From positions 1 to 50,588 of the forward strand of contig JBGPMB010000003.1 of assembly GCA_041486775.1 (NCBI GenBank): a DNA stretch of 50,588 nucleotides, given 5' to 3'. Numbering within the stretch: position 1 is the first letter of the stretch; every line of letters starts with the position of its first letter. Source of the DNA: Candidatus Eiseniibacteriota bacterium (GTDB taxonomy: Bacteria; Eisenbacteria; RBG-16-71-46; SZUA-252). A program made the position numbers and the translations under genes. The notes under the pieces are model-generated. The model ran no database searches. It saw nothing but the letters and a program-made list of their open reading frames with translations, and had not been told where the DNA came from. This document shows positions 1 to 50,588 of the stretch, piece after piece.

Positions 1-1303
1 CCTGCTGCTGGATCGCCGCCTCTTTCTCCTTCGCCACCTCTTCGACCTGCTTCTCCAGCTCCCGCACCTCGGTCGGAATCGCGGAGATGCTGAGCCGCGC
101 GCAGGCGCCCGCCTCGTCGATGACGTCGATCGCCTTGTCGGGAAGGAACCGGTCGTTGATGTACCGGTCGGCCAGCTTGACGGCCTGAACGATGGAGTCG
201 TCCGAATACTTGGCCCCGTGGTGCGCCTCGTACTTGTCGCGCAGCCCGCGGATGATCTGGATCGTCTGATCCACCGAGGGCGGATCCACCATGATCGGCT
301 GGAACCGCCGCTCCAGGGCGCCGTCTTTCTCGATGTACTTGCGGAACTCGTCCAGGGTGGTCGCCCCGATGCACTGGAGCTCGCCGCGAGCCAGGGCCGG
401 CTTCAGCATGTTGGAGGCGTCGATCGCGCCCTCCGCCCCGCCCGCCCCGACGATCGTGTGGAGCTCGTCGATGAAGATGATCGTGTCCTTGGACTCGCGG
501 ATCTCGTTCATGACCGCCTTGAGGCGTTCCTCGAACTGGCCGCGATACTTGGTCCCGGCCACGACGGCGGCCAGGTCCAGCGTCACGATCCGCTTGTCCT
601 TGAGGGTCTCGGGAACCTTGTTCTCCACGATGCGCTCGGCCAATCCCTCCGCGATGGCGGTCTTGCCGACCCCCGGCTCGCCGATCAGGATCGGGTTGTT
701 CTTCTTGCGCCGGGAGAGGACCTGGATGACCCGGTCGATCTCGAGCTCGCGCCCGATGATGGGGTCCAGCTTCCCTTCGCGCGCCAGCAGCGTGAGATCG
801 CGGCCGAACTGGTTCAGCGCGGGCGTTTCGACCTTCCCCTCGCGCTCCGGCTGCGACACGGACGGTGTCCCCCCGAGGAGCTTCAGCGTCTCCTCACGGA
901 CCTTCTTCCGGTCCACGCCCAGCTCGAGCAGGACGCGAGCGGCGACGCCTTCGCCCTCGCGGATGAGCCCCAGCAGGAGGTGCTCGGTCCCGACGTAGTT
1001 GTGGCCGAGCTGCCGCGCCTCGTCGACGCTCAGCTCCAGCACGCGCTTCGCGCGGGGCGTGAACGGAATCTCCCCAATCGTGAGCGTGCCGCCCGTCGAG
1101 GAGACCATGCTCTCCACCGCCTGGCGGATGGCGTCCAGATCCAAGCCCAGGTTGTTCAGCACGGTGGCCGCGATTCCCTCGCCCTCGCGGATCACGCCGA
1201 GGAGCAGGTGCTCGGTGCCGATGTAGTCGTGCTGGAGCCGCGCGGCTTCTTCCCGCGCGAGATACATCACCTTCCGCACGCGTTCCGTGAACTTGTCATG
1301 CAT
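1..1303 (-). CDS. clpC: ATP-dependent Clp protease ATP-binding subunit ClpC (5' part; runs off the window start)
   Basis: Translated by hand: [36 protein letters not shown] (Clp N-repeats), Walker [30 protein letters not shown] upstream; lies directly downstream of mcsB. Absent from the ORF track because it is truncated. Confidence 0.96.
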
Positions 1304-1320
1304 GGATCTAGGCCTCCCCC

Positions 1321-2397
1321 CTAATTGCTCGTCACTGGAACGGAGCCTCCCTCACCGAGAAGCTTCCGAATATATTCCGCTCTCATGATGTTCCGCTCGC
1401 GCGCCTCGAGCTCCTTCCCCGCTTGGACTTGCAGATGCGCCGGCTGCGACCGCACGAGGAGCTCGTTCAGCGTCTGCACGCTCGCGAGCCCTTCGATCCG
1501 CAGCGCCACCCCGAAGCGCACCGCCGAGGATAGATTGACCACCTCCTGCGAGGAGATCACCCGGCTGTGGCGCAGCGTCCCGTACGCGCGCCAGATCTTG
1601 TCCTCGATCTGGACCCGCGCGTCCTTCAAGAGCTCGTCGCGCGCCCGCTGCTCCGAATCGATGATCTGCTTCGTGACGCGCTCGAGACTGTCGATCGTTT
1701 CCCGCTCGTTCTGACCCAGAGTGGTTTGGTTCGAGATCTGGAAGAAGTTTCCCATGATCTGGGAGCCTTCTCCGTAGAAACCCCGAACCGCGAGACCGAC
1801 CTGGGTGATTCCCTGGAGAACGCGCCCGATCTGCTTCGTGAGCACGAGCGACGGCAGGTGGATGAGCACCGAGGCCCTCATGCCCGTGCCTACGTTCGTC
1901 GGGCACGCAGTCAGATAGCCCAGCTCGTCGCTGAAAGCATAGTCCAGGTCCTGGGCCAATTCATCATCGATGGCGTTCACCGACTCCCACGCCGACCGGA
2001 GCTGGAATCCCGAGGCGAGCGCCTGGAGCCTCAGATGATCCTCTTCGTTCACCATCGCCGAGATGCTCTCGTCCGGAAGCACCAGAAGGCCACGCAGCTT
2101 GCCGTTGTCCGCCAGATCGTTGCTGATGAGATGGCGCTCGACGAGAAACTGCCGGTCCAGAGGCGTGAGCTCGCGCATCTCGAGCGCGAGCGATTGCGTC
2201 AGGGCCGGGGTCTTCCGCACCGCGGAGAGGATGCTCGAGTACACCATGACGAGCTGCTCTTCGCGTGCGCGATGCGTGAACGGCACGCCCGAGAGATTGC
2301 GGGCCAGGCGGACGCGCGTGCTCAGTACGACGTCGGACGCGGGTCCGGAGCCGTCGAGCCAGCGGCCGAGCGAGCTGCTGAGTCCGGATAGCTTCAC
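1321..2397 (-). CDS. mcsB: Protein-arginine kinase McsB (ATP:guanido phosphotransferase)
   Basis: [32 protein letters not shown] and FQISNQ motifs; between mcsA and clpC. Confidence 0.95.
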
Positions 2398-2936
2398 GCC
2401 GCTCCCCCTCCCACCGCTCCCCCTCCCACCGCGCGAACGTCGTTGGCTTCCATCTTCCTGATTCGATCCCTCAGATCCGCCGCCGATTCGAAGTCTTCGC
2501 GCTCGACCGCCTTCTGGAGCTCTTCGTGGAGCCGCTGCACTTCCCGCCTCAAGGCCACGCGCGCGGCGTCACGCACGGGGGTCTTGCCCACGTGCTTGGT
2601 GCTGCCGTGCACCCGGCGCAGAAGCGGACGGAGCTGGCTGCGGAAGGTCGGGTAGCACTCCGAGCAACCCAGCCGGCCGGTCTCCTTGAAGTTGGAGTAG
2701 ACGAGGCCGCACTTGGGGCATTGGACCCGGCCGACGCGGGCCTCCTCCGCGGAGCCGGGCTGCTCCACCATGCCGGCGAGAAGGTCTCCGACCGAGAACT
2801 TCGTCTTCACGAGCGGCACGTGGTAGCCCTTCTCCTCCGCGCACTTCTCGCAGACGTGGTACTCGGATTTCTTGTTGTTGACGATCTCGGTGAAGTGGAC
2901 CACCGCCGGTCGCTTGGCGCAAATTTGACACTGCAT
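2394..2936 (-). CDS. mcsA: McsA, McsB activator (CxxC zinc motifs plus UVR domain)
   Basis: MQCQIC..CEKC..CPKC..GRLGCSECY and the UVR motif AVEREDFESAADLRD. ATG at 2936 with GGAAGG RBS preferred over TTG at 2990. Confidence 0.93.
   Translation of the reverse strand: MQCQICAKRPAVVHFTEIVNNKKSEYHVCEKCAEEKGYHVPLVKTKFSVGDLLAGMVEQPGSAEEARVGRVQCPKCGLVYSNFKETGRLGCSECYPTFRSQLRPLLRRVHGSTKHVGKTPVRDAARVALRREVQRLHEELQKAVEREDFESAADLRDRIRKMEANDVRAVGGGAVGGGAA
2399..2432 (-). repeat. 15-bp tandem duplication (about 2.2 copies) containing the mcsB Shine-Dalgarno
   Basis: Plus strand ccgctccccctccca x2 followed by ccgc; encodes AVGGG-AVGGG at the McsA C-terminus. Confidence 0.85.
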
Positions 2937-3020
2937 GGACGTTCCTTCCAAGTTGGCCGAATGCCCCGACGACTCCGAGGCACCTGACAAATCCGACTGC
3001 CCCCTGACGAGCCTGACTAA

Positions 3021-3737
3021 TTAGATGCGACCCGACACAATTCTAATCGGCTTGAGATAGCCATCCTCAAGGGTAACCACGCGACCGGCGAATTGCGCGA
3101 CATCTGGGTTATGTGTCGCGATGACAATAGCTTGCCGCTCACGTGACCGATATCGCTCGAAGATTTCCATGAGAGTCGCCGAGGCCCGCCGGTCCAAATT
3201 GCCCGTCGGCTCGTCGGCCAGAAGGACCGCAGGCCTCATATGCAAGGCGCGAGCCACGGCCACCCGCTGCTGTTCCCCGCCCGAAAGCTCCCCCGGCTTG
3301 TGCTCGGCGCGCCCCATCAGGCCCAGGTCCTCGAGAAGGCTCTCGGCTCGCGCCCGGGCGGCGGCGCGGGAGCTGCCCGCCACCCAGCCCGGCATCATGA
3401 CGTTTTCCAGGGCCGTGAATTCGGGCAAGAGCTGGTGGAACTGGAACACGAATCCCACCGAGCGGGCGCGGAGGCGGGAACGCCCCGCCTCGTCCAGCGC
3501 CGCGAGATCCTCCCCGCCGACGCACACCGTCCCGGCCGTCGGCCGGTCGAGACCGCCCAGCAGATGAAGAAGGGTGGATTTGCCGGACCCGGAGGCCCCC
3601 ACGACCGCCACCACCTCCCCGGGGTCCACGGATAGGTTCACGTCTTTCAGCACTTCGATCGGCGCCGCCGCGTCATGATAGGTCTTCACGAGGCCCCGCG
3701 CCAGAAGCGCCGGCGGGTGCCGCGCGGCGTCATTCAT
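3021..3737 (-). CDS. lolD: Lipoprotein-releasing ABC transporter ATP-binding protein LolD
   Basis: GASGSGKST, FVFQFHQLLPEFTALENV, LSGGEQQRVAVARAL, LADEPTGNLD; follows the LolC/E gene. Start taken as ATG at 3737. Confidence 0.9.
   Translation of the reverse strand: MNDAARHPPALLARGLVKTYHDAAAPIEVLKDVNLSVDPGEVVAVVGASGSGKSTLLHLLGGLDRPTAGTVCVGGEDLAALDEAGRSRLRARSVGFVFQFHQLLPEFTALENVMMPGWVAGSSRAAARARAESLLEDLGLMGRAEHKPGELSGGEQQRVAVARALHMRPAVLLADEPTGNLDRRASATLMEIFERYRSRERQAIVIATHNPDVAQFAGRVVTLEDGYLKPIRIVSGRI
3040..3071 (-). promoter_or_regulatory. Candidate promoter/operator for mcsA-mcsB-clpC: -10 TAGAAT (3040-3045) plus inverted repeat CTTGAG-N9-CTCAAG (3051-3071)
   Basis: AT-rich patch inside the lolD 3' end; the repeat matches 12 of 14 positions of the HspR HAIR consensus CTTGAGT-N7-ACTCAAG. 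Confidence 0.5.
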
Positions 3738-4953
3738 ACCGGATCGATTCCACGGGAGCAAGCCTCGCGGCCCGCCAGGCGGGGTAGAGGCTCGCGAGGA
3801 AGCAGAGCGCCGTCGCCGCGACGGCCACGAGCGCGAAATCGGTCCATTCCATTTTCACGGGGAGCGTGTCGATGAAATAGATCTCGCCGGGAAGGTGGAG
3901 GAGCTTGTATCGGCCGAGGACGAACGAGACGCCCCATCCCACGAGGATCCCGAGCGAGGTCCCCATGAGCCCGACGAGCGTTCCCTGCAACAGGAAGATA
4001 CGCATGATCCCTTGGGGCGTGACTCCCATCGTTCGTAGAACCCCGATGTCCCGCCGCTTCTCCAGCACGAGCATCACGAGGCTCGAGACGATGTTCACCG
4101 TCGCCACCAGCACGATCAGGATGAGGATCGTGAACATCACCGCCTTCTCGATTTTCATCCATGCGAAGAGATTCCGGTTGAGATCGATCCAGTTGGTCAC
4201 GCGGTAGGCCGATCCCAGCGCCCGCTCCAGGGCCGCGGACGTCTCGCGCGCGCGAAACATGTCCGGAATCCGAAGCTCGTAGCCCGTGATGCCTCCGCGC
4301 ATCCCGAAAAATTCGGCCGCGGTCTCCAGGCGCACGATGCCGAACGAGGAGTCGTACTCGTAGAGACCCGACCGGAAGATCGAGCTGACACGAAGCCGCT
4401 TCACGCGGGGCGGCGCGCCCAGAAGCCCTCCCGGCTCCTCCGAGGGAAGGCTGATGAGGATGACGTCGCCGACCGAGACCCGGAGCCGCACCGCCAGCTC
4501 TTCCCCGAGCCCGATCCCGGGAAGGTCCCCGCCGTCGAGCGGATGCCCGGCGGGCAGGAGATGCGCCATGATGTCGGTGACCCGGGACTCGCCGGCCGGT
4601 TCGACTCCCTTGAGCACCATCCCGTCCACGCTGCTCCGCGAGGCCACCATCACCTTCCCGTAGACGAACCCCGCCGCCGCCGCGTCCGGCGCCGCACGAC
4701 GAACCAGGGCGAGAAGAGAGTCGGACGGGGTGACCGGACGATCGTCGGCGGAGAGCACCGCCACGTGCGCGTTCGTTCCGGCGATCCTCTGCTGCACCTG
4801 GTCCTCGAAGCCGTTCATTACCGAGAGGACGATGGTGAGCGCGGCGACCCCGACGAAGACGCCGCCCGAGGCGAGGATGCTGACGAGCGTGATGAAGCTG
4901 ATCCGGCGCTTGGAGCGCAGGTAGCGCGAGGCGATGATCCAGACGAAGCCCAT
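3730..4953 (-). CDS. Lipoprotein-releasing ABC transporter permease, LolC/E (LolF-type) family
   Basis: IASRYLRSKRR, VLSVMNGF, KRRDIGVLRTMG, YPAWRAARLAPVESIRYE; lysS-lolC/E-lolD synteny. Confidence 0.92.
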   Translation of the reverse strand: MGFVWIIASRYLRSKRRISFITLVSILASGGVFVGVAALTIVLSVMNGFEDQVQQRIAGTNAHVAVLSADDRPVTPSDSLLALVRRAAPDAAAAGFVYGKVMVASRSSVDGMVLKGVEPAGESRVTDIMAHLLPAGHPLDGGDLPGIGLGEELAVRLRVSVGDVILISLPSEEPGGLLGAPPRVKRLRVSSIFRSGLYEYDSSFGIVRLETAAEFFGMRGGITGYELRIPDMFRARETSAALERALGSAYRVTNWIDLNRNLFAWMKIEKAVMFTILILIVLVATVNIVSSLVMLVLEKRRDIGVLRTMGVTPQGIMRIFLLQGTLVGLMGTSLGILVGWGVSFVLGRYKLLHLPGEIYFIDTLPVKMEWTDFALVAVAATALCFLASLYPAWRAARLAPVESIRYE

Positions 4954-4982
4954 GGCCGCCTCAGCCGCGCGCGGCCGGGAGG

Positions 4983-6449
4983 CTAGGCCTCGTCATGAGG
5001 CTCCTCGGGTCGCATGTGCGGGAAGAGGACCACGTCCCGGATGGACGGGGCGCCCGTGATCAGCATGACCAGTCGATCGACGCCGACCCCGACACCGCCG
5101 GTCGGGGGCATGCCCATCTCGAGCGCTCGCAGGTAATCGGAGTCCAGCACCTGCGCCTCGTCGTCCCCGCGCTCGCGGAGACCCGCCTGCTGCTCGAAGG
5201 CGCGCCTCTGCTCGTCTGGATCGTTCTGCTCCGAGAAGGAATTCGCCGTCTCCATCCCCGCGATGATGAGCTCGAAACGCTCCACTACCTCGGGATTCCC
5301 GCGTTTCACCTTCGCCAGCGGCGAGCTCTCGCGCGGGTAGTCGACGAGGAAGGTGGGATTCCAGAGCCCGGGCTGCACCTTCACCGAGACGATCTCGTCC
5401 AGGATGCGCCCGTACCCGAAGGCGGGGTCCAGGGGAACGCCCGCGCGTCCCGCCGCGTCGCGGAGCCCGCGCTCATCGCGCGGGAGCTCGCGCACCCCCA
5501 GCCCCTCCGCCGCCGCCTCCGCGATCGTGAGCCGGCGCCACGGGAGCGTGAAGTCGATGGGCTTCCCCTCCCAGACGATCGGCTCCCCCCGACGCACGGT
5601 CGCGACGACGTGAAGGAACAGGGCCTGCGTCGTCCGGAGCGTCTCCTCGTAATCCGCGAACGCCTGGTAGAACTCGAGCATCGTGAACTCGGGACTGTGG
5701 GTGCGATCCATCCCCTCGTTCCGGAAATCCTTCGAGATCTCGTAGACCCGCTCGAGGCCGCCCACGATGAGCCGCTTCAAGTAGAGCTCGTCCGCGATCC
5801 TGAGATAGAGATTCATGTCCAGGGCGTGATGATGCGTCACGAAGGGGCGGGCCGAGGCGCCGCCGTACACGGGCTGGAGCACCGGGGTCTCCACCTCGAG
5901 AAATCCGCGCGCGTCGAGGAAAGCGCGCAGGGCGCGGATGATCGCGGCCCGCTCGCGGAACACCCGGCGCACGTCGTCGTTCACGATGAGGTCCGTGTAA
6001 CGCTGGCGGTAGCGGATCTCGACGTCGGTCAGGCCGTGCCACTTCTCCGGAAGCGGTCGGAGCGACTTCGCCAGGAGCTCCACGCGTTCGGCGCGGATCG
6101 TGATCTCGCCCGTCTTCGTGACGAAGACCAGCCCTTCCACCCCGATCCAGTCTCCCAGGTCCAAATCCATCGCCCGCGCGAAGGCGTCGGGCCCGAGGAC
6201 GTCCTCCCGGAAGTACACCTGCTGAAGGCCGGCGGCATCCTTCACGTGCGCGAACGCCGCCTTGCCGTGGCCCCGCTTCGTCATGAGGCGTCCGGCGTAG
6301 CGGACGCGCTCCCCCGATTGCTCCAGCTCCGTGTGGCGCTCCCGAATCGAGGCGGAGCCGTGGGTGACGTCGAAGCGGTAGGCGTAAGGCTCGATTCCGC
6401 GCTGGATCAGCGCGTCCAGCTTTTCGCGGCGCGAATCTTGGACGGACAC
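4983..6449 (-). CDS. lysS: Lysine--tRNA ligase (class II)
   Basis: PLPEKWHGL, RYRQRY, FLEVETP, LRIADELYLKRLIVGG, FRNEG, GMPPTGGVGVGVDRL. Likely start GTG 6449 with GGAG RBS (ORF track start 6485). Confidence 0.97.
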   Translation of the reverse strand: MSVQDSRREKLDALIQRGIEPYAYRFDVTHGSASIRERHTELEQSGERVRYAGRLMTKRGHGKAAFAHVKDAAGLQQVYFREDVLGPDAFARAMDLDLGDWIGVEGLVFVTKTGEITIRAERVELLAKSLRPLPEKWHGLTDVEIRYRQRYTDLIVNDDVRRVFRERAAIIRALRAFLDARGFLEVETPVLQPVYGGASARPFVTHHHALDMNLYLRIADELYLKRLIVGGLERVYEISKDFRNEGMDRTHSPEFTMLEFYQAFADYEETLRTTQALFLHVVATVRRGEPIVWEGKPIDFTLPWRRLTIAEAAAEGLGVRELPRDERGLRDAAGRAGVPLDPAFGYGRILDEIVSVKVQPGLWNPTFLVDYPRESSPLAKVKRGNPEVVERFELIIAGMETANSFSEQNDPDEQRRAFEQQAGLRERGDDEAQVLDSDYLRALEMGMPPTGGVGVGVDRLVMLITGAPSIRDVVLFPHMRPEEPHDEA

Positions 6450-6524
6450 GAGTCTCCGGCGAATGAGGAGGTTCCCGCCGCGCACGGCGGGGCGTGGACA
6501 TGGAGCCAGGGCGGACAGCGGGCG

Positions 6525-6554
6525 ATTCTAGAGAAGCGGGGAGAACGAGGTCAA
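6525..6554 (-). promoter_or_regulatory. sigma70-type promoter for lysS-lolC/E-lolD
   Basis: TTGACC (6554-6549), 18-nt spacer, TAGAAT (6530-6525), in the intergenic gap. Confidence 0.65.
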
Positions 6555-6567
6555 GTGCGGCAGGAAC

Positions 6568-8535
6568 CTAGCGGCGCGTCCGGACCACCGGCCGTGGCGG
6601 CTCCGAAGCGGGAATCAGAGGCTCGGGGGGAACCTCCGCGACGACGCTCGGCGTGCGGCGCGTGCCGCATCCGGGGCAGAACGCCCAGGACGCGTCGACG
6701 CGACGGTCGCACTTGAGGCACGCGGCGGCGATGGTGTGGCCGCAATGCGGACAGAAATGATACTCCGCGGCCGCGGTCTGGCGGCAGGACGGACAGAGGC
6801 GAGCGGCTTCCTCTTCATAGAAGATCACCCGCCGCAGCTCCTCCAGGCTCGTCTCACCGGCCATGACTTTCAAGAGGCCGTCTTCCCCGATCGGGGTCAT
6901 GCCGTTCTCGACCGCCGCGGCGCGAACCATGGACTCCGCCGCCCCCGCCGCGATGAGCCGGCGGAGCGAATCGTCCAGTTCCAAGATTTCAAAGATCCCG
7001 GTCCTGCCGCGATAGCCCGTCTGGGCGCAGTACTCGCACCCGACCGGACGGAAGAGCCCGACCCCCTGCGCCTCGCGCGCCGTTAATCCTAGAATTCGGA
7101 GCTCGTCTCCGACCGGCGCGTACTGATCCTTACACTTGGGACACAGGACCCGGACAAGGCGCATCGAGATCACGCTGATCAGGCTCGAGGCCACCATATA
7201 GGGCTGCAGCCCCAGGTCCACGAGGCGGGTCACCACCGAGGCCGCGTCGTTGGTGTGCACGGTGGAGAGCACGAGGTGTCCCGTGATGGAGGCTCGGAAC
7301 GCGATCTGCGCGGTTTCCAGATCGCGGACCTCGCCGATCATCATGATGTCGGGGTCCTGGCGCAGCATGGCGCGCAGGATGGCCGCGAAGGTCTTCTTGC
7401 TCTTCTCGTCCACCTGGACCTGGTTGATCCCGGCGATCTGGTATTCGATCGGATCCTCGACCGTGAGGATGTTCTTGGTCACGCTGTGGATGTGCTGCAG
7501 GAGCGAATAGAGAAGCGTGCTCTTGCCGCTCCCGGTCGGACCCGTCACGGCCACGATGCCCTGGGGCCGCTGGCCGTAGGAGCGGATCCGGACCAGCGCC
7601 GACTCGGAGAGTCCGAGGGAGTCCAGGTGGAGCGCCGAACGCTCCTGGTCCACGATGCGGATCACGATCTTCTCGCCGTGGGCCGTCGGCAGGGTCGAGA
7701 CCCGGAGGTCGATCCGCCTGCCGTCGATCTCCACGCGGAAGCTTCCGTCCTGGGGCAGCCTCTTCTCGGCGATGTCGAGCGTGGCGAGGATCTTGATCCG
7801 GGAGACCAGCGCTCCCTGCGTCCACTTGGGGAGGCGCTCCAGGTCTTGAAGTAGGCCGTCCACGCGGCAGCGCACCCCGACCCACTTTTCCTGGGGCTCG
7901 ACGTGAATGTCGCTGGCCCGGAGCTCGACGGCGCGCGTGATCACCCAGTTCGCCAGCCGGACGATCGGGGGGCCGGCGCTGATCTTCATCAGCTCGTCTA
8001 GGTTCTCCTCCCCATCCGTCGGGACGATCTCGCGGATCTCCTGGACGGGATCGTTCTTGATGATGTTCTCGAGGATTTCCACGACGGAGGCGTCGATGTG
8101 GTAGTACTTCGCGATCGCCTCGGAGATCTCGGAGGGCGGTGCCAGAACCGGGCGCACGAAGTAGCCGGACTGGAACTTGATATCCTCGAGCGCCTGGGCG
8201 TTCAGGGGATCCGCGAGCGCCACACGGAGCGTGCTCCGGTTCTCCAGATCGATGGGGATCGCGGTGTACTTCTTGGCGAGGTCCTCGCGCACGAGGGCGA
8301 TGACCTGCTCGTCGATGGCGATGGTCTCCAGCTCGACGATGGGAAGCCCGAGCTGCTGGTGCAGCACCCGGCAGATGTCCCCCTCGCTGACCATGCCCTG
8401 CCGGGCGAGGATGTGCCCCAGCGGCTCCTTGGTCTGCCGCTGCCGCCTCAGCGCCTCCTTCAGCTGCTGATCGGTGACGAGCCCGGCATCCAGCAGGTAC
8501 TCGCCCAGCTTCTTCCGCGAGACGTTTTCGGACAC
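6568..8535 (-). CDS. GspE/PilB-family assembly ATPase with N-terminal MshEN-like domain and C-terminal double zinc ribbon
   Basis: ASDIHVEP, RLPQDG, GPTGSGKST, TVEDPIEY, LRQDPD, GHLVLSTVHTN. N-terminal KLGEYLLDAGLVTDQQLKEALRRQ; four C-terminal CxxC pairs. Confidence 0.92.
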   Translation of the reverse strand: MSENVSRKKLGEYLLDAGLVTDQQLKEALRRQRQTKEPLGHILARQGMVSEGDICRVLHQQLGLPIVELETIAIDEQVIALVREDLAKKYTAIPIDLENRSTLRVALADPLNAQALEDIKFQSGYFVRPVLAPPSEISEAIAKYYHIDASVVEILENIIKNDPVQEIREIVPTDGEENLDELMKISAGPPIVRLANWVITRAVELRASDIHVEPQEKWVGVRCRVDGLLQDLERLPKWTQGALVSRIKILATLDIAEKRLPQDGSFRVEIDGRRIDLRVSTLPTAHGEKIVIRIVDQERSALHLDSLGLSESALVRIRSYGQRPQGIVAVTGPTGSGKSTLLYSLLQHIHSVTKNILTVEDPIEYQIAGINQVQVDEKSKKTFAAILRAMLRQDPDIMMIGEVRDLETAQIAFRASITGHLVLSTVHTNDAASVVTRLVDLGLQPYMVASSLISVISMRLVRVLCPKCKDQYAPVGDELRILGLTAREAQGVGLFRPVGCEYCAQTGYRGRTGIFEILELDDSLRRLIAAGAAESMVRAAAVENGMTPIGEDGLLKVMAGETSLEELRRVIFYEEEAARLCPSCRQTAAAEYHFCPHCGHTIAAACLKCDRRVDASWAFCPGCGTRRTPSVVAEVPPEPLIPASEPPRPVVRTRR

Positions 8536-8577
8536 GGTTCGGCTCCCCCGGTGGATGCGCTGCGGCTCGGAGCATGG

Positions 8578-8603
8578 ATCGGCATTCCGGGGGTCGAACT
8601 TGA
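8578..8603 (-). promoter_or_regulatory. Possible sigma28-type promoter upstream of the PilB-like ATPase
   Basis: TCAAG...GCCGAT with 16 nt between TCAA and GCCGAT (consensus TAAA-N15/16-GCCGATAA). Confidence 0.3.
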
Positions 8604-8641
8604 GAGAGGCCGGACGTCCGAAGCGCGCCCGGAACGAGGGG

Positions 8642-10099
8642 TTAGCGCCTGCCTTCGACGCGGCCCGCGGGGCGCTCCATCGCGAGCTTGTCCAGCGGTT
8701 CGCCGTACCACTCGGAGTAGTGCCCGTCGAAGCACGCGTAGCAGTGATCCTCGGGCCGGGAGACGCAGGACTTGAGCCCTTCCATCGAGAGGTAGCCCAG
8801 CGAATCCACGTGCAGGTAGCGCCGGATCTCCTCCACGGTGTGGGAGGAGGCGATCAGCTCCTTCCGGTTCGGCGTGTCGATCCCGTAGTAGCAGGACCAT
8901 CCGATGGGCGGGCTCGAGACGCGGAGATGGATCTCCCGCGCCCCCGCGCCGCGGAGCATGGCGACGAGGCTACGGCTGGTCGTGCCCCGGACGATCGAGT
9001 CGTCCACGACCACCACGCTCTTCCCGTCCAGAATGCGCCGGACCGGATTGAATTTCAGATTCACGCCGAAGTCGCGCTTCATCTGCTGCGGCGCGATGAA
9101 CGTGCGCCCCACGTAGTGGTTCCGGATGAGCCCCAGCTCGAAGGGAATCCCCGAGGCCTCCGAGTAGCCCAGCGCCGCCGAGTTGCTGGAGTCGGGCACC
9201 GCGATCACGATATCGGCCTCGGCCGGGTGCTCGGCCGCGAGCTTCCGCCCGAGCCGGCGGCGAACCTGGTCCACGCTCTCCCCGAACACTTCGCTGTCGG
9301 GACGGGAGAAATAGATCAGCTCGAAGACGCACGCGCGGCCGGGCTTCGGCGAGAACGGCGTGTAGGACTTCATCCCGGACCCGTCGATCACGACCATCTC
9401 GCCCGGTGCGATCTCCCGCACGAATTCGGCGCCGACCATGTCGAGGGCGCACGTCTCGCTCGCCAGCACGTAGGCCTCGCCGCGCCGGCCCAGGCAGAGC
9501 GGACGAAATCCCCGGGAATCCCGCAAGCCGATCAGCTTGTCGCCCGCCAGGATCACGAGCGTGTAGGCGCCCTGGCAGCGGGCGAGCGCTTCCGGAATCA
9601 TCCGCTCGATCTCCGTCGCCTTGGAGCGCGCGATCAGATGCAGGATGACCTCGGTGTCGCTCGTGGTCTGGAAGATGGAGCCCTGCGCCTCGAGCTCGTT
9701 CCGGAGCGCGAGCGCGTTCACCAGATTCCCGTTGTGCCCCAGCGCGAGCATCCCCTCCCGGAAATCCACCACCAGCGGCTGGGCGTTCCGGTGGAGGGAG
9801 CTGCCCTGGGTGGAGTACCGGTTGTGGCCGATGGCGATCGATCCCGGAAGCGAGTCCAGCACGCCCCCGGCGAAGACGTCGGAGACCAGCCCCACCCCTT
9901 TGTGGTGGTGGAATTCCATCCCGTCGGTCGCGACGATCCCGGCGCTCTCCTGTCCGCGGTGCTGCAAGGCGTAGAGCCCGGCGTAGGTGAGGCGGGCCGC
10001 GTTCTCCGCGCCCCAGATTCCGAATACGCCGCACTCCTCCCGGAGTCGGTCTTCGCTCCGCGAGGGAGCGGCGTCCGTGGGATTCGTTCGCTCGATCAC
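8642..10099 (-). CDS. purF: Amidophosphoribosyltransferase
   Basis: Propeptide then EECGVFG (catalytic Cys), LQHRGQE, GHNRYST, PRPP motif VVVDDSIVRGTT, Fe-S cysteines CYAC. Confidence 0.97.
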   Translation of the reverse strand: MIERTNPTDAAPSRSEDRLREECGVFGIWGAENAARLTYAGLYALQHRGQESAGIVATDGMEFHHHKGVGLVSDVFAGGVLDSLPGSIAIGHNRYSTQGSSLHRNAQPLVVDFREGMLALGHNGNLVNALALRNELEAQGSIFQTTSDTEVILHLIARSKATEIERMIPEALARCQGAYTLVILAGDKLIGLRDSRGFRPLCLGRRGEAYVLASETCALDMVGAEFVREIAPGEMVVIDGSGMKSYTPFSPKPGRACVFELIYFSRPDSEVFGESVDQVRRRLGRKLAAEHPAEADIVIAVPDSSNSAALGYSEASGIPFELGLIRNHYVGRTFIAPQQMKRDFGVNLKFNPVRRILDGKSVVVVDDSIVRGTTSRSLVAMLRGAGAREIHLRVSSPPIGWSCYYGIDTPNRKELIASSHTVEEIRRYLHVDSLGYLSMEGLKSCVSRPEDHCYACFDGHYSEWYGEPLDKLAMERPAGRVEGRR

Positions 10100-10112
10100 G
10101 AGATGGCTCCGT

Positions 10113-10712
10113 TCATGCCGCGGCCCGTAGCGCGGGAGGAGGTTCGGTCAGGAATCGCTCCACGCGGCTCCAGGGAACCGCGTCGGTCAAGATCATCGAT
10201 GCCTCGGCGTGCGGGTTCACCAAGAGGCCATGCCTCTGGTCCCGCAACTCCCCCAGCGCTTCGCTGAAGTACGGAATCGCGGGGCCTCCGTCGGGCCCGC
10301 GGGTCCAGAGCCACCACACACGCGCGCGACGAATCGCGCGGAGACCCGGCATGGGGTGCTCGCGCTGGAGACGTTCCCGAAGCCGCTCGTCCCGCGTGTC
10401 CTCGCGTGGCCGCGCCAGGATGCCCCACGCGCCTTCCGGAGGAGACCAGGTCTCGCCGCGCTCCGCAACGGTCCAGAAGCGGTAGCTCTCCTTGTTCGGG
10501 TTCACGAAGAAATTGGAATGACGCACGGCCTCGCCCAGAGTGCGCTCGAACGAGTCGGCCCGGGATGTGGGCTCCGGCTCGAACATCAAGAGCTGCTCAC
10601 GCACGAGGCGCGTCAGGGCGTACCCCGGACCGAGAAGGTGCCGTCCGGTCTCGAGCGCGGTCCACGCCGAGAGATCCGTGATCTTGAGCCGCACGAGAAG
10701 GATCGCGCTCAC
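10113..10712 (-). CDS. PurS-like protein, about 199 aa, apparently two tandem PurS-fold repeats
   Basis: GTG start overlaps the purQ stop (GTGA). Both halves end in a PurS-like NP..E motif (FFVNPNKESY, LLVNPHAEAS); sits between purQ and purF. Confidence 0.6.
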   Translation of the reverse strand: MSAILLVRLKITDLSAWTALETGRHLLGPGYALTRLVREQLLMFEPEPTSRADSFERTLGEAVRHSNFFVNPNKESYRFWTVAERGETWSPPEGAWGILARPREDTRDERLRERLQREHPMPGLRAIRRARVWWLWTRGPDGGPAIPYFSEALGELRDQRHGLLVNPHAEASMILTDAVPWSRVERFLTEPPPALRAAA

Positions 10713-11551
10713 GAACGGACCTCGCTCGGCGCCCCGGCGCCGAGCTTGCGCGCCAGGGAATCGAAGAGAAGCCTTCCCGGACCTGGTCCCTCGAGCGCCT
10801 TCCAGTGGCCGACCGCGGCGCGGCGCTTCTCGCCCCAAGCGCTCTTCATCTCGAGCGGAACCTGCCTGAGCCAGGACGCCCGCTCGGGATGAGGCATGAA
10901 CGCCAGGATGTTCCCGGTCCGATTCGTGATCCCCGCAGCCTCCAGCATGGCGCCGTTGGGATCGTCGGGGTAGTGATCCGCGCGTCCGCCGGACGGCGAG
11001 ACGTAGCGGTACAGCACCAGTCCTTCCCTTTGGATGCGCTCGCGCACGGTGGGGTCCGCGGTCAGAAACCGCCCTTCCCCGTGCGCGATCGGCATCGGAA
11101 TCACCTCGCCGGGCTTCACCGAGGACGCGTACCACGAGCTTCCCGGCCCGGGCGAAGCCTGGACCCAGATCCAGCGGCAGAGATACCCCGCGCGCCGGGG
11201 GGCCGAGTTCGGGGCGAGCGCCATCTCCACGCGGCCGTGCTTGAACCCGGGCACGAGCCCCGCTTCCACCAGGACCTGGGCGCCGTTGCAGATGCCGAGA
11301 ACGGGCTTTCCCGATTCCGCCTCCGCCGCGATCCGATCCACGGCGGGGAGCTTCGCGGCGATCGCACCCGCGCGGATCCTATCTTGAAACGCGAAGCCGC
11401 CGGGAATGACGTACGCGTCGAACTCGCTCCAGACCGAAGCCGGCTCGTTCCAGCGCACGATGCGCGCCGTAAGCCCCACGGCCTCGAGCGCGCGCGTGGT
11501 CTCGTACTCGCAATTCACACCGGGAATCTGCACCACCGCCACGCGCGCCAT
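10709..11551 (-). CDS. purQ: Phosphoribosylformylglycinamidine synthase glutaminase subunit PurQ
   Basis: PGVNCE, PGGFAFQD, LGICNGAQ, PIAHGEG, MPHPER. Start ATG 11551 (the ORF track over-extends into purL). Confidence 0.95.
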   Translation of the reverse strand: MARVAVVQIPGVNCEYETTRALEAVGLTARIVRWNEPASVWSEFDAYVIPGGFAFQDRIRAGAIAAKLPAVDRIAAEAESGKPVLGICNGAQVLVEAGLVPGFKHGRVEMALAPNSAPRRAGYLCRWIWVQASPGPGSSWYASSVKPGEVIPMPIAHGEGRFLTADPTVRERIQREGLVLYRYVSPSGGRADHYPDDPNGAMLEAAGITNRTGNILAFMPHPERASWLRQVPLEMKSAWGEKRRAAVGHWKALEGPGPGRLLFDSLARKLGAGAPSEVRS

Positions 11552-11553
11552 GC

Positions 11554-13917
11554 TCACTCCACCAGCGACTTGAGCGCGTCGCCGTGGAGGCGCTGCAAGC
11601 TCTCCAGGTCCAGGTCCACCAGAGTGTGTCCTCCGTCCAGGATGCGAAACGTAGGCTCGGCCAGGGTGCGTCCGATCATCGTGGCGTCCACGCCCCAGCG
11701 CTCGAAGAGGCCCAGGAAATCCGTGAGCCGCTCTTTCGCCACCTCGAAGAGGAATCCGGGCGCCTCCGAGTAGAGTCTGGATTCCGACGGCGTATCCCCG
11801 AGACCGGAAATCGGAATCTGAAGGCCCAATCCCTGCGACTCGTATCCCCCGAGCGCCATCTCGAGCGCGGTGATGGCAAGCCCGCCTTCGGCGATATCGT
11901 GACACGCGAGGGCAAGCCCGCTCCGGACGGCTTCGAGCGCGGCATAGATGCGCCTGCGCTCCCGCTCGAAATCGAGCTCGGGGAGCGGCCCGTCCGTACG
12001 CTTCGCGAGCTGATAGCGCATCTGCGAGGCGCCGAGCCGGTCCTGCCGCGGCCCGCTCAGGACGAGCACGCTGCCGGCGCGCTTGATGGCGCTGGTGGTG
12101 GCGAGACTCCAATCGTCGAGAATCCCGAGGCCGGCCACGATGGGCGAAGGCTCGATCGAGCGGCCCGAGGAGCCCTCGTTATAGAAGGAGACGTTGCCCG
12201 ACACGACGGCGACCGGCGGACCGGCAACGCCCTCGCGCCCGAGCGCCCGCGCGGCGTCGCCGAGCCCGCGCACGCTCCGAACGAAATCCCCGAAGACCTC
12301 CGGATCCTCCGGGTTTCCGAAGTTGAGACAGTCCGTCAGCGCTACAGGCTCCGCCCCCACGCAGACCAGATTCCGGAGCACCTCGCAGACCACATGCGCC
12401 GTTCCCCAGTAGGGATCGGCGGCGACCCACCAGGGGTTCCCATCCACCGTGATCGCGGCGCCGAGCTTGGCCCCCGGCACAGGGGCCAGGACGGAAGCGT
12501 CCGCCTCGCCGGCGCGGATCACCATGCGGCCCTGAACCTCGGTGTCGTAATAGCGGATGATCGGCTCCCGGGAGGCCAGATTCGGGCTCGCCACCATGCG
12601 CAGGAAGAACTCCGCGTGGTCCTGGACCGCCGGGAGCGGAGATCCCTCGGCCGCGGCCGGGCGTGGACGCTCGGACCTTTTGTGCTCGATGCCGGCCGTG
12701 ATCACCTCGACGGGCGAATCGCAGACCGGCTGCCCGGATTTCAAGATTCGATAGCGCTCGTCGGTTCGCACGCGTCCGACGACCGCGGCGCCCGCTCCCT
12801 GATAGACCTCGGGAAGCGCGTACGTGGTGTTGTACATCTCGAGCACCCGATCCGCGACGCGCTCGGGCACCACCATCGCGAAACGCTCCTGCGTCTCCGA
12901 GCACGCGAGCACCTCCGGAGGGAGGTCCTGGCGCGACGCGGGGACGCGGTCCAGATCGACGTCCATGCCGAAGCCGCCTGCGGCGGCCAGCTCGGAGCTG
13001 GCGCACGCGATGCCCCCGGCGCCCAGGTCCTTGAATCCGAACGACACGTTCTGTCCCTGGAGCCAGTCGAGGACCGCCCGGTTCGCCTCGAGGAGCACCC
13101 GTTTCAGGAAGGGGTCCGGCACTTGCACGTGTCCCCGCTGCCCCTCGGCGTTCTCCTCCAGCACCGCCGAGGCGAAGGAGGCGCCTCCGAATCCGGTTTC
13201 GTCGGTGGGTTTCCCGATCAGGATCAACACGTAGGGCTCGCGGCGCGCCGCCTCCGGCACGCGGCTCCGCACCACGCGGTCCGCGCGAACGAGGCCGAGC
13301 GAGACCACGTTCACGAGGCAGTTCTCGTCGTAGCGGGGCGAGAAGAAGACGTCTCCCCCCAGATTGGGAACGCCGAGCGCGTCGCCGTATTGCCAGATGC
13401 CGTCGATCACCCCGCGGACGATCTCGCGCACCGAGGCCGCGCGGGGACCGTCGGCATCGCCGAACCGGAGCGCATCCATCACGCCGATCACCTCGGCGCC
13501 CATGCAGGCCACGTCGCGCACGATCCCGCCGATCCCGGTCGCGGCCCCTTCGGTGGGCACGACCTGCGAGGGATGATTGTGGCTCTCGTGCGCGATCACG
13601 AGCGCGTACTCCACGCCTTCGTGCGTTCCCAGCCGGACCACGCCGGCGTCCTCGCCGGGACCCAGGATGACTCGGGGGCTCTCCACGGGAAGGTGTGCCT
13701 TCAGAACCCAACGGCTGCTCTTGTAGGAGCAGTGCTCGCTCCACATCGTGTCGAAGATCGTGGCCTCGACGCGCGTGGGGTCGCGACCCAGGAGCGAGAG
13801 CATCCGGCGCGCCTCGTCGGGCGTGAGCCGAAAGCCTTCGCGGGTGAGGATATCCTGTAACTCGCGATCGTCGGCTTCGCCGAGGGTGAGAACGGTGGCG
13901 CTATCTGCCTGCTGCAA
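11554..13917 (-). CDS. purL: Phosphoribosylformylglycinamidine synthase subunit PurL (small type)
   Basis: WSEHCSYKSS, ESHNHPS, GAATGIGGIVRD, DLGAGG, SETQER, DCLNFGNP, SGNVSFYN. Confidence 0.97.
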   Translation of the reverse strand: MQQADSATVLTLGEADDRELQDILTREGFRLTPDEARRMLSLLGRDPTRVEATIFDTMWSEHCSYKSSRWVLKAHLPVESPRVILGPGEDAGVVRLGTHEGVEYALVIAHESHNHPSQVVPTEGAATGIGGIVRDVACMGAEVIGVMDALRFGDADGPRAASVREIVRGVIDGIWQYGDALGVPNLGGDVFFSPRYDENCLVNVVSLGLVRADRVVRSRVPEAARREPYVLILIGKPTDETGFGGASFASAVLEENAEGQRGHVQVPDPFLKRVLLEANRAVLDWLQGQNVSFGFKDLGAGGIACASSELAAAGGFGMDVDLDRVPASRQDLPPEVLACSETQERFAMVVPERVADRVLEMYNTTYALPEVYQGAGAAVVGRVRTDERYRILKSGQPVCDSPVEVITAGIEHKRSERPRPAAAEGSPLPAVQDHAEFFLRMVASPNLASREPIIRYYDTEVQGRMVIRAGEADASVLAPVPGAKLGAAITVDGNPWWVAADPYWGTAHVVCEVLRNLVCVGAEPVALTDCLNFGNPEDPEVFGDFVRSVRGLGDAARALGREGVAGPPVAVVSGNVSFYNEGSSGRSIEPSPIVAGLGILDDWSLATTSAIKRAGSVLVLSGPRQDRLGASQMRYQLAKRTDGPLPELDFERERRRIYAALEAVRSGLALACHDIAEGGLAITALEMALGGYESQGLGLQIPISGLGDTPSESRLYSEAPGFLFEVAKERLTDFLGLFERWGVDATMIGRTLAEPTFRILDGGHTLVDLDLESLQRLHGDALKSLVE

Positions 13918-15214
13918 CAGGTTCTCCCAGAACGCGTTCGAAGATACGATTCACGTGGCGAGTGAAGTGCTCGGGATCGAAACAGGCTTGGAGCTTCTCC
14001 GGACTCAACAGGCGCGATACGTCGGGGTCCTGACCCAAGCGCGCCTTGAGATCCGGCCCCCCTTTCCAGGCCGCCATCGCGTGGCGCTGCACCACGGCGT
14101 AGGCATCCTCGCGCGACATGCCGGCCGAGACGAGCGCCAGGAGGGCGCGCTGGGAGTAGACGAGCCCGCGGGTCAATTCGAGATTCGCCCGCATGCGCTC
14201 GGGGTAGACATTCAGCCCTTCCAGCACCTCGCGCATCTGCGTCACCATGAAGTCGCAGGCGAGGAAGGAGTCCGGCAGGATCACCCGCTCCGCGCTCGAA
14301 TGGCTGATGTCCCGCTCGTGCCACAGCGCCACGTTCTCCAACGCCGCGTGGGCGTTGGCCCGGAGGATCCGCGCGAGACCGCAGATCCGCTCGCAGTTCA
14401 CGGGATTCCGTTTGTGCGGCATGGCCGAGGAGCCCTTCTGTCCTTCGCGGAACGGCTCTTCGGCCTCGAGCACCTCGGTCTGCTGCAGGAGCCGGATCTG
14501 GAGCGCGATCTTTTCGAGCGAGGCGCCCAGGAGCGCGATCGATTGCAAGAGCTCCGCGTGGCGGTCGCGCTGCACGACCTGCGTGGCCGCCGGCTCGGGC
14601 GAAAGTCCCAGGGCGCCCAGCACCTCCTCCTCCAGCTCGGGGCTCAAATGCGCGTGGGTCCCGACCGCTCCGGAAAGCTTTCCCACCGCCACCGCCTCGC
14701 GGGCCCGACGGAGCCGCTCGAGCGCGCGTCCCAGCTCCTCGTACCAGACCAAAATCTTGAGTCCGAACGTGATCGGCTCGGCGTGCACGCCGTGCGTGCG
14801 TCCGGTCACGATGGTCTCCTTGTGGCGGAGCGCCAGGGCGCGGACCACACCGCGCAGGCGCGCGAGCTCGGCGGTGAGGAGGTCCACGGCGCGGGTCAGC
14901 GTGAGCGCGAGTGCGGTGTCCACGAGGTCGGAGGAGGTCATCCCCTTGTGCAAGAAACGCGCTTCCTCGCCCGCCGACTCCGTCACGGCGGTCAGGAAAG
15001 CGATCACGTCGTGGCGGAGCGTCGCCTCGAGCTCGTCCACGCGGGCCGGATCCACCTTCGCCTTGGAACGAACGCGCGCGGACACGCCCGCGGGCACCTC
15101 GCCGCGGCGCTCCATGGCCGCGCAGACGGCCAGCTCCACCGTGAGCCACGTCTCGTACCGGGCGGCGTCGTCGAAGAGCGCCGCCATCTCGGGACGGCTG
15201 TAGCGCGGGATCAT
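13901..15214 (-). CDS. purB: Adenylosuccinate lyase
   Basis: MIPRYSRPEM, HDVIAF, GRTHGVHAEPITFG, signature GSSAMPHKRNP, WHERDISHSS. Confidence 0.97.
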   Translation of the reverse strand: MIPRYSRPEMAALFDDAARYETWLTVELAVCAAMERRGEVPAGVSARVRSKAKVDPARVDELEATLRHDVIAFLTAVTESAGEEARFLHKGMTSSDLVDTALALTLTRAVDLLTAELARLRGVVRALALRHKETIVTGRTHGVHAEPITFGLKILVWYEELGRALERLRRAREAVAVGKLSGAVGTHAHLSPELEEEVLGALGLSPEPAATQVVQRDRHAELLQSIALLGASLEKIALQIRLLQQTEVLEAEEPFREGQKGSSAMPHKRNPVNCERICGLARILRANAHAALENVALWHERDISHSSAERVILPDSFLACDFMVTQMREVLEGLNVYPERMRANLELTRGLVYSQRALLALVSAGMSREDAYAVVQRHAMAAWKGGPDLKARLGQDPDVSRLLSPEKLQACFDPEHFTRHVNRIFERVLGEPVAAGR

Positions 15215-15218
15215 CGGC

Positions 15219-16403
15219 TCACTCCTGAAGCTCCTCGAGGGTGAGGCGAAGCGGGACCAGCTTGCTGTCGCGCTCGACCGTCAGCGTGATGGTGTCTCCC
15301 ACGTTCGCTCCGAAGAGCGCCCGGTAGGCCTCGTTCACGTCGCTGACGGCGGTCCCGTTCACCTTGCGGATGATGTCGCCCACCTTGGCCCCCGCCTTGT
15401 CCGCGGGGCTGCCCTTTTCCACCGACGCCACGTAGAGCCCGTTTCGATCCTTGGTGCCCAACCGCTCGGCGAGATACGGGGTGATGTCCCAGGTCCCCAC
15501 CCCGATCCAGACGTTCCGGACCCGGCCGTAGCGGATGATCTCGTCCACCACGCGCTTCACCGCGTCGATGGGAATGGCGAACCCGATGCCCTCGGAGCCG
15601 CCGCTCTTCGTGAAGATGAACGTGTTCACGCCGATCACCTCGCCGCTCACGTTCACGAGCGGCCCGCCCGAGTTCCCCGGGTTGATGGCCGCGTCGGTCT
15701 GGATCATGTTCTTGTAGATCCCCTCGCCCGCGGTTCCCGACTTGATGTCGCGCCGCGTCGCGCTCACCACGCCCGCGGTGACGGTGGGCTGGGTGTCGTT
15801 GAGCAGGAATCCGAACGGATTCCCGATCGCGATGGCCCACTCGCCGATCATGAGATCGCTCGAGGTCCCGAGCGGCGCGACCGGAAGCTTCTCCCCCTCG
15901 ATCTTCACGATGGCGACGTCGTACTGGGGATGCGATCCCAGCACCTTCCCGGTGAAGGACCGCCCGTCGGCGAGGATGACCGTGATCTTATCCGCGCCGC
16001 GCACCACGTGCTCGTTGGTGAGGACGTAGCCCTTCGAGGAGATGATGAAGCCCGATCCCATGCTCGGGATCTGCTCCCGGTAGCGGTAGGACGGAAGCAT
16101 GTCGCGGAAGAAGGGCTCGAAGAACTCGCTCGCGAAGGGACTCGACTGGACCATGCGGGTCTGCACCACGCTGATGGTGACCACGGACGGTCCGACGCGC
16201 TGCGCGGCCGCCACGATCGCCGTGCGCCGTGAGGCGGTGGGATCGTGACCCAGCTGGGCGTCCTCGGCGGACGCGAGCGAGGACGCGCCCAGGATCAGGG
16301 CGCCGAGAAGCAGGAAACCAGAGACGACGCCCCAGAACCACGACGATCGAGACCGGGTGCCGCCCCGGGGCGAACCCGGGACGGGCTCTTCAGCCGACGA
16401 CAT
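15219..16403 (-). CDS. HtrA/DegP-family serine protease with one PDZ domain
   Basis: GSGFII, TNEHVV (His), YDVA (Asp), IQTDAAINPGNSGGPL (Ser), C-terminal PDZ, N-terminal hydrophobic segment. Start approximate. Confidence 0.93.
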   Translation of the reverse strand: MSSAEEPVPGSPRGGTRSRSSWFWGVVSGFLLLGALILGASSLASAEDAQLGHDPTASRRTAIVAAAQRVGPSVVTISVVQTRMVQSSPFASEFFEPFFRDMLPSYRYREQIPSMGSGFIISSKGYVLTNEHVVRGADKITVILADGRSFTGKVLGSHPQYDVAIVKIEGEKLPVAPLGTSSDLMIGEWAIAIGNPFGFLLNDTQPTVTAGVVSATRRDIKSGTAGEGIYKNMIQTDAAINPGNSGGPLVNVSGEVIGVNTFIFTKSGGSEGIGFAIPIDAVKRVVDEIIRYGRVRNVWIGVGTWDITPYLAERLGTKDRNGLYVASVEKGSPADKAGAKVGDIIRKVNGTAVSDVNEAYRALFGANVGDTITLTVERDSKLVPLRLTLEELQE

Positions 16404-17181
16404 CCAGATGCTCCTTGGGGAGCCATCCCAGCCGGGGATAGCGGACCCGCATGAGGTAGAGACCGTGCGCGGGCGCCGGAGGCGCCACGCTTCGACGATC
16501 GCGCGCCGCAAGCGCCGCGCGGATGGCCTTCGCTCCACCGCCATCCTCGGCGGCGCGAATCACGGTCGAAACGATGCGGCGAACCATAGTGTACAGGAAG
16601 CGGTCCGCCACGATGTCGAACCGCGTCACGAGCCCTCGCCGCGACCAACGCACCTGCGTCACGGCGCAGCCCGTCTCCTCGTCGTCCCCTCCCTGCTTCG
16701 AGAACGAAGTGAAGTCGTGCGCGCCCAGGAGCGGCCGCGAAGCATGGCGCAGGGCGTCCAGCTCGGCGCGGATCGGCCGGGCCCACGCGCGATGGCGAAG
16801 GAGCGCCGTGGACCGGGAGACGATCAGGTAACGGTACGCCCGTCGCATGGCCTTGAACCGGGCGTGGAAGTGCTCCTCCGCCTCCGCCGCCTCGACGATC
16901 CGAACGTCGCGCGGCAGGTGCGCGTTCAGCGCGGCCCGGAGCCGTTCCGGCGTGAGCCTGGTGTTCAGGGTCGCGCTGGCCACCTGCCCCGCTGCGTGAC
17001 ACCCCGAATCCGTCCTGCCTGCTCCCGCGATCCGCACCCGGACCCCCGTCACCCGCCACAACGCCTCTTCCACCTCGCCCTGCACCGTGCGGTCCCGCGG
17101 CTGAACCTGCCAGCCGTGAAACTCGGTCCCGTCGAATTCGATGCCGAGCCGCACCGTCAGGATGCGGGCCTCAGAAACCAC
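16390..17181 (-). CDS. truA: tRNA pseudouridine(38-40) synthase TruA
   Basis: EFDGTEFHGWQVQ, AGRTDSGCHA, FHARF, HDFTSF, FLYTMVRRIV, APAHGLYL. GTG start at 17181. Confidence 0.95.
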   Translation of the reverse strand: MVSEARILTVRLGIEFDGTEFHGWQVQPRDRTVQGEVEEALWRVTGVRVRIAGAGRTDSGCHAAGQVASATLNTRLTPERLRAALNAHLPRDVRIVEAAEAEEHFHARFKAMRRAYRYLIVSRSTALLRHRAWARPIRAELDALRHASRPLLGAHDFTSFSKQGGDDEETGCAVTQVRWSRRGLVTRFDIVADRFLYTMVRRIVSTVIRAAEDGGGAKAIRAALAARDRRSVAPPAPAHGLYLMRVRYPRLGWLPKEHLDVVG

Positions 17182-17911
17182 GGAGAAACCACGCGCAGGT
17201 GCCGGCGCTTCCCGCGATGGCGCCCCACTCCCGCACTCCCCAGGCCAGAACGAGCCCCGTCCGACGCGCCCGGCCGGGAACATAGCCCCGGACCGTCAAG
17301 GCGTCAGCGTAGGCATCGCCGATCCGGAGCATCGTTCCCAGAAACGGAAGGAACCAGGCGAGAAGGTACCGCGTGATCCCCGCGAGTCCGCGACCGGGGC
17401 GGATACCCCGTCCCCGGAGCGCCACGACGTGCTGTTCCGCCTCGCGCAAGGCGAGCGGCAGGAGCCCGGCCGTGAGCCGGGCGCTCTCGGCCAGGAGAAG
17501 GAGCACGCGGGGGCGGGCCGGAGGCTTCTTCCCCATGAGCCAGCGCGCGATGGACCCCAGCGCCGACCGCGCCGCCCACCGCAGGAGGTACAAGAGCGCC
17601 AGGAGCCGGCACGCGATGGCCGCGGCCGGAACGATCGCGGCGCGGTAGCCCTTCCCCGCCAATGCCACGTGGGCCAGAAACACGATGGCCGCGAGCGAGA
17701 GGATCGGGACCTCGTCCCGGGCGCGCCGTCGCTCCACCCGCAGGGCCGCGAAGGCCAGGAGCACGGCCGCGGCGGCGAGGTCGATCCAGGAATGTGTCAT
17801 GGCGAGACCGGCGGTCAGGAGCGCGAGCGAAAGAAGCCACGCGAGCGGATGGAGCGCGCGCCGACCCTCTGTTTGGATGTGAACGCCGCCGGGTTTGGGC
17901 GAGCCGGGCAC
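17171..17911 (-). CDS. Membrane protein resembling the ECF transporter transmembrane component T (EcfT/CbiQ), divergent
   Basis: LHP followed by several TM helices; two xRG coupling motifs (LRGRG, TVRGY); directly upstream of truA. GTG 17911 with GGAGG RBS. Confidence 0.6.
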   Translation of the reverse strand: MPGSPKPGGVHIQTEGRRALHPLAWLLSLALLTAGLAMTHSWIDLAAAAVLLAFAALRVERRRARDEVPILSLAAIVFLAHVALAGKGYRAAIVPAAAIACRLLALLYLLRWAARSALGSIARWLMGKKPPARPRVLLLLAESARLTAGLLPLALREAEQHVVALRGRGIRPGRGLAGITRYLLAWFLPFLGTMLRIGDAYADALTVRGYVPGRARRTGLVLAWGVREWGAIAGSAGTCAWFLRGF

Positions 17912-17975
17912 TTGGTGCGGTCCCTCCGTGCCTTCGGAGGCGGAACTCGGCCTTCGCCGCTCCGCCTGAGGTCTC

Positions 17976-18004
17976 ACTTTACACGGCGCCGGGACCCACG
18001 TCAA
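17976..18004 (-). promoter_or_regulatory. sigma70-type promoter for ecfT-like-truA-htrA (possibly extending into the pur genes)
   Basis: TTGACG (18004-17999), 17-nt spacer, TAAAGT (17981-17976). Confidence 0.6.
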
Positions 18005-19575
18005 ATCTCGCGGCGGAGGGGGCGATACCAGCCGAGCAGGAGAAGAACGAGCACGAGCCCGATGCAGAGCGCGGTCAGCCAGTCGCCCCAGACCCGGAAG
18101 AGTGTCGGGGCTCCGCCCAGCTCCACGTCTCCCCCGAGGAGTGCCTCGCGAAAAAGCGGGCTGGGCTGGCTCACGCGTCCGAGAGGATCGATGATCATCG
18201 AGATTCCGGTGTTCGCGCAGCGCGCCATGCCCAGGTCCTCCTCCACGCATCTCAGGATGGCCATGTCGGCATGCTGGCGGGGCGCCGCGGTGGGCCCGAA
18301 CCATTCATCGTTCGTGATGTTCACGAGAAAGCGAGCCCCGTCGGTGCCGTAGTCGCGCGCGAGCCCGGGAAAGATCGATTCGAAGCAGATGAGCACTCCG
18401 AAGGGCGCCCCCCGGAACGGAAAGATCACCGGCTTCGTGCCCGGCGTCCACTCGGCCTGCCCGAGGTCGATCTTGCCCAGGAACGGCAGGAGCCCCTGGA
18501 ACGGGATCCGCTCTCCGAAAGGCACGAGATGGATCTTCTCGTATTGCGCCGCGATCGTGCGCGAGGGCAGCACCAGCCCCGCCGCGTTGTGGGTGATCAC
18601 CCCGCCGCTCAACGTGAAGGTCGCGTCGGGGTATCCCAGGAGGAGCGGAACGTTCAGCTCCTGGATCAGATCGAAGAGCATCTCCAGCTTGGGCGGCTCC
18701 AACCGGACGTAGAACGGAAGCGCCGTCTCGGGCCAGATCAGGAGGTCCGGCTTCGGCACCTGCTCGGCGGCCTCACGCGAGAGCCGCGCCAGCGTGCGGA
18801 TGCTCTTCTCCTGATGCGCCGCGTCCCACTTCTCCTCGCTCGAGATATCGGGCTGCACCAGCGCGACGCGGATGGTCTCTCCCGGACGGTGCGTGCGGAC
18901 GCGAGCCTGTCCCCAGAGCACCGGCCCCGCCACGAGCGCGATCCCGAGCAGGGCCAGCGCCACGCGCGCGGCCCAGCGCTTCGCGAGGAAGGCTCCGGCG
19001 AGAACCGCGTTCACAGTGACGATCCAGATGCTGAGCCCGGGCGCTCCGATGAACTGCGCGCCCTGGATCCACGCGGGGTGCTCAGCCAGGGCGTAGCTCA
19101 CGTTCCCCCAGGGGCACCCGAGCGGGCCGGAGGATTTGAGCCACTCCGTCACACCCCACACGGCGGGCGCCACCACCAGCGGCGACCATCCGACTCGGCG
19201 GCGGATGAAGCGGGTGATCCATCCGAAGAGCGCGACGAAGAACCCGAGGTAGAGCGCCAGAGCCAGGAGCGCGGGAAAGATGATCCAGGGATGGGTCATC
19301 GCGGCGGCGGGAAGCCGCACGAGCCACCAGAAGAGGAGCATGTTGAAGACGACTCCCGCGAGCCAGGGGACGAATCCCGACCCGCGCGAAGGGCTCGCGG
19401 GCGGCGCCGTGGAGGCGGGACCCGCCGCGTCGCGCGAGAGCCAGATCAGGAGCGGCACGAGGGCGACGAACACGAGGGGCATGAGGCCCGCGTTCGGGAA
19501 GGAAAGGCTCAGCAAGATTCCGGACGCGGCCGCCGCCAGCGGCCCCCGAGGACGGCTAATGGAGGCGGACCTCAC
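18001..19575 (-). CDS. lnt: Apolipoprotein N-acyltransferase
   Basis: Multi-TM N-terminus; nitrilase triad in WPETA, YEKIHLVPFGE and ICFESIF; NITNDEWFG, RCANTGIS. Start GTG 19575 or 19614. Confidence 0.95.
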   Translation of the reverse strand: MRSASISRPRGPLAAAASGILLSLSFPNAGLMPLVFVALVPLLIWLSRDAAGPASTAPPASPSRGSGFVPWLAGVVFNMLLFWWLVRLPAAAMTHPWIIFPALLALALYLGFFVALFGWITRFIRRRVGWSPLVVAPAVWGVTEWLKSSGPLGCPWGNVSYALAEHPAWIQGAQFIGAPGLSIWIVTVNAVLAGAFLAKRWAARVALALLGIALVAGPVLWGQARVRTHRPGETIRVALVQPDISSEEKWDAAHQEKSIRTLARLSREAAEQVPKPDLLIWPETALPFYVRLEPPKLEMLFDLIQELNVPLLLGYPDATFTLSGGVITHNAAGLVLPSRTIAAQYEKIHLVPFGERIPFQGLLPFLGKIDLGQAEWTPGTKPVIFPFRGAPFGVLICFESIFPGLARDYGTDGARFLVNITNDEWFGPTAAPRQHADMAILRCVEEDLGMARCANTGISMIIDPLGRVSQPSPLFREALLGGDVELGGAPTLFRVWGDWLTALCIGLVLVLLLLGWYRPLRREI

Positions 19576-20572
19576 GGCGCGCGTCTGCGGATTGGTAGAT
19601 GGCGTCGATGACACGCATCACCTGGTATCCTTCCTCGGGAGACGCCTGGGGACGCTCACCCTGCGTGATGCAGCGGAGGAAATGCTCCAGCTCCAGCTCG
19701 TAGGACTGCTTGTAGAGGTTTCGCACCGAATCCAGCGACGGGGTGACGTCCTTGAGGCGCCCTCCCATCTCCTTGTGGACCCGGAACGGGTGCAGGAGCG
19801 CCGCCCCCTCCGTGCCGTAGAGGATCAGGTACGAGAAGTTCTTCTCGAGCAGGAGCGCCCAGCTCACCTCGAGCGTCAACGAGGCGCCCGACTCGAGGAT
19901 CAGCATCGCCGCCACCGTGTCCTCGACGTCCTGTCTCGGGTCGCGGACGTACTTGGTCGCGGTTACGGAGGCCACCTGGGGATTTCCGAGGAGCCACAGG
20001 GATAGGTCGAGCATCTGCACGCCCAGATCCATCAGCACGCCGCCCCCGGCGCTCCGCTTGTTGGTGTACCACTCGGGGCCGCCGCGTTCCGTGCGGTAGC
20101 GAAGCCATCCGGTCTTCGCGTAGAAGATGTCGCCCAGCTCGCGGCGCTCGATGAGGCGCCGGAGCGCCTGGGCCTCGGCGCGGAACCGGTTGTTCATGGC
20201 ATACATCAGGGTCTTCCCGGAGCGTTTCGCCGCCTCCATCATCAGCAGCGCCTCGGAGGCGTTCCGGGCCGGAGGTTTCTCGCAGAGCACGTGCTTCCCG
20301 TAATCGAGCGCGGCCAGCGTCATGGGCGCGTGGAGGTGGTTGGGTGTGGAGATGATCACCGCGTCCAGCTCCTTGAGCCGGAGCAGCTTCTCGTAATCGG
20401 AGAGCGCGTGCGGCACCCGGAACCGCTCCGCGACCACCCGCGATTTCTCGGAATCGTCGTCGCAGACGGCGTAGATCTCGACGTCCTTCATGCGCGCGAG
20501 AGCCGGCAGGTGATTGACCTGCGCGATGGCTCCCACCCCGATCAGGCCGAGGCGGGTCAAATCCTGAGACAA
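19556..20572 (-). CDS. Gfo/Idh/MocA family oxidoreductase
   Basis: GLIGVGAIA, STPNHLH, GKHVLCEKP, GGGVLMDLGVQMLD. Confidence 0.92.
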   Translation of the reverse strand: MSQDLTRLGLIGVGAIAQVNHLPALARMKDVEIYAVCDDDSEKSRVVAERFRVPHALSDYEKLLRLKELDAVIISTPNHLHAPMTLAALDYGKHVLCEKPPARNASEALLMMEAAKRSGKTLMYAMNNRFRAEAQALRRLIERRELGDIFYAKTGWLRYRTERGGPEWYTNKRSAGGGVLMDLGVQMLDLSLWLLGNPQVASVTATKYVRDPRQDVEDTVAAMLILESGASLTLEVSWALLLEKNFSYLILYGTEGAALLHPFRVHKEMGGRLKDVTPSLDSVRNLYKQSYELELEHFLRCITQGERPQASPEEGYQVMRVIDAIYQSADARREVRLH

Positions 20573-20622
20573 GGTGGGCGCTCCCGATCACACGTGAGGG
20601 ACAAAGCCGCAAGCGTCGCGCG

Positions 20623-20646
20623 AGTATAGAAATACGGGACGCGAAA

Positions 20647-20650
<4 letters not shown>
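20623..20650 (-). promoter_or_regulatory. sigma70-type promoter for the oxidoreductase-lnt unit
   Basis: TTGATT (20650-20645), 16-nt spacer, TATACT (20628-20623). Confidence 0.55.
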
Positions 20651-21690
<1,040 letters not shown>

Positions 21691-21708
21691 GTCCCCGCCC
21701 CTCCGCCG

Positions 21709-22728
21709 CTACGCCGTGAGCCTCACCTCGCGAGTCCCCGGCAGGACCTGTCCCACGCGATGGCAGGCATGGCTCGCCTCGGCGAGCGCCCGCTCGACCG
21801 CGGATACGTCCTCGCGCTTCACGACGAGGATCATGCCCAGCCCCATGTTCCAAACTTCATAGGCTTCCGCTTCACGGACCGATCCGCTCTCACGCAGAAA
21901 ATTGAAGAATTCGGGCACGGGCCAGCTCCCGAGCTTCACCTCCGCCCGCAGCCCCTTCGGGAGCACGCGAACCAGGTTCCCGGGGATGCCTCCCCCGGTG
22001 ATATGAGCCATGCCGCGCACCGCGCCCGCCGAGCGGGCCGCCGCTACCGGCGCGCCGTAATAGGGGTGGGGCTTCAGAAGCTCCTGCCCCACGGTTCCTC
22101 CGAAGGGGAGCCGGTCGTTCACGCCGAGCCTCAGCGTGTCGAAGAGGATCTTGCGCGCCAGGGAGTAGCCGTTCGTGTGGAGTCCCACCGCGGGGAGTCC
22201 CAGGAGCTGGTCGCCCGCGGCGATCTCCTTGCCGTCGACCCACTCCGACTCCGAGACGATCCCCACGATCGCGCCGGCGAGATCGTAGTCCTCCGGCGCG
22301 TAGAGCCCCGGCATCTCCGCGGTCTCTCCTCCGATCAGGGCGCACCCCACGCGGCGGCATCCGGCCGCGAGGCCCGAGACCACGTCCTCGACGCGCCTGG
22401 GGTCGAGCGAGCCCATGGCGATGTAGTCGAGAAAGAAGAGCGGAGTCGCTCCGTGGACCAGGATGTCATTGCCGCAATGGCAGACCAGGTCCTCGCCGAT
22501 GGTGTCGTGCTTGTTGCAGAGGACCGCGACCTTGAGCTTGGTGCCCACGCCGTCCATGCTCGAAGCGAGCAGCTTCCCCGGTGCGCCCGGGATCCGGTAC
22601 GCGCCCGCGAATCCACCCAGGTCCGCCGCGACGTTCGCGTTGAACGTGGAGCGGCAAAGCTCGCGGATCCGGTCCACCGCCTCTTCCCCCTTCTTGATGT
22701 TCACGCCCGCGTCGCGGTAGCGGCTCAT
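21709..22728 (-). CDS. purM: Phosphoribosylformylglycinamidine cyclo-ligase (AIR synthase)
   Basis: YRDAGVN, DGVGTKL, PLFFLDY, GGETAEMPG, GLHTNGYSL, AHITGGG, WNMGLG. ATG 22728 overlaps the HD-GYP stop. Confidence 0.96.
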   Translation of the reverse strand: MSRYRDAGVNIKKGEEAVDRIRELCRSTFNANVAADLGGFAGAYRIPGAPGKLLASSMDGVGTKLKVAVLCNKHDTIGEDLVCHCGNDILVHGATPLFFLDYIAMGSLDPRRVEDVVSGLAAGCRRVGCALIGGETAEMPGLYAPEDYDLAGAIVGIVSESEWVDGKEIAAGDQLLGLPAVGLHTNGYSLARKILFDTLRLGVNDRLPFGGTVGQELLKPHPYYGAPVAAARSAGAVRGMAHITGGGIPGNLVRVLPKGLRAEVKLGSWPVPEFFNFLRESGSVREAEAYEVWNMGLGMILVVKREDVSAVERALAEASHACHRVGQVLPGTREVRLTA

Positions 22729-24080
22729 GGCGCGACCTCGACGAAGAGGTCCACGTCCGCCGGGGTGAGCGAAAGCGCCCCCGCGTCGTGGAGCGCCGAG
22801 AGCGCGGCCACCGCCCCCGGATCGAACTGGGACCCGGCGTGGCGTTGGAGCTCCGCCAAGGCACGGAGCACCGGAAGGCCCTTCCGGTACGGCCGATCCG
22901 ACGTCATCGCGTCGAAGGCGTCGCAGACGTGGATGATCCGCGCGCCCAGCGGAACTTCCGAATCCAGGAGCCCGCTCGGGTAGCCTCGCCCATCCGGACG
23001 CCAGTGATGGGTGCGCACCATGGCCGCCGCGGTGCGGAGCGCGCGGATCTGGCCCACGATGCGCGCGCCCGCTTCCGGATGGCGCATCATGTGCCTCCGC
23101 TCGTCGGGATCGAGGGCATCGGGCTTCCGGATCACCTCGGGCCGTTGCGCGATCTTTCCGATATCGTGGCAGAGCGCCGCGTAGTGGATCGTCTCGACCT
23201 CGTCCTCGCGAAGGCCGAGGCGGCGCGCGACGCGCACCGAATACTCGGCGACCCGGACCGAGTGCTCGTGCGTGTAGGGATCCACCGCGTCCAGCACGAC
23301 GCTGAGCGCGCGCACGAAGCTCACCAGATCCCCTCTCAGATCGGCGTAGAGCTGGAGCGCGTAGCGGGCGAAGAGGAGCGGGAGGACCAGGAGCAGCACG
23401 CCCGGTACCCCCGCGGCGACGCGCACCTGCGCGAAGAGGAGTCCGAAGCCGATCGAAAGCGCGTACTGGGGCACGCCGTCCCGGAACTGATCCCGCCAGA
23501 TCCGGCCGGGGTCCTGCCCGCTGCGCGTGCCGAGGACGAGACTCACCGCGCTGGTGTTGAGCATGAAATAGAGCGAGCTCGCGAGAAGCACCGGAAAGGT
23601 GTCGCGCATCAGATGCGGCGCGCCGAGCGATCCGCCTGCGGCGAGGAACGCCGCGCCGGCGAGAATGGTGGTCGAGGCGTAGAGACCCGCGTTCAAGACC
23701 GCCTCGCCGGAGGGCCGGCGCAGAACCACCATCTGGGCGATGACGGTGGTGACCAGATCCAGCGTGCCGGCGATCCAGGGACCGAAGAGAAGGATGGCGC
23801 CCAGATCCAGAATGGACGCGATCGTCATGGTGCCCCCGCGGACCATCGGCACCGGGAGCGCCTCCGCGACGACCAGAAGCACGAACCAGACGCCGATACC
23901 CCACGCGTCCCACCGCGTCTGTTTCACGTCGGGCCCGCCGAAGATCGCGAGCAGCACCGGGAGCGCGGCCAGGAAGGACGGCAGAAGGAGCCACGCGAGC
24001 CGAGGCGTCCACGCGGCGCGCGCGGCGCCCGTCTGTGGCTCGAGCGGCATCACGAGCTCGGCTTCCAGTCTCCGACCCAA
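22725..24080 (-). CDS. HD-GYP domain cyclic-dinucleotide phosphodiesterase with N-terminal multi-TM sensor domain
   Basis: DPYTHEHSVRV, HDIGK, HHWRPDGRGYP, ARIIHVCDAFDAMTSDRPYRK, GSQFDP; about 6-7 TM segments upstream. Confidence 0.9.
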   Translation of the reverse strand: MGRRLEAELVMPLEPQTGAARAAWTPRLAWLLLPSFLAALPVLLAIFGGPDVKQTRWDAWGIGVWFVLLVVAEALPVPMVRGGTMTIASILDLGAILLFGPWIAGTLDLVTTVIAQMVVLRRPSGEAVLNAGLYASTTILAGAAFLAAGGSLGAPHLMRDTFPVLLASSLYFMLNTSAVSLVLGTRSGQDPGRIWRDQFRDGVPQYALSIGFGLLFAQVRVAAGVPGVLLLVLPLLFARYALQLYADLRGDLVSFVRALSVVLDAVDPYTHEHSVRVAEYSVRVARRLGLREDEVETIHYAALCHDIGKIAQRPEVIRKPDALDPDERRHMMRHPEAGARIVGQIRALRTAAAMVRTHHWRPDGRGYPSGLLDSEVPLGARIIHVCDAFDAMTSDRPYRKGLPVLRALAELQRHAGSQFDPGAVAALSALHDAGALSLTPADVDLFVEVAP

Positions 24081-24111
24081 GGCCCCTCCCCTCGCAATGG
24101 GTTTCGCTTCC

Positions 24112-24126
24112 GCACGGAGTGTGCCA
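24112..24126 (-). promoter_or_regulatory. Candidate sigma54 (-24/-12) promoter for HD-GYP-purM-bEBP
   Basis: TGGCACACTCCGTGC: GG-N10-GC with a perfect TGGCAC -24 element, about 30 bp upstream of the HD-GYP start. Confidence 0.55.
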
Positions 24127-24231
24127 GGGCGCGCCTCCGGGCGCCAGCGGACAACTTCCCATCGAAACGCGGCGCCGGCCCGAGCTCAGGCCTCGGCGCG
24201 CCCTAGATGCCGCGTCGGCGCGCCGACAGCG

Positions 24232-25161
24232 TCAACGAATGAGCCGCCCGGTGTTGTCCAGGCTGAAGCGGGTCATCTCCATGACCGCGTCGGCCCGGCG
24301 GAGGATCTCGGAGCGCTGGACGCGAAGCAGTCCGTCCACGCCGAAGTCCTCGACGGTGAACGAGGCCATCACGCATCCGTACACGACGGCGGCCCGCAGC
24401 GTGCGGTCGGTCACGCGGCCCATGCGCGCCAGCGCGCCGAAGAAGCCGCCGGCGAACGTGTCTCCGGCGCCCGTCGGATCGATCACGCTCTCGATGGGCA
24501 CGGCCGGGCAGGTGAAGTAGAGGTCGCGCCGTTGTAGGAAAGCGCCGTGCTCGCCCTCCTTGATGACGACGGCCTCCGGGCCCATCTCGAGAATCGCGCG
24601 GGCGGCGCGATGGGTGAGCGGCTCCCCCGTCAGCTCGCGCGCTTCCTCCTCGTTGATGAGAAGGACGCGCACCCGCTTCATGATCTTGAGCAGCTCCTCG
24701 CGCTTGCCGTGGATCCAGTAGTTCATGGTGTCGCAGAGCACCAGGCGCGGATTCTGCAGCTGATCCAAGACCTCGCTCTGGAGCACCGGATCGATGTTGG
24801 CGAGAAAGACGTTGGTGAACGCGCGCAGCCGCTCGGGGAGCTTCGGCCGGAACCGCTCGAACACGTTGAGCTCGGTGCGCCGGGTCTCGCGCGTGTTCAT
24901 GTCGCGGCTGTAGACCCCCTCCCACCGGAAGGTCTTCCCCTCCTGGACCTCGAGCCCCGAGAGATCCAGGTTCGGATGCTCGAGCTTTCTCCGCGCCGAG
25001 GCGGGAAAATCCGTGCCGACCACCGCGACCACGGAAACCGGAAGGAAGTGCCGAGCCGCGAGGGCGAAGTACGCGGCCGATCCGCCGAGCACTTCCTCCG
25101 CGCGCCCCGCGGGCGTCTCGATGGTGTCGAGGCCGAGCGAGCCGACGACCGCGATCGCCAT
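24232..25161 (-). CDS. PfkB-family carbohydrate/nucleoside kinase
   Basis: LGGSAAYFA, DTMNYWI, INEEEA, signature DPTGAGDTFAGG. Confidence 0.92.
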   Translation of the reverse strand: MAIAVVGSLGLDTIETPAGRAEEVLGGSAAYFALAARHFLPVSVVAVVGTDFPASARRKLEHPNLDLSGLEVQEGKTFRWEGVYSRDMNTRETRRTELNVFERFRPKLPERLRAFTNVFLANIDPVLQSEVLDQLQNPRLVLCDTMNYWIHGKREELLKIMKRVRVLLINEEEARELTGEPLTHRAARAILEMGPEAVVIKEGEHGAFLQRRDLYFTCPAVPIESVIDPTGAGDTFAGGFFGALARMGRVTDRTLRAAVVYGCVMASFTVEDFGVDGLLRVQRSEILRRADAVMEMTRFSLDNTGRLIR

Positions 25162-25163
25162 GG

Positions 25164-26843
25164 CTACATCGACTCCGGCGCGCTCACGCCCAGGAGCTCG
25201 AGACCGCGCCGAAAGACGACGCCGGTCGCCCGCGTGAGGAGAAGCCGCGCCGCGGTCACGGCGGCATCCGGCCCGACCACGCGATGCTGGTGATAAAATG
25301 AGTGAAACTTAGCCGCCAATTCTTTGAGATACATAGGAATACGATGTGGCTCCCGACTCCGCGCCGTGGCCGCCACCAGGGACGGGAACCCCGCGAGTCC
25401 CCGGAGCAAGGTCAGCGTCTCGGCCTCCGGGAGGAGGTCCGCGCGCGCCGATTCCAGGCCCGGCTCCGGCACCCCCTGCTGCCGCGCGTAGTCGAGCACG
25501 TGGGCGATCCGCGCATGCGCATACTGGACGTAGTACACGGGGTTGTCCTCGCTCCGCTTCACCGCGAGCTCCAGGTCGAAATCCAACGGACTCTCCGCGC
25601 GGCGCATCAGGAAGAAGAACCGCGCCGCGTCCACCCCCACTTCCTGCACGAGATCCTCCAGCGTGACGAACTCGCCCGCGCGCTTGGACATCTTCACCGG
25701 CTCCCCGCCGCGGAGGAGCCGCACCCATTGGATCAGGATCACCTCGAAGCGGTCCCTCGGCCACCCCAGCGCCTCGATCACCCCCTGCATCCTCTGGACG
25801 TGCCCGTGATGGTCCGGTCCCAGGAGATCGATGAGGCGGTCGAAGCCCCGCGAGAACTTGTCGTGGTGGTAGGCCGCGTCGGCGAGAAAGTACGTCGGCT
25901 CGCCGTTGGTGCGCACGATCACCCGGTCTTCCTGGTCTCCGAACGCCGTGGAACGAAACCAGAGCGCGCCGTCCCTCGTGTCGGTCAGCCCGCGCTCCAC
26001 GAGACGCGCCCGGGCCTTCTCCACCGCGCCGCCCTGATGGAGCTCGCTCTCCCGGAACCAACGATCCATCCGGGCGCCGAAGCTTCCCAGGTCCTTCTTC
26101 TGACGCTCGAGCATCCGGTCGATGCCCCAGCCCGCGAAGCGGAGCCGCCGGTCACGCTCCGGCAGCTCGAGCCACGAGCGCCCCTCCGCCTCCGGGACGG
26201 TCGCCGCCACGTCGGTCACGTAGGAGCCGGCGTAGCCCTCCTCGGGGATCGGCGACGCCGTCACACCCATCCGCTCCGCGAAGCGCGATTCGATCGAAGC
26301 GCCGAAGAGCTCGGCCTGCAGGCCCCAGTCGTTCGCATAGAACTCGCCGCGCGCCTCGTAGCCCGCGGCATTCAGGATCCGGATCAGCGCGTCGCCGATG
26401 CTGGCCGCCCGCGCGTTCACGACGTTGAGCGGGCCGGTCGGGTTCGCGCTCACGTACTCGATGAGGATCTTCTCCCCGAGCCCCGCGGAGGAACGGCCGT
26501 AGGTGTCGGGCGCGCTCAGGATCCGGCTCAGGTTCGAGGCGAGCCACGCGGGCGCGAGACGGAAATTGAGGAAGCCCGCCCCCGCGATCTCGATCCCGCT
26601 CACCACGTCGCTCTCGGTCTCGAGCGCGTCACGGAGCGCCTCCGCGATCTGACGGGGCGGTTTGCGCGCGGTCTTCGCGAGCGTCAGCGCGACGGGTGTG
26701 GCCCAGTCGCCGTGCTCGGGCTCGCGCGGGACCTCGACATCGATCCGCGCGCCCTCGGGGAGCAGGAGACCTGCCCGGTCGATCGCCTGTGCCAGGCGCT
26801 CGGCCAGGTAGGCCTCAATCGGCCACGGTTTCTCGACGGGCAT
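25164..26843 (-). CDS. argS: Arginine--tRNA ligase
   Basis: HGDWAT, AGAGFLNF, EYVSANPTGPL, GPDHHGH, KMSKRAG, NPVYYVQYAHARI, LGVSAPESM. Start ATG 26843. Confidence 0.96.
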   Translation of the reverse strand: MPVEKPWPIEAYLAERLAQAIDRAGLLLPEGARIDVEVPREPEHGDWATPVALTLAKTARKPPRQIAEALRDALETESDVVSGIEIAGAGFLNFRLAPAWLASNLSRILSAPDTYGRSSAGLGEKILIEYVSANPTGPLNVVNARAASIGDALIRILNAAGYEARGEFYANDWGLQAELFGASIESRFAERMGVTASPIPEEGYAGSYVTDVAATVPEAEGRSWLELPERDRRLRFAGWGIDRMLERQKKDLGSFGARMDRWFRESELHQGGAVEKARARLVERGLTDTRDGALWFRSTAFGDQEDRVIVRTNGEPTYFLADAAYHHDKFSRGFDRLIDLLGPDHHGHVQRMQGVIEALGWPRDRFEVILIQWVRLLRGGEPVKMSKRAGEFVTLEDLVQEVGVDAARFFFLMRRAESPLDFDLELAVKRSEDNPVYYVQYAHARIAHVLDYARQQGVPEPGLESARADLLPEAETLTLLRGLAGFPSLVAATARSREPHRIPMYLKELAAKFHSFYHQHRVVGPDAAVTAARLLLTRATGVVFRRGLELLGVSAPESM

Positions 26844-27183
26844 CGCCCCAGAGTTTGTCCAGGAGGTAGTACTCGCGGGCGCGCGTGTGGAAGACGTGCA
26901 CCACGAAATCGACGTAATCGAGGAGGATCCACCGACGCGCCTCGTAACCCTCGACGTGCCAAGGACGGACACCGCGCGCGCGCATCCCTTCGTCCACCGC
27001 GTCGGCGATCGCGCGGGTCTGGACCTCGGACTGCCCCGTCGCGAGCACGAAGTAATCGCACACGCCGGCGAGCTCCCGGAGGTCCAGGATCACCACCTCC
27101 TCGGCCCGCTTGGTCAAGGTGAGGCGCGCGGCCTCGCGCGCCAGGTCCTGGGCGGGAAGATTCAGAGCGGGAAGCTGGCTCAA
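26815..27183 (-). CDS. rsfS: Ribosome silencing factor RsfS (Iojap)
   Basis: KRAEEVVILDL, DYFVLATG, WILLDYVDFVVHVF, REYYLLDKLWGD. Confidence 0.94.
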   Translation of the reverse strand: MSQLPALNLPAQDLAREAARLTLTKRAEEVVILDLRELAGVCDYFVLATGQSEVQTRAIADAVDEGMRARGVRPWHVEGYEARRWILLDYVDFVVHVFHTRAREYYLLDKLWGDARRETVAD

Positions 27184-28199
27184 CGCTCGCGCGTCACCGC
27201 GTAGCGGACGGCATCCTTGAGGGACTCGCGGATCTCGAGATCCGGAACGGCCTCGAGCTCCTCCTCGGCGCGCTCCGCCAGCTTGGCGCTGGTCTTCTGG
27301 CTGTAGGCCACGCCGCCGTGCACGGTCACGAACCGGACCACGTCGGACCAGTGTCCGTTCCGGAAGTCGCGCGACCGGATGAGGTCTTCCATTTCACGCC
27401 GCTCGCGGTCGGGCGCCTCGCGAAGGGCGTTGATCAGCGGAAGGGTGATCTTCCCGCCGTCGAGATCGTTCCCCATCGCCTTCCCCGTGACCGTTTCGGC
27501 CCCCAGGTAGTCGAAGACATCGTCCGTGATCTGGAACGCGAGCCCCAGGGCGCGGCCGAAGCGGTGGAGCGACGCGCGGCATTTCGCGTTCGCGCCCCCC
27601 TCGTTCGCTCCCAGCTCGCAGCCCGCGGACATGAGGCAGGCCGTCTTCTCGTCGATCACGCGCATGTATTCCTGCTCGCTCAGGTCGAGGCGGTTCTTCT
27701 GCTCGATCTGGCGCAGCTCGCCCTGGCTCATGCGATGCGTCGCCTCGGCCAGAAGATCCATGGCCTCGTACATGCGCTTGGTCACCATGATGGAGAACGC
27801 CTTCGAGTAGAGATAATCGCCCATGAGAATTGCGGTGTCGTTGTTGAACGCGCTGTTCACGGTGGGAAGTCCGCGGCGGAGGAGGCTCTTGTCCACGCTG
27901 TCGTCGTGGATCAGCGTGGCCGTGTGGATCAACTCGACCACCACCGAGCCGAAGATCGCCTCGTCGGTGACGCGACCGAATCCCTTCGCGGCCAGGAGGA
28001 CGAGGGTGGGGCGAAAGCGCTTGCCGTACGCGCGATGCAGATGCGCGCCGACGGTGCCGACGAGCCCGACGTCGCAGAGGAACGCCTCATCGAGCTCGGT
28101 TTGAAACCGCTCGAACGGCTCCGCGATCGGGCTCCGGATGGCCTCCAGCGTCGGTGCTTCCGCCGGAAGCACTTCTGGCGCTTGTCTGCGAGCGGTCAA
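27180..28199 (-). CDS. Polyprenyl diphosphate synthase (hepta/octaprenyl type)
   Basis: GKRFRP, FARM IHDDSVD..RRG, GDYL, KTA, SARM FQITDDVFD, GKITLP. Confidence 0.93.
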   Translation of the reverse strand: MTARRQAPEVLPAEAPTLEAIRSPIAEPFERFQTELDEAFLCDVGLVGTVGAHLHRAYGKRFRPTLVLLAAKGFGRVTDEAIFGSVVVELIHTATLIHDDSVDKSLLRRGLPTVNSAFNNDTAILMGDYLYSKAFSIMVTKRMYEAMDLLAEATHRMSQGELRQIEQKNRLDLSEQEYMRVIDEKTACLMSAGCELGANEGGANAKCRASLHRFGRALGLAFQITDDVFDYLGAETVTGKAMGNDLDGGKITLPLINALREAPDRERREMEDLIRSRDFRNGHWSDVVRFVTVHGGVAYSQKTSAKLAERAEEELEAVPDLEIRESLKDAVRYAVTRER

Positions 28200-28237
28200 T
28201 GGGCTCCCTAAGGCAAGGTTTCTGTGTGAATCGGCGG

Positions 28238-29632
28238 TCAGCCTAGGTCCCGGGAGCCCTGGGTGTCAACCGAAAACCCCGTGCGGATACGCTCCAGCAG
28301 CGTCTCCCGGCGGTTCAGGGCGGGATCTTCCAGCACCTCCTCGAGGAGATGATCCAGGATTTCGCCGACCCGGGGACCGGGGGGCACGTGGAGGACGCTC
28401 ATCACGTCCTTCCCGTCCACGGCGAGGTCGCGCACCGAGAGCGCCTCTTCCGCCTCGAGGACCGCCTCGACGCGCTCGCGCAGCTCTTCGAGATAGTGCG
28501 GGAACCCGGTCTTCGTTCCGTTCCCGATGTTGTCCGCGATCCTGAGATCGAAGAGGTCCGCGATGTGCTCCACGCCGACGCTCCGGATGAACCGGCGCAC
28601 GGCGGCGGCGCCCCACTCGGGACGGTAATCGAACATGTGCTCGCGCACGAGGTGGGCGACGCGATCGGTCCAGTCGCGGCTGAACCGCAGGCGCTCCATC
28701 GCCTCCCGGGCCATCTTCTCGCCGACGAACTGATGGTTGTAGAACGTGGCCTCCCCGTCCTCCTTCTCCAGTCGGGTCGCAGGCTTCCCGACGTCGTGGA
28801 AGAGGGCCGCCAGCCTCACGACGGGCTTGTCGACGGGAGCGGCGTCGCACGTGTAGAGCGTGTGGTAGTAGACGTCGTAGGCGTGGTAGCGGTTCTGCGG
28901 CACCGCGACCGTCGCCTGGATCTCCGGGAGCCAGAGGTCCAGGAGTCCCGCCTGGCGCAGCACCTCGAACCCGCGCGAGGGCTCGCGGGCGTGGAGCATC
29001 TTCACCAGCTCGTCCTGCACGCGCTCGGCCGCGACACGGCCCACCCCCTCCCGGGCGTCCGGAAGGGCGCGCGCGGTCTCCCCGTCGAGCGTGAACTCCA
29101 GGGTCGCCGCGAAACGCGCCGCGCGGATGGGCCTCAACCCGTCCTCGCGGAAACGCTCCCGCGGATCCCCCACAGCCCGGAGAAGGCGGGATTCGAGATC
29201 GGGAATGCCGCCGGTGGGATCGACGAGACGATCACTCCGGGGATCCCAGGCGATGGCGTTGACGGTGAAGTCGCGCCGCTTCAGATCCTCCTCCAGCTCG
29301 CGCACGAAGGTCACGCGCTCAGGGCGCCGGGCGTCCCGGTACTCCGATTCCACCCGGAAGGTCGTGACTTCGCAGGGGCCCGCCTCGGTCGGAACCGTGA
29401 TGGTTCCGAAGCGGGCGCCCGTGGCGATCCCCCGGGGGTGGATCCGAAGCACTTCCTCGGGCGTGGCGCTTGTCCCGATGTCCCAATCTTGCGGCGCGGG
29501 CTTCTCGCCGAGCAGAAGCTCCCGGACCGCGCCCCCGATCACATACGCGCGATGCCCGGCTTCGTGCAGAGCGCGCAGGACGTCGAGGATCGGCTCCGGC
29601 ACCTGGGATGAGGACAAGCGGACGAGGGTCAT
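28238..29632 (-). CDS. Class II CCA tRNA nucleotidyltransferase with HD domain
   Basis: IGGAVRE..DWD, VTTFR, DLKRRDFTVNA, FREDGLR, ERVQDEL, FHDVGKP. Start ATG 29632 preferred. Confidence 0.9.
   Translation of the reverse strand: MTLVRLSSSQVPEPILDVLRALHEAGHRAYVIGGAVRELLLGEKPAPQDWDIGTSATPEEVLRIHPRGIATGARFGTITVPTEAGPCEVTTFRVESEYRDARRPERVTFVRELEEDLKRRDFTVNAIAWDPRSDRLVDPTGGIPDLESRLLRAVGDPRERFREDGLRPIRAARFAATLEFTLDGETARALPDAREGVGRVAAERVQDELVKMLHAREPSRGFEVLRQAGLLDLWLPEIQATVAVPQNRYHAYDVYYHTLYTCDAAPVDKPVVRLAALFHDVGKPATRLEKEDGEATFYNHQFVGEKMAREAMERLRFSRDWTDRVAHLVREHMFDYRPEWGAAAVRRFIRSVGVEHIADLFDLRIADNIGNGTKTGFPHYLEELRERVEAVLEAEEALSVRDLAVDGKDVMSVLHVPPGPRVGEILDHLLEEVLEDPALNRRETLLERIRTGFSVDTQGSRDLG
28240..28269 (-). 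promoter_or_regulatory. sigma70-type promoter for polyprenyl synthase-rsfS-argS-pfkB
   Basis: TTGACA (28269-28264), 18-nt spacer, TAGGCT (28245-28240), inside the 3' end of the CCA gene. Confidence 0.55.
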
Positions 29633-29688
29633 GGGCTCGGATGGTATCAGAGCTTGATCCGCCTCGGCGCGCTCCCTAGCATGCGACC

Positions 29689-30069
29689 ATGCCACGGAAT
29701 CGCCGGCCCGCGCCCTGGATCGGGCGCGCCCTTCTCCTGCTGCTCGCGGTGGTACCCGGCGCGCTTTCCTGGGACCAGGCCGCCGCGTCGCCGCTCTTCC
29801 TCTCCTCCGCCGACCAGGGACCCTGGCTCGCGGCGGACAAGGAGCTTCACTTCGCGGGCTCGCTCGCGATCGCGGCTTCGCTCCGCGTGGAGGGGCAGAG
29901 CCGCCGGACTTCGGTGGCCGGGACCTTCAGCGTCGGGATCCTGAAAGAGGCGTACGACGCGGCGATCAAACCGCGCCGCATGGGACGCGGAGCGAGCTGG
30001 AAGGACCTCGCGGCGGATCTTGCGGGGGCGCTGGCCGGGGTCCTCGTGGTGAGCGCCCTCGACCGCTAG
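29689..30069 (+). CDS. YfiM/DUF2279-like small membrane or exported protein
   Basis: W..DKELHF, GILKEAYD and GASWKDLAADLAG resemble the YfiM family; signal-like N-terminus. Confidence 0.65.
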   Translation: MPRNRRPAPWIGRALLLLLAVVPGALSWDQAAASPLFLSSADQGPWLAADKELHFAGSLAIAASLRVEGQSRRTSVAGTFSVGILKEAYDAAIKPRRMGRGASWKDLAADLAGALAGVLVVSALDR

Positions 30070-31478
30070 ATCCCGTCCTTGCGCGGCAGGGTGATCGTGA
30101 ATCGCGCCCCGGAGCCGGAGACGTTCTGCGCCGCGATCTTCCCCCCGTGGTTCTGGACGATGCGGTAGCTGGCCGGGAGGCCGATGCCGTGCCCTTCGGC
30201 CTTCGTGGTGAAGGACGGCTCGAAGGGGCGGCGCAGGGCCTGCTCCGGGAGGCCCGGTCCGTTGTCCTCGACCGCGAGCTCGACCTCGCCGGCCGCCTGC
30301 TTCAAACGCGTGCGGACGGTGATCCGCGGCATGGGAGACTTCGCGCCCTGGAGCGCGTCGGCCGAGTTGCTGAAGAGATTCATGAGAACCTGCTGCACCT
30401 GGGCCGGGTCCAGGTTCATCACCGGCACCTCCTCGGAGAGATCCAGGCTGAACTCCACCCGTTCGTACTTGTTCTGCGGCGTGACAAACTCCACGGTGCG
30501 CCGGATCAGATCGTTCAGCTTCGTGGGCTGCTTCCGCACGTCCTTGTGCGAGAAATCCATGAGGCCCTTCGTGAGCACGGTCATGGTGCGGGCCTGCTCG
30601 AAGATGACCTGGGCGTTCTCCTGGGCCTTCTCCGGGGTCATCGTGCCCACCCCCATGAGGAAGAACTGCGCCCGGGCCGAGATGGCCGCGAGCGAGTTGT
30701 TCAGCTCGTGGCCGATCTCCGCGGCCATTTCCCCTTTCGCCGCGAGCCGCTCCGAGCTGATCAGCTCGTCCTTCGCCCGCTCGAGGGCGATGTACTTCGC
30801 GCTGGCCTCCTTGATGAGAAGGAGCGGCACGAAGAAGAAGATGAGCCCGTAGAACCCGATGGCCATGTAGGACACGACGACGAGAGGCGAGAGGAAGAAG
30901 AGGGCCGCCGAGGAGATGAGCGAGTTGTAGTAGATGTACTCCTCGCGCCAGGTCTTCAAGAGCCTCCGCCGTGTGCTCAGAGCCACCGCGCCGGCCACGA
31001 GCATCGTATTCACCACGAAATAGACGACCGAGGCTGCGACCCAGGGGAGAATGAGGGACAGACCGAAGGTCTCGGAATGCGTTCCTTCCTGGCCCGCGAG
31101 CGGCACGCCGCCGAGAAGCGAATAGACGAGGCCCCCCGCCGCGAGCGCCACCGCGTTCTGCCCCGCGTTGAAGAGCGTCTTGAACCAGGGCCGGCGCGAG
31201 AAGACCACGTTGGCGATCGCGAACGCGATCGCCACGATCCAGATGGCGGGGCGGTAGCCAAGCAGCACGACGAGGCTCAGGTCCACGGTGGAGGCCATGC
31301 TCTCCATGGCCTGACCGGTGATGGTGGAAAGCCAGAGGCTCTCGGCGAGAAGGCTGACGAGGATCCACGCGGCAATGTGGATCGGAGCGACGGTGCGGAA
31401 CTCGGGAAACGCCGACGCGAGGACCGCCGCGCCGACGGCAACGACCGAAACGATATAGACGACGAGTCCGCGACTCAG
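30066..31478 (-). CDS. Sensor histidine kinase with N-terminal multi-TM sensor domain (probable CTG start at 31478)
   Basis: H-box GHELNNSL, N-box QVLMNLFSNS, DNGPGL, FTTK, GHGIGL. The hydrophobic frame extends 57 codons upstream of ATG 31307 to a CTG preceded by GAGGGA. Confidence 0.88.
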   Translation of the reverse strand: MSRGLVVYIVSVVAVGAAVLASAFPEFRTVAPIHIAAWILVSLLAESLWLSTITGQAMESMASTVDLSLVVLLGYRPAIWIVAIAFAIANVVFSRRPWFKTLFNAGQNAVALAAGGLVYSLLGGVPLAGQEGTHSETFGLSLILPWVAASVVYFVVNTMLVAGAVALSTRRRLLKTWREEYIYYNSLISSAALFFLSPLVVVSYMAIGFYGLIFFFVPLLLIKEASAKYIALERAKDELISSERLAAKGEMAAEIGHELNNSLAAISARAQFFLMGVGTMTPEKAQENAQVIFEQARTMTVLTKGLMDFSHKDVRKQPTKLNDLIRRTVEFVTPQNKYERVEFSLDLSEEVPVMNLDPAQVQQVLMNLFSNSADALQGAKSPMPRITVRTRLKQAAGEVELAVEDNGPGLPEQALRRPFEPSFTTKAEGHGIGLPASYRIVQNHGGKIAAQNVSGSGARFTITLPRKDGI

Positions 31479-31565
31479 GTGCGATCCCTCGGGTTACGAG
31501 CCGGCCGTCACCGCGGATTGTGCGCGAGCCCTAAGCGTCTTCAGCCATCCGTGGCACGCTCCCGC

Positions 31566-31594
31566 ACCCTACGCCGCGCTACCGCGAGGGTCAA
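31566..31594 (-). promoter_or_regulatory. sigma70-type promoter for the histidine kinase
   Basis: TTGACC (31594-31589), 17-nt spacer, TAGGGT (31571-31566). Confidence 0.45.
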
Positions 31595-32289
31595 CGGGAT
31601 TCCCCGCCGGGAAGGAGCTCGCGCGGGTCGAGCGGCTGGGTGCGGACGCCCCGGGGGAGGCTCAGGACGAGATCGTGCGGGTCCGCCTTCGGGAGGATCG
31701 TGATCGAGCGGAATTCGACCTCAACCGAGTCCTCGTCTCCTCCGGCGCTCACCCATCGCGGAAGTCCGGTCGTGGGATCCGCCGCGAGCCACACCGACAT
31801 GTTCGGAAGCGAATCGCCGAGGGAGGCGCGGTGCAGGCGATAACCGTCGCGCCATACGCCCGCCTTACGCCTCCGCTCCCGCACCGCTTGATAGTCCGCG
31901 TCGAGCAGCTTCTCGGGTGTGAGGACGAGCTGACGCATCCGGGCGGGCGCGCGCTCCCACTCCGCCCGATAGAGGACGCCCTCCGTGGGACGGTAGACGA
32001 GGAAGGCTCCCTTCTCGCGGTCCACGACGATGTCCTCGCCGCCGCTCTCCTCGGAGCGGAACCGAAGCCCGCGCCCGGGCAGAAACCAGATCCGCCCCGC
32101 CGTGCGCTCCCCCGGTCCGCCGAAGGGATCGCTCCGCGTGATGAACACGCGCGAGCGGGACTCGGGAGCGCGGAGAAGACGCGCCAGCATGCTCTCGACC
32201 TCTTCCCGAGGCGAGGCCTGCTGGGAATGCACCGCCCCGAGTGAGAGCGCCGCCAGGAACGCCGGGACCCACAACCGCGCCACGTTCAT
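31591..32289 (-). CDS. LolA-like periplasmic lipoprotein carrier
   Basis: Signal peptide; GRIWFLPGRGLRF..DIVVD....LVYRP beta-strand pattern typical of LolA-fold proteins; C-terminal LPRGV. ATG 32289 overlaps the upstream stop (ATGA). Confidence 0.6.
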   Translation of the reverse strand: MNVARLWVPAFLAALSLGAVHSQQASPREEVESMLARLLRAPESRSRVFITRSDPFGGPGERTAGRIWFLPGRGLRFRSEESGGEDIVVDREKGAFLVYRPTEGVLYRAEWERAPARMRQLVLTPEKLLDADYQAVRERRRKAGVWRDGYRLHRASLGDSLPNMSVWLAADPTTGLPRWVSAGGDEDSVEVEFRSITILPKADPHDLVLSLPRGVRTQPLDPRELLPGGESR

Positions 32290-33158
32290 GGTTCCGTTCC
32301 CCCTTCCGAAAGGCCCAGAAGCCAGCGCACGAAGGACCGGCCGTCCTGCTCGTCGAGCGGGAGGATCGTCCATCCGGGCTCGGTCTTCGTGCCATAGCGG
32401 ATCTTGGCCGCATCGGCCGGCGCGTGATCCTCGATCTTCAGCCTCACCACGCTGCCAGAGAACGACCACTCGATCCAGCTTGGAATGCGCCCCGCGGCAT
32501 AGTTTCGCTCGGGACCATAGCGCACCTCGATCAGGTCGCGCGCCTCCCCCTCCCGCCGAAGCGCCAAGGATCGGGGCTCGCCGCGAGGAGAGAGCTCGAA
32601 CCTGAAGCGATCCGCACCGAGCGATCCTTCGAGCTGCCACCCACCGGCGGATTCCCGCGCGGCCGCGCGCTCGAGCGCGTGGCGCACCCACGCCGCGCTG
32701 AAATCCCAGGGCGCGCCGATGAAGCGCAGGAGCCTGCCATCGATCCCCTCTTCCCCCGAGAGGGTGCCCGCGGCCCCGATTTCGGTGCGGCGAAGCACCA
32801 GAAAGAGGGAATCTCCCTGGAGGGAGGCGTCGAGGACACGCGCGGGGCCCACGTAGGCAACGAGGGCCATGCTCTCGGCGGCCGCACCCCATCGCACCCG
32901 GGCGCTGCCCCGCCCCTCGCTTCCCCTCCGGACCGAGATCGATCCCACCCCGCGCGTCGCCCCGTGCGGCTCGGCGTAGGCGGCGAGAAAGCGGTCGCGG
33001 GCCGCCGTCCCCGAGCTCGCCTTGGGGATCCGCGCGCATCCTCCGTGGAGCAGGACGAGGGCGGCCGCGGCCAGGAGCGCTGCCGGGCGCCACGCGGGCG
33101 CTTGCGCCGAGCGCCGAAAGCGGGCACGCTCCGGAGCGTGGCCAAGAACGCCGTGCAT
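32286..33158 (-). CDS. Predicted lipoprotein, possible LolB/DUF4292-like fold
   Basis: Hydrophobic stretch ending LLHGG-C (lipobox-like); about 250 aa beta-rich mature part; translationally coupled to the LolA-like gene. Confidence 0.5.
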   Translation of the reverse strand: MHGVLGHAPERARFRRSAQAPAWRPAALLAAAALVLLHGGCARIPKASSGTAARDRFLAAYAEPHGATRGVGSISVRRGSEGRGSARVRWGAAAESMALVAYVGPARVLDASLQGDSLFLVLRRTEIGAAGTLSGEEGIDGRLLRFIGAPWDFSAAWVRHALERAAARESAGGWQLEGSLGADRFRFELSPRGEPRSLALRREGEARDLIEVRYGPERNYAAGRIPSWIEWSFSGSVVRLKIEDHAPADAAKIRYGTKTEPGWTILPLDEQDGRSFVRWLLGLSEGGTEP

Positions 33159-33893
33159 GAAGAGCTTCGGGTGTGGAGCCCCGCGAAGGGATCCCTGCCC
33201 TCCAAGGCATGGTTCGGCGTTCCGACACGCCGGGGAGGCGTGAGCCGCGGGGCGTATGCCTCGCTCAATCTCGGGCTCGGGGTCGGAGACGAGAAGGAAG
33301 ACGTGCTCCAGAACCAATCCATCCTCTTCCGCGCGCTCGGCATCTCCGAGACGGGACCGCTCCGCGTCCGGCAAGTTCACGGCACCCGCGTCGTGACCCC
33401 GAGGGAGGCGTCGTCCGACGCGGACGGCTTTCTCCTCGAGGCCGGCGACCCCTGGACCGCAATCTCCGTCGCCGACTGCGCCCCGGTCTTCCTCGTCGCG
33501 AAGGACGGCTCGCGCGCCGCCCTCCTCCACTCGGGCTGGCGGGGCGCCCGCGGCGGGATCGCTCCCCGCGTGGCCCGCCTCCTGGCCGAGCGCGGAGTGC
33601 CCGCGTCCGAGATCCTGGTCTCGATCGGTCCCTGCATCCATGCGTGTTGTTACCCCGTCGGTCCGGAAGTGGCTCGCGAGTTTCCGGGGGAAGCGCTGAA
33701 GCCCCACCCCGACGGGGTCGCGCTCGATCTGCCGCGCGCGATCACGCTCTCGCTGCTCGAGGCCGGGGTCGGCGAATCCGCCGTGCAGAAAGCGCCGGAG
33801 TGTACTTCGTGCCAGGCTGCTTCCTTCTACTCGCACCGCCGCGATCGAGGAGTCACGGGCCGCCATTGGGCGCTCGCCCGCCTCGCACCGTGA
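33153..33893 (+). CDS. pgeF: PgeF/YfiH-family purine nucleoside phosphorylase / peptidoglycan editing factor
   Basis: TRRGGVS..YASLNLG, QVHG, VADCAPV, HSGWRG, IGPCI..CY.VG, CT.C..FYSHRR. Start GTG 33153 or 33171. Confidence 0.9.
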   Translation: MHEELRVWSPAKGSLPSKAWFGVPTRRGGVSRGAYASLNLGLGVGDEKEDVLQNQSILFRALGISETGPLRVRQVHGTRVVTPREASSDADGFLLEAGDPWTAISVADCAPVFLVAKDGSRAALLHSGWRGARGGIAPRVARLLAERGVPASEILVSIGPCIHACCYPVGPEVAREFPGEALKPHPDGVALDLPRAITLSLLEAGVGESAVQKAPECTSCQAASFYSHRRDRGVTGRHWALARLAP

Positions 33894-34428
33894 CCAGGGT
33901 ACGCAGCAGGCGGCGATAGGCCTTCCTGCCGAGGAAGCCGAGCATCAATCCCAGCACGGTCCCGCCCAGGACGTCGGACGGATAGTGGTCCCCCACGTAG
34001 ATCCTCGAGAAGCACACCGCCGCCGCGCAGGCATACGCGAAAACCGTGACCTCGGGAAACACAGCCGACACGACAGGGGCCGCGGAGAAGAAGTTGGCCG
34101 CGTGCGTCGAGGGGAAGGAATACGAGGTTCGCCTCCCGAAGAGCGGCACGGTGTCGGTGAGCGCTGTCGAGGGCCGGATGCGATGGAAGACCGGCTTCAG
34201 AATGTGGCTGCTCAACTGATCCGCGGCCGCGATGGTGAGGCACAGGACCACGAGGCCGATCGCTCCCCGACGCCCGCGCACGAGGAGCAAGAGGGCCACG
34301 AGGCCCAGGATGGGGAATTTCCACGGGCCGGGATCGGTGAGCGCCACCATGATGGGATCGAGCCACGGATGATGCATTCCGTGGTGAACCGCCCGGAAGA
34401 TCGCGACGTCCCAGTCGGCCGGCGTCAT
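33853..34428 (-). CDS. PAP2-family membrane phosphatase
   Basis: K..FHRIRP, SFPSTH and SRIYVGDHYPSDV (PAP2 motifs C1-C3). Start ATG 34428. Confidence 0.92.
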   Translation of the reverse strand: MTPADWDVAIFRAVHHGMHHPWLDPIMVALTDPGPWKFPILGLVALLLLVRGRRGAIGLVVLCLTIAAADQLSSHILKPVFHRIRPSTALTDTVPLFGRRTSYSFPSTHAANFFSAAPVVSAVFPEVTVFAYACAAAVCFSRIYVGDHYPSDVLGGTVLGLMLGFLGRKAYRRLLRTLVTVRGGRAPNGGP

Positions 34429-34439
34429 GGCCCAGGCGG

Positions 34440-37400
34440 TCAGAAGTCCGCGCCGAGCGTCACGAAATGGTGCGAGGAGCCCGTGGGGTGCTGGAAGTTG
34501 GTGCCGCGTCCGAAATCGTACCGAAGGATGAAATAGCCGAGATTGATGCGCGCCCCCGCGCCGTAGGCGAAGAGCAGATCGTTCGAGTGGAGTCCCCCGA
34601 CGCTCGAGAAGAAGCGGGGCGTGGTGCCCTTCTGCCATGCGCTCGCCGCGTCCATGAAGAACACGCCGTTGATGCCGCCCAAGGAAATGCGCCCCGGCCA
34701 CCCGAAGCGAAGCTGCTCGATGAGGGGGAAGCGGAACTCGAGATTGCTCAAGAGCGCGTTCGAGCCGGTGAGGTCGCCGTAGTCCACGCCGCGGAACGTG
34801 AACGCGCCGCCGAACCGGAACAGGCGCGGATCCCGCCCGAAGCTGGTGCCGCCGATGACGCGCTGCGCGAAGGCGTAGTTGTGGTGGATGTTGCTGTAGC
34901 GCCGCCAGTCCATCAGGAGCGTCGTGTAGGACACGTCCCCGAAGGCGTGCTCCGCGGTGTAGCTCGACCGGCCGCCGTTGACCGGCCCGGTCGACCCATA
35001 GAGCGCGTTATCGGCGACCAGCCCGACGTTGGGCGCGGCATAGAGATAGGTCTTGTCGGCGACCTGCCGGGAGATGGTCCCCAGATCGTAATTGTAGAGA
35101 AGCACGCCCTTGTCCAGCGCCGCGGCTTCCACCCCGTATTCGATTCGCCGGAAGCGGCTGAAGGGACGGGACATCAGGAATGCCCCGCCGCGATAGATCT
35201 GGCTTTCCACCTGATCGGTGCTCGGGGAGCTGAGCAGGAGCAGGTCGGCCCGGTACTGGTACGCGGCCACGGTGTAGTTCGTGCGGTGCGCCAGGTTCGA
35301 ATAGGCGAGGAAGATGTCCGAGTTCGCGATGTCACCGAAGAGATTGAGGGAGACCAGGATGTTGTGGTTCCCCAGCACGTCGCTGAACGACATCACCGAC
35401 GACCCGGCGAATCCGATGTTCGAGGCGAAGAACGCTCCGCCCGAGACATAGTCCCGCGAGAATCTCGGCCGGTACGGGGCGTGCCGGAAGGTCGTGCTGT
35501 CCACCAACGGCTCGCGATACACCTGCCGCACGTAGAGGGCGAGGGTGGTATCCGGGGCGGCCACGCGCGCGCTGTCGGACCAGGCCCGCATGGAGTCGGA
35601 CGCCAGGCCGCGCGAGCCGATCGTCAGGGCGGATGTCGCTACGGAGTCCCGCGCCGCGTAGCTGGCCGGACTCACCGGGCCCATCGCAGCCGCCGGAGGA
35701 TCGAGCGGCGCGCGCTCGGCGTCGGAAACCTCCTCCGTGACGCCCGCCTGCGCCAGAAGAGGCGCTTCCGCGGGGATCGAGGGTGAGGCCAGCACCGGAG
35801 GCGACGCCAGGAACTTGGGCACGTCGCGGATGGAATAGATGTCCCACCCGCCGCGCGTGAAGGCCGAGAACACCAGCCTCTTTCCGTCGCGCGAGAGCGA
35901 GATGCAGGGGCTCTCCGGGGTGATTCCCGAGACGCCGCAGAGGAGGTTCGAGAGCCGGACCGTCTCACCCGTCACGAGATCCTGACGGAAGATGTTCGGA
36001 ATTCCGAAGCGGTCGGACACGAATACGATCGAGGAGCCCCCGGGTCCCCACTGCGGGGAGATATTCGTCCCGCGCTGATTCGGGAGCACCGTCACGTTTC
36101 CGCTCGCGACGTCGAGAATGGAGATGCTCAGCTTGCCGAAGATGAGCCGCTTCAAGTCGGTGTCCGGGCCCTCGTCGGTGGAGAGCACGATGCGGCTGCC
36201 GTCCGGGGACCAGGAAGGATCCCGCACCGCGTACTTCCCGCCGAAGATCTCGCGTGAATTCTTACCATCCGAGTCGCAGATGTAGAGCTTGGAGTGCCCT
36301 CCCTTGATCCCCACGAAGGCGAGCTCCTTCCCATCGGGCGACCAGGTGGGCGAGTAGATGGCGTCGAGGCCGAACTTGAGCTTCGCCTTCACCTTCCCCG
36401 ACGGGATCTCGATGACGTAGATCGCGTCCTGGCCGCCGATCTTCGCGGGCAGCGCGATCCGGCTCTCGTCCGCGGTCCAGGCGATCGAGGTATTGAAGAA
36501 CCGCAGCGTCTCGAAGCTTCCCGTCCGCTCCCCCTCCACGAGCTTCTTGAAGATCTTCCCATCGAGGGCCGAGGCGAGATACACGTCGTTGTACATGCTC
36601 CGGTCGGAGATGAAGACCATTTGCGTCCCGCTCGGAGAGACCGACGGCGCCACGTTGAAATTCGACATGTCGCGCTGCGCGTCGGTGATGCGCGAAGCGA
36701 TCTGGTCCGGCTTGTCGTGCTCGGCGATCTGCGGCAGGTACTCCTTGCGGACGGCCTCCGTCCATTTCTTCGAGAGCACATCGACCGAGAGGCCGGTCGC
36801 GGAGGCGAGCGCCCGGTCGACGCTTCCCATCCGCCGCGTCCTTTTCAATATTTCGCCGATCTTCTGAATGCCGTAGGTATCGGCGATGAACTGGAAGATG
36901 GACTGACCGAAACGGTAGACACGGATGTCGCCGACATAGTCGAGCACCCGGATCGGAATCAGGTAGCCCTCGAGGGAGGCGTCGCGGAGCCACATCTTGG
37001 TGTTGTTGTCGATCTCGGCGATCGAAAGGTACTCGGCCATACCCTCCATGAACCAGCCCGGAGGCGAGGACGAGAAGGGGTTCCCCACCAGGCTCTGGCG
37101 TTCGCCGAACAGGATGTCGACCTGGAAGGCGTGTACCAGCTCGTGGGTCAGGACGTGGTCCAGCTCCGCGTAGGAGCCGGTGAACGGAAGGAAGACGCGG
37201 CGCTTGAGGAACTCGGTCACGCCCCCGGTGCCCACGCCCAAGAGTTCGGGAGTGATGTTCGTCTGCTCGAAATCCGTGTGCGAGGCGTAGAGGACCAGCG
37301 GGACCTTCGCCTTGATCTGGTGGTCCAGCACGCGGCTCAGCCGGCGGTAGGCGCGCTCGGCCATGACCGCCGCGTCCTGAACCGCTTCCTCTTCACCCGT

Positions 37401-37604
37401 GTAGTAATGGACGTCGAAGTGCTCGGTCTTGAGCACGGACCAGTGAAAGTTCTTGTACTGGACTTTGTTCTGCCCGAAGTACTGGGCGGAGGAAGGCGCG
37501 GGCAGGGCGAGCGCGCCCACCGAGAGCGCCGCGAAGAGCGCCACGCCGGCGGAGCGCGCGCCGAGCGAGCGCGTGGAACTGGGTTCCCTGCTCCAGAACG
37601 TCAT
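34440..37604 (-). CDS. Outer-membrane protein: zinc peptidase (MA/gluzincin-like) + PD40/TolB propeller + Omp85 beta-barrel (paralogue 1)
   Basis: Signal peptide; HELVH..WFMEGMAEY; repeated P.WSPDG..I.F motifs; barrel motifs FRG, EFRFP, FMDAASAW, GAGARINLG..LRYD; C-terminal Phe. Confidence 0.88.
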   Translation of the reverse strand: MTFWSREPSSTRSLGARSAGVALFAALSVGALALPAPSSAQYFGQNKVQYKNFHWSVLKTEHFDVHYYTGEEEAVQDAAVMAERAYRRLSRVLDHQIKAKVPLVLYASHTDFEQTNITPELLGVGTGGVTEFLKRRVFLPFTGSYAELDHVLTHELVHAFQVDILFGERQSLVGNPFSSSPPGWFMEGMAEYLSIAEIDNNTKMWLRDASLEGYLIPIRVLDYVGDIRVYRFGQSIFQFIADTYGIQKIGEILKRTRRMGSVDRALASATGLSVDVLSKKWTEAVRKEYLPQIAEHDKPDQIASRITDAQRDMSNFNVAPSVSPSGTQMVFISDRSMYNDVYLASALDGKIFKKLVEGERTGSFETLRFFNTSIAWTADESRIALPAKIGGQDAIYVIEIPSGKVKAKLKFGLDAIYSPTWSPDGKELAFVGIKGGHSKLYICDSDGKNSREIFGGKYAVRDPSWSPDGSRIVLSTDEGPDTDLKRLIFGKLSISILDVASGNVTVLPNQRGTNISPQWGPGGSSIVFVSDRFGIPNIFRQDLVTGETVRLSNLLCGVSGITPESPCISLSRDGKRLVFSAFTRGGWDIYSIRDVPKFLASPPVLASPSIPAEAPLLAQAGVTEEVSDAERAPLDPPAAAMGPVSPASYAARDSVATSALTIGSRGLASDSMRAWSDSARVAAPDTTLALYVRQVYREPLVDSTTFRHAPYRPRFSRDYVSGGAFFASNIGFAGSSVMSFSDVLGNHNILVSLNLFGDIANSDIFLAYSNLAHRTNYTVAAYQYRADLLLLSSPSTDQVESQIYRGGAFLMSRPFSRFRRIEYGVEAAALDKGVLLYNYDLGTISRQVADKTYLYAAPNVGLVADNALYGSTGPVNGGRSSYTAEHAFGDVSYTTLLMDWRRYSNIHHNYAFAQRVIGGTSFGRDPRLFRFGGAFTFRGVDYGDLTGSNALLSNLEFRFPLIEQLRFGWPGRISLGGINGVFFMDAASAWQKGTTPRFFSSVGGLHSNDLLFAYGAGARINLGYFILRYDFGRGTNFQHPTGSSHHFVTLGADF

Positions 37605-38806
37605 CCGGTCTTCCCTTCCCTAGCTCCGGCGAGCGCGGCCGCTTCCGCGGCCTGGAGCGCGGCCTGGACGGCCTGCGCCGGGATCGCCCCCTGAGCCGAT
37701 TCGGGCCGGCCGCCCCCTTTGCCGCCGAACTCGCGGCAGAGGCCGCTCAGGAGATCGCCTACCGCTATTGTACCCGCTGGCGCGGAAAAGTGCGCCCTCG
37801 GCGTGTCGGTACCCGCGGTGAAGAGGGCGATACCGCCCCGCGCCGCCACGAGTGCCGCCAGTGTTCCGATTTCGGACGGCTCGCGGTCCGGGAAATGGCG
37901 CGCCACCACCGGCCCCAGCTCACCCCGGGGCGCCGATTCGACCAGTACCGCGGCCTCGCGCTCCAGCTCCGCCTTGAGGAGGGTCTTCATCCTGCGATCG
38001 AGACGGTCGCGCTCCTCCTTGAGACGCGCCACAGCCTTCGGGAGATCCAGCTCTCCTGCCGTAAAAGCGAGCGAGAGGTCGCGAAGGAGGAGCATCCGCT
38101 CCCGCTGGCGGCGGAGCGAGCGGCCGCCGCAGACGAACGCGACGCGGGTCCCTCCCTTGTACTTCTCGGTGGAGAGGATGGTGATGATGCCGACCTGGCC
38201 GCTCCGGCTCACGTGGGTCCCGCCGCAGGCCGACCAGTCGAACCCGGTTACCTCCACGACCCGCACGATGCCCTCGACCGCGGGAAGCTTGCGGAGCGGA
38301 AAGCGCCCGACCTCCTCGCGCGGGACCTGGTGCACCACGATCGCCCGGTCCTCCCACACGACTTCATTCGCGCGCTCCTCCACCCGTCGCAGGAGATCCA
38401 GGTCCGGGCCGGGATGAGCCACGTCGATGGAGACTTCCTCCTCGCCGAGGCGGAAGGAGCGAGTCTCCGCCGAGGCGACTTCGAGGAAGGCCTGGGAGAG
38501 GATGTGCTGGCCGGTGTGCTGCTGCATGTGGTCGAAGCGGCGGGTCCAATCGAGAGTCCCCTGGACCCGGGTGCCCGGAGCGAGAGGGCCATCGATCCGG
38601 TGCCAGACGCGCCCCTCCTCCTCGCGAGTGTCGGTCACGGCCACGGGCCCGAGCCGGCCGCGATCGGGAGGCTGCCCTCCCCCACCGGGGTAGAAGGCGG
38701 TCTGGTCGAGCTCGGCCCAGAGCGCGCCGTCCTGCTCGAGGGATTGCAGAACCGTACCGTCGAATTGGCGGATCGAGGAATCTTCGTAGTAGAGAAGCCG
38801 GGTCAA
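37601..38806 (-). CDS. Alanyl-tRNA editing protein AlaX-L with DHHA1/C-Ala domain
   Basis: LDQTAFYPGGGGQP.DRG, HMQQHTGQH, ACGGTHV, GGKGGG. Confidence 0.9.
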   Translation of the reverse strand: MTRLLYYEDSSIRQFDGTVLQSLEQDGALWAELDQTAFYPGGGGQPPDRGRLGPVAVTDTREEEGRVWHRIDGPLAPGTRVQGTLDWTRRFDHMQQHTGQHILSQAFLEVASAETRSFRLGEEEVSIDVAHPGPDLDLLRRVEERANEVVWEDRAIVVHQVPREEVGRFPLRKLPAVEGIVRVVEVTGFDWSACGGTHVSRSGQVGIITILSTEKYKGGTRVAFVCGGRSLRRQRERMLLLRDLSLAFTAGELDLPKAVARLKEERDRLDRRMKTLLKAELEREAAVLVESAPRGELGPVVARHFPDREPSEIGTLAALVAARGGIALFTAGTDTPRAHFSAPAGTIAVGDLLSGLCREFGGKGGGRPESAQGAIPAQAVQAALQAAEAAALAGAREGKTG

Positions 38807-38851
38807 AGTGCGGCGCCTCGGGACGATGTCGGCCGGGAGGGATCGAGGGGA

Positions 38852-38880
38852 ATAGTACCGCCGCGGCGCGCGGTTCGCAA
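38852..38880 (-). promoter_or_regulatory. sigma70-type promoter for alaX-Omp85(1)-PAP2
   Basis: TTGCGA (38880-38875), 17-nt spacer, TACTAT (38857-38852). Confidence 0.55.
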
Positions 38881-38915
38881 CGCCGGGGCGGGATGGTGCC
38901 GCTGTGCCAGCGTCG

Positions 38916-39413
38916 CTAGCGACTCAGCGCGACGTTCCGCTGCTCGATCAAGTCGGCGATCGCCTCGGTCAGCTCGCGAAGCTCCGCCAGGTTCATCTCG
39001 AATTGCTCGTCGTGCTCGTAGGCCTTCTCCAGCTCGTGCACCAGGCTGTGGAGCCGCTCGATTCGCTCCACGATGTCCCGGTCGAGCCGGCCAACCGAAT
39101 GCATCACGTCGTCGGCGTAGGCGCGCTGGGCGTGCTCCACCAGCACGATCGACTCCGCGAGAAACTCCAGCTTGCGCGCGTCTCCGTCCAGCTCCTCCAG
39201 AAGATCGGAGAAGTCGTCACGGAACTGCTTGCTCTCGATCCTCTCCAGCCGGTGCGCCTCGCCGTTCAGGAGCTCGGCAACGCTCGATCGGAACCGCCGG
39301 TCGTCCTCTCGGCGCAGGGAAGGCTCCTGGTAGCCCCGGTAGCCCGGGACGTAACGTGCGATATCGTCGACGACCTCCAGTGTTGCGATCTTTCCCTGAC
39401 GCGTGCGTGGCAT
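38916..39413 (-). CDS. Hypothetical acidic alpha-helical protein, 165 aa
   Basis: Strong RBS GAGGAGG before ATG 39413; host-like codon usage; VPGYRGY..RREDD motif followed by heptad-like helices. Confidence 0.8.
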   Translation of the reverse strand: MPRTRQGKIATLEVVDDIARYVPGYRGYQEPSLRREDDRRFRSSVAELLNGEAHRLERIESKQFRDDFSDLLEELDGDARKLEFLAESIVLVEHAQRAYADDVMHSVGRLDRDIVERIERLHSLVHELEKAYEHDEQFEMNLAELRELTEAIADLIEQRNVALSR

Positions 39414-39428
39414 CCGATGGTCCTCCTC

Positions 39429-39445
39429 GATTGCAGACTGCAATC
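39429..39445. promoter_or_regulatory. Perfect 8-1-8 palindrome GATTGCAG-A-CTGCAATC abutting the RBS of the hypothetical gene
   Basis: Read directly from the sequence. Confidence 0.55.
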
Positions 39446-39482
39446 CCCGCGACCCTAATCTCGATGGCGCAACGTTCCGGCG

Positions 39483-39497
39483 GCAAGTTCCGCGCCG
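39483..39497 (-). promoter_or_regulatory. Candidate sigma54 promoter for the 165-aa hypothetical gene
   Basis: CGGCGCGGAACTTGC: GG-N10-GC with a TTGC -12 element, about 70 bp upstream of the ATG. Confidence 0.4.
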
Positions 39498-39594
39498 AGC
39501 TCGCCACGAACGTCGGGAGCGGTTCTATCTGCTTCCCACGGTCGCGGATCCCGACTTCCCGCGGCCGCGATTACCGGCCGACCACGTGGGATCC

Positions 39595-39624
39595 GTAGCG
39601 GGGAGTTCGCAACTCCCATGCCAC
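39595..39624 (-). other. Stem-loop just after the propeller-lipoprotein stop codon
   Basis: GGGAGTT-cgc-AACTCCC (39601-39617) with an imperfect outer extension; no U-tract. Confidence 0.45.
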
Positions 39625-39641
39625 GCGCCTGCCTCAGGGCG

Positions 39642-40916
39642 TCAGGGAACGGTGACGCGAACGGCGTACGGTGTCTCGAGGAGGGGCGAAGAGCGGAGGG
39701 TGGCACCGGTCGGGCTGATCTCGAGAACGCGATGGGCGCGAAGATCGGCGACCCAGCAGGAGCCCGTGACGGGATCGATGTCGATGCCGTAGGGCTCGAT
39801 GCCGGTGACGGTGGCGAGCGTTACTCCGGCGCGTGTGATGAGGCTGAGGCGTCCGGCCCCGAGATCGGGCACGCCGCGCTCGCTCATCCAGAGATCGCCG
39901 CTTGCGGAATCGACCGCGAGGTCCGCGGCGTTCAGAACCGAGGATCGGATCCGGGTCGCAGAGCTGTCGGCGGGATCGAGATAATAGAGGCTCCCGGTCG
40001 CGGCGCGGGTGGCGACCCAGGCGCCTCCGGTCGCCTCGTCCAGCGCGATCGCTCGGATAGGGTTTCCGTCCAGGGACCAGGTGTGCGTCAGCACGAGATC
40101 CTGCGCGCGATACCGGTACACCTGCCCTTCCTCGTTTCCGATCCACACCGTGGGATCGTTCGTGCCCGCCTCGACGATGCGCGGATCGGGCACGTCGTTG
40201 ATCGACCGCTGGGGCGCGGGATCGTCCACGTTGGGTCCGTACGAGATCACGCTTCCGGACGTGAGGGAGACCACCCATCCGAGGCCGCGGTTGCTCGACA
40301 CCGACAGATCTCCCGGCGCGCCGACGTCGATCTCGGCGCCCACGGTCGCCCCGTCCGGGGTTCTCCGGATCACCCTGCCCGCGTCCTCCGCGGCGAGCCA
40401 GAGGAGCCCGTCCTTTCGATCCAGCTCCATGTCGACGTAGCTCTCGCTGGCGACCCGTTCGTAGAGAACATCGCGTGCATCCGGGCTCAATCGCAGGAAC
40501 GAAGGCGTGCCCGCGGCGAGCACGTAGATCTTTCTCCGGCCCGGGGTCGCGCTGTCCGGAGCGCTGACGACGCTGTCCCCGTTTTCCAGATGCGCGATCA
40601 GCCGGTAGACGTAGGTCGAATCGTTCGCCACGCTCGAGTCTTCCGCCGCGATCGCGTCCGGATTGTAGTCGGCGGTCCCGAGACCCCGCGGCTGACCTCC
40701 CGGGATCCAGCGCTGGACGCGATAGCCCGAGACACCCCGGACCGTGAGCACGGGCCAGCGGAGTTCGACGATATGGTCGGCCGCGATGGCGTTGAAGCCC
40801 ACGAGCGCCCCCTGAGTCTGCTCGTTGCGAGGATCCAGCGGATTCGAGCGATCCCGGGTGGTGCAGCCTCCGAGGCAGATCGCCGCGAGAATCAGGAGGC
40901 GCGCGGCACGGATCAC
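39642..40916 (-). CDS. Lipoprotein with FN3-like domain and NHL/Vgb-like beta-propeller
   Basis: GTG 40916 (GTGA overlap); lipobox LGG-C then RSNPLDP; VELRW..GYRVQR..YVYRL (FN3-like); repeated P..I..D...G..WV blades. Confidence 0.8.
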   Translation of the reverse strand: MIRAARLLILAAICLGGCTTRDRSNPLDPRNEQTQGALVGFNAIAADHIVELRWPVLTVRGVSGYRVQRWIPGGQPRGLGTADYNPDAIAAEDSSVANDSTYVYRLIAHLENGDSVVSAPDSATPGRRKIYVLAAGTPSFLRLSPDARDVLYERVASESYVDMELDRKDGLLWLAAEDAGRVIRRTPDGATVGAEIDVGAPGDLSVSSNRGLGWVVSLTSGSVISYGPNVDDPAPQRSINDVPDPRIVEAGTNDPTVWIGNEEGQVYRYRAQDLVLTHTWSLDGNPIRAIALDEATGGAWVATRAATGSLYYLDPADSSATRIRSSVLNAADLAVDSASGDLWMSERGVPDLGAGRLSLITRAGVTLATVTGIEPYGIDIDPVTGSCWVADLRAHRVLEISPTGATLRSSPLLETPYAVRVTVP

Positions 40917-41755
40917 CGGCCGGAGCCGTTCACGAGAAGCACGAGCCCGCCGGTGAAGAACGCCTGCCCCACGCCCAGCGAGGCGAGCGAGAGGTGGTCG
41001 TAGCGGACCGCGCGATCGAAGTAGGTGTCGAGCACGCGGCGGTCCGAGGATTCGAGGTAACGGTTGTACCACCGGTCGCCGTCTCGGCGGAAAACCGCCG
41101 CGGCTCCGGTGAGCGTGGCCCCGATCCCCACGAGGCTCCACTGGAGCCACCGCTTGCGGAGGAGCGGCGTCTTCCGCGGAGCGGGAGGGAGGGTCTCGGC
41201 GATCCGGCGCAAGGAGACCGCGACCCGTCCGCCCGATTCATCCAGCGCGAGCAGCGACTGGCCGGCGAGCACGCTGTCGGCGTGATCCAGCGCCTCGAGC
41301 CGGAAGCGATTCCCTTCGAGAAACGCCGAGCGGAGCGAGAGCGGCGTCTCGCCGAGCAACGAGTCCTTCGCCGTACCGGTGACCCGGTAGACGCGGGCGG
41401 GCTCGGGAATCGTCCGGAGCATCACGCTGGGTCTCAGATCGAGGAAGACTCGGGTCACGACCCCCGGCTGAAGCAGCGCCGACGCCTCGTCGGAGACCGA
41501 ATCGAACCGACGCGGATCGTCGCGGAGTGCCCGGACGCGCACCGTCTTCGCGGGAATCCAGATGGGGCCCAGCGGCGAGCGCCCCGCCTCCACCTGGTCG
41601 ATGAGGATGAGGAGTCCCGGCGGGGAGGTCTCGACGACCAGCCCTCCCGCCAGGGAATCGGGCGGGACGAGATCGCGCTGGAGATAAGAGCCGGCGAGAA
41701 GGTGGGACGGGGACGCGAAAAGGGCCGCGGCCGCCAGAGCGACCGCGTAGCAGAC
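40913..41755 (-). CDS. PEGA-domain exported protein with C-terminal hydrophobic hairpin (start uncertain; first canonical start is 41593)
   Basis: Upstream of GTG 41593 the frame encodes a signal-like VCYAVALAAAALFA and the PEGA start GLVVETSPPGLLILID..GRSPL; second repeat LRTIPEPARVY..LGETPL; two C-terminal TM segments. Confidence 0.7.
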   Translation of the reverse strand, partial: VCYAVALAAAALFASPSHLLAGSYLQRDLVPPDSLAGGLVVETSPPGLLILIDQVEAGRSPLGPIWIPAKTVRVRALRDDPRRFDSVSDEASALLQPGVVTRVFLDLRPSVMLRTIPEPARVYRVTGTAKDSLLGETPLSLRSAFLEGNRFRLEALDHADSVLAGQSLLALDESGGRVAVSLRRIAETLPPAPRKTPLLRKRWLQWSLVGIGATLTGAAAVFRRDGDRWYNRYLESSDRRVLDTYFDRAVRYDHLSLASLGVGQAFFTGGLVLLVNGSGR

Positions 41756-41783
41756 CTGGCGTGCCCCGTCTCCGAGACGAGAA

Positions 41784-44579
41784 CTAGTAGTCGAAACCCA
41801 CGTAGAATTCGCGCTCCCAACCCGGCTTGACTCTCTGGAAATCCGTTTGACGAGCCAGATCGTAGCGCAATACGAAGTATCCGCCCAGGCTCATCCGGAG
41901 CCCGAGCCCGAAGCTTCCCAGGGGCCGGGGGAATCTCTCGAACTTCTCCCAGGCGTTCCCCGCGTCCGCGAAGACCGCCCCTTCGATTCCGGGCAGCTCG
42001 AGGGTCCCGGGGCCCAGGACCAGCCGGTCGAAGAGCGGGAATCGGTATTCCGCATTCGCGAGGTACATCCGGGTTCCGAAGATGCTGCGCCGGCCGTAGC
42101 CGCGCAGCGAGTAGGAGCCGCCCAGCGCGAACCGTTCCGGATCCGCTCCCGAGCTCACGCGCGTCTGGACCCGCAGCGCCACCGTCGTCCACTGGCTCAT
42201 GCGCAGATAACGCCTCACGTCGGCGCTGGCCATGACGTCCTCGGTGTGCCCGTTGTTCCAGTTGGTCGTGAGCGCGGTGGTCAGATTGTAGCGCCCGCCG
42301 TCGCGGGGGCCGGTCGGGAACCAGAGCGTGTTGTCCCGGATGAGCGAGATCGAGTGCGTCGTCAGGAATCCGCGCCGCGAGGTGCCGAAATCGCGGACCT
42401 TCTCGTCGTAGTACGCCTGGGCGGTCCCTTCGATGCGGCTGAAGCGCGAGAAGGGATAGCTCGCGAGCAACGAAGCCCCGGCCCGGCGCTCGAAGAATTG
42501 ATCTCCGATCGCGTCCTGATAATCCGCCGCCGTGTGAAAGGCCCCGACTCCGAAATTCCACCGGTGCTGGAGATTGATGAACCACGCCCCCCCGTTCATC
42601 CGCGAGAGGATCTCGTTCGTCGACTGGGCCGTGTTGCCGAGCTGGAAGTAGAAGAGCCTGTTTCCGAGCAGATCGCTGACGGCGCCCTGGAGACCCTCGC
42701 CCACGTTCTCCGTCGGGTCGACCCCGAGTCCGCCCTGCACCAGATCCAGCCCGTACCGCGGCTCGTAGGGCGCCGGAGTCTGGGTCGAGCGCGCCAGGGT
42801 GTCGTCCCAGCGCCACGGCGCGGGCGTGTCGGTCAGCGCGAGCGCGAAGGGATCCACGAGGGTGTCGGGCACGGCCATCTGGTAGATCCCGAACCCTCCG
42901 CGGCGGAAGCCCGTGAAGAGGACTCCCTTGCCGTTCGGAAGCCACGAGGGGTCCAGCGCCGAACCCAGGAGCCGTTTGAACCGGCCGCCCTGGCCGTTGA
43001 CGTCCACCGCGTAGAGGTCGTACGAGCCGTCCCGATCCGAGGCGAACGCGATCCGGCTCCCGTCGGGAGACCAGCTCGGCGTCTGGTCGGTCCAGGCGCC
43101 GCAGGTGAGGTAGCGGATGGAGAGCGTCCCGACGTCGATCAGGAAGAGATTCTGGTGTCCTTCCGAGCCGTATCGCGTCCGGTCCGAGGCGAAGGCGATC
43201 TGCTTGCCGTCGGGCGACCACGTCGGATCCAGGTCCGTATAGAAATCGTTCGTGAGCCGGGTCAGGCCCTTCGTCTCCCGGTCGAAGACATAGAGATCCA
43301 TCTGCCCCGACGGCTTGAGACCGGCGATCGCGATCTTCGTCCCCTCGCGATTCCACGCGGGCGAGGAGAGCGCGATCAGATTGTCCAGGTATTCGCGGAT
43401 CAGAACCTTCTTCGTGGCGACGTCGTAGATGAAGAGCGCGTCCCGCTCGTTCCACTTGGAGACGAACGCCAGCTCTCCCTTCTTGGAAATGTCGATCCGG
43501 CTCTGGAACGGATGGAAGGACTCGAACTGCGCCGCGCGCTGTCCGCGCACCACCGAGTGGACGTCCTGCTCGCGCCCGCGCCAGGACGCGCTGTAGATAT
43601 TGGTGTATCCGCTGCGCGCGGAGATGAAGAAGTAGCGGCAGCCGCCGAGCTGCAGCGTGTCGGGCGCCGCGACGGGCTTCAGATTCACACCCTCCGACGT
43701 CGCGCGCTCCTCGCCGGCCAGCCCGAGCGTCATGCGGTCCTTCACCTCGGGGAAGTACTTCCGCTTGAGCCCGTAGATCCAGTCCTCGGAGATGCGGCGG
43801 GTCGAAGCGCCCGTCACCCGCTGCATCACCTTCTCGAAGCGGTCGTCCTTGTAGATCTCCGTGTAGAAGCGGCGCAGGGCGTCATCGCCGTACGTCCGGC
43901 CGATGTACTCGCAGAGACTCTGCCCCAATTTGTAGACCGTGAACGTGCCGTTGTAGCGCCACAGGTCCGAGATCGCGGGAAGACGATCCTCGAGCACCAT
44001 GTCGCTCACCACCATCGTCCCCTGAGCGTCCCACTGGGTGGACCAGTACTCCGCGAGTCCCTCCGAGAACCAGAGGGGCGGCACCACGTACTGGGCCTTG
44101 CGGTGCTTCTTGTAGACCTCTTCCAGGATGGAGAGCTGGAACACGTGGACCAGCTCGTGGTGGATCACGTGGCGGAATTCGGCGTAGGAGCCCGTGTACG
44201 GAAGCACCACGCGCCCCTTCGCGAACTCGGTGAATCCCTGCACGCCCTCGGGCAGGAAATAGGGGCTGACGTTCGTCTGCTCGAAATGCTGGTGCGAGGA
44301 ATAGACGATGAGGGGGATGGACTTCGTGACCTCGTGCTGGAATTTCCCCTTGAGGTCCTGGTAGCTGTCTTCGGCGAGCGAAAGCGCGAGCCGGGCCAGC
44401 GGCTCTTCCTCGGGATAGTAGAAGATCTCGACGTGGTCCCCGCGGAGCGTCTGCCATTGAAACGTGTTGTAGTGCACCTTGTTCTTTCCGAACGCGAAGG
44501 ATTGGGCGTGGGAAAGGGACGGGGCGCAGACCAACGACGCGACCGCGAACAGACCGACGAGGAGCTTCATCTTCTTCAT
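41784..44579 (-). CDS. Outer-membrane protein: zinc peptidase + PD40/TolB propeller + Omp85 beta-barrel (paralogue 2)
   Basis: MKKMKLL signal peptide; FGKNKVHY; HELVH..WFSEGLAEY; PTWSPDG/PSWSPDG repeats; LRGY, EYRFP, FADAGNAW, GLGLR..LRYD; ends GFDY. Confidence 0.88.
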   Translation of the reverse strand: MKKMKLLVGLFAVASLVCAPSLSHAQSFAFGKNKVHYNTFQWQTLRGDHVEIFYYPEEEPLARLALSLAEDSYQDLKGKFQHEVTKSIPLIVYSSHQHFEQTNVSPYFLPEGVQGFTEFAKGRVVLPYTGSYAEFRHVIHHELVHVFQLSILEEVYKKHRKAQYVVPPLWFSEGLAEYWSTQWDAQGTMVVSDMVLEDRLPAISDLWRYNGTFTVYKLGQSLCEYIGRTYGDDALRRFYTEIYKDDRFEKVMQRVTGASTRRISEDWIYGLKRKYFPEVKDRMTLGLAGEERATSEGVNLKPVAAPDTLQLGGCRYFFISARSGYTNIYSASWRGREQDVHSVVRGQRAAQFESFHPFQSRIDISKKGELAFVSKWNERDALFIYDVATKKVLIREYLDNLIALSSPAWNREGTKIAIAGLKPSGQMDLYVFDRETKGLTRLTNDFYTDLDPTWSPDGKQIAFASDRTRYGSEGHQNLFLIDVGTLSIRYLTCGAWTDQTPSWSPDGSRIAFASDRDGSYDLYAVDVNGQGGRFKRLLGSALDPSWLPNGKGVLFTGFRRGGFGIYQMAVPDTLVDPFALALTDTPAPWRWDDTLARSTQTPAPYEPRYGLDLVQGGLGVDPTENVGEGLQGAVSDLLGNRLFYFQLGNTAQSTNEILSRMNGGAWFINLQHRWNFGVGAFHTAADYQDAIGDQFFERRAGASLLASYPFSRFSRIEGTAQAYYDEKVRDFGTSRRGFLTTHSISLIRDNTLWFPTGPRDGGRYNLTTALTTNWNNGHTEDVMASADVRRYLRMSQWTTVALRVQTRVSSGADPERFALGGSYSLRGYGRRSIFGTRMYLANAEYRFPLFDRLVLGPGTLELPGIEGAVFADAGNAWEKFERFPRPLGSFGLGLRMSLGGYFVLRYDLARQTDFQRVKPGWEREFYVGFDY

Positions 44580-44640
44580 TCGGCGTGGCCTCTGGACGAG
44601 ACCCGCTCGGCGAGACGACTCAAGGTGGGAACCATGAAAG

Positions 44641-44649
44641 AGTATATCA
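44641..44649 (-). promoter_or_regulatory. Extended -10 promoter (TG-A-TATACT) for Omp85(2)-PEGA-propeller
   Basis: TGATATACT on the minus strand, about 60 bp upstream of ATG 44579. Confidence 0.5.
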
Positions 44650-44686
44650 GCATGAGGCGGTCCGAGGAAGGACGAATCGCCTGATT

Positions 44687-46294
44687 TCAGAGCGACTTGC
44701 CGAAAACTCGAGATCCCGCCACCCATACGGCCCCCACCCGGACCCGATGGAGACTTTCGGGAGGAATTCGGAGCAAATCCTGGTCGAATTGGACCAGATC
44801 CGCGCCCCATCCGGCCTCGATTCTGCCCAGCGGCGTGCTCCAACCGGCCAGGCGGTTCGGTTCCTCGAGGTGGGCCCGGAGCGAGGTGGCGAGACCGAGC
44901 CTTTGCTCGGGGTGAAACGCGCTCTCTTCGGGCTCCTCTCCCCCGCGGCGCAGCAGGGCGGCCTGAAGCGCGAGGAGCGGGCCGGGACGGTCGAAGGGGG
45001 CGTCGGACCCGAAGACGAGCCGGGCGCCCGATCGCACAAGAGAGCGGTAGGCGTAGGAGCGCGCGGTGCGCTCGCCCCACTTGCGCTTGGCCACGGCGCG
45101 GTCCGTGACTTGGTGGATGGGCTGAACCGATGCGAGAACGCCAAGCGCCTTGAACCGGGGAAGGTCCTCTTCCCGTGCCAGTTGAATGTGTTCGATCCGG
45201 GGTGGAGCCGGAAAGGGACCCCCGCGTCGGATGGAGCCCTCGATCGCATCGAGCGCGTTCCTCACGGCTCTGTCGCCGATCGCATGGATCGCGACGGTGA
45301 GGCCGGCCTTGCGGGCACGCGCGCATCGATCCTCGAGCTCGGGACGGGAGATGATCTCCATCCCGGTGCTCGCATCATCTTCGTACTCCTCCTCGAGGAG
45401 GGCGGTTCCCGATCCCAGCGTGCCGTCCGCGAAAAACTTCACCGCGCCGACACGGAGGCGATCGTTTCCCCATCCCGTGCGCAGCTCGAGCGCCTCCGCG
45501 GATTCCAGCTTCGCCGCGGAGACCGAGAGGAGGATGCGAAACGGAAGGCGATTCCGGCCGTGGAGCTCCTGGGCCGCGCTCCAGATGTCGGTCCGGTCGA
45601 AATCGTGCGCGCCCGTGATCCCCAGCGAGTGCGCCTTCCGGATCGCGCGGGCCAGATCCTCGGCCGGCTCGAGCCGGTTGGGAACCACGCGGCGGAGCAA
45701 GGGGGCCGCCGTTTCCACCAGGACGCCGGTCGGCGCTCCGGAGGCATCGCGCTCCACCGTTCCACCCAGAGGATCGACCGTGCGCGCGTCGATCCCGGCG
45801 GCCTGGAGCGCCGCCGTGTTCCCCCACACGGAATGCCCGTCGATGGCGTAGAGGACGAGCGGCCGATCGGAGAGTACCTGGTCGAGGGTCGCGCGGCGCT
45901 TGAGCTCGCGCGGCCAGTCGCGCGGGACCCAGCCGCGGAGCGTGATCCAGCCCTCACCCCGCGCGAGGGCGCGCGCGGCCCGCACCGCCTCCTCGAGACC
46001 CTCGGGGGTCTGCGCCTTCAGCCAGACGTCGCTCACGGCGCGGATCCAGGTCAGGAGATGGACGTGGGCGTCGATGAACCCCGGCGTGAGCGTGCCGCCC
46101 CGGAGGTCGACGCTGCGGACGCCGCGGGGGGCCGCGCGGCGCACGCGCTCCAGCGGCCCCACCGCCTCGATGCGGTCGCCGCGCACGAGGACGGCCTCGG
46201 TGTATCGTTCGCGCGCGGCCGTGGCGCGGCGCGCGTCGAGGATGCGCCCGCCATGGAAGAGCCAGGCTGTCTCGGTGGCTCGCTTCGCGGTCAT
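44687..46294 (-). CDS. Amidohydrolase 3 (YtcJ-like) metal-dependent hydrolase
   Basis: DLRG..LTPGFIDAHVH, DGHS.W.N, KFFADG.LGSGTA, HAIGDRA, RIEH, GSDAP. ATG 46294 overlaps the cutA stop. Confidence 0.92.
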   Translation of the reverse strand: MTAKRATETAWLFHGGRILDARRATAARERYTEAVLVRGDRIEAVGPLERVRRAAPRGVRSVDLRGGTLTPGFIDAHVHLLTWIRAVSDVWLKAQTPEGLEEAVRAARALARGEGWITLRGWVPRDWPRELKRRATLDQVLSDRPLVLYAIDGHSVWGNTAALQAAGIDARTVDPLGGTVERDASGAPTGVLVETAAPLLRRVVPNRLEPAEDLARAIRKAHSLGITGAHDFDRTDIWSAAQELHGRNRLPFRILLSVSAAKLESAEALELRTGWGNDRLRVGAVKFFADGTLGSGTALLEEEYEDDASTGMEIISRPELEDRCARARKAGLTVAIHAIGDRAVRNALDAIEGSIRRGGPFPAPPRIEHIQLAREEDLPRFKALGVLASVQPIHQVTDRAVAKRKWGERTARSYAYRSLVRSGARLVFGSDAPFDRPGPLLALQAALLRRGGEEPEESAFHPEQRLGLATSLRAHLEEPNRLAGWSTPLGRIEAGWGADLVQFDQDLLRIPPESLHRVRVGAVWVAGSRVFGKSL

Positions 46295-46605
46295 GTCGGA
46301 CCCACCGCCTCCGCGACCCACGCGAGGTACCCGGGGTGTCCTCCCGCGACGTCGAGGACGAGAATCTCGGGGATCTCGTCGGGATGGGTATCGCGGATCC
46401 GCCGCATCGCCTCGCCCGACCGCGCGGCGGTGGTCTTGCCGTAGAGAAGCGTGCTCGCGCCCGCCTCCTCGCGGCCCCGCCAGATGTAGACCGCCCTCGC
46501 GCCGGGCACCGTGGTGGCGCAGGCCAGGAGGCGCTCCCGCACGAGGAGCCTCGCGGCGCGCTCGGCCTGGGCGCGCCTCGGATACGCGACGAGAATCAGC
46601 ACCAC
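46291..46605 (-). CDS. cutA: Divalent-cation tolerance protein CutA
   Basis: LVRERLLAC, YIWRG, KTT, HPDEIPEI, YLAWV. GTG 46605 with AAGGGAG RBS. Confidence 0.85.
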   Translation of the reverse strand: MVLILVAYPRRAQAERAARLLVRERLLACATTVPGARAVYIWRGREEAGASTLLYGKTTAARSGEAMRRIRDTHPDEIPEILVLDVAGGHPGYLAWVAEAVGPT

Positions 46606-46615
46606 TACCGCTCCC

Positions 46616-47656
46616 TTATCGCGCCGCTTGCGCCGCGTCCCGGCCACCGGCCCGCCCTCCCCGACGTTCTTCGAGCGCCCGGTCGATCCTGTCCGCGGTG
46701 CGCTCCCACGAGAATTCCCGAATCTTCGCCAGGCCCTGCGCCGCGAGCGCCCGCCGCAGCTCGGGATCCCGGAGCAAGGGCGTGATCGCCCGCGACAGAG
46801 CCCACGACCAGCGCCAGCGAGTCACCGCCGCGGTGACACCGTCGATCGCGAAGTCCTCGGTGCCGCTCCGTGTGCACACCACCGCGGTTCCGCTGGCCAT
46901 GGCTTCCGCCGCGGTGTTGCACCAGCCCGCTCGCCGCTCCGCGCTCACGAAGAGATCTGACCCGCGGTAGAGCTCCGCCAAGTCCTGTTGCGTCGGGTTC
47001 AGGACCCACCGATGCGGGATCGAGAGCGACCGCGGGAGAGCCGGGGCCTCGCCGTCGGGCGGCGCGTCGAAAAGGGTGAGCGAGACCGGAACGCCGGTCG
47101 CGACGGCGGCGCGCTCGAGCGCGCGAACGGCGACCCACGTCCCCTTGCGGCGGCGCGAGAGCCGGCCATACACGAGCGCCCGCACCGGGGCGCCCGGCTC
47201 GGCACCCGTGGCCCGCGGATCCGGCGCCGGCGGACGAAACCACGCCACGTTCACGCCCCCCGCCGCATCCACCGCCGAGACGCCTTTCCGCGCGAGATAC
47301 CGGCGCATCCCCGCTGAATTCGCGAGCACGAGGTCCGCCTCGTGGAGCGCCTGCTTCTCCCCGGGGGCCTTTTCCAGGACGGAATAGTAGACGCGCAGGG
47401 CGCCGGGCGCGCGGCAGCCCAGAAAGAGATCCGGATCGGGCGAGATCACCACGTCCCACCCTCCGAGCGGCAGCTCCGCCATCGGGAGAATCGCCCCCGA
47501 GAAGGCCACCCAGGGTCGCGCGCCGGAGCGATCGGGAACGAAGATCGCCACCTCGTGTCCGCGCCGGGTCCAGACCTCCCCCAGCTCCAGAAAGCGGCGG
47601 ATTCCCCCGTACACGCCGAGGTGCGGAAGGACGATTGCGACGCGTCGGAGAGCCAT
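46616..47656 (-). CDS. Glycosyltransferase family 4 (GT-B)
   Basis: YGGIRR, RGHEV, ANS, RKG, LYRGSDLFV, EAMASG..VV, FSWE. Confidence 0.88.
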   Translation of the reverse strand: MALRRVAIVLPHLGVYGGIRRFLELGEVWTRRGHEVAIFVPDRSGARPWVAFSGAILPMAELPLGGWDVVISPDPDLFLGCRAPGALRVYYSVLEKAPGEKQALHEADLVLANSAGMRRYLARKGVSAVDAAGGVNVAWFRPPAPDPRATGAEPGAPVRALVYGRLSRRRKGTWVAVRALERAAVATGVPVSLTLFDAPPDGEAPALPRSLSIPHRWVLNPTQQDLAELYRGSDLFVSAERRAGWCNTAAEAMASGTAVVCTRSGTEDFAIDGVTAAVTRWRWSWALSRAITPLLRDPELRRALAAQGLAKIREFSWERTADRIDRALEERRGGRAGGRDAAQAAR

Positions 47657-47675
47657 CGGATCGCGGAGTTTACAT

Positions 47676-47705
47676 TTGCCCTAAGCGGACCGGGTGCACT
47701 AAATT
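47676..47705 (+). promoter_or_regulatory. sigma70-type promoter for the M42 operon (possibly leaderless)
   Basis: TTGCCC (47676-47681), 18-nt spacer, TAAATT (47700-47705); the ATG follows 8 nt later. Confidence 0.4.
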
Positions 47706-47713
47706 GCGGAGCT

Positions 47714-48793
47714 ATGGCCTCGAACGGCGATCGCACCTGCGCGGACTGGCTCCGGCACATCACCTCCCTGCCGGGCGTCCCCGGACAGGAGGAGGCCACG
47801 GCGCGCGAGCTCATGAAGACCTTCCGCACTGTCGCGGATCGGGTGGAGCGCGACCGGATGGGGAGCGTCTACGCCTGGATCGAGGGCACGGCCAAGGAGC
47901 CGCGCCCCAGGGCCCTTCTCGCGGCGCACATGGACAAGATCGGATTCCTGGTCCGCGCCGTCGAGCCCGGCGGATACTTGAGGCTGACCGAGGTGGGCGG
48001 ATTCGACAGCCGCACGCTTCCCGGGAAGGAAGTGACGGTGCACTCCCGTCCTCCCATGACCGCAATCTTCGCCACGCGCCCGCCCCATCTCCAGAAGAAG
48101 GGCGAATCCGAGCGGCCCATTCCGCTCGAGGAGCTCTACCTGGATACGGGACGCCCCGAGCGCGAGGTTCTCCGGAAGGTCCCCATCGGAACCATGGTGA
48201 CGCTCCGCCAGTCACCCGTCGAGCTGATGGGAGACCGCCTCGCGGCGCCGGGCATGGACGACCGGGCCGGCGTCGTGGTGATGCTCCGCACGCTCGAGCT
48301 CCTGCGCTCGCGGCGCCCCGCGTGGGACGTGATCGCCGTGGCCACCGTCGAGGAGGAGTTCGGCGTCATCTGCCTCGGGGCCAGGACGGCCGCGGAGAAT
48401 CTCACCCCGGATCTCGGGATCGCGATCGACGTGAGCCACGGTGATATGCCCGGGGCGCGGGAGGGCGACACCGTCCCGCTGGGAAGCGGGCCCGCGCTCT
48501 CCATCGGGGGGAACATCCATCCCATGATCCTCGAGGGCTTGAAGCGCTCCGCGAAAGCGCTCTCGATGCCCTACCGCGTGGAGCCCTGCCCCACCGGATC
48601 GGGCACCGACGCGATGGACATCCAGATCGCGAGCTCCGGCGTGCCGACGGCGGTGATCGGCATCCCGTGCCGGTACATGCACACCGGGGTGGAGACCGTG
48701 GAGCCGCGCGACGTGGACCGCTGCGCGCATCTCCTGGGGCATTATCTCTCCGAGCTATCCCCCGAGTGGCGGGCCGTCGAGGTGCTCAAGTGA
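47714..48793 (+). CDS. M42-family (TET/FrvX-like) aminopeptidase 1
   Basis: PGVPGQE, AHMDKIG, DDRAG, VEEEFG, IDVSH, SGTDA, RYMHT. Start ATG 47714. Confidence 0.92.
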   Translation: MASNGDRTCADWLRHITSLPGVPGQEEATARELMKTFRTVADRVERDRMGSVYAWIEGTAKEPRPRALLAAHMDKIGFLVRAVEPGGYLRLTEVGGFDSRTLPGKEVTVHSRPPMTAIFATRPPHLQKKGESERPIPLEELYLDTGRPEREVLRKVPIGTMVTLRQSPVELMGDRLAAPGMDDRAGVVVMLRTLELLRSRRPAWDVIAVATVEEEFGVICLGARTAAENLTPDLGIAIDVSHGDMPGAREGDTVPLGSGPALSIGGNIHPMILEGLKRSAKALSMPYRVEPCPTGSGTDAMDIQIASSGVPTAVIGIPCRYMHTGVETVEPRDVDRCAHLLGHYLSELSPEWRAVEVLK

Positions 48794-49884
48794 GCCAGAA
48801 CGGCGCACCCGACTTCCGCGAGGACATTCTCGAGAGCATCTCGAACGCGCCCGGAGTGAGCGGCGGAGAGGAGGCGGTGCGCGCCATCCTCGCCGAATAC
48901 GCGCGCGACAAGGTGGATTCCCTCGAGGTGGACCCCATGGGGAGCCTGGTCGCGCGGCTTTCGCCCGCGCCGCGCTCTCGGACCGGGCGCGGCGCGAAGG
49001 CGAACGGGGGTACCCGCAAGGGCCCGCACGTGATGCTCTGCGCGCACATGGATGAGGTCGGGCTCATGGTGACCGCGATCGAGAAAGAGGGGCGGCTCAG
49101 GTTCCGCCGGGTGGGCGGCATCGATCCGCGCATCCTCCCCGGCCAGGTGTTCCGCATCGGCGCCGGAGGGATTCGCGCGGTCGTGGGCGCCCTGCCGCCG
49201 CACCTGGTGCCGCGCGCCGAGCGTGACCGCGTGACCGCCGCGGATGATCTCTACCTGGACGTCGGGGCACGCTCGCGCGAGGAAGCCGAGGAGCGCGTGC
49301 CGGTCGGATCCTATGCCGTGTTCGACACGACCTACGAGGGCTGGGGCACGACGCGCAAGGGCAAGGCGTTCGACGACCGCGCCGGATGCGCCGTCCTGGC
49401 CAGCCTCATCCAGCGCCGTCCCCCGGTGCCCGTCACCGCGGTCTGGAGCGTGCAGGAGGAAGTGGGGCTTCGCGGCGCGGCCGCGGCGGCCCGGCGCGTC
49501 CAGCCCGATCTCGCGATCGTTCTCGAGGGCACGGCCTCGGGCGAGGCGCCCGGCGCCCCGCCCGACGAGCAATATCCCTACATGGGCCGCGGGCCGGCCC
49601 TCACCGTGCAGGACCGCTCGCTCATGGTGCATGCGCGCCTCCTCGACGTGATCGAGGAGACCGCCCAGCGCCGCCGGGTCCCGACACAGTGGAAGCGCCC
49701 CGGCGTGGGAGGCACCGACGCCGGGCGCATCGCGATCTCGGGCTCGGGGGTGCCCTCGGCGGTCGTCTCGGTCGTCTGCCGCTACATCCACGCGCCCGCG
49801 GCGTATCTCGACATCCGCGACACGCAGCGCGCGGTCACCCTGATCTGGCACACCCTCGAAACCCTGCGAAAGGAGTGGCCGTGA
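48790..49884 (+). CDS. M42-family aminopeptidase 2
   Basis: PGVSGGE, AHMDEVG, KAFDDRAG, QEEVGLRGA, GGTDAG, RYIHAP. GTG 48790 (GTGA overlap). Confidence 0.94.
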   Translation: MSQNGAPDFREDILESISNAPGVSGGEEAVRAILAEYARDKVDSLEVDPMGSLVARLSPAPRSRTGRGAKANGGTRKGPHVMLCAHMDEVGLMVTAIEKEGRLRFRRVGGIDPRILPGQVFRIGAGGIRAVVGALPPHLVPRAERDRVTAADDLYLDVGARSREEAEERVPVGSYAVFDTTYEGWGTTRKGKAFDDRAGCAVLASLIQRRPPVPVTAVWSVQEEVGLRGAAAAARRVQPDLAIVLEGTASGEAPGAPPDEQYPYMGRGPALTVQDRSLMVHARLLDVIEETAQRRRVPTQWKRPGVGGTDAGRIAISGSGVPSAVVSVVCRYIHAPAAYLDIRDTQRAVTLIWHTLETLRKEWP

Positions 49885-50588
49885 GCACTCGCACCTCGCA
49901 CCTCGATTCCCTGCTCCCCGCGCTGAGCGAGGCCTATGGTCCCACGGGCCGCGAAGCGGGAATCCGCTCCGCGCTGAAACGCGCGATCCGGGGCCTTGGA
50001 TCGGTCCGCGAGGACGCGCTCGGCAACGTGCACCTCCACATGCCCGGCAAGGGCGCCCGGCTCCTCCTCACCGCGCACATGGACGCCCCCGGGGTCATCG
50101 TCACCCGGGTGGATTCCTCGGGACTGGCGCGTCTCTCCATCCTGGGACCCATGTCGGCCGCGGATTGGATCGGCGCGGTGGTGAGCCTGAACGGAAGCGG
50201 CGGGAGCCCATCGCGCGGCGTCGTGGGGTGGGACCGTCCCAAGGAGTCCAAGGACAGCCGGGAGATCGAGCCCGAATCGCTCTACTTAGAGACCGGCCTC
50301 GGCACCAAGCAGGCGTCCAAGAAGATCGCCGTAGGCGCCGTGGGAGCGCTCCTCGACCGGGCGGGGAAGCTGGGCGACCTCTGGTGCGGGGGGAACCTGG
50401 ACAACCGGGCCGGGTGCGCCGTCCTCGTGGCCGCGCTTCGCGGCGCACGCGGGCGGAAGAGCGATCTCCACGTCGTGTTCAGCGCGCAGTCGGATCTCGG
50501 CGCGCGGGGTGCCGCGACCAGCGCCTTCGGCATCGACCCCGACGTCGCCGTGGTCCTGGACGTGGCATTCGTGGGAGAATCAAGGGGC
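49881..50588 (+). CDS. M42-family protein 3, catalytically degenerate (runs off the window end)
   Basis: Translated by hand from GTG 49881: YGPTGRE, DALGN, AHMDAPG, NLDNRAGC, QSDLGARGA, LDVA. Frame is open to the window end. Confidence 0.88.
   Translation, partial: MSTRTSHLDSLLPALSEAYGPTGREAGIRSALKRAIRGLGSVREDALGNVHLHMPGKGARLLLTAHMDAPGVIVTRVDSSGLARLSILGPMSAADWIGAVVSLNGSGGSPSRGVVGWDRPKESKDSREIEPESLYLETGLGTKQASKKIAVGAVGALLDRAGKLGDLWCGGNLDNRAGCAVLVAALRGARGRKSDLHVVFSAQSDLGARGAATSAFGIDPDVAVVLDVAFVGESRG

What the first reader, a model, noticed from the sequence alone, without database searches (positions are those of the whole stretch)
34440..44579. Two paralogous zinc-peptidase / PD40-propeller / POTRA-less Omp85 fusion proteins, a candidate uncharacterised outer-membrane protease-translocon system
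Seen: two ORFs (1054 aa and 931 aa) about 4 kb apart share one architecture. It runs signal peptide, FG.NKV.Y start, intact gluzincin-type site (HELVH plus W..EG.AEY third ligand), several PD40 repeats, then an Omp85-like barrel with the loop-6 RG motif (FRGV / LRGY) and a terminal aromatic residue. I see no POTRA domains. Established: BamA works with a separate propeller (BamB) and a separate zinc protease/chaperone (BepA), and a WD40/PD40-Omp85 subfamily is catalogued without an assigned function. Inference: each protein may combine substrate capture, proteolysis and insertion or translocation in one chain, or be a self-exported protease. Retention of two diverged, intact copies suggests a heteromer or split substrate sets.
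Basis: partly seen in the sequence, partly recalled or inferred. Interest (0 to 1): 0.85.

Follow-up and report, generated by a model that had tools for sequence, protein, structure and literature searches.

The report
Zinc-peptidase, propeller, Omp85-barrel fusion pair
Two diverged copies of an outer-membrane protein that joins a zinc protease and a TolB-like propeller to a BamA-type barrel are really there; the family is already catalogued, has no known function, and is found in every sampled genome of two soil phyla.

Summary
Gene A (34440-37604, minus strand, 1054 aa) and gene B (41784-44579, minus strand, 931 aa) are paralogues at 33-34% identity. Each has a signal peptide and an intact HExxH...E gluzincin domain whose nearest fold is the M9 collagenase catalytic domain. 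Next come a six-bladed TolB-like propeller and a 16-strand Omp85 barrel that keeps the loop-6 RG motif. There is no POTRA domain. The genome separately encodes a 5-POTRA BamA, a 3-POTRA TamA-like protein and a BepA-like M48 peptidase.

This is the "WD40-Omp85" subfamily catalogued in 2014 and still called uncharacterised in 2024. New here:
- The family is in 61 of 61 sampled genomes of the window's phylum and 51 of 51 Gemmatimonadota, usually as 2-3 genes.
- A and B belong to two old clades.
- B-type genes often sit next to a BamB-like gene in several phyla.

My best reading (0.5) is an outer-membrane-anchored, periplasm-facing zinc peptidase with a housekeeping role in the cell envelope. Self-export and a true translocon are less likely, and nothing supports a heteromer. 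These are new members of a known but unstudied kind. Interest is moderate.

The parts
34440..37604 (-). Gene A, 1054 aa: peptidase, propeller and Omp85 fusion (A-type clade). Its start overlaps the stop of the upstream AlaX-like gene by 4 bases.
37485..37604 (-). A residues 1-40: N-terminal signal-peptide-like region that ends ...SSA|QYFGQNKV. The cleavage site is inferred by eye.
   Evidence: alignment
36705..37484 (-). A residues 41-300: gluzincin peptidase domain. HELVH is at 37131-37145 and WFMEGMAEY at 37029-37055.
35820..36704 (-). A residues 301-595: PD40/TolB-like propeller.
35490..35819 (-). A residues 596-705: Pro/Ala/Ser-rich insert between propeller and barrel. It is absent from B and from most relatives. 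It was not modelled and has no POTRA match.
34443..35489 (-). A residues 706-1054: Omp85-type barrel. FRGV is at 34785-34796, FMDAA at 34644-34658, and the last residue is F.
41784..44579 (-). Gene B, 931 aa: peptidase, propeller and Omp85 fusion (B-type clade).
44505..44579 (-). B residues 1-25: Sec-type signal peptide that ends ...SHA|QSFAFGKNKV. The cleavage site is inferred by eye.
43725..44504 (-). B residues 26-285: gluzincin peptidase domain. HELVH is at 44145-44159 and WFSEGLAEY at 44046-44072. A conserved but poorly modelled loop lies at residues 96-122.
42840..43724 (-). B residues 286-580: six-bladed TolB-like propeller, with 25 strands in the model.
42756..42839 (-). B residues 581-608: short linker. 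It is too short for a POTRA domain.
41787..42755 (-). B residues 609-931: 16-strand Omp85 barrel. LRGY is at 42096-42107, FADAG at 41958-41972, and the last residue is Y.
39642..40918 (-). Predicted lipoprotein (lipobox LGGC, GTG start) with repeat features of a propeller and no known family. It recurs downstream of B-type genes in 11 of 78 related loci. Whether it belongs to the system is open.
40913..41593 (-). 226-aa protein of unknown family between B and the lipoprotein. It is conserved only in the four closest loci.

Best explanation
A and B are outer-membrane proteins. Each is anchored by a 16-strand Omp85 barrel that BAM inserts through the terminal aromatic beta-signal. The barrel holds a catalytically competent zinc gluzincin and a six-bladed TolB-like propeller on the periplasmic face. 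I read the propeller as a filter or dock that admits unfolded chains or peptides to the active site, as propellers do in S9 and tricorn peptidases. The barrel serves at least as the anchor and may also dock substrates. The job would be housekeeping proteolysis in the envelope: quality control or maturation of outer-membrane proteins or lipoproteins. The two old paralogues would take different substrates or partners.

Shown: the architecture, the intact catalytic motifs, the Omp85 hallmarks, the absence of POTRA, the universality of the family, the two clades and the gene neighbours. Inferred: the periplasmic side, catalytic activity, the role of the propeller and the kind of substrate.
For: Fold of the peptidase domain:
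- The model of B residues 38-292 has pLDDT 86.6 and pTM 0.85.
- It matches the Grimontia M9 collagenase catalytic domain at Z 16.4, rmsd 3.2 over 220 residues. It matches M30 lugdulysin at Z 16.3 and M1 aminopeptidases at Z 12-13.5.
- The top Foldseek hits are ColT, ColG and ColH peptidase domains.
- A family profile aligns HExxH and WxEGxAEY to Vibrio-type collagenases at E 2e-4.
- H141, E142, H145 and E173 of B are invariant in 28 of 28 aligned members.

Barrel and propeller:
- The full-length B model has pLDDT 81 and pTM 0.76 and shows 16 strands. The RGY motif lies between strands 11 and 12 and FxDxG lies on strand 13.
- Foldseek matches the TamA barrel (TMt 0.70), the BamA barrel (TMt 0.58) and TolB (E 3e-11).

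Topology:
- Ten strands precede strand 11, so strand 1 starts from the periplasm as in BamA.
- PlpD's enzyme domain is periplasmic (PMC11116518 abstract).

Housekeeping role:
- The family is in 61 of 61 genomes of the window's phylum. By my hand count of the place list, 51 genomes have two genes, 4 have three and 6 have one.
- It is in 51 of 51 Gemmatimonadota genomes.

Gene neighbours of B-type genes:
- A BamB-like PQQ_2 gene lies next to the gene in 14-15 of 67 loci that have downstream sequence, across five named phyla.
- In Gemmatimonadota the gene is flanked by LptE (34 loci), a HEAT-cyclophilin gene (36) and a lipoprotein gene (26).
Against: - Nothing here measures topology, zinc binding or activity.
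- The barrel keeps the lid-lock motifs and a weakly modelled strand 1, which fits a working lateral gate rather than a passive anchor.
- PQQ_2 is a broad family and the BamB model scores stay below its cut-off (109-149 bits against 285).
- The window's own genome has no PQQ_2 gene above cut-off, and its LptE is on another contig.
- The Gemmatimonadota synteny lies within one phylum and also includes unrelated housekeeping genes.
- The genome already has BepA-like and HtrA-like proteases, so no quality-control gap needs filling.
- A-type loci show no recurring envelope neighbour.
- The nearest folds are secreted collagenases.
Confidence: 0.5

Rival explanations
1. BAM-like machine with a built-in protease, which is the reader's 'protease-translocon'. 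The barrel's lateral gate captures beta-signals and inserts or translocates clients. The propeller stands in for POTRA and BamB. The peptidase edits or destroys stalled clients in cis.
For: The barrel keeps the LRGY/FRGV and FxDxG hallmarks and a terminal aromatic residue. Strand 1 and the loop after it are poorly modelled, as a mobile gate would be. BamB-like genes lie beside B-type genes in several phyla. Heinz and Lithgow proposed a BamA-BamB-like fusion (PMC4104836 section 10).
Against: Canonical 5-POTRA BamA and 3-POTRA TamA-like genes are present. There is no POTRA to hand over clients. No client is known. The barrel scores weakly against the Omp85 and BamA models (35 and 24.7 bits against PF01103; 30.9 bits against TIGR03303, whose cut-off is 297).
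Confidence: 0.15
2. Self-exported or surface-displayed protease. The barrel carries the N-terminal peptidase and propeller to the cell surface, where they digest external protein for food.
For: The nearest folds are secreted M9 and M30 peptidases. PlpD was originally thought to work this way (PMC4104836 section 10).
Against: PlpD's domain proved to be periplasmic (PMC11116518 abstract). About 580 residues that include a folded propeller would have to cross a barrel whose lumen-closing loop-6 lock is conserved. Strand parity puts the N-terminus in the periplasm. A copy number of 2-3 in every genome of two phyla is more typical of a core function than of a feeding enzyme.
Confidence: 0.12
3. A and B form an obligate heteromer.
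For: By my count, 55 of 61 genomes of the phylum hold at least two genes. In the window's own family, A and B lie 4.2-4.35 kb apart on one strand in 11 of 14 genomes. PlpD is a homodimer (PMC11116518 abstract).
Against: Outside that family the two genes are on other contigs or hundreds of kb apart. Six of 61 genomes show one gene only. The two types have different neighbours. No interface was tested, because the pair exceeds the size limit of the complex tool.
Confidence: 0.12
4. The peptidase domain is a non-catalytic binding module, and the protein is a structural tether in the manner of TolB.
For: The propeller is TolB-like. Pfam peptidase models score below their cut-offs.
Against: The HExxH motif and the Glu ligand are invariant across the family, together with a nearby Tyr and the residues of a conserved loop. 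Such conservation is expected of an active site. A separate TolB-like gene exists (C15, 462-aa frame).
Confidence: 0.05

Closest known systems
WD40-Omp85 subfamily of the Omp85/TpsB superfamily (Heinz and Lithgow 2014, PMC4104836)
   Same: An N-terminal TolB-like propeller precedes an Omp85 barrel, there is no POTRA, and the function is unknown. A and B fit this description.
   Different: The main text I read does not mention a HExxH domain. A 2024 paper summarises the group as having 'divergent WD40 and peptidase domains' (PMC11358297 passage). The 2014 paper took the non-BamA/TamA/Lipo subfamilies to be conserved only at genus level and spread by transfer (passage). Here the family is in every sampled genome of two phyla. 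Its Tables S2 and S3 could not be read.
PlpD, patatin-like Omp85 of Pseudomonas aeruginosa (Hanson et al. 2024, PMC11116518)
   Same: An Omp85 barrel carries an N-terminal enzyme domain. It sets the precedent that such a domain stays in the periplasm and that the Omp85 scaffold was reused for other functions.
   Different: PlpD has a lipase domain and one POTRA, and it is a homodimer. Here there is a zinc peptidase plus a propeller and no POTRA. The oligomeric state is unknown.
BepA working with BamA and BamB of E. coli (PMC8423444, abstract seen in listing)
   Same: A periplasmic zinc HExxH protease acts at an Omp85 machine that has a propeller partner. The roles may be analogous.
   Different: BepA is M48 with TPR repeats and is a separate soluble protein. 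Here the fold is M9/M1-like, the parts are fused, and the genome also has its own BepA-like gene.
M9 microbial collagenase catalytic domain (7wss, 4ar8, 2y3u)
   Same: It gives the best fold match. It shares the HExxH motif and a Glu ligand in a WxEGxAEY-type motif, 28-29 residues after the second His.
   Different: Sequence identity is 10-16%. Pfam Peptidase_M9 scores below its cut-off (17.4 and 11 bits against 26). There is no activator or collagen-binding domain. Nothing suggests collagen is the substrate.
TolB and propeller-gated peptidases (S9, tricorn)
   Same: The propeller is a six-bladed PD40 type. Precomputed Pfam on relatives lists Tricorn_N and DPPIV_N.
   Different: The TolB equivalog model scores well below its cut-off (155 and 129 bits against 343). 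TolB's N-terminal domain was not identified, and there is no serine peptidase domain.

Membership tests
Omp85 superfamily | Barrel domain matches PF01103 above the gathering score | tested here: met
   B scores 35.0 bits against a cut-off of 24 and 39.5 bits in the genome scan. A scores 24.7 bits, just over the cut-off.
Omp85 superfamily | 16-stranded barrel with the BamA/TamA fold | tested here: met
   The B model has 16 strands between residues 609 and 928. Foldseek gives the TamA barrel 8us4 TMt 0.70 and the BamA barrel 7nre TMt 0.58. A was not modelled. It is 34% identical to B's barrel at E 4e-37.
Omp85 superfamily | Loop-6 (L/M)RG(W/Y) and strand-13 FxDxG lid-lock motifs, as named in PMC11358297 | tested here: met
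   B has LRGY at 825-828 and FADAG at 870-874. A has FRGV at 937-940 and FMDAA at 983-987, where the last Gly is Ala. R826 and D872 are invariant in 28 sequences.
Omp85 superfamily (canonical definition) | [quoted passage not shown] | tested here: not met
   No POTRA family matches either protein at E <= 1. The linker in the B model is only 28 residues. The same scan finds 5 and 3 POTRA domains in the genome's BamA and TamA-like proteins.
WD40-Omp85 subfamily (Heinz and Lithgow 2014) | N-terminal TolB-like propeller followed by an Omp85 barrel, without POTRA | tested here: met
   The description comes from PMC4104836 section 10.
Gluzincin metallopeptidases (clan MA) | HExxH motif plus a downstream Glu as third zinc ligand | tested here: met
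   B has H141, E142, H145 and E173. A has H154, E155, H158 and E187. These residues are invariant in the alignments. That the Glu is a zinc ligand is inferred from its alignment to collagenases.
Gluzincin metallopeptidases (clan MA) | Thermolysin-like catalytic fold | tested here: met
   The top 13 rows of the wide structure search are all zinc peptidases, at Z 12-16.4. Thermolysin scores Z 9.2.
Gluzincin metallopeptidases (clan MA) | Zinc-dependent peptidase activity | not testable with these tools
   This needs a biochemical assay.
Peptidase family M9 (collagenase) | Match to PF01752 above the cut-off | tested here: not met
   A scores 17.4 bits and B 11.0 bits against a cut-off of 26.
Pfam Peptidase_MA_2 (PF13485) | Match above the cut-off | tested here: not met
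   A scores 21.3 bits and B 18.2 bits against a cut-off of 32.4. Some relatives carry PF13485 in precomputed Pfam, and 47% of one Atlas cluster does.
BepA (M48 beta-barrel assembly-enhancing protease) | M48 catalytic domain plus TPR domain | tested here: not met
   Neither protein shows an M48 or TPR match. A separate 503-aa BepA-like gene lies on contig C24.
BamA | TIGR03303 equivalog score and five POTRA domains | tested here: not met
   B scores 30.9 bits against a cut-off of 297, and A is not listed. The true BamA is on contig C39.
TolB | TIGR02800 equivalog score | tested here: not met
   The scores are 154.6 and 128.7 bits against a cut-off of 343. Only the propeller matches.

The most novel reading that the evidence does not exclude
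The family is a third working branch of the Omp85 superfamily beside BamA and TamA. It would be a POTRA-less disposal or editing machine in which the Omp85 lateral gate captures the beta-signal of failed or surplus outer-membrane proteins. The fused propeller-gated zinc peptidase then cuts them in cis. It would be core equipment of Gemmatimonadota, Eisenbacteria and their relatives, would work with a BamB-like lipoprotein, and would be split early into two specialised paralogues.
Probability: 0.18. Interest if true: 0.8.

Novelty: new member of a known kind. Interest (0 to 1): 0.55.

Why it matters
Every Omp85 protein studied until recently either inserts or translocates proteins. PlpD showed that the scaffold can do other things. 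A 2024 paper named the WD40-like and metalloprotease subfamilies as uncharacterised targets (PMC11116518 introduction).

This report adds that the WD40-type subfamily carries an intact gluzincin. It also shows that the family is universal in the two large soil phyla sampled, comes as old paralogue pairs and often lies beside a BamB-like gene. That makes it a reasonable candidate for a missing piece of envelope biology in poorly studied diderm lineages.

The report also suggests where to test the idea. Cultivable Gemmatimonadota, Ignavibacteria and Calditrichia may carry orthologues, though all the loci found here are from MAGs. If the barrel proves to be only an anchor, the protein is still a useful second example of Omp85 reuse.

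Tried and rejected
- Complex prediction. I tested B residues 36-600 against the conserved neighbouring lipoprotein (39645-40865). The verdict was no support, with scores 0.00 and 0.00 and no controls folded. This says nothing either way about binding.
- RNA evidence. No RNA run was listed for 34600-44579.
- Profile against solved structures. A profile of the whole family finds only TolB-type propellers and weak barrel hits, with nothing for the N-terminal domain. The domain-only profile was needed.
- 'The fusion replaces BepA'. Rejected, because a BepA-like M48 gene is present.
- 'The 226-aa gene after B matches the lipoprotein after B-type genes in Gemmatimonadota'. Rejected, at BLASTP E 0.031.
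- The intervening and flanking genes of unknown function (32286-33866, 38916-39443, 39642-40920, 40913-41593) have no Pfam family above cut-off. NCBIfam was also run on the last two and found none.
- I could not inspect the geometry between active site and propeller, because model coordinates are not exposed.
- I did not search for shorter forms that lack the barrel, so I make no claim about them.
- Six literature searches found no functional study of this architecture. Subscription journals and the supplements of PMC4104836 (Tables S2 and S3) were not visible and may list the peptidase domain.
Full report
**What is there**

The window has 65-72% G+C and nearly all of its genes lie on the minus strand. 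Gene A is 34440-37604 (1054 aa) and gene B is 41784-44579 (931 aa). The longer ATG frame listed for B, which runs to 45326, adds an Arg/Pro-rich stretch that no relative shares. I therefore take the MKKMKLL start.

A and B are 33% identical over about 600 N-terminal residues (E 2e-88) and 34% identical over 346 C-terminal residues (E 4e-37).

**Domains**

Pfam gives the following:
- PD40 repeats in both proteins.
- Omp85 PF01103 in B, at 35 bits against a cut-off of 24.
- Only sub-threshold hits to peptidase families. Peptidase_MA_2 scores 21.3 and 18.2 bits against 32.4. Peptidase_M9 scores 17.4 and 11 bits against 26. BSP is just over its cut-off in A.
- No POTRA family at E <= 1.

NCBIfam shows TolB-propeller similarity (155 and 129 bits, below the 343 cut-off) and weak Omp85, TamL and BamA hits in both C-termini. 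A's barrel reaches PF01103 at 24.7 bits in a genome scan.

**Models**

The full-length B model was built on 28 family members. It has mean pLDDT 81.2 and pTM 0.76 and shows:
- an alpha/beta peptidase domain;
- 25 strands between residues 290 and 579, which make six four-stranded blades plus a closing strand;
- a 28-residue linker;
- 16 strands between residues 609 and 928.

LRGY (825-828) lies in the long loop between strands 11 and 12. FADAG (870-874) lies on strand 13. These are the positions of the Omp85 lid-lock motifs as PMC11358297 describes them. Foldseek matches TolB (E 3e-11), the TamA barrel (8us4, TMt 0.70, rmsd 5.5 over 358 columns) and BamA barrels (7nre TMt 0.58; 8xnb; 9ccg).

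The N-terminal domain was modelled alone (residues 38-292, 41 sequences) and has pLDDT 86.6 and pTM 0.85. An all-against-representatives structure search puts zinc peptidases in the top 13 rows:
- Grimontia M9 collagenase, Z 16.4, rmsd 3.2 over 220 residues;
- M30 lugdulysin, Z 16.3;
- ColT, Z 13.8;
- M1 aminopeptidases, Z 12-13.5;
- thermolysin lower down, Z 9.2.

Foldseek agrees. A sequence profile of the domain aligns HExxH and WxEGxAEY with Vibrio-type collagenases at E 2e-4.

In B the Glu lies 28 residues after the second His. In A it lies 29 residues after. H141, E142, H145 and E173 are invariant in 28 of 28 sequences, along with W170, G174, A176 and Y216. A loop at residues 96-122, just before the catalytic helix, is strongly conserved but poorly modelled. 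It may be a substrate flap, which is my inference.

**Rest of the genome**

The assembly is 2.9 Mb in 286 contigs and 93% complete. It also encodes:
- an 801-aa BamA with five POTRA domains (contig C39) and a 658-aa TamA-like protein with three (C6);
- further short Omp85 hits on C1 and C104;
- a BepA-like M48 protein (C24);
- an HtrA-like protease inside the window (15219-16559);
- a TPR-flanked protein with the same HExxH...W.SEG motif on C257.

A and B therefore come in addition to the standard machinery.

**Spread of the family**

- B has more than 3313 relatives among 8000 scored candidates. Sources name them 'BamA/TamA family outer membrane protein', 'PD40 domain-containing protein' or 'Tol biopolymer transport system component'.
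- With A as query, 1735 cluster representatives at 50% identity score E <= 1e-30, and the best 150 all score E <= 1.4e-124.
The best 80 are labelled Candidatus Eisenbacteria, Gemmatimonadota (the majority), Zixibacteria, Latescibacterota, Ignavibacteria, Calditrichia, WOR-3, Glassbacteria, Cytophagia and others.
- In the window's own phylum, 61 of 61 sampled genomes have the family at E <= 1e-30. One of these, G015, is unpublished. My hand count of the place list gives 51 genomes with two genes, 4 with three and 6 with one.
- In Gemmatimonadota, 51 of 51 genomes match the N-terminal domain profile at E <= 1e-40. There are 1, 2 or 3 matches in 8, 29 and 14 genomes, and a few of these are fragments at contig ends.
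- Five genomes from five lineages each hold two to four strong copies.

**Two clades**

I built a FastTree from 81 rows and 911 columns.
- A falls in a clade of 14 rows with support 1.0. Its members are from Eisenbacteria, Zixibacteria, Calditrichota, a Cytophagia MAG, Moduliflexota and a Spirochaetota MAG.
- B falls among 64 rows from Eisenbacteria, Gemmatimonadota (46), Zixibacteria, Ignavibacteriota and Glassbacteria.
- Three rows (L043, L050, L065) form a third small group.
- Eisenbacteria and Zixibacteria appear on both sides, so the split is older than these phyla or was spread by transfer.
- The tree is unrooted in effect, because I rooted it at the midpoint. The locus sample was chosen with B as query, so A-types are under-sampled.

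In the window's own family, B and A lie 4.2-4.35 kb apart on one strand in 11 of 14 genomes. In other families they are on other contigs or hundreds of kb apart.

**Neighbours**

In the window the order on the minus strand is:
1. B;
2. a 226-aa gene of unknown family;
3. a predicted lipoprotein (lipobox LGGC);
4. a 175-aa gene of unknown family;
5. an AlaX-like gene;
6. A, whose start overlaps the AlaX-like stop by 4 bases.

I compared 78 related loci.
- A PQQ_2 gene lies directly after the B-type gene in 14-15 of the 67 loci that have at least 1.5 kb downstream. Its best NCBIfam hit is BamB, at E 1e-31 to 1e-44 and below the cut-off.
- By phylum label this is Eisenbacteria 2 of 9, Zixibacteria 2 of 3, Ignavibacteriota 2 of 2, Latescibacterota 2 of 2, Gemmatimonadota 5 of 47 (four of them convergent) and unlabelled 2 of 6.
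- The lipoprotein of the window recurs in 11 loci.
- In Gemmatimonadota the gene is flanked by a HEAT-cyclophilin gene (36 loci), a lipoprotein gene of about 240 aa (26) and LptE (34). That block also holds unrelated housekeeping genes.
- A-type loci share no recurring neighbour.
- The window's own genome has no PQQ_2 gene above cut-off, and its LptE is elsewhere.

**Reading**

With ten strands before strand 11 in the model, strand 1 begins on the periplasmic side, as in BamA. This rests on established Omp85 topology. The peptidase and propeller are therefore periplasmic unless they are exported.

PlpD is the only studied Omp85 with an enzyme domain. It was thought to export that domain, but the domain is periplasmic (PMC11116518 abstract). 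Presence in every sampled genome at a near-constant copy number, together with the envelope-biogenesis neighbours, points to a core envelope function rather than a feeding enzyme.

I therefore favour an outer-membrane-anchored periplasmic zinc peptidase gated by its propeller (0.5). The conserved barrel hallmarks keep open the bolder reading, in which the barrel captures beta-signals and the peptidase acts on the captured chain (0.15-0.18). Self-export (0.12), an obligate A-B heteromer (0.12) and a non-catalytic tether (0.05) are less likely.

**Known or new**

The architecture is the 'WD40-Omp85' subfamily of Heinz and Lithgow 2014 (PMC4104836 section 10, read in full). That paper discussed it as a BamA-BamB-like fusion and assigned no function.
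- A 2024 paper summarises it as having 'divergent WD40 and peptidase domains' (PMC11358297, passage).
- Another 2024 paper lists the WD40-like subfamily among those 'not well characterized' (PMC11116518, passage).
- Six full-text searches found no functional study.

A and B are therefore new members of a known but unstudied kind. The additions here are:
- the fold-level assignment of the peptidase domain;
- the universality of the family in two phyla, where the 2014 view was genus-level conservation and transfer (passage);
- the two old clades;
- the link to BamB-like genes.

**Verdict**

Interest is 0.55.

Noticed in passing
window 39642-40918 (-): A predicted lipoprotein (lipobox LGGC) with a conserved R..NP.DP motif after the lipidated Cys and propeller-like repeats. 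It matches no Pfam or NCBIfam family. It recurs 1.3-1.8 kb downstream of B-type genes in Eisenbacteria, Latescibacterota and one Gemmatimonadota MAG.
   Followed up: partly
own genome contig C257 (L018:1077-2822, -): A 581-aa protein, cut by the contig end, has TPR-like repeats on both sides of a domain with the same HExxH...W.SEG motif as A and B (28% identity to B residues 39-276). It is a soluble, BepA-like arrangement of the same peptidase type.
   Followed up: partly
window 37601-38806 (-): An AlaX-like gene (tRNA_SAD plus DHHA1) whose stop overlaps the start of gene A by 4 bases. The pairing is kept in the three closest loci that also hold A. A functional link looks unlikely.
   Followed up: no
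window 2-3020 (-): A ClpC-like ATPase, an ATP:guanido phosphotransferase (McsB-like) and a UVR-motif protein (McsA-like) lie in a row. From memory, this protein-arginine-kinase module is best known from Firmicutes.
   Followed up: no
window 3021-4992, 15219-16559, 18001-19617 (-): Other envelope genes lie in the window: a LolCDE-like ABC pair (ABC_tran plus FtsX/MacB_PCD), an HtrA-like protease (Trypsin_2 plus PDZ) and an apolipoprotein N-acyltransferase (Lnt).
   Followed up: no
window 47342-49884 (+): Two M42-family aminopeptidase genes lie in tandem with overlapping frames. The pair is conserved in the closest loci.
   Followed up: no
L021 and L029: Records labelled Limnocylindrales (Chloroflexota) and Bacteroidota carry the same gene order as the window at about 70% protein identity. 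In the tree they fall among Eisenbacteria. The labels are probably binning or naming errors.
   Followed up: partly
L038:7860-9932 and relatives (36 Gemmatimonadota loci): A 690-aa fusion of HEAT repeats with a cyclophilin-type prolyl isomerase lies directly upstream of the B-type gene. Downstream lie a lipoprotein of unknown family and LptE.
   Followed up: partly
own genome contigs C1 (two places) and C104: Three further short Omp85 matches lie in open frames of about 190-460 aa. They may be Omp85 proteins that lack an N-terminal domain.
   Followed up: no
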